DNA of 32,166 bases from Chitinophaga pinensis. GTDB taxonomy: Bacteria; Bacteroidota; Bacteroidia; UKL13-3. Below the pieces are notes generated by a model, which was given only the letters and a program-made list of their open reading frames with translations, was not told the origin of the DNA and searched no databases. Location of the stretch: contig CALPIR020000003.1 in assembly GCA_943323675.2 (NCBI GenBank), positions 1 through 32,166 of the forward strand. Reading direction: 5' to 3'. Both the position numbers and the translations under genes were made by a program. Positions 1 to 32,166 of this stretch are shown piece after piece (the first letter of the stretch is position 1; every line of letters begins with the position of its first letter).

Positions 1-1401
1 AAAAATTCTAATGGCAGCAGAAGGCATTGAAGGTGTTCCACCTGGCTCACAATCGTTTTTAGCTCTAACTGTATAAATGTAATTTACACATGTAATAGCC
101 GAATTATCTGTATAAGTTTGTGTATTTGCGGCTACCGTAAATGTTGACGTACCGGGCTGTCCCTGAATAATACGTTCAATTACAAAACCATTTTCATTGA
201 TTGATGCATCAGTCCAATTAATAACTATACCGTTATTTGACCCGCTAACTGCAACATTCACACCGGTTGGAGCTGCCGGAGCTGCCGGAGCTTGACCCAT
301 ATAATATGATGCGGACATTGCCTCTCCACACGTTCCAACAGTAGCTACCTTATAGTAATAATTGGTTGATCTAAGAGGTGGTGCATCAGCATAACTTCTT
401 TCGCTACCACTTATAGTTGCTGCTCTAGTGGCTTCAGTCCAAGGACCAGATAACGAAGTTCCTCTGAAAACTTTAAAATTTGGTGGATTAGACCCATTAA
501 ACCCCCAGCTAATACTTACAATGCCATCACATCTTGTGGTGGTAGCGGCAATCCCATAAGGAGGAGTTGCAGATGCGTTTAATGAACTGATAACCGGATT
601 AGAATTTTGACTTGATATTACAGCACCAGCTGGTGTTGTTCTGACAGCTTTCACATAATAATTTAGTGGTCCTTGAATACTATTAACATCATCAAAAGTG
701 GTTTGGCTAGACGGTAAAGTCGCTATTTTTACATTATCTCTATATACCTCTTGGTCATATGAACAAGGAAAGCTACCTGGTGCGTTCCAATTCAACGCTA
801 CTTTTGTACAATGTGCTCCATTAGTAGAATTTAAGGTATTAGGCGAAGTTAAAACAGGCAATGTAACAGTTAGCGCGGATCCAGTTGATAGATGATTCCA
901 AGGACTGATACTTCCAAAGTTGCCACCCGTAGAAATATTTATGAAACCATTTGATTTGTATGCATCAGCAGGTATGTTATTCCAGGTAAAATCTTGATAG
1001 CTCAAAGATCCTTCATTGGTTTTATTTCCAATTGTCACACTGTGACCTCCAACAGCTCCTAGAGAGAACCAAGTACCTCCACTTCCTGTATAATAATCTA
1101 ACCAATCATTGTCATAGGCTGTGGTTCCACTTGCAGCTTGGGCAAATTGAATCCAACTACCTGTTTGAGTTTGATAATAGAAATTAATTGAGTTAATATC
1201 AAGCCTTGCACTTTTTTCTTGGTATAGGAACCTAATCTTAATTTTACTACCGGAGCATTCTCCATTCATGTAAAAAGCGGTAACGTGCGTTAACGGCTGA
1301 AACATAAATTGAGCATAAGCAGATTTCACTCCGCTAAAAAGAAACAAAATCATTAGCAACAAAACGTAGATACGTTTTGTCTGAGAAAACAAAAAATTCA
1401 T
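1..1401 (-). CDS. Large secreted/surface protein with fibronectin type III-like repeats (5' part; runs off the left edge)
   Basis: Manual translation from ATG at 1401 stays open for 467 codons to base 1. It begins MNFLFSQTKRIYVLLLMILFLFSGVKSAYA-Q (signal peptide cleaved before Gln). Three FN3-like units follow: VALNWNAP..EVYRD..TTFDD..NYYVKAV; VSISW..FKVFRG..SYAD..NYYYKVA; PAAPTGV..IVINWTD..FVIER..TYTD..NYIYTVRAKN. It is not in the ORF track because its stop lies outside the window. Confidence 0.9.
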   Translation of the reverse strand, partial: MNFLFSQTKRIYVLLLMILFLFSGVKSAYAQFMFQPLTHVTAFYMNGECSGSKIKIRFLYQEKSARLDINSINFYYQTQTGSWIQFAQAASGTTAYDNDWLDYYTGSGGTWFSLGAVGGHSVTIGNKTNEGSLSYQDFTWNNIPADAYKSNGFINISTGGNFGSISPWNHLSTGSALTVTLPVLTSPNTLNSTNGAHCTKVALNWNAPGSFPCSYDQEVYRDNVKIATLPSSQTTFDDVNSIQGPLNYYVKAVRTTPAGAVISSQNSNPVISSLNASATPPYGIAATTTRCDGIVSISWGFNGSNPPNFKVFRGTSLSGPWTEATRAATISGSERSYADAPPLRSTNYYYKVATVGTCGEAMSASYYMGQAPAAPAAPTGVNVAVSGSNNGIVINWTDASINENGFVIERIIQGQPGTSTFTVAANTQTYTDNSAITCVNYIYTVRAKNDCEPGGTPSMPSAAIRIF

Positions 1402-2142
1402 AGCAGCTTATTTAAAATATTTAGTTATTCCGCACTATTAAAGCAGAAAAAGGCAAGACAATAATATTAAAAATTAATGCAATACCAAGTTTGTTGGCTA
1501 AAGATGTGAGTGTTGTTAGAAAAATGTTAGTAGCTTAACAACTAATTTATATAAGGCAGCCCTTGGTTTTGGTATAACACAGCTGTATGGTACATGAACA
1601 TGTACCACCTATCATTAAAATCGTTCCTTTCTGTCAAACAAGAAGGACATGCCGATTTATTCTTGTTTAAATTAGGTTACTATAAAACTATTCGAAGTTG
1701 GAGAAAACAAAAAACTTATGTATAAAAAACAAGTAAAGTGGTTAAAAAAGATTAGCTATCCTACAATCTATTCGAATTGCCGAGAGATTAAATAGTAATC
1801 AAAATGATAATTTGAAAAGCACTTTATCAAATAAATACCCATCAATTAAACGATGTTAGTTGTTAATGGGTCAAATAATTAAACCGGGGTATCATTCATT
1901 AAAATAGCAATACGTTTAGTAAGTTGAATCTAATACCCATTTAGAAGCAGATGTTGTATCGATAGGATAGATTCATGTAAAGCAAGCATAAATTGTACTT
2001 TTGTTTTGTTTTGTATCCTTTTTTACATGTAACTGTTTATCAAAAACTTGTTATGCCTGACAACAATTTGTTGTGCCATTAAATCGAGTGTTATAGATGC
2101 CGATGTATTTCTACAAATAAATTGGTGTTGCATAATATTTGT

Positions 2143-2150
2143 TAGATTTG
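2143..2150 (+). promoter_or_regulatory. Candidate Bacteroidota sigma70 -7 element (TAGATTTG)
   Basis: Exact TAnnTTTG match 12 nt upstream of the ACP ATG, followed by an A-rich leader. Confidence 0.6.
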
Positions 2151-2162
2151 TAAAAAAAGAAA

Positions 2163-2417
2163 ATGAGTTTGCCGCTAACAGAAATAGAAATCTTCCTAGA
2201 CTTTACTGCATCTGAGTTGTCAATTTCCCAAAACAGCATTTCATTAGAAACACGCTTCCGAGATATTCCTACATGGAGTTCACTAAATGCTTTAATTTAT
2301 ATTTCTAGAATAAACGAAGAAACAAATGTGCTAATCACATCAGGTGATTTATCTGAAATTGATAACCTGGGAGAAATATACCAGTTGATTAAAGAAAGAA
2401 AGCATGGCCATAACTAA
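2163..2417 (+). CDS. Acyl carrier protein
   Basis: 84 aa and acidic. ETRFRDIPTWSSLNAL corresponds to the (W)DSL phosphopantetheinyl-Ser motif. Overlaps the KAS III gene. Confidence 0.85.
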   Translation: MSLPLTEIEIFLDFTASELSISQNSISLETRFRDIPTWSSLNALIYISRINEETNVLITSGDLSEIDNLGEIYQLIKERKHGHN

Positions 2418-3393
2418 GCACCGAGGAATAAAAATTCAGGGTATTGTTAATGTTATTCCTGAGCTATCTGAAGATAATCTAAAATTAACTATTATAGACG
2501 AGAATGAGAGACAAAAACTTGTTAATCATACCGGAATCAGATACAGAAGAATAAGCAAACTCCCAGTAAAAAACTTGTTTTCTAGAGGCATAAAAGAGGC
2601 CATGGAAATAACTGGTTGGACTATAGATGACATTGACATTTTAATATGTGTTACACAAACAACAGAGTTAAGTATACCCTCAGTAGCTTGCCAACTTCAT
2701 GGTGACTTTAACTTTAATCAACAAACAATTTGTTATGATATAAACTCTGGTTGTTCCGGATATGTATATGGATTACATACGATTGCCTCCTTACTATCCA
2801 CTATAAACAGCAAAAACCCCCGTGCATTATTATGTTGTGGCGATGTTTCAACACATTTATTATCATCTGATGACACATCAACACAGCCTATTTTTTCCGA
2901 TGCTATATCTGTTACAGCCATAGAGTTTAATCAAAATGACGATACCATTACCGCTAGGTTTAACCTTGAAACCATAGGCAAAGGTCAAAGTGCTATTTAC
3001 ACAGAGATAAATGCGCAGAATAAAAAAATAATGAAACTGAATGGTATTGATGTTTTTGCATATTCAGTTAAATATGTTCCACAAAATATTAAAGCATTAA
3101 TTGAAACGGCACAAACGCCCGATGAACTTCCAGAAAATTACATTTTCCATCAAGCTAACAAGTTAATTAATGATGCAATAGTTAGAAAACTTAACTTAAA
3201 TATTGATAGGGTACCACAAACGTTAAGTCTGTACGGAAACACTGCTTCTGCAAGTATACCCATAACGTTATGTACATGTTTAAATGAAATAAAAAATTGG
3301 GTGCTTTTATCAGGATTTGGAGTTGGTTTTTCTGTTGCCTCAGCACTTATAAAATTACCCGATTTTGTACCTCACAAAACAATTGAAATATGA
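2404..3393 (+). CDS. 3-oxoacyl-ACP synthase III (FabH-like), cluster-associated paralog
   Basis: TGIRYRR; catalytic Cys117 in DINSGCSGY; FHQAN; YGNTASASIP; LSGFGVG. Confidence 0.92.
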   Translation: MAITKHRGIKIQGIVNVIPELSEDNLKLTIIDENERQKLVNHTGIRYRRISKLPVKNLFSRGIKEAMEITGWTIDDIDILICVTQTTELSIPSVACQLHGDFNFNQQTICYDINSGCSGYVYGLHTIASLLSTINSKNPRALLCCGDVSTHLLSSDDTSTQPIFSDAISVTAIEFNQNDDTITARFNLETIGKGQSAIYTEINAQNKKIMKLNGIDVFAYSVKYVPQNIKALIETAQTPDELPENYIFHQANKLINDAIVRKLNLNIDRVPQTLSLYGNTASASIPITLCTCLNEIKNWVLLSGFGVGFSVASALIKLPDFVPHKTIEI

Positions 3394-4322
3394 CCCGGAT
3401 TGACGTAGTAATACCTGTTTACCAATCAGAAGTTACAGCAAAATCATTAATAGAAAGATTAAACAGTTGGGTAAAACATACCAATTTAATTCCACATTTT
3501 ATTTTTGTAAATGATGGTAGTTTGGATAAAACCCTTCAAGTTTTAAAGAAAGAACTAAATACTACTAACCTCTCTTATTCGATTATCTCCCTTGCTAAAA
3601 ATTATGGCCAGCACACAGCAACAGCTATTGGATTTTTTTATTGTAAAAATGGGTTAATTGCTACCATTGACGATGACTTACAGCACGATCCATCTGTAAT
3701 TGATGAGATGTATGAGTGCATGAAAACTCACGAAAACGATTTAATTTATGGTAATTACACGCAGAAAAAACATCACTCTTTGCGTAACATTGGCACCATA
3801 GCCTTACAACAAATACTTAAATTAGAGGGTAAGGACTATTCAATGGTAACATCTTGCAGGTTGATGAAAAGCAGTGTGATATCTGTTTTTAGGAATAACC
3901 AAAGGCGCGTGTTCTTTGTGGATGATTATTTATTATTAGGTGCTTTAAACGTTAAGTCTTGCTTGGTAGAACATAACGAAAGAACAACTGGAAATTCAGG
4001 GTACACACTTGGCAAATTAACAAAAATGGCTTTTACTATTCTGCTGTTACACTCCACATTACCACTCCGAGTTATCAGTCGAATGGGCTTATATATGTCA
4101 ATCGTATTTTTTATTTTAGGGTGTTTATACATTTATAAGAAAATTGCATTTGATGTCGAAATTGGTTTTACATCACTCATTGTTGCCATTTTTTTCACAA
4201 CTGGTTTAATCTTGTTTTCGCTTGGTATTATTGGTGAGTACATTAGGAGGATATGGGTATCAAAACAAAACCTTGATATGATTATAATAGCAGACCAATC
4301 AACTTCTGAAATTATAAACTAA
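3390..4322 (+). CDS. GT2 polyprenyl-phosphate glycosyltransferase (GtrB/ArnC-like)
   Basis: VVIPVY, FVNDGSLD, KNYGQHTA, TIDDDLQHDP. Two C-terminal TM helices ending LGIIGEYIRRI. ATGA overlap with the upstream gene. Confidence 0.9.
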   Translation: MTRIDVVIPVYQSEVTAKSLIERLNSWVKHTNLIPHFIFVNDGSLDKTLQVLKKELNTTNLSYSIISLAKNYGQHTATAIGFFYCKNGLIATIDDDLQHDPSVIDEMYECMKTHENDLIYGNYTQKKHHSLRNIGTIALQQILKLEGKDYSMVTSCRLMKSSVISVFRNNQRRVFFVDDYLLLGALNVKSCLVEHNERTTGNSGYTLGKLTKMAFTILLLHSTLPLRVISRMGLYMSIVFFILGCLYIYKKIAFDVEIGFTSLIVAIFFTTGLILFSLGIIGEYIRRIWVSKQNLDMIIIADQSTSEIIN

Positions 4323-4604
4323 CACGTTAAAATTTATACTAAATTAAACCAATACATTATTGTTAAATAAAACAATGAATAGCCCTTTACTTGTTAAATA
4401 AATTTATCCGACCACTTATGAAAGTTGAGCATAAGCATAATGGAAGTAAAAATATAATAACTAGGTAAAGGCTAAATAAACTGCATTTACACCATTATAC
4501 CATGGTGAAATATTCCAATATAATCAGGGTTTAGTTAAGAAATAAATTTACATTCGTGTTACTAAAATTAAATCAAAATATCATCTGTTTAGTCAATTAA
4601 GTAA

Positions 4605-5135
4605 TTGGAGGAATTAAAAAGTAACAGTATTACACTCACTAAACTTAACGAAGGCAATCTTGAATTACTTCGTAACTGGCGTAACACACCACAAATTTCA
4701 AAAAACATGGAGTTTAGTGGTTACATCACGAGTGAAAACCAGCATTTATGGTTTAGCAACCTTTGCACTAAAACAAATTATTACTTTATCATTAATTACC
4801 AGAATCGTAAAATTGGCTTAATTCACCTGAATAAATTTGACCATGACAGATCATCGGCACATGCTGGTTTATTCATAGCCGAAAATGAATTTACAGGGAC
4901 AGGTATCTCTTTAGGGGCATCATTGCTTTTACTGGCATATGCATTTGATGAATTAAAACTTAACAATGTTTACGCTAAAATTAAACTAGATAACCTATCT
5001 GCATTAAAGTATAACAGTGGGTTAGGGTTTGTTTTTGAAAAAAACCTGAACGAATCATTCAGCCTTTATAGGATTACAAAAAGTGATTTCCATGAAAAGA
5101 AATCATTGCTAATAAAGCTTTCGCAGGTTATATAA
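4605..5135 (+). CDS. GNAT N-acyltransferase, PseH-like (nucleotide amino-sugar N-acetyltransferase family)
   Basis: LELLRNWRN..ITSENQHLWF..KIGLIHL..AFDELKLNNVY..DNLSALKYNSGLGF. TTG start. TACATTCG near-consensus -7 box at 4549-4556. Confidence 0.8.
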   Translation: MEELKSNSITLTKLNEGNLELLRNWRNTPQISKNMEFSGYITSENQHLWFSNLCTKTNYYFIINYQNRKIGLIHLNKFDHDRSSAHAGLFIAENEFTGTGISLGASLLLLAYAFDELKLNNVYAKIKLDNLSALKYNSGLGFVFEKNLNESFSLYRITKSDFHEKKSLLIKLSQVI

Positions 5136-5143
5136 ATAGTGAA

Positions 5144-6049
5144 TTATTTCTGCAAAAACCGCCATCTCCATTCATTGATAAGGTATTTCAGTTTTTTACC
5201 AATACTTTTTGTCTCTAATTCAAGGTAGTTTCTTGTAAATAACCCAGGATTTAAAATCCACTTAATTGCTCTTTTATGAAGTGACAGTGAAGCGTATGGA
5301 AACTTGCTAAGGTTAAAATGAGGCTTTAAAATGGGTTGAATTTTAGTAAAGTAAGCAATTCGGTTGTGCCAATAAAAATCTTTATTGCGTTCAGGCATCA
5401 CATCAAGCCCAATATGAAAAGTTAGGTGCGCATCAGGTAAAAAAAGCGGCTTTGTAGCAAATGAAAATAAATTATGTACCAGCGCAACCTCAACGAAAGG
5501 AATACCTACACAAATATTATCCAAAATAAGACACCTGATTAACTCCTTCTTAATAACAAAACAATCAAAACCAGGGTGTGATTTACCTAAATCAGCAAAC
5601 ATCATTTCAAGACAAATTTCATCAGCATATTTTTTACTTATTCTTCTGCGGTTGATTACAATGGCATCGTATCCCTGAATTACATATTGATGAACTACAT
5701 TATAAAAATATGGCATTAAAGCAATATCAGCATTGGTATAAATATAATAATCAGAATCAGGCACCTCATTAAATTTATCAAAGATATCTGCTATTAAAGG
5801 GAGCTTTTTGCCACTTAATTTCGGATTCACATCAAGCACCGATCTGGTTAAGTTTGATAGAGATAAAAATCCTTCAGGGATGATTGTACTATCTTCCTCA
5901 AAATTTGTAGTACAAAGGTTTATTTGACATAAGTTTTCGGTATAACTTTTTGCCCTTATCATGGAAGCAAAAGTAATCGGCTGAGACTTGTATAAATCTG
6001 AGCTTTCCGTTACTTTTACAGGGTTAATAATATGAGTTAACTTAATCAA
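5144..6049 (-). CDS. Hypothetical protein, possibly GT-A-fold glycosyltransferase-like
   Basis: 301-aa ORF with TTG start and an in-frame stop 6 codons upstream. DYYIYTNADIAL resembles the strand plus DxD-type motif of GT-A enzymes; also HPGFDCFV. Confidence 0.6.
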   Translation of the reverse strand: MIKLTHIINPVKVTESSDLYKSQPITFASMIRAKSYTENLCQINLCTTNFEEDSTIIPEGFLSLSNLTRSVLDVNPKLSGKKLPLIADIFDKFNEVPDSDYYIYTNADIALMPYFYNVVHQYVIQGYDAIVINRRRISKKYADEICLEMMFADLGKSHPGFDCFVIKKELIRCLILDNICVGIPFVEVALVHNLFSFATKPLFLPDAHLTFHIGLDVMPERNKDFYWHNRIAYFTKIQPILKPHFNLSKFPYASLSLHKRAIKWILNPGLFTRNYLELETKSIGKKLKYLINEWRWRFLQK

Positions 6050-7182
6050 TGGGTAAAATTTTATTTAATGACGTTCGGAAGACTGACAATTATACAAAAA
6101 ACATTTCCATGTTGTTTTCCGATTATGAATTGTTTAGAAATAAACATTTCTCTGAATTATGTAAGTTACATTTAAATAAGCATTACAAAGAATCAAGTTT
6201 GTTCCTAACTCATTCAGCAACTGGAGCACTTGAAATGATTGCGCTCCTATTAGACATTAAGCCAGGTGATGAAATTATTATGCCCTCGTTTACCTATGTA
6301 TCAACGGCAAATGCATTTGTTTCTTTAGGTGCAACACCTGTTTTTGTTGACATCAACCAAGAAACGTTAAACATTGACGATACACTCATAGAGCTTGCTA
6401 TTACGCCAAAAACAAAAGCAGTTGTTGCTATGCATTACGCAGGTCTATCAAACAACCTAAACGTTATAAAATCAATTTGCATCAAAAATAACCTGTATTT
6501 AATTGAAGATGCTGCAATGGCTTATGGAAATAAAGATGATTTAAAACCATTGGGAACTATTGGCGATTTTGGTGTTATCAGCTTTGATATAACAAAGCAT
6601 ATTTCTGCCATTCAGGGAGGTTTACTTATTATAAACAATAAAACATTTGCCCATCGAGCTTCAAACATATACCACATAGGTACAAATCGGGAAGATTTCA
6701 ACTCAAAAAAAACGGCACATTATGAGTGGGTTGATTTGGGATTAAAATTTCAAATGAATGAGCTAAGTGCCGCTACTTTGTATGATGACCTACTGAATGA
6801 AGAAAAGATTATTAGTCATAGAAAAACACTATCAGAAATATATTATAATTTACTTAGTCATTTAGAAGAACAAGGCAAATTAAAGTTAATCAATAAACCT
6901 TTTTTAAAAGACAACATACATGAGTTTTTTCTCATATTAAATACAACAGAAGAAAGAGACGCGTTGGCACAATATTTATTACAATGCAACATCGAAGCCT
7001 ATTTCCATTATCTACCCCTTCACGGCTCACCAATGGGTAAAAAATATAAATTTGTAGGGAGCGGCTTATGCACCAAAGTTTCTGAGTGCTTAATTCGACT
7101 ACCTTTACACAATAACCTTACTTTATCCGATATTCATTCAGTTTGTAAATCAGTTGATCATTATTTCATCAACAATGCATGA
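6049..7182 (+). CDS. wecE: DegT/DnrJ/EryC1/StrS PLP aminotransferase, WecE/RffA-like (dTDP-4-amino-4,6-dideoxyhexose transaminase)
   Basis: THSATGALEMIALLLDIKPGDEIIMPSFTYVSTANAF, IEDAA, SFDITK (PLP Lys), GTNR, FHYLPLH, LIRLPL. These closely follow the WecE pattern. Confidence 0.85.
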   Translation: MGKILFNDVRKTDNYTKNISMLFSDYELFRNKHFSELCKLHLNKHYKESSLFLTHSATGALEMIALLLDIKPGDEIIMPSFTYVSTANAFVSLGATPVFVDINQETLNIDDTLIELAITPKTKAVVAMHYAGLSNNLNVIKSICIKNNLYLIEDAAMAYGNKDDLKPLGTIGDFGVISFDITKHISAIQGGLLIINNKTFAHRASNIYHIGTNREDFNSKKTAHYEWVDLGLKFQMNELSAATLYDDLLNEEKIISHRKTLSEIYYNLLSHLEEQGKLKLINKPFLKDNIHEFFLILNTTEERDALAQYLLQCNIEAYFHYLPLHGSPMGKKYKFVGSGLCTKVSECLIRLPLHNNLTLSDIHSVCKSVDHYFINNA

Positions 7183-7996
7183 TCAAAAACAAATTATAAC
7201 AAGTAAACCAGATAATTTTAACCATTATCTGAAAAAACTATGGCGCTACAAAGCCCTAATATGGGTTTTTGCCCAACGCGACATCAAAGTTAAATATGCG
7301 CAAACTGCACTAGGTGTAGCTTGGACCATTCTTCAACCACTTACCGCCTTAGTTATTTACACAGTATTTTTTGGTGTTATCATGAATTGGTCGGCAGGTA
7401 ATATTCCTTTTCCATTATATGTATTAAGCGGATTAATAGGGTGGAATTTTTTTTCTTATATTATATACTCAGGCTCTTCAAGTGTACAAGATGCTTCATT
7501 TACAATAAAAAAAATATATTTCCCTAAAAGCATTTTGCCCTTATCTAAAGTGGTTGTGGCTTTTGTAGAACTTATTTTTAGTTTATTTTTACTTATACCA
7601 CTGATGATATATTACGGCATTCCTTTGTCGTGGCATATTGTATTTTTACCATTTGTACTAATTTATAACACATGTTGTGGTCTTTTACTAGTGTTTTGGG
7701 TTGCATCCTTTGCATACAAGAAAAAGGATTTATTCCACTTACTTCCTTATATTGTTAATTTGGGAATGTGGCTCACACCTGTATTTTTTACAAGTAATTT
7801 TTTGCCAGAAAAGCTTCGGATTATTGCCATAATTAATCCGATGGCTAATGTCGTGGATCTTTGGAGATGGCTTCTATTTAACAATGTAGATTTCAATTTG
7901 ATTTGGGTATTAAATTTTATAGTTATACTTATTCTAAGTATTTTTGGTATGTATTACTATAATAAAAAAGAAGGCGAATTCGCAGATTTTGTATGA
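7175..7996 (+). CDS. wzm: Polysaccharide ABC transporter permease
   Basis: RDIKVKYAQTALGVAWTILQPL, IKKIYFP, WLTPVFF, INPM, about 6 TM helices. ATG at 7175, which overlaps the wecE stop, is preferred over TTG at 7154. Confidence 0.92.
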   Translation: MHDQKQIITSKPDNFNHYLKKLWRYKALIWVFAQRDIKVKYAQTALGVAWTILQPLTALVIYTVFFGVIMNWSAGNIPFPLYVLSGLIGWNFFSYIIYSGSSSVQDASFTIKKIYFPKSILPLSKVVVAFVELIFSLFLLIPLMIYYGIPLSWHIVFLPFVLIYNTCCGLLLVFWVASFAYKKKDLFHLLPYIVNLGMWLTPVFFTSNFLPEKLRIIAIINPMANVVDLWRWLLFNNVDFNLIWVLNFIVILILSIFGMYYYNKKEGEFADFV

Positions 7997-9108
7997 TGAA
8001 TGACACAGCAATTAAAATAGAAAATCTGTCCAAAAAGTACTTTTTAAATAATGGCAAAAATTTACTCATAAGTAATAAAGAGGAATTTTGGGCATTAAAT
8101 AATGTGTCATTTGAAGTAAAAAAAGGAGAAAAAATAGTAATAACTGGCCCTAATGGAAGTGGCAAAAGTACATTGTTAAAAATACTGGCAGGAATTATAA
8201 AACCATCCGAAGGAGAAGTGACAATATATGGACGAGTAGCAAGTATTTTAGATATTGGTGCTGGTTTTCATCCCGAACTAAGTGGAAGTGATAATATTTA
8301 TTTAAATGGTCAATTACTTGGGTTTTCTAAATATGAAATTAAACAGAAATATAACGACATAGTAGAATTCAGCGGAATTGAAAAATTTATTAATGAGCCA
8401 ATAAAGCACTATTCAAACGGAATGTATTTGCGTTTAGCTTTTAGCATAATAGCACATTTAGATTTTGATATATATCTTTTTGATGAAGTAATTAATGTAG
8501 GTGATGCTGAATTCAGAGAAAAGTCTAAAAAACTATTTGATAATGATAAATATAAAACGGTAATACTTGCCACACATGTATTAGATGAAATAAACACCCC
8601 TTCCAATAGAGTTGTCAAATTAGAAAATGGCCTTTTATCGGAAGAAAAGAGTTCAAACAATTTGGAAAAGGAAAGTGAAATTGATTTTTTGGAAGGAATT
8701 ATCAAATTTGAAAAAGGAATAATTGAAATTAAAAGGACTGACTTTGACGATAAGATAGAATTTATTATAACATCAACCTTAAACGAGCCACACTTAAAAG
8801 AAAAGCATTTAATTACTTGTTTAGTAGATATAAGAAGCAACTATTTGATGAGCCATTTAGGATTTAAACACATTAACGAGATTGAATACATTGATGAGTT
8901 TTCCTTTTCTCAAAAATTTATACTTAATAAGATATTGTTTAGAGGTGGTAACTATAGTTTATCTTTTATTTATACAAGAAGTGGTGACCCTAGCGATTAT
9001 TATAAGTTATCTAAAAAGTTTGATTTTTACTTTGATAATAAAATATTTGAGTTAAATTATTCAAATGAGAACGCATATGGATCTATAATTTATCCCAATA
9101 CCCTCTAA
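7993..9108 (+). CDS. wzt: Polysaccharide ABC transporter ATP-binding protein with C-terminal extension
   Basis: FWALNNVSFEV, Walker A GPNGSGKS, GFHPELSG, signature YSNGM, Walker B IYLFDE, H-loop ATH, and about 150 extra C-terminal residues. Confidence 0.92.
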   Translation: MMNDTAIKIENLSKKYFLNNGKNLLISNKEEFWALNNVSFEVKKGEKIVITGPNGSGKSTLLKILAGIIKPSEGEVTIYGRVASILDIGAGFHPELSGSDNIYLNGQLLGFSKYEIKQKYNDIVEFSGIEKFINEPIKHYSNGMYLRLAFSIIAHLDFDIYLFDEVINVGDAEFREKSKKLFDNDKYKTVILATHVLDEINTPSNRVVKLENGLLSEEKSSNNLEKESEIDFLEGIIKFEKGIIEIKRTDFDDKIEFIITSTLNEPHLKEKHLITCLVDIRSNYLMSHLGFKHINEIEYIDEFSFSQKFILNKILFRGGNYSLSFIYTRSGDPSDYYKLSKKFDFYFDNKIFELNYSNENAYGSIIYPNTL

Positions 9109-9258
9109 AATTCTCCCCTTAAGTGTAAATATCAAAAGTTTTCATTAAAGAAAAATTTATACCAATAACCATTTTGATATAGGTTGGGGGCCTTAAGTTA
9201 ATACAATCACCCTTTCATTATTTTTACATTTCTAACACCTAGCTTAAAGAATCATAAG

Positions 9259-9299
9259 ATTAAACAGACAATGTGAGATGCCTTTTTGTTCTGTTTAAT
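9259..9299. other. Intergenic hairpin (possible terminator or processing site)
   Basis: ATTAAACAGA-CAA ... TTG-T-TCTGTTTAAT: a 10-bp perfect outer stem between wzt and the dioxygenase run. No clear U-tract. Confidence 0.35.
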
Positions 9300-9507
9300 G
9301 GCTCTAAATAGGAAATTTGTGTTGGTTTTGATAATTGCATGAAAACTTGCTTAATTTTATCTAACTCTTTTTAACGCTCAACAAATTGAATAGAACAAAA
9401 CCATTTCTTTTTTAATTTTTACAATTTAAAGTTGATATTTTTGCCTACTTCAAAATTGTTCCTCGTAAGGAAAAACCTACAATAAGCCAATAGTATACAT
9501 TAAACTA

Positions 9508-9515
9508 TACCTTTG
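9508..9515 (+). promoter_or_regulatory. Candidate -7 element (TACCTTTG) for the dioxygenase operon
   Basis: Exact TAnnTTTG 17 nt before ATG 9533. A second match, TATTTTTG, lies at 9436-9443. Confidence 0.6.
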
Positions 9516-9532
9516 GATAAACATAATTTAAA

Positions 9533-10447
9533 ATGAACGTAGATAGGAAAATCTTTTTTAAAGATGTAGAAGTTGACAATGAATTTAATTCAAAGGGATT
9601 TGTTGTACATGGTAATATTTCTGATAAGACAATAAAAACTTTAACAGATGTATTCAAAGAACTTGAAATTCCAGATTCATATGGGTTTGGCTATAATGTG
9701 GGTTTGAATACAGAATTATTTGAAAAGAGGAAAGCTATGCAGGATAATATTAAAGAAATTATTTCAGCTGAAATATTACCTCTTTTAAATAATAAAGAAC
9801 TATTTACAGCTACATTCATGAATAAAGTAGCAAACAGTAAAATATTTTTACCAGCACACCAAGATTGGACCTATACAAATGAAGATGAATTTGATTCTGT
9901 TATGTGTTGGATCCCATTGGTAGATGTTACCATGAAAAATGGAGCAATGTGTTTTGTACCCTCTTCTAATAAATTATTTAATTACACACGTTCATTTCCG
10001 TTTCCTTTGGCACAAACGCCCGTTGATAAAAATTGTGGTAATTTGATAGGGTATATGAAAACGATAAATATGAAAGCTGGTGAAATGGTATTTATTAATC
10101 ATAAAACGGTACATGCGTCATTTCCTAATAGTACAGATACAGATCGACTAGCTGTTGGATTGAGCATTGCCCCCAAAAATGAAGATTTATTCGTGTATTG
10201 CTTAAACCCGGTTACTCAAGGAAAAACTAAACTGAAATATCTAGTAGATGAATATTTTTTAGTGAATTATCGACATTATTATATTGAAAATAAATTTAAT
10301 AATAGCATGCCTTATGACTTTAAATACCCAATAATAGAAGAAACGAAGCAAATATTACCAGATATTTCTTGGGAAGATTGTGTAGATTTCTTTGAAAATA
10401 GTGGTCTAAAGTTTAATCCGTTAATTGTTAGTCAAGGAAAAAATTAA
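9533..10447 (+). CDS. PhyH-family Fe(II)/2-oxoglutarate dioxygenase (copy 1)
   Basis: HxD motif in PAHQDWT, WIPLVD..NGAMCFVPSS, distal His in TVHASFPN, and the DRLAV Arg. Confidence 0.88.
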   Translation: MNVDRKIFFKDVEVDNEFNSKGFVVHGNISDKTIKTLTDVFKELEIPDSYGFGYNVGLNTELFEKRKAMQDNIKEIISAEILPLLNNKELFTATFMNKVANSKIFLPAHQDWTYTNEDEFDSVMCWIPLVDVTMKNGAMCFVPSSNKLFNYTRSFPFPLAQTPVDKNCGNLIGYMKTINMKAGEMVFINHKTVHASFPNSTDTDRLAVGLSIAPKNEDLFVYCLNPVTQGKTKLKYLVDEYFLVNYRHYYIENKFNNSMPYDFKYPIIEETKQILPDISWEDCVDFFENSGLKFNPLIVSQGKN

Positions 10448-10448
10448 T

Positions 10449-11522
10449 ATGAAAAGTGTTTTAATTGATACAAAAAAACAAGAAGAGTTTGAGTTGAATG
10501 GTTATGTTAAATTTCCACTATTAGACTCCGAAACAAATAATATTCTTTTACAATACTATGATGAGTTAAAGGATAAGATAAATATTCAAAATTCTATTTA
10601 TGGGATATATGTTAGTTTAGATGAAAAAGATAGGGAACTAAAGCTAACAATCATGGATTTTCTACAAAAATCCATTCAACCCAAACTTGATTCATTCCTA
10701 GTAAATTATAAAGTACATTTAGGAGGGTTTATCGTAAAAGAACCCGATAATTTTTCATACACATATCCCCACCAAGATTGGACATTTGTTGACCATGAAG
10801 ACAGAGAGAGTTTTTCGGCAACTGTATGGATAAGTTTAAACGATTTAACTCCCGAAATGGGCTCTTTAGGATTTATTAAAGGGAGCCAACATTTCCTAAA
10901 TGGCATAATTGGTTCACCATCCACACATTTCCGCAATTCAACACAAGGACACGAAGAATTATTATTTCAATACTTAGATTTCCCAAAAGTAAACTGTGGT
11001 GACGCTATAATGTTCAACAATAAGTGTGTTCATGGTGCAAATCCAAATCAAACTCCAAATTCTAGAGTAATTATTGGTATAGGTATTACTCCCAAAGAAT
11101 CAAGTTTATATCACTATTTTCTAAAACCAAATTCAACAGATAAGTTTTTAAAACTTAAGGTTAATGAAGACTTTTTTATGGACTACATGAATCAAGATTT
11201 AATAAATACTTACAATGATGGTCAAGTGCCAAACAATTGTATAGTAGAAGACGAAATAGATTTGGAAATAAATCAATATAGCAACGATGAAATGATTAAA
11301 ATGATATTGGAAAAAGGAAATATAAAAAATGATTTTTTTATAAAAAGACCAGAAAATAAAGCAATTAATGAAAATATAGTTGAATTTAAAAAAGTTATCG
11401 AAATCAAAAAAGTATCTACTTATTCCAAAATTGACATGAGCAAAATTATTAATTTCTTCAGAATATATACGCCTTACAATATATTTAAAGAGGCTAAATT
11501 TAGATTAACAGGAAAGTATTAA
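10449..11522 (+). CDS. PhyH-family Fe(II)/2-oxoglutarate dioxygenase (copy 2)
   Basis: YPHQDWTFVD, VWISLND..MGSLGFIKGS, CVHGANPN, SRVII. ATG at 10449, one base after the upstream stop, is preferred over TTG 10425. Confidence 0.88.
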   Translation: MKSVLIDTKKQEEFELNGYVKFPLLDSETNNILLQYYDELKDKINIQNSIYGIYVSLDEKDRELKLTIMDFLQKSIQPKLDSFLVNYKVHLGGFIVKEPDNFSYTYPHQDWTFVDHEDRESFSATVWISLNDLTPEMGSLGFIKGSQHFLNGIIGSPSTHFRNSTQGHEELLFQYLDFPKVNCGDAIMFNNKCVHGANPNQTPNSRVIIGIGITPKESSLYHYFLKPNSTDKFLKLKVNEDFFMDYMNQDLINTYNDGQVPNNCIVEDEIDLEINQYSNDEMIKMILEKGNIKNDFFIKRPENKAINENIVEFKKVIEIKKVSTYSKIDMSKIINFFRIYTPYNIFKEAKFRLTGKY

Positions 11523-11534
11523 ACACTTACAATT

Positions 11535-12386
11535 ATGACAACACAAATTTTAAAAGATAAAAAATTAGACGAGTTGATTTTAAGTAGAGGATATGTTGTT
11601 ATTCCTTTTTTAAATCCAGTTGAAGTAGAGGATATGTTGAGTTTTTATCATCAAAATCACACAGATGATATTCCTGGATTTTATGTAAGTATTTTTTCTT
11701 CTGATATTAGTTTACGAGAAAAAATATCCCAGAAAATACGATCAATTTACATTAATCACATAGAAAACAATTTTATAAATTACAGGCTTATTGGAGGTAA
11801 TTTTATTGTTAAAACGAATATAGAAAAGGAACGAATACATCCTCATCAGGATTGGACATTTATCGATGAAGAAAATTGTAGAGGATTTAATATATGGATT
11901 CCACTTGTAGATTTAAATGAAGAGAATGGTGCAATTAGAATTACTCCAGGAAGTCATTTATGGGTTAAAAATTATTGTGGTCCAAAAATTCAAGATTCTT
12001 TTCTCGACAAAAAAGAAGAAATTTGGCAGAACATGACAACATTATACCTTAAAGCGGGAGAAGCATTAATTTATGATGCACGTTTATTTCATGCCTCATT
12101 CCCCAATCAAACAGACCAGCCAAGAGTAGCTACAGTTTTCGGTGCAATACCAAATAATGCGAAAATGTATCATTATATTGGAGATGGTGAATTTGTTGAT
12201 GTTTATGATAGTAATGAAGCATTTTTTCTAAGCAATGACATTAACAATGGAGCAAGTGTATTAAACAAGGTAGAAAGGGTAAAAAACCATTCCATTAAAA
12301 ATAAAAATTTACCTGTATATTTAAATGATGTAGGCATTCAAATAGAAAATAAAAAATCATGGTATAGTCGTATTTTTAAAAAATAG
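11535..12386 (+). CDS. PhyH-family Fe(II)/2-oxoglutarate dioxygenase (copy 3)
   Basis: HPHQDWTFIDE, IWIPLVDLNEENGAIRITPGSH, LFHASFPN, PRVAT. Confidence 0.9.
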   Translation: MTTQILKDKKLDELILSRGYVVIPFLNPVEVEDMLSFYHQNHTDDIPGFYVSIFSSDISLREKISQKIRSIYINHIENNFINYRLIGGNFIVKTNIEKERIHPHQDWTFIDEENCRGFNIWIPLVDLNEENGAIRITPGSHLWVKNYCGPKIQDSFLDKKEEIWQNMTTLYLKAGEALIYDARLFHASFPNQTDQPRVATVFGAIPNNAKMYHYIGDGEFVDVYDSNEAFFLSNDINNGASVLNKVERVKNHSIKNKNLPVYLNDVGIQIENKKSWYSRIFKK

Positions 12387-12395
12387 TTTGTTAAT

Positions 12396-13232
12396 ATGAG
12401 TAAAGCTAAAGTTTTGTATAATAATAACTCTGAAAAAGTTCGCGCCTTTTACAATGATCATACGGAAAAATTTTTAGCTGTTTATGGTAATATAATTCAA
12501 GCATTTAGAACAGATAACGTATCAATTTATTTAGACTACACCATTAAATCTGCTCAATTTAAAAAAGGAGAACATTTACTAGATGCAGGTTGTGGCATTT
12601 GCGGACCAGCAGTCTATTTTGCGGAGAATGTTAGTGATATCAGAATTGATGCCTGTACAATCTCCGAAGTACAAGCTGAAAAAGCTAAATCACTCATTAA
12701 AAATTCAAACCAAATAGAAAGTGTGTTTATATTAAATGAAGACTACCATAAGATAGACAAAGTGTATAACTTAGAGAGTTATGATTGTGTATATTTTTTA
12801 GAATCATTTGGACATTCCAATCAAAAAAACATGCTTATTGATGCTTGCTGGAATGTTCTAAAACCTGGAGGTAGATTGTATATAAAAGATTTGTTTAAAA
12901 GGCTAAGTGACGATGAATGGGAACAACTTAGAATTGATCAAATCTGCGATCAAATAGATAACGCATACCAATATTATATACCAAACCTAAATGAAGTATT
13001 AGATAAAATACGGTCTAAAGGTTTTGTATTAAATTTCGTTAAAATACCTGAGGTTGATCTTTCTACTTTTGAACATTTAAAGATATCAAACGATTTTCAA
13101 AATTTATTTGATATTGGAAAAATAACATCTTGGGACGATTATATTTTTCCCATAGACTTTCTTGAAATATACGCGACAAAGCCTATTAAAGACAACATGA
13201 AAGATATGCACTTGTATTTTATGAATAAATAA
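12396..13232 (+). CDS. Class I SAM-dependent methyltransferase
   Basis: LLDAGCGICG, CTISEVQ, YDCVYFLESFGH, LKPGGRLYIKD. The N-terminal VRAFYN resembles sterol/tocopherol-type methyltransferases. Confidence 0.9.
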   Translation: MSKAKVLYNNNSEKVRAFYNDHTEKFLAVYGNIIQAFRTDNVSIYLDYTIKSAQFKKGEHLLDAGCGICGPAVYFAENVSDIRIDACTISEVQAEKAKSLIKNSNQIESVFILNEDYHKIDKVYNLESYDCVYFLESFGHSNQKNMLIDACWNVLKPGGRLYIKDLFKRLSDDEWEQLRIDQICDQIDNAYQYYIPNLNEVLDKIRSKGFVLNFVKIPEVDLSTFEHLKISNDFQNLFDIGKITSWDDYIFPIDFLEIYATKPIKDNMKDMHLYFMNK

Positions 13233-14404
13233 TGCAAAAAAGGATAGCTATATTAAAAAATACTATTAACCTAACAAGAGCAAAAGATTGGAGACTAAGC
13301 TTCATTCCTCTCATTTTTGGCAATTTGTACCTATGGTTAATATTATTCAAAATAAGTTTCGATTTCAAAATCCTATGGATACTATTTCTTTCGTTAACAA
13401 CTTCATTTGGCTTTGCAGCTTTGGGATATTTTATAAATGAATTTTTCGATAAAGAAGATGACTTTATTGCGGGAAAAATCAATAAGCTTCAAATTTTAGA
13501 TGCTTACAAACAAATTATTTTATTTGTTTGCATCTTGCTTTTTACTTTCATACCATGGGCCTTTCTTCCATTTAATAAAATCTCTATTGTCTTAATCACA
13601 ATTCAGGTTTTATTATTTATAATTTATGCTTCTTACCCATTTAGATTAAAAAAAAATAAATATTTATCCGGGATCATAGATTCGATGTATGCCTATACAA
13701 TACCGCTTTTACTATCCTATTATACATTTTATTTAGTTTCAAGAAGTGATTCCTTTAATCCTTTAATTTTATTTACATACAGTTTGTTATTATTGATTAC
13801 AGGGTATAGGAACATTACAATTCATTATATAAATGATATATTCAAGGATAAAAGAGTTGGATTAGTTACATTACCTAGACACATAGGTGTAAAAAAAACA
13901 GATTCATTGCTAAAGATTTGTTTGCTATTAGAAGCTATAATATTGTTTGTGTTTATAATGTTAATAGGACAAAATTATACTGGTTTTTACTTATTGCTTT
14001 TCCCATTTGCTTATAAGCTATACAAAGGATTTTCTCAGTATTTAATATTAAAAAATAAATATATTGTAACTAACTTTATACGTCATATTCCCGATGCATA
14101 TTTTCAGTATTATTTTCCAATTAGCATATTACTATTATTAATAATATCTAATATTAGATGGGCAATATTACTTCCTATCCATTTGATTTTATTTGTGCCT
14201 AATTTTCGTTTTCAACCATTAATAAGCCTTTGGCATAGAATTCATTTCAGGCTTTATTTTAATTATATTTATTATAGTTACATTCGTAAAACAATTAGTT
14301 GGATAATTAATTATAGTATTTTCTTTCTTTTTTTATTGTTTAAAGTTGATTTAAAAAAAAGGAATATTTCGGCAATAAATTATTTAAAGCAAAAAATCAA
14401 ATAG
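13232..14404 (+). CDS. UbiA-superfamily intramembrane prenyltransferase
   Basis: First Asp-rich motif INEFFDKEDDFIAGK, YASYPFRLK, second motif INDIFKDKRVGLVTLP, many TM helices. TAATG coupling to the methyltransferase. Confidence 0.85.
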   Translation: MQKRIAILKNTINLTRAKDWRLSFIPLIFGNLYLWLILFKISFDFKILWILFLSLTTSFGFAALGYFINEFFDKEDDFIAGKINKLQILDAYKQIILFVCILLFTFIPWAFLPFNKISIVLITIQVLLFIIYASYPFRLKKNKYLSGIIDSMYAYTIPLLLSYYTFYLVSRSDSFNPLILFTYSLLLLITGYRNITIHYINDIFKDKRVGLVTLPRHIGVKKTDSLLKICLLLEAIILFVFIMLIGQNYTGFYLLLFPFAYKLYKGFSQYLILKNKYIVTNFIRHIPDAYFQYYFPISILLLLIISNIRWAILLPIHLILFVPNFRFQPLISLWHRIHFRLYFNYIYYSYIRKTISWIINYSIFFLFLLFKVDLKKRNISAINYLKQKIK

Positions 14405-14430
14405 CATTAAATTATTTCAAACATCAAAAA

Positions 14431-15420
14431 ATGATTTATTTGAAGCACTGTATGTCTATTCTTTTAATGTATTTCCTATTATTAGTTTCTTGTAACAACG
14501 ATAAAATTAATAATCAATACATTAAAAAGATTTTTATAGACAGTAGTAACTTAGAAAATGAAGCTACAAGAAATGAATTAAAAACTGTCTGTAGTACAGA
14601 TACGCTAAAATGCAATCAAAATCTAAGTTATGATCAAGCGCTAACTAAATTAAGAAATACATTTGTTCAAATTAATACCCTTAATGAAAACGAAAACACA
14701 AAGACATATTTGAAAGCACTGCTTTTAAGTGAATTTGTTTATGCCTCCTTTAGCTTTCAATTTTTGGGGTCAGATCTAGGTGAAACAAGCCACCAGGTTT
14801 CCATTGATAATTGGGATAAAATGAATTTAGAAAATTGTTACAATTTGGGTAATAATAATTTGGTGCCTGTTTGGTGTGGTGACAGAACTACCTTTTACAT
14901 TAGATTACTTGATCATTTATTGGGAATAAAGGCAGCTGCAATTTCAATTGAAAATATACATACATTTCCAATTGTTAATATTGGGAAGAGGCGTTTTATA
15001 TTTGACCCGTATGACCCATTTATTATTTTTGATTCTCTAACAATGACGGTGATGGATTATGATGAGGCTTTTAAATATTATTTAAATGATAGCCCACTAA
15101 AAATACTGAGAACAAAGAGGTCTTATGGTTTTCCAAACGAATTAATTTCAAATAAATTAACCAATAATATTTTAGGGTTCTCTAAACATGAAAAGCAAGA
15201 TATTTCACAAAAACTAAAATTTTACTTGATAAAAAACAAGGCCAATTTTTTAAGACGAGTTAATGCCTGTGTTTTCGAAACATACAGTAAAAGTGGCATA
15301 ATTTATCAAACAAATTTAAAAGAGGATAGGTATATCATTCACTTGGAAAATAACTTAAATAACATTCCAATGAATGTAAATCGTTTTAATAAATATTACT
15401 TCGGTAAAGATTGTAAATAG
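14431..15420 (+). CDS. Putative lipoprotein with transglutaminase-like (Cys-His-Asp) domain
   Basis: Lipobox LLVS-C21. VWC149GDRT, NIH177TFPIV and FIFD192PY show the order and spacing of a transglutaminase/papain-like triad. Confidence 0.65.
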   Translation: MIYLKHCMSILLMYFLLLVSCNNDKINNQYIKKIFIDSSNLENEATRNELKTVCSTDTLKCNQNLSYDQALTKLRNTFVQINTLNENENTKTYLKALLLSEFVYASFSFQFLGSDLGETSHQVSIDNWDKMNLENCYNLGNNNLVPVWCGDRTTFYIRLLDHLLGIKAAAISIENIHTFPIVNIGKRRFIFDPYDPFIIFDSLTMTVMDYDEAFKYYLNDSPLKILRTKRSYGFPNELISNKLTNNILGFSKHEKQDISQKLKFYLIKNKANFLRRVNACVFETYSKSGIIYQTNLKEDRYIIHLENNLNNIPMNVNRFNKYYFGKDCK

Positions 15421-17193
15421 ATGTGCGGGATACTAGGACAAATAAATAAAACGGATAAAATAGATGCTGACTTATTTAGTCAAATGTTACACACCATCCA
15501 CCATAGAGGCCCTGATGGTAATGGGATATATTTAGATAAACATAATCAATTGGCATTTGGACATAATCGACTTGCCTTTTTAGATTTATCTGATGCTGGC
15601 AAACAACCTCTGATTAGCAATAATGAACAAATTGTTGTAACATTTAATGGTGAAATTTATAACTATTTAGAATTAAAAAAACAGTTATTAGATTCTTATA
15701 CTTTTATAACAAATACTGACACTGAGGTTATTATTGCCGCCTACTTGAAGTGGGGAATAGATTTTGTAAAGGAGCTAAAAGGCATGTTTGCGATTGCCAT
15801 TTATGATAAAAAAATAAACAAAGTATTTTTAATTAGAGATCGATTTGGTATAAAACCATTGTATTATTTCTTTAATGAAAGCTGCTTGATATTTGCTTCT
15901 GAATTAAAGGCAATTTTATCTTCTGGCCTAGTAAAAAAGGAAATCGATTATAGCTCCTTTTCTGATTATTTTGTTTACCGTTATATACCATCTCCCAAAA
16001 CTATTTGGAAAAACATATACAAAATTCCACCTGCTAATTTATTGACTTTTGATGTTGACACTTTTTCCCATTCCTTATTTGAATATTGGAAATTAAATAG
16101 CAAAAATGAACAAGAAAAAAGTGATTTGTTAATTGATGAAATAAATGAAATCTTACAATTATCAGTTTCAGAACACACCAGAGCGGATGTTCCAATTGGA
16201 TCATTTTTAAGTGGTGGTTATGATAGTAGCGCCATAGTTCATTACATGAAAAGGTCTGGAATAAATCCAGAAACTTTTTCAATTGGATTTAAGAATTGGG
16301 AGAAAAGTGAGCATCAGTTTGCTGAGATAGTTGCTACGCATTTAAATGTTCCCAATAAATATGTTATTGCAGACGAAAGTAGTCTTGATTTGGTGAATAT
16401 AATGCCAATAGTTTATGATGAACCCATTGCAGACATTTCAATAGTGCCCACATACATGGTTAGCAAACTAGCCAAGCAAAACGTTAAAGCAGTATTAAGC
16501 GGTGAAGGAGCTGATGAAATATTTGGCGGCTACACCTGGCAACATCAGTATTGTGATGAGACATACTATAAAAATTGGTTGTGGAAAATAAAATCGATAT
16601 TTAAAAAACGAGAAACTGTTAATTATTATGCGCATGCCATGTCGATGGGATGGTTCGATAAAGATGAACTTGAGAATATGTTAACGCCTGCATTACATCA
16701 ATACATTCCAAGTGACGTACATTGGTTTTACAGAAAGCACTATAATAATAAGTTAACGCCTTTAAAATCGATTCAATATATGGACATGAAATGTTTTATG
16801 GGCGAATTGGTATTAACCAAAATTGATAGAGCAAGTATGGCAAATTCATTAGAAGTTCGCGTACCTTTTCTAGATCATAAGTTATTTGAAAAGGTATTTT
16901 TACTAGATGAAAAGCAATATTTCAATCAACATCAAACCAAATTTTTATTATATGAAAACATTAAAAAATTCTTACCACAATCTATATTAAATAGAAAAAA
17001 ACAAGGTTTTGTAGGTCCAGATAATTACTATATGAATATTGAATATTACAAAAAAGAATTAGCAAATAGTAATTTGGTTAAGCATAATATTATCAATCAG
17101 TCTTACTTAGATCATTTACTAAAACAAGATTACAATTGGAAACTATGGAAAATTTTGATTATGGAAAAATGGTTTAGTCATTGGGTTGATTAA
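15421..17193 (+). CDS. asnB: Asparagine synthase (glutamine-hydrolysing)-family amidotransferase
   Basis: N-terminal MCGI (Ntn Cys), HRGPD, NGEIYN, RDRFGIKPLYY, LSGGYDSS, LSGEGADE, EVRVPFLD. Confidence 0.93.
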   Translation: MCGILGQINKTDKIDADLFSQMLHTIHHRGPDGNGIYLDKHNQLAFGHNRLAFLDLSDAGKQPLISNNEQIVVTFNGEIYNYLELKKQLLDSYTFITNTDTEVIIAAYLKWGIDFVKELKGMFAIAIYDKKINKVFLIRDRFGIKPLYYFFNESCLIFASELKAILSSGLVKKEIDYSSFSDYFVYRYIPSPKTIWKNIYKIPPANLLTFDVDTFSHSLFEYWKLNSKNEQEKSDLLIDEINEILQLSVSEHTRADVPIGSFLSGGYDSSAIVHYMKRSGINPETFSIGFKNWEKSEHQFAEIVATHLNVPNKYVIADESSLDLVNIMPIVYDEPIADISIVPTYMVSKLAKQNVKAVLSGEGADEIFGGYTWQHQYCDETYYKNWLWKIKSIFKKRETVNYYAHAMSMGWFDKDELENMLTPALHQYIPSDVHWFYRKHYNNKLTPLKSIQYMDMKCFMGELVLTKIDRASMANSLEVRVPFLDHKLFEKVFLLDEKQYFNQHQTKFLLYENIKKFLPQSILNRKKQGFVGPDNYYMNIEYYKKELANSNLVKHNIINQSYLDHLLKQDYNWKLWKILIMEKWFSHWVD

Positions 17194-17230
17194 TTCATTT
17201 GTCTAAATTACATTGCACTAATTAAAAAAT

Positions 17231-18166
17231 ATGTCGTTAATATTCATAACAGGTGGAGCTGGTTTTATAGGTTATCAATTGCAAAAGCAATTGGATGGTA
17301 AGTTTGATGTGAACGCAATTGATCTATTATCGCCAAACAATAAAGCAGGCACTTTTCGAAGTGCAAATTTAAAAAATATAGAACAAGGAGACATAGCGAA
17401 TACCTTTTTAGATAACCTAAATACTAAACCTGATGTTTTAATTCATTTGGCCGCAGAAACGGGAATATCTGGCTCGCTTATTAATCCAGCTAAATACTTT
17501 GAAACCAATTTACATGGAACGTTTAATGTATTGGAACAATGCAGAAAAAACGGAGTAAAACACCTCATTTATGCCAGTAGTTCATCAGTTTATAGTCCTA
17601 ATCAGCAATTAATGAGCGAAGAAAGCAATACACAATCACAACTATCGTTTTACGGAACTTCTAAAAAAATGAGTGAAGTAATGATTGAAAATTATTGTGC
17701 TCAATTTGGGTTAATAGCTATAGGTTTGAGGTTTTTTACAGTTTATGGTTCGTGGACAAGGCCAGATATGGCAGCCTATAAATTCATGAGTAATATTGAT
17801 AAAGGATTACCTATTAATATTTATAATAAAGGGAATGTTTATAGAGATTTCACTCATGTAAGTGATATTATAAAAGCCATAGAATTATTAATAAATAAAA
17901 TCCAATTTGAAAAGATTGGCACACATAAAATATTTAACATTGGCTTAGGCTCTCCAATTTCGGTTTTACAATATGCTAAACTAATTGCACAATCAATAGG
18001 AAAAGAGCCCAAGATCAATTTCACTAATTTGCCAGACAATGAATTAATATCAACATATAGCAATACCAATAAATTAGAAAAATATATTCAATTTAAGCCC
18101 GAATGCAAAATAGAAGATGGTATAAATGAAATGGTAGCTTGGTATAAAAACAATAGTTATGAGTAA
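17231..18166 (+). CDS. NAD-dependent nucleotide-sugar epimerase (UDP-glucuronate 4-epimerase-like)
   Basis: TGGAGFIG, HLAAETG, YASSSSVY, catalytic YGTSK, LRFFTVYGSWTRPDMA, RDFTHVSD. Confidence 0.88.
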   Translation: MSLIFITGGAGFIGYQLQKQLDGKFDVNAIDLLSPNNKAGTFRSANLKNIEQGDIANTFLDNLNTKPDVLIHLAAETGISGSLINPAKYFETNLHGTFNVLEQCRKNGVKHLIYASSSSVYSPNQQLMSEESNTQSQLSFYGTSKKMSEVMIENYCAQFGLIAIGLRFFTVYGSWTRPDMAAYKFMSNIDKGLPINIYNKGNVYRDFTHVSDIIKAIELLINKIQFEKIGTHKIFNIGLGSPISVLQYAKLIAQSIGKEPKINFTNLPDNELISTYSNTNKLEKYIQFKPECKIEDGINEMVAWYKNNSYE

Positions 18167-19337
18167 AAATATTTTTGTTTTTGTAGTTTGTGGATCATCA
18201 GAACATATAGACACGTTACATTTTTCATTATTGTATTTAAGACATTTTTCAAAAAATGAAATTATTGTAGTAACAGATTCATCCAGAAATGAAATTACTG
18301 TGAACCATGATAAAATTATTGATGTAAAAATTGATAAAAAATATAATCACCATCAAGCAAGTATTTATTTAAAAACAGGATTAAACAAATTTCTCCCCAA
18401 GGGCAATAATTATTGTTACTTAGACACTGATGTAATAGCTGTTTCTAATAGCTGCGACAACATTTTTAATGAATATGTATCCCCAATAACATTTGCCCCA
18501 GATCATTGTAAATTACGGAAATTTAGTGCATACGCAGTTAATTGCAACTGTTCTGAAGAATGGAAAAAAAACAGAACAATATACTATGATTATATGGAAA
18601 GCATAGAACTGAAAACTATTAAAGATCCATATCTAATTAAGAAAGCAACTGAATTACAGTTTTTATTTGATAATTTGAATAAAACAATTTTTAAGAAAAG
18701 TCTAACTGCAATAAAATTTGCATTGAGTTACCCCAAATTTGTTTTAAATCAGGAATTTCATTTCAATAGAAAAACAAGAACTTGGCATCTGAACACAGGA
18801 GAAATTGTAATGTATGAAGTCAATCTAAAAAAGAATCAAGAAAAGCCGAATGGAATTGTATTTAATAAATGGAATCAAAAATGGTACGATAGACATGGGA
18901 ATGACATATGGCAAGATGAGTGTGACCATTTATCAATACAAATAGCAGAAACTTTTAACCTGAAAATAAAAAATAAGAATTGGCAGCATTGGAATGGCGG
19001 AGTCTTTCTATTTAATGATCAAAGTGAGGATTTTTTAAATACTTGGCACCAAAAAACCATGTATATATTTACCCAGCCAAACTGGAAAACGCGTGACCAA
19101 GGCACTTTAATTGCAACTGCTTGGGAGTTTGGATTAAGCAACCATCCTACCCTATCTAAAAAGTGGAACTTTATAGCAGATTATTTCAACAATGGATTGA
19201 TGTTAAATAGCAATGAAGGAATACTGACTGATGATGGTTTTAACACATGCTATAAACCATCTTTTATGCATGTTTATCATAACTGGGGTAAACAAGATTG
19301 GGAGATTTGGCAATGGATCGAAAATAAAATTTCATGA
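18159..19337 (+). CDS. GT8-like glycosyltransferase with large internal segment
   Basis: CYLDTDVI (DxD), HWNGGVFLF, RDQGTL, KWNF and MHVY occur in GT8 motif order. Confidence 0.65.
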   Translation: MSKNIFVFVVCGSSEHIDTLHFSLLYLRHFSKNEIIVVTDSSRNEITVNHDKIIDVKIDKKYNHHQASIYLKTGLNKFLPKGNNYCYLDTDVIAVSNSCDNIFNEYVSPITFAPDHCKLRKFSAYAVNCNCSEEWKKNRTIYYDYMESIELKTIKDPYLIKKATELQFLFDNLNKTIFKKSLTAIKFALSYPKFVLNQEFHFNRKTRTWHLNTGEIVMYEVNLKKNQEKPNGIVFNKWNQKWYDRHGNDIWQDECDHLSIQIAETFNLKIKNKNWQHWNGGVFLFNDQSEDFLNTWHQKTMYIFTQPNWKTRDQGTLIATAWEFGLSNHPTLSKKWNFIADYFNNGLMLNSNEGILTDDGFNTCYKPSFMHVYHNWGKQDWEIWQWIENKIS

Positions 19338-19771
19338 AACAACTAATTTATAAGTCAAGCGGATTTATTATTGTTTTAATCTATTTTATTGGTGTCATTA
19401 TATTTGGCGAAGCGCATCCATTTTCTAAATTCTCTATGTACAACTCCTTTGCCGATTATTCTTATGTTTTCTATTTTACAGACAATGAAAATAAAATGAT
19501 AAAATGTACTGACTTAAATACAACAGGAACAAATTTGGCACATATGTATACCACGATTTGCGAGAAAAATAATTTTGAGCATGGTCATGGGATGGAAAGT
19601 GATTCTGTGTTACATGAAATTGGAAAACAAATGTTAAATATTACTAAAATAAATAATCTAAAGTATACTCACAATAATAAAAAGGTTAAAATAAATAGGA
19701 TGTACTTTTATTATGAAGGAAAAGTTATAAAATGTAAAAAGCAAGAAATGTATGAAACAATTTTTAAATAA
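19334..19771 (+). CDS. Small membrane-anchored hypothetical protein, resembling the C-terminal module of HTTM proteins
   Basis: One N-terminal TM helix followed by GEAHPFSKFSMYNS. ATGA coupling to the upstream gene. Confidence 0.6.
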   Translation: MKQLIYKSSGFIIVLIYFIGVIIFGEAHPFSKFSMYNSFADYSYVFYFTDNENKMIKCTDLNTTGTNLAHMYTTICEKNNFEHGHGMESDSVLHEIGKQMLNITKINNLKYTHNNKKVKINRMYFYYEGKVIKCKKQEMYETIFK

Positions 19772-20762
19772 ATTTTTGATTTCCATACTCATATTTTTTG
19801 TTTGCTTAGAGGTTTTTTTAAGGATTTCTGAAAAATATAAAACACGGTCAGAGTTTAAAGGAAAAAGCTATTCATACAAGTACAAGGTTAATAAACCTAA
19901 TTGGTACTATACCAACAAACCAAACACTTCAAGGATAAAAAAGGAAAAAGAATGGCAATATTTTAATCAGTATAATGAACTCGGAAATAGAGAAAAATCA
20001 ATTCGAACTTTTATTAAAGATACTTCATCAATAAAAATAATTTGTTTGGGCGACTCATTTACTGAAGGAGATGGTGCGCCATATGATAGTTCTTGGGTTA
20101 GAAAGTTTGAATATTGCATAAATCTGAATAATGAGGTTAAATACAAAATATATAATGCGGGATCTTGTGGAAGTGATGTTTTTTATAATAATAAAATATT
20201 AACAAATAAGTTAATGTCGCTAAAGCCTCAAATTGTAATCGAATGCATTAACTCTACCGATGTAAGTGATGTGGTTTGGAGAGGCGGATTGGAAAGGTTT
20301 AACGAGGATGGAACCGTTTCAGGAAAAGTAGGACCTAGTTGGGAATTCCTGTATCATATTTCACATGTTTTTAGGGCTTTCATGCATGTTTTTTATAAAT
20401 ACAATGAAAACTTAATAAGTGAAAATAATATACAGCAAAAAGAAAAACAAGCAGTTTCATTAATTACATATCAAGTTGAACAAACAGCACAGTTTTGTTT
20501 AAAAAATCAAATTGAATATCATTTGTTAATCCACCCACTTCCTTCCGAATTGATTGATGGAGCTATTCAACCATTTGAATTGATTCAACAATTGAAAGAA
20601 AAACCATATGTTACTTTATTGTTTAAATCGTTTAATGATTACTATAAAAATAATGACATTGTTAAAGAATATTGGGTGGTTAATAAACATTTTAACTCAA
20701 AAGGATATTTTAGTATGGGTAATATTATTTTCAATGGACTTAAAATAAATACAATAAAATGA
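19752..20762 (+). CDS. Membrane-anchored SGNH/GDSL-family hydrolase or O-acyltransferase
   Basis: N-terminal anchor ending LEVFLR; NELGNRE; block I LGDSFTEG (Ser102); block II NAGSCG; block III INSTD; block V NKH313FNSKG. Confidence 0.82.
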   Translation: MKQFLNKFLISILIFFVCLEVFLRISEKYKTRSEFKGKSYSYKYKVNKPNWYYTNKPNTSRIKKEKEWQYFNQYNELGNREKSIRTFIKDTSSIKIICLGDSFTEGDGAPYDSSWVRKFEYCINLNNEVKYKIYNAGSCGSDVFYNNKILTNKLMSLKPQIVIECINSTDVSDVVWRGGLERFNEDGTVSGKVGPSWEFLYHISHVFRAFMHVFYKYNENLISENNIQQKEKQAVSLITYQVEQTAQFCLKNQIEYHLLIHPLPSELIDGAIQPFELIQQLKEKPYVTLLFKSFNDYYKNNDIVKEYWVVNKHFNSKGYFSMGNIIFNGLKINTIK

Positions 20763-21631
20763 TTCCATTTTTAAACAAAAATTCCTATTCAAAGATAGAA
20801 TGGACTATGATGAAATCATCATTTTCTTTGATATGGTTATTATCATTTTTGTTGGTTTTTTCTCGGTATAATTATGCGCCAACGCCTGAAAGCATTTTTA
20901 AATTATTACCAGGAAGTTTTTATTTAAGTTATAATGCCAAAATATTTTTGTTATCAACTAATCTCCTACTGATATATTTCTATATTATAGAAAAACATAT
21001 TTGGTGGTCTTTGTTGGGATTGTCCCTGATCAGTTTATTTACATTTTCATTAGAAGACTCTAACAGTGATTTTAATAGAAATACCATGATTACAGGAATT
21101 TTCTTTGCCCAATTTTTTGCTTACAGTATCAAAAAAATATATTTAGACTTTGATACAGAAAAATACCGAATTCAATTTTCTGTTCAACTCATATCAATAA
21201 GCTATACCATATCCGCCATATCTAAGTTAAACACTTCTGGACTAAAATGGATAACGGATGGTTTACTAATGCCTTTACAAATCATGAAAACCAACTACTT
21301 TGGCTTTGTAAATGATGGAAATATTGCACACATAACCAATGCTAGGCTAATAATAAATTTGTTAGATAAATATTCATTTGGAGTGATGTTTATTTTAGCA
21401 TTCACTCTAATCATAGAATTGTTTGCAGTCGTTTCAATAATTAATAAAAAATATGCTTTTGTGTATGGTGTACTTTTAGTTTTTATGCATATCGGAATCT
21501 ATTTGGTATTAGATGTAGCGATAGGAGGCACATATATTCCCATGTTAATTTTCATGGTTAATCCCGTGTTTTTATTTTGGATCACATTAAAAAAAATAAA
21601 AAATACATGCATGATGTTGATTGGATATTGA
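20759..21631 (+). CDS. HTTM-domain-like integral membrane protein
   Basis: Multi-TM. YTISAISKLNTSGLKWITDG, TLIIEL and FMHIGIYLVL match the Y..S/A..KL....W..G / E / H-hydrophobic pattern of HTTM (vitamin-K-dependent carboxylase-related) domains. Confidence 0.7.
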   Translation: MIPFLNKNSYSKIEWTMMKSSFSLIWLLSFLLVFSRYNYAPTPESIFKLLPGSFYLSYNAKIFLLSTNLLLIYFYIIEKHIWWSLLGLSLISLFTFSLEDSNSDFNRNTMITGIFFAQFFAYSIKKIYLDFDTEKYRIQFSVQLISISYTISAISKLNTSGLKWITDGLLMPLQIMKTNYFGFVNDGNIAHITNARLIINLLDKYSFGVMFILAFTLIIELFAVVSIINKKYAFVYGVLLVFMHIGIYLVLDVAIGGTYIPMLIFMVNPVFLFWITLKKIKNTCMMLIGY

Positions 21632-22013
21632 GGTTAATTAAATAAATTTAGGATCTAATAAATTCATATCAATTTAAGATATCCTAGATAGTAAAACCCA
21701 AAACGAATCGCTACGGTAACTATTCCTGCCAAAAGAACAAAAAAGTCACCCCAATAAAATAAGTAAGATAAAAGAAAAGGATCTTCCTGAAACTTCATTA
21801 CCAAGTATTAATCATTAGGCTAGATATGCAGCAGGTAAGGAAATTTAAAACAGAATGTACATTAGTAATAAATAGAAATAAACTAAATCTATAATCCCAT
21901 TCAAAAACACTGTCTCTTGCACCATATAAAACAAAATCTAAGAAACATTTCAACTTAATTAAGGAATACCGTATTTAGATAATTAGCTAAAAAAATCAAA
22001 GTAATCGAATTCA

Positions 22014-22355
22014 TCAAAATGGCTTTGTAAAATCTAACCTATAATTATTGACCTCCCAGTTGGAGGTTTTAGAAGAATTATTCTTTTTCATAAATACCCT
22101 TATAATTAAAGCAAAAGGTGAAAGTAGTAAAAAGAAAAAGAGTCCTAAAATTATCGTGCTATTAACATAACCCAATATTTTGCCAAATTCTATCCAGAAT
22201 TGTGCAATTTTCTTAGCACTGTATACATTAAAAACAGATATAACTAGAACGGTAATTGCAATATAATAAAACCAAGCTTGAGTAAAAATGAATCCCAATA
22301 CTAAAAATCCTAAAACAATAGCATTATTGGTTTCATATGTCTTTACTAATTTCAT
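22014..22355 (-). CDS. SxtJ-family membrane protein
   Basis: 113 aa from ATG 22355. WIEFGKILGYVNSTIILGLFFFLLLSPFALIIR, SNW and the terminal KPF follow the SxtJ-family pattern. Confidence 0.8.
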   Translation of the reverse strand: MKLVKTYETNNAIVLGFLVLGFIFTQAWFYYIAITVLVISVFNVYSAKKIAQFWIEFGKILGYVNSTIILGLFFFLLLSPFALIIRVFMKKNNSSKTSNWEVNNYRLDFTKPF

Positions 22356-22365
22356 TGTAATGTAT

Positions 22366-22515
22366 TTAAAAAATTGGGTAAAGAAAGGTTGATACCGCTG
22401 AACTTTCAGCAAAAATTAGTAATAAACCCAGCACTATAAGTGCTAACATAACTGGAATTAACCACCACTTTTTTTGTGATTTCAAAAAGTCAAAAAAATC
22501 TTTTATAAAGTCCAT
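22366..22515 (-). CDS. SxtK/DUF5989-family small membrane protein (not in ORF track)
   Basis: Manual translation: MDFIKDFFDFLKSQKKWWLIPVMLALIVLGLLLIFAESSAVSTFLYPIF* (49 aa). It has the KKWWLxP..S..F.Y..F pattern and starts 6 nt after the carbamoyltransferase stop. Confidence 0.88.
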   Translation of the reverse strand: MDFIKDFFDFLKSQKKWWLIPVMLALIVLGLLLIFAESSAVSTFLYPIF

Positions 22516-22521
22516 ATGCCA

Positions 22522-24321
22522 CTATTTAATGATTAAATAATTTTCAATAATAAGTGCGTCAATATTGGTGTTTAAAAAACAATTGATTGCATCTTCTGGA
22601 GTACATACAATTGGCTCATCTTTGATATTAAAGCTAGTATTTACTAATACTCCAAACCCAGTTCTTTTTTTAAACTCAACCAATAGTTGATACATCAATT
22701 TATTAGTAGATTCGGTAACCGTTTGAATTCTTGATGAATAATCAACATGAGTAATAGCAGGTAAAACCGATCTAGCAAGATTAACCGTTCTATAAATATC
22801 ATCATCATAAAGAGGAACTTTTATTCTATATTTTGGTAAAATCTTGTGTACAAAAAGCATGTAAATAGAATCATGTTTTTGTCCAAATAATCTTTCAAAT
22901 TCTTCCTTTAACATAATTGGAGCAAAAGGTCTAAAACCTTCCCTTTTTTTTACTTTTATATTTAAATCAGAAAGTGTGTTTGGCATTAACGGATTTGCAA
23001 TAATACTTCTACTTCCTAGAGCCCTTGGCCCAAACTCCATTCTACCCTGATACCATCCAATAATATTGCCATTTATTAGCAAATCATTAGTTTTTTGAAT
23101 CAATTCATTTTCACTTAATTTTTTATACGAAAGGTTACATCTTTTTAAAGCATTTTCAATGGTTAATAAAGCGAAACTTGGGCCTAATTTACAGCCTAAC
23201 ATTAAATCAAAACTAGCGTTATATTTTCTTGGTATATGATAATACATATGGTGGGCTGATAATGCAGCACCTAAAGCTCCACCAGCATCTCCGGCAGCAG
23301 GTTGTACGTATATATTATCAAATTCGTTGCTTTCTAATAACTTGCCATTGGCAACGCAATTTAAAGCAACCCCTCCAGCCAAACATAAGTTGTTTGAGCC
23401 AGTAATTTGTTTGGCTTTTATTGCCATTTTAATAAGTATATCCTCAAGTACTAATTGCAATGCTTTTGCAAGGCAATAATGTACTTTTAAAATGGCATCA
23501 TTTGTTCTCCTTTTTTTAATTCCTAAAAGCAATTCAAATCTTTTTTCATGAATCATTTTTAATGAACTCGCATATTTAAAATAAAATGGATTTAGTTCAA
23601 TAGAACCGTCTTCGAAAATTTTAACAATATTACTAGTTATGATTCTTTTAAAACCGATAACTTGTTCGTCTTCATCTTCAGCAAAAGGAGCCAATCCCAT
23701 TACTTTATATTCCCCATTATTAACTTCAAAACCTAAGAAATAAGTAAAACTAGAATAAAGTAATCCAACAGAATTTGGAAAACGCATTTCCAATAATGTA
23801 GTAATTTTATTATCCTGTCCTAAAGCAATAGAAGAAGTTGCCCATTCACCCACACCGTCTATAGTTAAAATTGCTGAATTGTTAAAATTGCTAACAAAAA
23901 AGGCACTTGCTGCATGAGATAAATGATGACTTGAAAATAATATTTTAGTTTTCGTCCAATTACAATTGGAATCATATGCTTTCAAATGTTTTTTTATTTC
24001 ATTCTTCAAAAATAATTTTTCTTTTAACCAAGAAGGTATTGATTTTACGAAAGATATAAACCCAGATGGAGCTAAATAAAAATAGGTCTCAATTAATCGC
24101 TCAAATTTTAAAAATGGCTTTTCGTAAAAAACAAATGCATCAATATCAGTTAGTTTTAAACCAGCTTCCTTTAAGCAATAATCTATTGAATGAATAGGAA
24201 AAGAGGAATCGCTTTTTATTCGTGAAAACCTTTCTTCTTGCGCTGCTGCTATAACGTTGCCATCAGCTATTAAAGCAGCAGCAGCGTCATGGTAGTAAGA
24301 AGAGATTCCGATTATATTCAT
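22522..24321 (-). CDS. O-carbamoyltransferase (NodU/CmcH/TobZ/SxtI family)
   Basis: True start likely MNIIGISSYYHDAAAAL (ATG 24321). QEERFSRIK, HHLSHAASAF, TIDGVGE, EYKVMGLA, AGGVALNCVANG, EFGPRALG, FRPFAP, NTSFN. Confidence 0.95.
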   Translation of the reverse strand: MNIIGISSYYHDAAAALIADGNVIAAAQEERFSRIKSDSSFPIHSIDYCLKEAGLKLTDIDAFVFYEKPFLKFERLIETYFYLAPSGFISFVKSIPSWLKEKLFLKNEIKKHLKAYDSNCNWTKTKILFSSHHLSHAASAFFVSNFNNSAILTIDGVGEWATSSIALGQDNKITTLLEMRFPNSVGLLYSSFTYFLGFEVNNGEYKVMGLAPFAEDEDEQVIGFKRIITSNIVKIFEDGSIELNPFYFKYASSLKMIHEKRFELLLGIKKRRTNDAILKVHYCLAKALQLVLEDILIKMAIKAKQITGSNNLCLAGGVALNCVANGKLLESNEFDNIYVQPAAGDAGGALGAALSAHHMYYHIPRKYNASFDLMLGCKLGPSFALLTIENALKRCNLSYKKLSENELIQKTNDLLINGNIIGWYQGRMEFGPRALGSRSIIANPLMPNTLSDLNIKVKKREGFRPFAPIMLKEEFERLFGQKHDSIYMLFVHKILPKYRIKVPLYDDDIYRTVNLARSVLPAITHVDYSSRIQTVTESTNKLMYQLLVEFKKRTGFGVLVNTSFNIKDEPIVCTPEDAINCFLNTNIDALIIENYLIIK

Positions 24322-24327
24322 AAAATT

Positions 24328-24346
24328 CAAAAATAACTTACATTTG
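24328..24346. promoter_or_regulatory. Back-to-back Bacteroidota -7 elements (divergent promoter)
   Basis: Minus-strand TATTTTTG at 24335-24328 and plus-strand TACATTTG at 24339-24346, both exact TAnnTTTG. Confidence 0.65.
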
Positions 24347-24364
24347 TTATATAAAAAATTAAGC

Positions 24365-25267
24365 TTGTTTTCATTCTGCACTATTAGTACACATTCTCAC
24401 TTGTTTAAAGCTTTTGCTTTAGCCGATAGTATTGCTCCATTTAAAGGTGTATTAAGTATATTAGTTATTGATAAAAATGATGATTTAGAAGAAAAGCCTG
24501 AAAATGCAACCATTTTCTATTTATCGGATTTAAAGGATAATATCGGCAATCTTATTATTGATAAGTATAAAAACAATAAAGATAAATTGAGGTGGGCGTT
24601 AAAACCTGTTTTTTTAAAATATTTATTAAAAGAATCCAATGCTATGGTTTACGTAGATAATGACATTTATTTCTACAACAACCCAAAAATATTATTTGAT
24701 TTCCTAGATACCAATAGCATTCTTTTAACACCACATTTTTACGATAGCAATCCCAATAAAAACCAAAACTGGTTAGAGGCAAATTTCAAAGTTGGACTTT
24801 ACAATGCTGGTTTTATGGGAGTAAATAAAAATGCCATAAATGCATTACAATGGTGGTCAGAATGCTGTTTATACAATATCAAAAAAAGTTATTGGAGGGG
24901 TTTGTTTGATGATCAAAAATATTTAGACCTTGTACCTATTTTGTATGATGATGTAATGGTATTAAAACACAAAGGGTGTAACCTGGCAGGATGGAATTAT
25001 TTATGGTATAAACTTAGTAGAAAAGAAAATTATGCATTAGAGATTGAAGATCGCTATCCATTGATATTTATACACTTTGCTGAAACATCATTAACACACT
25101 TCTCGAAAGAAGATAGCTTACTTCATCCTGAGTATTTAACGTACATTGAAAATTTGCGTGCGCACCAATCAAGATATACCCATAAACGTTCGTACTTTAA
25201 AACTTATACCATTAGTGTATACATCAACCATTTAAAATGGACCATTAGTCGACTAATGGAGGGCTAA
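24365..25267 (+). CDS. GT-A-fold glycosyltransferase (GT8-like)
   Basis: FCTIST, RWALKP, VYVDNDIYFY, LLTPH, GLYNAGF, FDDQKYLD, GCNLAGWN, FIHF. TTG at 24365 is preferred because TTG 24344 lies inside the -7 box. Confidence 0.78.
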   Translation: MFSFCTISTHSHLFKAFALADSIAPFKGVLSILVIDKNDDLEEKPENATIFYLSDLKDNIGNLIIDKYKNNKDKLRWALKPVFLKYLLKESNAMVYVDNDIYFYNNPKILFDFLDTNSILLTPHFYDSNPNKNQNWLEANFKVGLYNAGFMGVNKNAINALQWWSECCLYNIKKSYWRGLFDDQKYLDLVPILYDDVMVLKHKGCNLAGWNYLWYKLSRKENYALEIEDRYPLIFIHFAETSLTHFSKEDSLLHPEYLTYIENLRAHQSRYTHKRSYFKTYTISVYINHLKWTISRLMEG

Positions 25268-27865
25268 ATGAATACCAGGATGAAAAGAAATAAACAAATA
25301 AATACTGAGACAGAAGCAAATCACCTTGGAAAATATTACTTAATTTTAGCTGCATTAGTATTTATTGTTTTTGGGAACACGCTGTTTAATGGTTACAATA
25401 TGGATGACCATTTAGTTACGCAAAACCATGTATACACATCTAAAGGTATATCTGCTATAAAAGATATTTTAACCAGCAATTACTACTCAAATAATGCCGA
25501 TATAAATTTTGGATATAGGCCCATTGTTCATATTTCATTTGCTATAGAACATCAGCTTTTTGGTGAACATGCTAGCATTAGTCATTTGATTAATTTGTTG
25601 CTTTATCTTATTACCGTTTGTATATTTTTAAAATTGTGTATAGTGTGGTTTGGCGAAAAAAACACCCATGCAGCACTTTTGGCATCTTTACTTTTTGCAT
25701 TGCATCCATTACATACAGAAACCGTGGCTAGTATAAAAAACCGTGATGAATTATTAGCACTTCTGTTGGGTTTGTTTGCCGTTTATAATGCCATGAAATA
25801 CATAAGCACAAATAAATTGATGTGGCTAATTTTAGCTATTATTGCTTTTGCATTGGGCATGCTTGCAAAAAAATCTATTTATCCTGTTTTAGTAGTTATA
25901 CCTATTATATTAATTACTTTATACCAGGTTTCACTGAGAAAAATACTATTAACCGTTTTGCTGATCTCAATACCTTCAGCTTTTATTGGCTCTGATTTGC
26001 AAATATTAAAGGGTCTATTCTTACTATCACTACCATTAATGAGTTTACTCGTGTCGTTTACCTTGGTAAACTATTCGGTATTTACTAAGCAATTAAAACA
26101 AATCTACACAAGATTACCTTTTAAAATAGCTTCTCAAATTTTAGCAATTATTGCCTTTATACTAGGCCTTTGGCTTAAAGAAATGGTATTTGTAGTAGGG
26201 GCAATATTATTATCTACAAAAATAATTAATGCGAGAGGAATTCTTATTTTATCAATACAGTTTACCATAGTGGGATTTGTATTTGGCTCAAATATATTTA
26301 ATAAATATGGGTTGATTCTTGCAATAGCATACATCATACAAAATGCCACATCAATTAATAATAAAAAGATAAACTATGCATTGTTGATTTTGGCTTTTAT
26401 ACCTGTTATGTATTTTATATTTATTCAAAAGGATCCACTAAGTTATCTGCTGATATTAGAAATGATTGTGTTTTTTATCCTTATGGAAAGAAAAGCCATA
26501 TTAGGTTTGTTATTTATTTTAGTTTCCACAACCGTTTCAATTATCGTTTTTAATAGTTATGCACTAAATTATATACTTATTGCGTATGCTGCATTCAAAA
26601 CGTTTAAAGAGTATAAACCACAATATGAATTAGAAATCAATTCCGTTTTTAATTCGGTAGTTATTGCTTCTGTTATATTAATGGTGATGCTTGTATCAAG
26701 GCCTATTCATTCTGACTATTTTGAAAAAGTAAAACAACAATATCATCGATTTAACACAGAGTATTTAAACACAAAACAAGAAGACAATAACGGAGTAAAA
26801 GAAGGACGAAAAATAAACTACATTGAAAATACATTAACAGATAAATATACTCGAGCAGAACTTTTAGCAACAGGTTTTGCAAGTATTACCGAGTATGCAC
26901 GCTTAACTTTTTATCCGGTTGAGCTTTCCTTTTATTACGGCTATGCAAAAATTAAAACTAGTAACTTTTCTAATAAAAATGTTTGGATAGGCTTAATTAT
27001 TATGTTAGTTTTAGTAGCAATTGCCCTATGGTATTTTAAAAGAAGTATATTATTAAGTATTGGCATAGTTTGGTATATATTGAGTATAGCCTTGTTTAGC
27101 AATTGGTTTGAACCCGTTGCGGGAATGGTGGGAGAAAGGCTTGCATATACTGCTTCTGTTGGGTTTTGTATAGCATTTGCGGCTTTCGTTTTATGTTTAA
27201 AGCCCAATTTTTCATTACTCAAGCCTAAGGGAATGGAGCTGGTTATTATTGTTATTTTAGGCATGCTTTCGTTGCGAAGCATTAGCCGCAATAGTGACTG
27301 GAAGGATCCAATAACCCTTATGGAACACGATATTGTACATCTTGAAAACTCGGCACAAGCACAAAATTTGTTGGCATTAAACCTAATGTATGTGTCAAAT
27401 AGTAATAAAAATTTAAACCATCAACAGGTTTTGGAGATGCAAAATAAAGCAGCTTTTCATTTACAAAAATCAATAACTATTTATCCATATTTTTTTAATA
27501 CAAATTTTGATTTAGCTCGTATTTACATAGACCTAGGAGATTTTATAAAAGCTAAAATAGCACTTGTCCAAGCACTAAACGTTGAACCAAATAACTTATT
27601 TGCATTGGAAGAAATGGCCAAGACCTGCTATGAACTTAAGTTGGTAGATGAAACCGAAAGTTATGCAAACAAATATTTGGCACAAATTCCACAAAACGAA
27701 AACTTGCATGAGATTTTAATTTATAACATGCTAGCCAATGGAAAATATGAAAGCGCCATTTATTATGCCGAGAGGGCAATGAGCTATTATCCAAGTAATC
27801 AAATTATACAAAAAATGTATAGAGACGCTCAAAATCTGCTGGGAGCATCTATTCCAAAAAACTAA
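25268..27865 (+). CDS. TMTC-like GT-C membrane glycosyltransferase with C-terminal TPRs
   Basis: YNMDD acidic pair after TM1, YRPI, HLINLLL, FALHPLHTETVASIKNRDELL, LAKKS, VGERLAY, RNSDWKD, then TPR repeats. Confidence 0.82.
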   Translation: MNTRMKRNKQINTETEANHLGKYYLILAALVFIVFGNTLFNGYNMDDHLVTQNHVYTSKGISAIKDILTSNYYSNNADINFGYRPIVHISFAIEHQLFGEHASISHLINLLLYLITVCIFLKLCIVWFGEKNTHAALLASLLFALHPLHTETVASIKNRDELLALLLGLFAVYNAMKYISTNKLMWLILAIIAFALGMLAKKSIYPVLVVIPIILITLYQVSLRKILLTVLLISIPSAFIGSDLQILKGLFLLSLPLMSLLVSFTLVNYSVFTKQLKQIYTRLPFKIASQILAIIAFILGLWLKEMVFVVGAILLSTKIINARGILILSIQFTIVGFVFGSNIFNKYGLILAIAYIIQNATSINNKKINYALLILAFIPVMYFIFIQKDPLSYLLILEMIVFFILMERKAILGLLFILVSTTVSIIVFNSYALNYILIAYAAFKTFKEYKPQYELEINSVFNSVVIASVILMVMLVSRPIHSDYFEKVKQQYHRFNTEYLNTKQEDNNGVKEGRKINYIENTLTDKYTRAELLATGFASITEYARLTFYPVELSFYYGYAKIKTSNFSNKNVWIGLIIMLVLVAIALWYFKRSILLSIGIVWYILSIALFSNWFEPVAGMVGERLAYTASVGFCIAFAAFVLCLKPNFSLLKPKGMELVIIVILGMLSLRSISRNSDWKDPITLMEHDIVHLENSAQAQNLLALNLMYVSNSNKNLNHQQVLEMQNKAAFHLQKSITIYPYFFNTNFDLARIYIDLGDFIKAKIALVQALNVEPNNLFALEEMAKTCYELKLVDETESYANKYLAQIPQNENLHEILIYNMLANGKYESAIYYAERAMSYYPSNQIIQKMYRDAQNLLGASIPKN

Positions 27866-27949
27866 TAATTATTTTATTTAGTAATGATATAAGTCACTGC
27901 TAAGGGAAAACAGTTTAGCTAAATTGTACTTTCATTATATCAACCTACT

Positions 27950-28363
27950 ATGATTATTAAAATTAATGCTCAAACTAGCATCAAACAAATACAAGACGCT
28001 TTTACAAGAAGATTTCCGTTTTTAAAACTTGAATTTTTTATTGATGCCAATGCAGATGGAATCTTCACTGCGAACGAAATGATTAAGGACCACGATAAGT
28101 CTATTGGTGAATTGAGCAAAACGACCTTAACCATTGCTATTGAAGTTCACGGCAGCAATACCATCACTGAATTGGAACAATCATTCAAAACTAACTTTGG
28201 GTTAATTGTACAGGTTTTTCATAATCGTAACCACACTTGGATTGTGTCTACTACCTCAGATCAATTAACACTTGAAATCCTTAATGCCAGAGCAGAAGAA
28301 GTTTCAAAACCATTAAATAACGAGACAATCGTTGATCCATCAGACAGAATGGAGTTGGAATAA
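27950..28363 (+). CDS. Hypothetical protein
   Basis: 137-aa ORF with ATG start (FTRRFPFLKLEFF..ELEQSFKTNFGLIVQVF), followed by a terminator hairpin. No recognisable function. Confidence 0.75.
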   Translation: MIIKINAQTSIKQIQDAFTRRFPFLKLEFFIDANADGIFTANEMIKDHDKSIGELSKTTLTIAIEVHGSNTITELEQSFKTNFGLIVQVFHNRNHTWIVSTTSDQLTLEILNARAEEVSKPLNNETIVDPSDRMELE

Positions 28364-28378
28364 AATTTAAGCCATAAT

Positions 28379-28411
28379 AAGCCTCTTGTATATAAACTTA
28401 CAAGAGGTTTT
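28379..28411. terminator. Rho-independent terminator between convergent genes (probably bidirectional)
   Basis: AAGCCTCTTGTA-tataaact-TACAAGAGGTTTT: a 9-bp perfect stem with a T-tract, in the 54-nt gap between convergent stops. Confidence 0.8.
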
Positions 28412-28417
28412 AAATGA

Positions 28418-29875
28418 CTAGGCAATGGTATTCTTTCTTTCAGAAAAAATAGTTACTCCCACAAATGTTAATAGCAGTATTGCATGCACAGCATACTTAA
28501 TAAATCCGTCTGGAATGAGCAAATATTTTGAAAGTAAAAACAAAGCCAATGCAAAACCTATGTATGCCAACAAACGCCCTATTTGATATGGAATAGGATA
28601 GTGTTTTACACCCACAGCATAACAGATTATTGCCATACTTGTATAGCAAATTAAGGTGGCCCAAGCACTACCCGTGTAACCTAGCAATGGCACTAAAATA
28701 ATATTTGCCAAGATGGTTATAACCGCACCTGTAGTAGAAATGATTGCGCCTTTATTGGTATTGTCACTTAGCTTATACCAAATAGAAAAATTATAATACA
28801 TACCCAAAAACATATTGGCAATTAATAAAACAGGCACCACGTGTAAACCCTCCCAATATCGGTTATTAATAAAGTGTTTAAACACATCAATGTATAAGGT
28901 AACCATTAAGAATAGTGCCAAACAAACCAGGGTAAAATAGTTCATTACTGTAGCATAAATATGGCGTTTATCATTGTCTTTTGCATGATTAAAAAAGAAA
29001 GGTTCAGCTGCGTATCTAAATGCCTGAATAAACAAACTCATTAATATGGAAAGCTTATAATTGGCACCATAAATACCCGTTGCCCTCAAGCCTTCTTGCA
29101 CATCAGTATAAACATAAGAAATAATAATTCTATCTAGCGTTTCATTAATCATACCTGCAAAACCAACCACCATTAATGGTAAGCCATATATTAACATTTC
29201 GCGCCATAAGGTTTTATTGAAAGATGCATTACGTATAGCTAAAATCTCTTTCCACAACAACGGTATAGTAACAATACTTGCTATTAAATTAGCCAGAAAA
29301 ATATAGCCGATATTTATTGTACCGTTATAAAGTGGTAGTAGCATTCCGGACTCATTTTGAAAGTAAGGACATAACAGCAAAAAATATAGATTTAAAAGTA
29401 TATTGGTAAAAATGTTGATGTTTTTAACAATGGCAAATTTTAGTGCTTTGTTTTGCTGACGTAAATATGCGAATGGCACAGCACTAATAGCGTCTAAGGC
29501 TATTATTGCTGTAAAATAAACAACATACTCGGGGTGTTCGGCCACATTAATAACCGAAGCTATTTGCTGTGAAAACACACCAAATAATAAACCAAAAAAT
29601 AATGATGAGCTAATTAAAGATGTTAAAGCCGTACTATAAACCTGAGCAGGCTTATCGTGTTTTTGAGAAAACCTAAAAAATGCAGTTTCCATTCCATAAG
29701 TTAACATCACATTAAAAAATGTAACATACGAATACATTAAGGTATTTATACCAAAGTCGGCAGTATCAAACAATGCTGTATGCAAAGGCACCAAAAGATA
29801 GTTTACAAATCGGCCTACAATCTGACTTAAACCATATACGGCTGTTTGTGACGCGAGTTTTTTGAGCGGATTCAA
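28418..29875 (-). CDS. MOP-superfamily oligosaccharide flippase / polysaccharide biosynthesis protein (Wzx-like)
   Basis: 485 aa, about 12-14 TM helices. LKKLASQTAVYGLS, YGMETAFFRF, INETLDR, GIYGANYKL, QAFRYAAEPFFF. TTG start. Confidence 0.85.
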   Translation of the reverse strand: MNPLKKLASQTAVYGLSQIVGRFVNYLLVPLHTALFDTADFGINTLMYSYVTFFNVMLTYGMETAFFRFSQKHDKPAQVYSTALTSLISSSLFFGLLFGVFSQQIASVINVAEHPEYVVYFTAIIALDAISAVPFAYLRQQNKALKFAIVKNINIFTNILLNLYFLLLCPYFQNESGMLLPLYNGTINIGYIFLANLIASIVTIPLLWKEILAIRNASFNKTLWREMLIYGLPLMVVGFAGMINETLDRIIISYVYTDVQEGLRATGIYGANYKLSILMSLFIQAFRYAAEPFFFNHAKDNDKRHIYATVMNYFTLVCLALFLMVTLYIDVFKHFINNRYWEGLHVVPVLLIANMFLGMYYNFSIWYKLSDNTNKGAIISTTGAVITILANIILVPLLGYTGSAWATLICYTSMAIICYAVGVKHYPIPYQIGRLLAYIGFALALFLLSKYLLIPDGFIKYAVHAILLLTFVGVTIFSERKNTIA

Positions 29876-29896
29876 CAGTGATTATTAATTAGGTTT

Positions 29897-29904
29897 CAAA
29901 AGTA
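29897..29904 (-). promoter_or_regulatory. Candidate -7 element (TACTTTTG) for the flippase gene
   Basis: Plus-strand CAAAAGTA equals an exact TAnnTTTG on the minus strand, 21 nt upstream of the start. Confidence 0.6.
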
Positions 29905-29974
29905 ATGTAAAATAATTAGCAGAATTTTCGTTGGTTATTAACAAACAGCGCAGGTTTGTATATTTTCGTGCAAC

Positions 29975-31783
29975 ATGTTTAAATATCTATTTTTACTATT
30001 TGGTTTTATTTCGGTTAGTGCCTTTGCCCAACAACAAGATGAGCAGTTGGCAGCCCAATACATGAGCAATAACGAATATGGCAAAGCCATTGAAGTATAC
30101 GAACGTCTATTTAACAAGGGTAATAAATCAACCTACTTGTATGACAACTTGCTTACTTGTTTCTTTAAATTAAACCAGTTTGAAGATGCCGAGAAGTTGG
30201 TAAAAAAGCAACAACGCAAAGAACCATTAAGTCCTTATTATGCGGCAGACCTTGGGTTTGTTTACGAAAAAGCAAATCAACCCGATAAAGCAAAAAAAAC
30301 CTACGACAACATTATACAAAAACTAAACCCCAGCTACGATGCCACGCTAGAAACAGCAAGTGCTTTTAGGAAACGTAATAAAACTGAATACGCGATTGCT
30401 ACCTATCAAAAATCGCGAAAAATTAATGGTGATAATGCCAATTTGTTTTGTGTTGAATTGGCACAGTTATATGCCGAAAAACAAGAAACCGCATTGATGT
30501 TGCAAGAATACCTTACTGCACTTAACCAAAACCCTGAAATGCTGGAAGATGTTCAAGGATACTTGCAATTATACTTAGATAAAGATGCAGACTACGAATT
30601 ACTGAAACAAACCTTACTTAAAAAAGCAAAGGACTTTCCAGCACACGAATTATATAGCGAAATGCTGGTTTGGCTTTATGTTCAGCGTAAAGACTTTGAC
30701 AATGCTTTAGTTCAAACTCGCGCAATTGATAAGCGACAAAGAAAACAAGGGGAGCGTATTCTTTTGTTAGCCGATTTAGCAGTTGCTAACCAAAAATACG
30801 ATGCGGCTGATAAGGCCTACAACGAAGTATTATTGTTAGGAAGCGATAAACCATTTTACATTAATGCCAAATTGGGTGTATTACATGCACGCAATCAAAA
30901 AATATTTTATAGCGGTAACTTTACACCACTTGATTTAATTGCTTTAGAAACCGAATACAATAACTTTTTAAAAGAGTTTGGCAGATACCCTTTTACAGCG
31001 CAAAGCATAAGGGAACTCGCACACCTACAAGCATATTATTTATTTAAATACCCTGATGCCATTAGCAACTACAACGAGCTAATTAATATGCCCCGATTAG
31101 ATAATAGGTTTAAAGCCGAATGTAAATTAGACTTAGGGGATATATATGTTTTGAAGGGCGAAGAATGGGAAGCCATGCTACTATACGGACAGGTTGACAA
31201 AGAATATTTGGAAGATCCATTAGGACAAGAAGCGAAATATAGAAATGCGAAACTGAGTTATTACTTAGGAGAGTTTGAATGGGCACGCGCACAACTTGAT
31301 GTATTGAAAACAGCAACCACACAATTGATTGCCAATAATGCCATTGAACTGAGTTTACAAATACAAGATAACACCATTGATAGTAACGAGGAGCCAATGC
31401 GTTGGTTTGCACGTGCAGATTTGTATTTATTTCAAAACAGAATTACTGATGCTCTAAGTGTTTTAGATAGTATTGAACAAATTTATCCTAAACATGAACT
31501 TACTGATGATGTAACTTATAAACGAGCTGAGGTTGCTGTAAAAGAAAAGAATTATAACAAAGCGGTATTATTATATGAGCGCGTTTACAAGGAACATGGT
31601 AGTGATATTTTAGGTGATAACGCCTTATTTTACATGGCCGAAATTTACGAGAGCAAATTAAATAACAAAGAAGAAGCTCGTAAATGTTATGAGCTATTTA
31701 TTGAAAAATATCCTGCAAGTTTCTTTTTAAACGAAGTTAGAAAACGTTATCGCGCTTTGCGTGGAGATAGCAATACCAACTAA
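29975..31783 (+). CDS. Exported tetratricopeptide-repeat protein
   Basis: Signal peptide MFKYLFLLFGFISVSAFA-Q and TPR-like helical repeats throughout (e.g. DNALFYMAEIYE..EEARKCYELFIEKYPAS). Near-consensus -7 box TATTTTCG at 29961-29968. Confidence 0.88.
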   Translation: MFKYLFLLFGFISVSAFAQQQDEQLAAQYMSNNEYGKAIEVYERLFNKGNKSTYLYDNLLTCFFKLNQFEDAEKLVKKQQRKEPLSPYYAADLGFVYEKANQPDKAKKTYDNIIQKLNPSYDATLETASAFRKRNKTEYAIATYQKSRKINGDNANLFCVELAQLYAEKQETALMLQEYLTALNQNPEMLEDVQGYLQLYLDKDADYELLKQTLLKKAKDFPAHELYSEMLVWLYVQRKDFDNALVQTRAIDKRQRKQGERILLLADLAVANQKYDAADKAYNEVLLLGSDKPFYINAKLGVLHARNQKIFYSGNFTPLDLIALETEYNNFLKEFGRYPFTAQSIRELAHLQAYYLFKYPDAISNYNELINMPRLDNRFKAECKLDLGDIYVLKGEEWEAMLLYGQVDKEYLEDPLGQEAKYRNAKLSYYLGEFEWARAQLDVLKTATTQLIANNAIELSLQIQDNTIDSNEEPMRWFARADLYLFQNRITDALSVLDSIEQIYPKHELTDDVTYKRAEVAVKEKNYNKAVLLYERVYKEHGSDILGDNALFYMAEIYESKLNNKEEARKCYELFIEKYPASFFLNEVRKRYRALRGDSNTN

Positions 31784-31784
31784 A

Positions 31785-32165
31785 TTAAAACAATGGTGTT
31801 TCCCTTATCTGTTTTATTGGGTTCATTAAATTCAGTTTTAAAGTAAAAGTCATGCGTTGACCAACTGAGTTGTGCAATGCTTCCCAACTTTCCGAAATAT
31901 TTGGATCGGCAAATACCGGTAAGTTTAACTGAAACGCTCCTTTAAATAACCAAAGACTTACTCCTGTTACGTAATGTAAATTGGCATTGTATATTACACT
32001 ATTCACGGTAGTGCTTCCACTTGTTGCAGAAACTAGTGTTCTGGTATTCATTACTGCCACATCAAAAAACAACCTAATAGGCAATACACCCGGAATGGTA
32101 GATGTAAAGTTAGCTGCTGCAGCCCAATCGTCTGTTTGCGCTAAACTGGCGTATGTTCTAAAACC
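31785..32165 (-). CDS. 3' end of a larger protein (partial); beta-strand-rich C-terminus, possibly of the large Bacteroidota M1-family metallopeptidases
   Basis: The frame stays open to the right edge (GFRTYASLAQTDDWAAAANFTSTIPGVLPIRLFFDVA..QRMTFTLKLNLMNP). The family guess is from recollection only; no catalytic motif lies in the window. Confidence 0.5.
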   Translation of the reverse strand, partial: GFRTYASLAQTDDWAAAANFTSTIPGVLPIRLFFDVAVMNTRTLVSATSGSTTVNSVIYNANLHYVTGVSLWLFKGAFQLNLPVFADPNISESWEALHNSVGQRMTFTLKLNLMNPIKQIRETPLF

Positions 32166-32166
32166 A

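Follow-up and report, generated by a model that had tools for sequence, protein, structure and literature searches.

A conserved, uncharacterised PhyH-methyltransferase-UbiA enzyme unit in a glycan-export locus of freshwater Bacteroidota

The window, i.e., the whole stretch of 32,166 nucleotides analysed here, carries five open reading frames on the plus strand between positions 9533 and 14404, coding for three PhyH-type Fe/2OG oxygenases, a SAM methyltransferase (MT), and a UbiA-family protein (Table 1). The block begins directly downstream of wzm and wzt, and its downstream flank encodes an AsnB-type amidotransferase and a carbamoyltransferase, confirming the glycan-export locus recognized in a preliminary description of this DNA. 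The intergenic gaps of 1, 12, 9, and -1 nt given there are correct with the ATG at 10449 as the PhyH2 start, whereas the in-frame TTG at 10425 would result in an overlap with PhyH1; at the last junction, the 3' end of the MT gene and the UbiA start share one base. The TAnnTTTG box noted upstream of PhyH1 is indeed present and lies, together with a second copy, within the 424-nt gap 3' of wzt; the near-relative locus L001 has the same final ~55 nt ahead of the PhyH1 start codon. The motif is not enriched, with 53 matches in the window versus 63 ± 7 in shuffles, so that the box could belong to a promoter but does not argue for one. Positions 9533 to 14404 hold a genuine enzyme unit that is conserved yet uncharacterised; its carriers are uncultured freshwater Bacteroidota, and the PhyH-MT-UbiA gene set was found described nowhere in the papers searched.

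Table 1. Features of the window
Feature	Position	Strand	Basis
GT2 glycosyltransferase	3390-4322		two C-terminal hydrophobic helices, resembling polyprenyl-phosphate glycosyltransferases
Wzm, glycan exporter ABC-2 permease	7154..7996	+	Pfam ABC2_membrane 38.5 bits (cut-off 26.9)
Wzt, ABC ATPase	7993..9108	+	Pfam ABC_tran 71.1 bits, residues 35-167 of 371
Second TAnnTTTG box, TATTTTTG	9436-9443		
TAnnTTTG box, TACCTTTG	9508-9515	+	18 nt before PhyH1 ATG; candidate promoter element only
PhyH1, accessory Fe/2OG oxygenase paralog	9533..10447	+	Pfam PhyH 70.4 bits
PhyH2, accessory Fe/2OG oxygenase paralog	10449..11522	+	Pfam PhyH 51.8 bits (10425/10449-11522 ORF)
PhyH3, core Fe/2OG oxygenase accompanying MT-UbiA	11535..12386	+	Pfam PhyH 79.4 bits
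MT, class I SAM methyltransferase, CMAS/TleD-like	12396..13232	+	Pfam CMAS 48.9 bits (cut-off 27)
UbiA-superfamily membrane transferase, uncharacterised clade	13232..14404	+	Pfam UbiA 36.0 bits
Predicted lipoprotein	14431..15420	+	N-terminal hydrophobic stretch, then Cys
AsnB-type amidotransferase, glutamine-dependent, conserved core	15421..17193	+	Asn_synthase 247.5 bits, GATase_7 144 bits
NAD-dependent sugar epimerase/dehydratase	17231..18166	+	Pfam Epimerase 160.6 bits
GT8/GT24-like GT-A glycosyltransferase, conserved core	18159..19337	+	AF2 model pLDDT 86.7
GT-C (PMT_2 + TPR)	25268-27865		

The three PhyH proteins exceed the Pfam cut-off of 22 bits (PF05721) and share 25-26% pairwise identity. 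Residues H109, Q110, D111, W112, and T113 (HQDWT), H194, and R205 are invariant among them, as are Y222 and E240-x-F242 near the C terminus, so that the HQDWT..H..R motif and the shared C-terminal segment reported earlier are both confirmed. The HQD...H...R pattern is intact in PhyH1 and PhyH2 as well; when the window and 18 related loci are taken together (61 PhyH copies), H...H...R is kept in all copies and HxD in 56. In a phylogenetic tree, from which the near-identical L001 was left out, PhyH1 and PhyH2 share one 10-row clade (support 97), the sole orthologue of PhyH1 being the copy of L005. PhyH3 belongs to a 13-row orthogroup (support 99) that comprises the copies next to MT in near and far loci, 35-62% identical to PhyH3. 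PhyH1 and PhyH2 are accessory, and of the three-oxygenase unit originally described only PhyH3 is retained in the recurrent core. The best solved relative of both PhyH1 (E = 1.5e-6) and PhyH3 (9.7e-11) is SnoN; PhyH3 also matches EvdO2 (7.7e-5) and KanJ (3.5e-3), and PhyH2 matches PHYHD1 (5e-4) and SnoK (1.5e-3). The targets of SnoN, SnoK, EvdO2, and KanJ are sugar moieties, not lipids or small head groups.

Besides CMAS, the MT matches generic class I methyltransferase domains of Pfam. Its solved relatives are TleD (5GM1, E = 2.3e-11), 3BUS (3.4e-10), and MitM; 3BUS is almost as close as TleD, and both alignments comprise the Rossmann core only. TleD methylates a prenyl group (PMC9715568). 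An N-terminal hydrophobic helix is found in 12 of 24 MT orthologues. Complex prediction for UbiA plus MT yielded a score of 0.47 (best of three controls, 0.00), with at least 60% of contacts shared between runs and a partner pLDDT of at least 79. Of 80 solved complexes, 58 reached the mark used for such predictions, compared with 2 of 110 mismatched pairs; with scores up to 0.60, only 7 of the same 80 complexes did so, along with both mismatches. The predicted complex lends weak support to a membrane link of the MT.

The UbiA-family protein comprises 390 residues with approximately 11-12 helices, and its Pfam score is marginal relative to the cut-off of 34.2 bits. Family-invariant residues are N69, E70, D73, and D77 (NExxDxxxD), N201, D202, and D206, and R138/K140. 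The AlphaFold2 (AF2) model has a pLDDT of 86 and, in Foldseek, matches best to AfUbiA (4tq3, E = 1.6e-4), DGGGPS, ApUbiA, and UBIAD1. A sequence search of solved structures produced no match, and no curated NCBIfam family was matched at its cut-off; the best matches below it were PRK13595 (30.8 bits), ChlG (27.9 bits), and DGGGPS (17.2 bits). These weak family similarities point to enzymes that use prenyl diphosphates. The protein is no housekeeping quinone or heme enzyme, the former being a possibility raised in the preliminary description.

The synteny test suggested there comes out in favour of the unit: PhyH-MT-UbiA recurs in 33 related loci of Bacteroidota metagenome-assembled genomes (MAGs) and also in three complete genomes that are more distant. 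In 24 of the 33 loci, MT directly precedes UbiA on the same strand, and 23 of these junctions measure -14 to +31 nt. Immediately downstream of UbiA lies AsnB (16/33), the GT8-like gene (7/33), or Wzt (5/33); AsnB and the GT8-like gene are each present in 21 of the 33 loci. The conserved unit runs past 14404, the end assigned to it previously, and adds the AsnB-type amidotransferase (N terminus MCGILG) and the GT8-like glycosyltransferase; only 11 of the 33 loci have wzm/wzt at a distance of up to 10 kb. The GT8-like protein has no Pfam match; by Foldseek, its model resembles the UGGT catalytic domain (7zkc, E = 1.1e-5), glycogenin, LARGE1, and WbbM, and D89-x-D91 is invariant. In 13 of the 33 loci no PhyH is within reach, implying that the MT-UbiA step does not strictly require oxidation.

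Fusion proteins connect the three core enzymes. Among 37 long MT relatives, 33 carry an N-terminal PhyH domain according to BLAST (PF05721 being listed by Pfam for 32 of them), most of which match PhyH3 best among the PhyH proteins (33-44% identity), and one, P0265, is an MT~UbiA fusion. P0264 unites UbiA and PhyH in a single protein of 1094 aa. The order of domains in the PhyH~MT, MT~UbiA, and UbiA~PhyH fusions equals the gene order. No hydrophobic window occurs in the 33 PhyH~MT fusions; since these proteins are soluble, a nucleotide sugar could be as likely a target as a lipid precursor. Among the best 150 of 2245 UbiA-family matches, 11 exceed 600 aa in length: eight are UbiA~GT4 fusions, one carries a GT32-like DXD domain, and two carry a 9-helix membrane domain. 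Solved relatives of the GT4 part include BshA (E = 3.3e-11), TarM, PimB', WbnH, and PglA. The fusions to cytoplasmic GT4 and GT32-like enzymes favour a lipid-linked acceptor (primer or anchor) as the product over the lipid-linked donor suggested earlier.

We consider it somewhat probable that PhyH3, MT, and UbiA form a three-enzyme unit making an oxidised, methylated, lipid-linked primer for a surface glycoconjugate. The unit would work at the cytoplasmic face of the inner membrane, with PhyH and MT tailoring the head group or the prenyl donor. A small precursor may be hydroxylated or otherwise oxidised by the soluble Fe/2OG oxygenase and then methylated by the SAM methyltransferase, after which UbiA would couple it to an isoprenoid chain via two Asp-rich, diphosphate-binding motifs. 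The favoured donor is a prenyl diphosphate, as in DGGGPS, ChlG, and MenA-type enzymes. Nucleotide-sugar glycosyltransferases encoded nearby, here the GT8-like protein, and the AsnB-type amidotransferase would extend and amidate the lipid-bound product prior to export through Wzm/Wzt, and PhyH1 and PhyH2 may contribute additional oxidations as variable, strain-specific decoration. Of the dedicated oxidise-methylate-prenylate module proposed in the preliminary description, the fusions in gene order, domain identities, intact catalytic motifs, and conserved adjacency are observed, while we infer in which order the steps occur, which substrates and which kind of lipid are used, and that Wzm/Wzt exports the product; all functional assignments derive from superfamily-level similarity. 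The primer reading is weakened by the marginal UbiA score with no solved structure matched, the sugar-acting relatives of PhyH, the core-only MT alignments, the soluble PhyH~MT fusions, and the number of loci lacking PhyH or a nearby wzm/wzt. A tblastn search (E ≤ 1e-4) with the four Bac_transf and two Glycos_transf_4 domains of the same genome detected no classical initiating phosphoglycosyl transferase in the window or in 38 loci (626 kb). This absence is in favour of the primer reading, but weakly so, as ABC-type O-antigen loci often have their initiating transferase encoded at another site and the genome holds six such genes.

The nature of the UbiA reaction may be read differently. UbiA could transfer a sugar phosphate (from PRPP or a relative) to polyprenyl phosphate, as in DPPR synthases, with PhyH3 acting as a SnoN-like radical epimerase or oxidase and remodelling the sugar together with MT; the lipid-linked sugar would be a primer or the donor for the GT-C, which is present in the window and in five related loci. 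To our knowledge, DPPR synthases are the only UbiA enzymes in glycan loci, and the best solved relatives of PhyH3 act on sugars. A preprint describes a Xanthomonas wzm/wzt LPS cassette with UbiA, FAD and SDR oxidoreductases, GtrA, and a PhyH-family gene (bioRxiv 10.1101/2022.03.02.482478). We nevertheless regard a DPPR-like activity as unlikely. The DPPR-synthase models NF008977/NF008978 gave nothing for the window UbiA at E ≤ 10 and nothing for eight relatives or locus partners at E ≤ 0.01, whereas the heme O synthase of the same genome matched them at 3.8e-4. The TM-scores for the Rv3806c-type PRTase 8j8j (0.46/0.58) are comparable to those of other UbiA folds (0.45-0.50/0.58-0.67), but its Foldseek E value is 0.18 versus 1.6e-4 for AfUbiA. 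Moreover, the window shows no FAD-dependent DprE1-type gene, the GT2 protein alone could supply the GT-C donor, and the GT4 enzymes fused to UbiA are users of lipid-linked acceptors.

Loci differ in PhyH copy number (0 to at least 14), which is what surface-glycan diversification would predict, and the arrays co-vary with other C-H-activating tailoring enzymes, namely N-terminal-twitch radical SAM enzymes (14/33 loci) and B12-radical SAM, WelO5-like, and AspH-like proteins. PhyH and MT might accordingly modify the sugars of the glycan, whether complete or still growing, through epimerisation, hydroxylation, O-methylation, or methylenedioxy/orthoester formation, UbiA having a separate role and adjacency reflecting only shared regulation in a hypervariable glycan locus. 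According to PMC13374393, oligosaccharides are the substrates of orthosomycin oxygenases, and the methylenedioxy bridge is proposed to arise by methylation and subsequent oxidative cyclisation; in addition, the C-terminal part of a solved methyltransferase-domain protein (6ec3) matches PhyH3. The MT~UbiA and UbiA~PhyH fusions, on the other hand, constitute a physical tie to UbiA, and the PhyH3 orthogroup stays beside MT-UbiA even where UbiA is only 35-45% identical to that of the window. Furthermore, genome G167 carries a PhyH-UbiA pair alone, with nothing else in 37 kb common to the other loci and no glycan genes within that distance; the association is thus independent of glycan context, and sugar tailoring apart from UbiA appears quite improbable.

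The same G167 pair, being outside any glycan locus, would fit a free oxidised, methylated meroterpenoid or quinone-like cofactor as the product. Quinone pathways and fungal meroterpenoid clusters are defined by the same enzyme types, and the logic of UbiA, hydroxylases, and methyltransferase is common to ubiquinone and fungal DMOA meroterpenoid formation. PMC5989830, a paper whose title and abstract deal with a meroterpenoid cluster, contains the words UbiA, phytanoyl-CoA dioxygenase, methyltransferase, and gene cluster. PhyH3 matches the meroterpenoid oxygenases SptF (E = 6e-4), TlxJ, and PrhA, and the N-terminal domain of P0264, which precedes UbiA and PhyH, faintly resembles the terpene-cyclase part of drimenol synthase (E = 0.028). 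Yet at least one glycan-type gene adjoins UbiA in 31 of the 33 pattern-scan loci (all except L036 and L007, which ends at UbiA) and also in G283 and G079. The cassette ends directly at wzt in L002, L004, and L012, and in L004 a wzm homologue lies directly 5' of the PhyH array; no conserved polyketide or aromatic-acid synthase accompanies the cassette, and nine cluster representatives among the best 150 of 2245 UbiA matches are fused to GT4 or GT32-like domains. We judge a free product very improbable and retain the lipid-linked primer as the preferred reading.

Among the remaining genes, Wzt has a C-terminal extension of ~135 aa without a Pfam match, and an epimerase gene between AsnB and the GT8-like gene is also found in L012, L013, L034, and L035. 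The predicted lipoprotein has no match in Pfam or NCBIfam; homologues occur in L001, L002 (two copies), L004, and L005, and in close relatives the gene is kept 3' of UbiA or 5' of AsnB. An atlas comparison provided a lead only, to transglutaminase-like proteins (score 0.92, 166 shared features).

Five tightly packed open reading frames (ORFs) on the plus strand (9533 to 14404) encode three PhyH-type dioxygenases (PhyH1 to PhyH3), a methyltransferase (MT), and a UbiA-family protein (UbiA). PhyH3-MT-UbiA is a real and old unit that is physically coupled in relatives and tied to glycosyltransferases, and fusion proteins are the strongest evidence that the cassette genes form one functional unit. 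Longer relatives of MT were searched for with an alignment of 18 MT orthologues, which yielded 37 proteins. According to BLAST, an N-terminal PhyH part is followed by MT in 33 of them (PF05721 was listed by Pfam for 32); PhyH3 is usually the best match of the PhyH part, with 33 to 44% identity, and the MT part is 32 to 50% identical to the MT of the window. A further protein of the 37, P0265, consists of MT followed by a UbiA domain. No hydrophobic segments are present in the 33 PhyH-MT fusions, and the seven of P0265 all lie within its UbiA part. The search for longer UbiA relatives produced P0264, a protein of 1094 residues with Pfam UbiA and PhyH domains; for its N-terminal 320 residues, the sole similarity was faint, to the terpene-cyclase region of drimenol synthase (E 0.028). 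In a profile search of 1.84 billion cluster representatives, 2245 proteins matched the UbiA family at E ≤ 1e-3, of which 424 reached E ≤ 1e-30; among the best 150 of the 2245, 11 proteins exceed 600 residues. Eight of these are fused to a GT4 domain (solved relatives BshA [3.3e-11], TarM, PimB', WbnH, and PglA), one to a DXD domain of the Gly_transf_sug type, and two to a nine-helix membrane domain. The same type of DXD domain makes up the C-terminal half of the 660- to 690-residue versions of the 18159-type protein, and stand-alone homologues of the fused GT4 and of the membrane domain are encoded a few genes downstream of UbiA in locus L019.

Related loci were collected by two pattern scans covering one genome per species, with the UbiA protein and then an 18-row homologue alignment as the query. 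The resulting 33 loci belong to metagenome-assembled genomes (MAGs) labelled Bacteroidota, Bacteroidia, Chitinophagales, or Flavobacteriales, except for one "bacterium" and one Verrucomicrobia. MT lies directly upstream of UbiA on the same strand in 24 of the 33 loci; in two, no upstream gene is in reach. The position directly downstream of UbiA is taken by AsnB (16/33), a homologue of ORF 18159-19337 (7/33), Wzt (5/33), or a 14431-type protein (2/33). At least one PhyH gene is found in 20 of the 33 loci, a carbamoyltransferase in 14, and Wzm or Wzt at most 10 kb from UbiA in 11; L004 is arranged as wzm, eight PhyH ORFs, MT, UbiA, wzt. The family is rare: of 400 further genomes sampled from the phylum, only three (G283, G079, and G167) gave a profile match at E ≤ 1e-30. 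Specifically, G283 carries MT-UbiA-UbiA-MT, then seven PhyH genes on the plus and seven on the minus strand, and past this array genes for a B12-radical SAM and an N-terminal-twitch radical SAM protein, a polysaccharide deacetylase, and a GT11-like gene. In G079, UbiA is accompanied by a carbamoyltransferase, a UDP-sugar dehydrogenase, GT4, a DXD-glycosyltransferase, SGNH, and PhyH genes. In G167, a PhyH-UbiA pair stands alone, flanked by genes for an amylase and a secreted Kelch protein; nothing further in its 37 kb recurs in the other loci. In distant loci, other enzymes stand in for the PhyH arrays or add to them: N-terminal-twitch radical SAM paralogs (NF033640; 45 members) occur at three to six per locus in 14 of the 33 loci, and further enzymes are B12-radical SAM, WelO5-like, AspH-like, and WbuX proteins and a second small UbiA beside wzt. 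The NF033640 paralogs, of about 500 residues with a twitch/SPASM-like N-terminal domain, border the UbiA core in loci that have few PhyH genes.

The three PhyH proteins score 70.4, 51.8, and 79.4 bits, respectively, against Pfam PhyH (PF05721; cut-off, 22). The motifs that the preliminary description had reported as shared, HQDWT, the distal His, the 2OG-binding Arg, and the C-terminal Y...ExF, were recovered, at a pairwise identity of 25 to 26%. H109, D111, H194, and R205, i.e., the HxD...H iron triad and the 2OG-binding Arg, are invariant in PhyH1 to PhyH3. Across 61 PhyH copies from the window and 18 loci, the two His residues and the Arg are kept in 61 of 61, HxD in 56, and HxN in five. 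All three window proteins have HQD and thus the carboxylate that distinguishes the hydroxylase from the halogenase subtype. The PhyH domain of P0264 shows HQG, a halogenase-like pattern. A FastTree phylogeny of the 61 copies, from which L001, L003, and L007 were left out as near-duplicates or fragments, placed PhyH3 in a 13-row clade (support, 99) that represents the MT-adjacent copy of close and distant loci, and PhyH1 and PhyH2 in a separate 10-row clade (support, 97). An origin of the three genes as recent tandem duplicates was rejected on account of their low identity and separate old clades. PhyH1 and PhyH2 are accessory; like the arrays of up to 14 copies elsewhere, they would be in keeping with an exposed structure that is diversified from strain to strain. 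Judged from their sequences, single ORFs of 609 to 648 codons in L004, L012, L028, and L039 look like PhyH-PhyH fusions; that of L004 contains two separate PhyH matches in tandem, and P0264 aligns to two regions in each of the long ORFs of L004, L012, and L028.

Sugar-tailoring enzymes are the closest solved relatives of the oxygenases, led by SnoN (9.7e-11 for PhyH3 and 1.5e-6 for PhyH1) and followed by SnoK, EvdO2, and KanJ; others are PHYHD1 and, for PhyH3, the meroterpenoid oxygenases SptF, TlxJ, and PrhA. Among solved proteins, PhyH3 and PhyH1 stand closest to the orthosomycin and anthracycline oxygenases (EvdO1/EvdO2/HygX/AviO1 and SnoN/SnoK), whose clusters, like the present cassette, contain several paralogous oxygenases. 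A further likeness is the pairing or fusion of a methyltransferase with a PhyH-type oxygenase (PMC13374393), and the C-terminal part of the solved methyltransferase-domain protein 6ec3 matches PhyH3. The identities to these relatives are low, with matches of about 100 to 120 residues at E values of 1e-10 to 1e-3, and the known enzymes act on secondary-metabolite oligosaccharides in actinomycetes, whereas in the present fusions PhyH precedes MT and a membrane enzyme of the UbiA type belongs to the unit. We regard pure sugar tailoring by PhyH and MT, with UbiA unrelated to it, as very unlikely.

MT is a class I SAM methyltransferase with CMAS (PF02353) as its best Pfam family (48.9 bits versus a cut-off of 27), and its SAM-binding D63-x-G65-x-G67 is invariant in 18 orthologues. 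No NCBIfam equivalog was reached by MT, the best score being 38 bits versus 400. Its closest solved relatives are 5GM1 (TleD; 2.3e-11), 3BUS (3.4e-10), and then MitM, with alignments confined to the Rossmann core. TleD methylates a prenyl group (PMC9715568). An N-terminal hydrophobic helix is present in 12 of 24 MT orthologues. 3BUS and MitM, nearly as close to MT as TleD, methylate oxygen or nitrogen. A complex prediction for UbiA plus MT gave weak support (score, 0.47; best of three controls, 0.00); with scores no higher than 0.60, just 7 of 80 solved complexes attained that mark, as did both mismatched pairs that passed at all.

UbiA matches Pfam UbiA (PF01040) marginally, with 36.0 bits versus a cut-off of 34.2 (37.2 bits in the genome search). 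Its Asp-rich motifs N69 E70 D73 D77 (NExxDxxxD) and N201 D202 D206 (NDxxxD) are invariant in 18 family members; basic residues are found at R138/K140. The structure model (pLDDT 86) is an all-helical membrane fold of about 11 to 12 helices, extended at the C terminus by some 100 residues relative to DPPR (decaprenyl-phosphate phosphoribosyltransferase) synthases, with W310, H317, and N360 invariant in the family. In a Foldseek search, AfUbiA, DGGGPS, ApUbiA, and UBIAD1 took the top ranks (E 1.6e-4 to 2.8e-2; probability, 1.00); the mycobacterial membrane PRTase 8j8j followed at E 0.18. A PDB sequence search gave no match for UbiA alone or as an 18-row profile, and an Atlas search confirmed only "UbiA family." No curated NCBIfam model came near its cut-off for UbiA (best, PRK13595 with 30.8 bits and ChlG with 27.9). 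In particular, UbiA obtained 16.0 bits for MenA (cut-off, 102) and 17.2 bits for the DGGGPS equivalog (cut-off, 296) and matched no UbiA, MqnP, or CyoE model. The genome encodes its own heme O synthase (CyoE; contig C177, 256 bits) and a DGGGPS-like protein (contig C81; 273 bits versus the 288 cut-off of PRK12872.1-3). Since UbiA falls below all curated cut-offs and these enzymes are encoded elsewhere, it does not group with housekeeping quinone enzymes; such a grouping is what the preliminary description had named as counting against a dedicated module. By HMM scores and fold ranks, on which the placement is based, UbiA is not a housekeeping prenyltransferase, nor can it be recognised as a DPPR synthase.

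A DPPR-like lipid-linked sugar as the UbiA product deserves consideration, as DPPR (UbiA/Rv3806c) pathways likewise place a UbiA-superfamily membrane enzyme within a glycan locus with wzm/wzt, and DPPR-type UbiA enzymes make their lipid-linked intermediate via Asp-rich, diphosphate-binding motifs. In contrast to these pathways, the DPPR-synthase models NF008977/NF008978 gave no match to UbiA at E ≤ 10 (HMMER filters drop most matches above about 0.1) and none at E ≤ 0.01 to eight UbiA relatives or locus partners; no DprE1-type FAD-binding oxidoreductase was detected among the window ORFs scanned, where one NAD-dependent epimerase is present; and the partners are PhyH and a CMAS/TleD-like MT, fused in relatives. 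Such a product therefore appears unlikely. Going by the passages of bioRxiv 10.1101/2022.03.02.482478 on the Xanthomonas wzm/wzt lipopolysaccharide cassette, that cassette (UbiA, a PhyH-family gene, GtrA, and FAD/SDR oxidoreductases) appears to follow the known DPA-type route and is the nearest item in print to the PhyH-MT-UbiA set. With DGGGPS, AfUbiA/ApUbiA, chlorophyll synthase, and MenA/UBIAD1, the present UbiA shares its best fold matches, its only (weak) HMM similarities, and the NExxDxxxD and NDxxxD motifs, but it scores far under the cut-offs of these prenyl-diphosphate enzymes, and its context is glycan assembly rather than quinone, pigment, or ether-lipid synthesis.

The cassette also resembles ubiquinone/menaquinone pathways and fungal DMOA-meroterpenoid clusters, in which a UbiA prenyltransferase, a methyltransferase, and hydroxylases or PhyH-type dioxygenases cooperate on one prenylated scaffold. 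Unlike these systems, it has no conserved aromatic-precursor or polyketide genes, its UbiA fails the UbiA and MenA equivalogs, and, from the UbiA-glycosyltransferase fusions, its product is apparently glycosylated. Of the alternatives, that of a free molecule, meroterpenoid or quinone-like, is the least probable. Moenomycin-type phosphoglycolipids are built on a prenyl ether lipid primer bearing a uronic-acid sugar, which is carboxamidated by an AsnB-like, carbamoylated by a NodU-like, and C-methylated by a radical SAM enzyme, with ABC export. The conserved neighbours of the cassette are of the same enzyme types, a parallel of types alone; the lipid-forming enzyme of moenomycin is a TIM-barrel prenyltransferase, not UbiA.

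We rate the cassette as lipid-linked glycoconjugate assembly, a known kind of system, with an undescribed UbiA-centred initiating or tailoring unit. A general reading that we hold to be somewhat probable is that the soluble oxygenase and methyltransferase would prepare a small precursor, that UbiA would fix it to an isoprenoid chain at the membrane, that cytoplasmic glycosyltransferases and the AsnB-type amidotransferase would use this product as their acceptor, and that the finished glycoconjugate would be exported by Wzm/Wzt. Within this general reading, a prenyl-diphosphate donor is favoured over PRPP-type chemistry. To our knowledge, lipid-linked glycan assembly starts from the classical initiating transferases (PNPT/PGT) on undecaprenyl phosphate, with mycobacterial DPPR synthase as the one well-known exception. 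A search of the window and of 38 related loci (626 kb), with the genome's six initiating Bac_transf/Glycos_transf_4 domains as queries, brought up no such transferase; these six PNPT/PGT candidates lie elsewhere in this 82%-complete genome. A bolder and rather doubtful possibility is that UbiA takes the place of the classical phosphoglycosyl transferases and initiates a surface glycoconjugate exported by the ABC transporter, joining a head group hydroxylated and methylated by a dedicated PhyH and MT to an isoprenoid. The lipid anchor would then be of a new class; glycosyltransferases that are fused to UbiA or encoded nearby would build the glycan on it, and diversification would follow through C-H oxidation by arrays of up to 14 PhyH oxygenases or, in other lineages, by N-terminal-twitch radical SAM enzymes. 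If so, a second, unrelated UbiA branch, wired by fusion to oxygenase, methyltransferase, and glycosyltransferase, would provide a new start or anchor for surface glycoconjugates, and a family seen almost only in uncultured Bacteroidota would gain a function. The large tandem PhyH and radical SAM arrays represent an unexplored pool of C-H-functionalising enzymes for glycan and lipid chemistry. No description of the PhyH-MT-UbiA gene set was found in the main text of open-access papers.

The window is one entire 32-kb contig of a 2.3-Mb, 82% complete MAG, and the GC content of the locus is 26 to 31%. The intergenic distances reported earlier (1, 12, 9, and −1 nt) are correct provided that ATG 10449 is the start of PhyH2; a single base is shared by the stop of MT and the start of UbiA. 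The glycan-export setting likewise holds, an ABC-2 permease and ATPase pair (wzm/wzt, 7154 to 9108) lying directly 5' of the cassette. The proposed TAnnTTTG box exists, but the motif is not above expectation in the window (53 copies versus 63 expected), so the box alone carries no weight. A sigma-70 scan remained at chance level (45 promoter-like sites versus 45.3 expected), and scans of the window yielded no terminator and no Rfam family. In the window, the gap between wzt and PhyH1, in which scans recognised neither an ORF nor an Rfam family or terminator, measures 424 nt, as does that of L001 (91% identical); that of L005 has about 18 nt. Downstream of the cassette, a lipoprotein that belongs to no known family is followed by the glutamine-dependent AsnB-type amidotransferase, the NAD-dependent epimerase, and four ORFs to which Pfam assigns no family; then come an SxtJ-like gene and a carbamoyltransferase, both on the opposite strand, and a GT-C with TPR repeats.

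Coordinates of features in the window and in related loci (L numbers)
Feature	Location	Strand	Remarks
GT2	3390-4322		two C-terminal hydrophobic helices
wzm	7154-7996
wzt	7993-9108
Wzt C-terminal extension	8700-9108		residues about 235-371
wzt-PhyH1 gap	9109-9532
TAnnTTTG box	9508-9515	+
PhyH1	9533-10447	+
PhyH2	10449-11522	+
PhyH3	11535-12386	+
MT	12396-13232	+
UbiA	13232-14404	+
Predicted lipoprotein	14431-15420		329 aa
AsnB	15421-17193
Epimerase	17231-18166
GT8-like ORF	18159-19337		no Pfam family
Carbamoyltransferase, SxtJ-like pair	22014-24381	-	NodU/SxtI-like; small membrane protein
GT-A-like ORF	24344-25267
GT-C	25268-27865
HxN subclade PhyH	L004:1396-2403; L012:184-837; L028:2104-3039; L002:12294-13136; L004:13977-14810
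Lone PhyH partner of UbiA in G167	L038:11053-11994		HQN
Long PhyH ORFs	L004:2396-4342; L012:830-2767; L028:3023-4924; L039:13881-15710		609-648 aa
PhyH array of G283	L039:9095-19797; L041:324-6687		largest seen
NF033640 paralogs, example	L021:12357-20676
Second small UbiA	L004:12283-13101; L027:626-1432		adjoins wzt

The model of the GT8-like ORF (pLDDT 86.7) adopts a GT-A fold of the GT8/GT24 type, with UGGT, glycogenin, LARGE1, and WbbM as fold neighbours. The predicted lipoprotein has no Pfam or NCBIfam family and is kept beside UbiA and AsnB in close relatives; a language-model search pointed to transglutaminase-like proteins (0.92), to be taken as a lead only. A lasso-peptide-like cluster (transglutaminase-like protein plus AsnB) was rejected, as AsnB retains the N-terminal Cys together with a strong glutaminase domain and the N terminus of the 14431-15420 protein is of the lipoprotein type. 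The carbamoyltransferase and SxtJ-like pair, the GT-A-like ORF, and the GT-C recur as a block in L013. The regions 2163-7182 and 25268-27865 encode ACP, KAS III, GT2, GNAT, a DegT aminotransferase, and the PMT_2/TPR GT-C. Together these look like a separate Arn-like periplasmic decoration route, in which an N-acylated amino sugar would be made on polyprenyl phosphate and then transferred in the periplasm. A need of the GT-C for UbiA was rejected, because the membrane-anchored GT2 of this set could supply its donor. The Wzt extension of about 135 residues has no Pfam match; the relatives in L002 and L004 align over the ATPase part only, so that the extension differs between loci, as would be expected for a domain reading the glycan terminus. 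The second small UbiA (268 to 272 residues; Pfam, 45 to 48 bits for two scanned) is absent from the genome of the window, and ORFs of its cluster also occur in L006 and L012; a WelO5-type Fe/2OG gene comes after it in L004 and L012.
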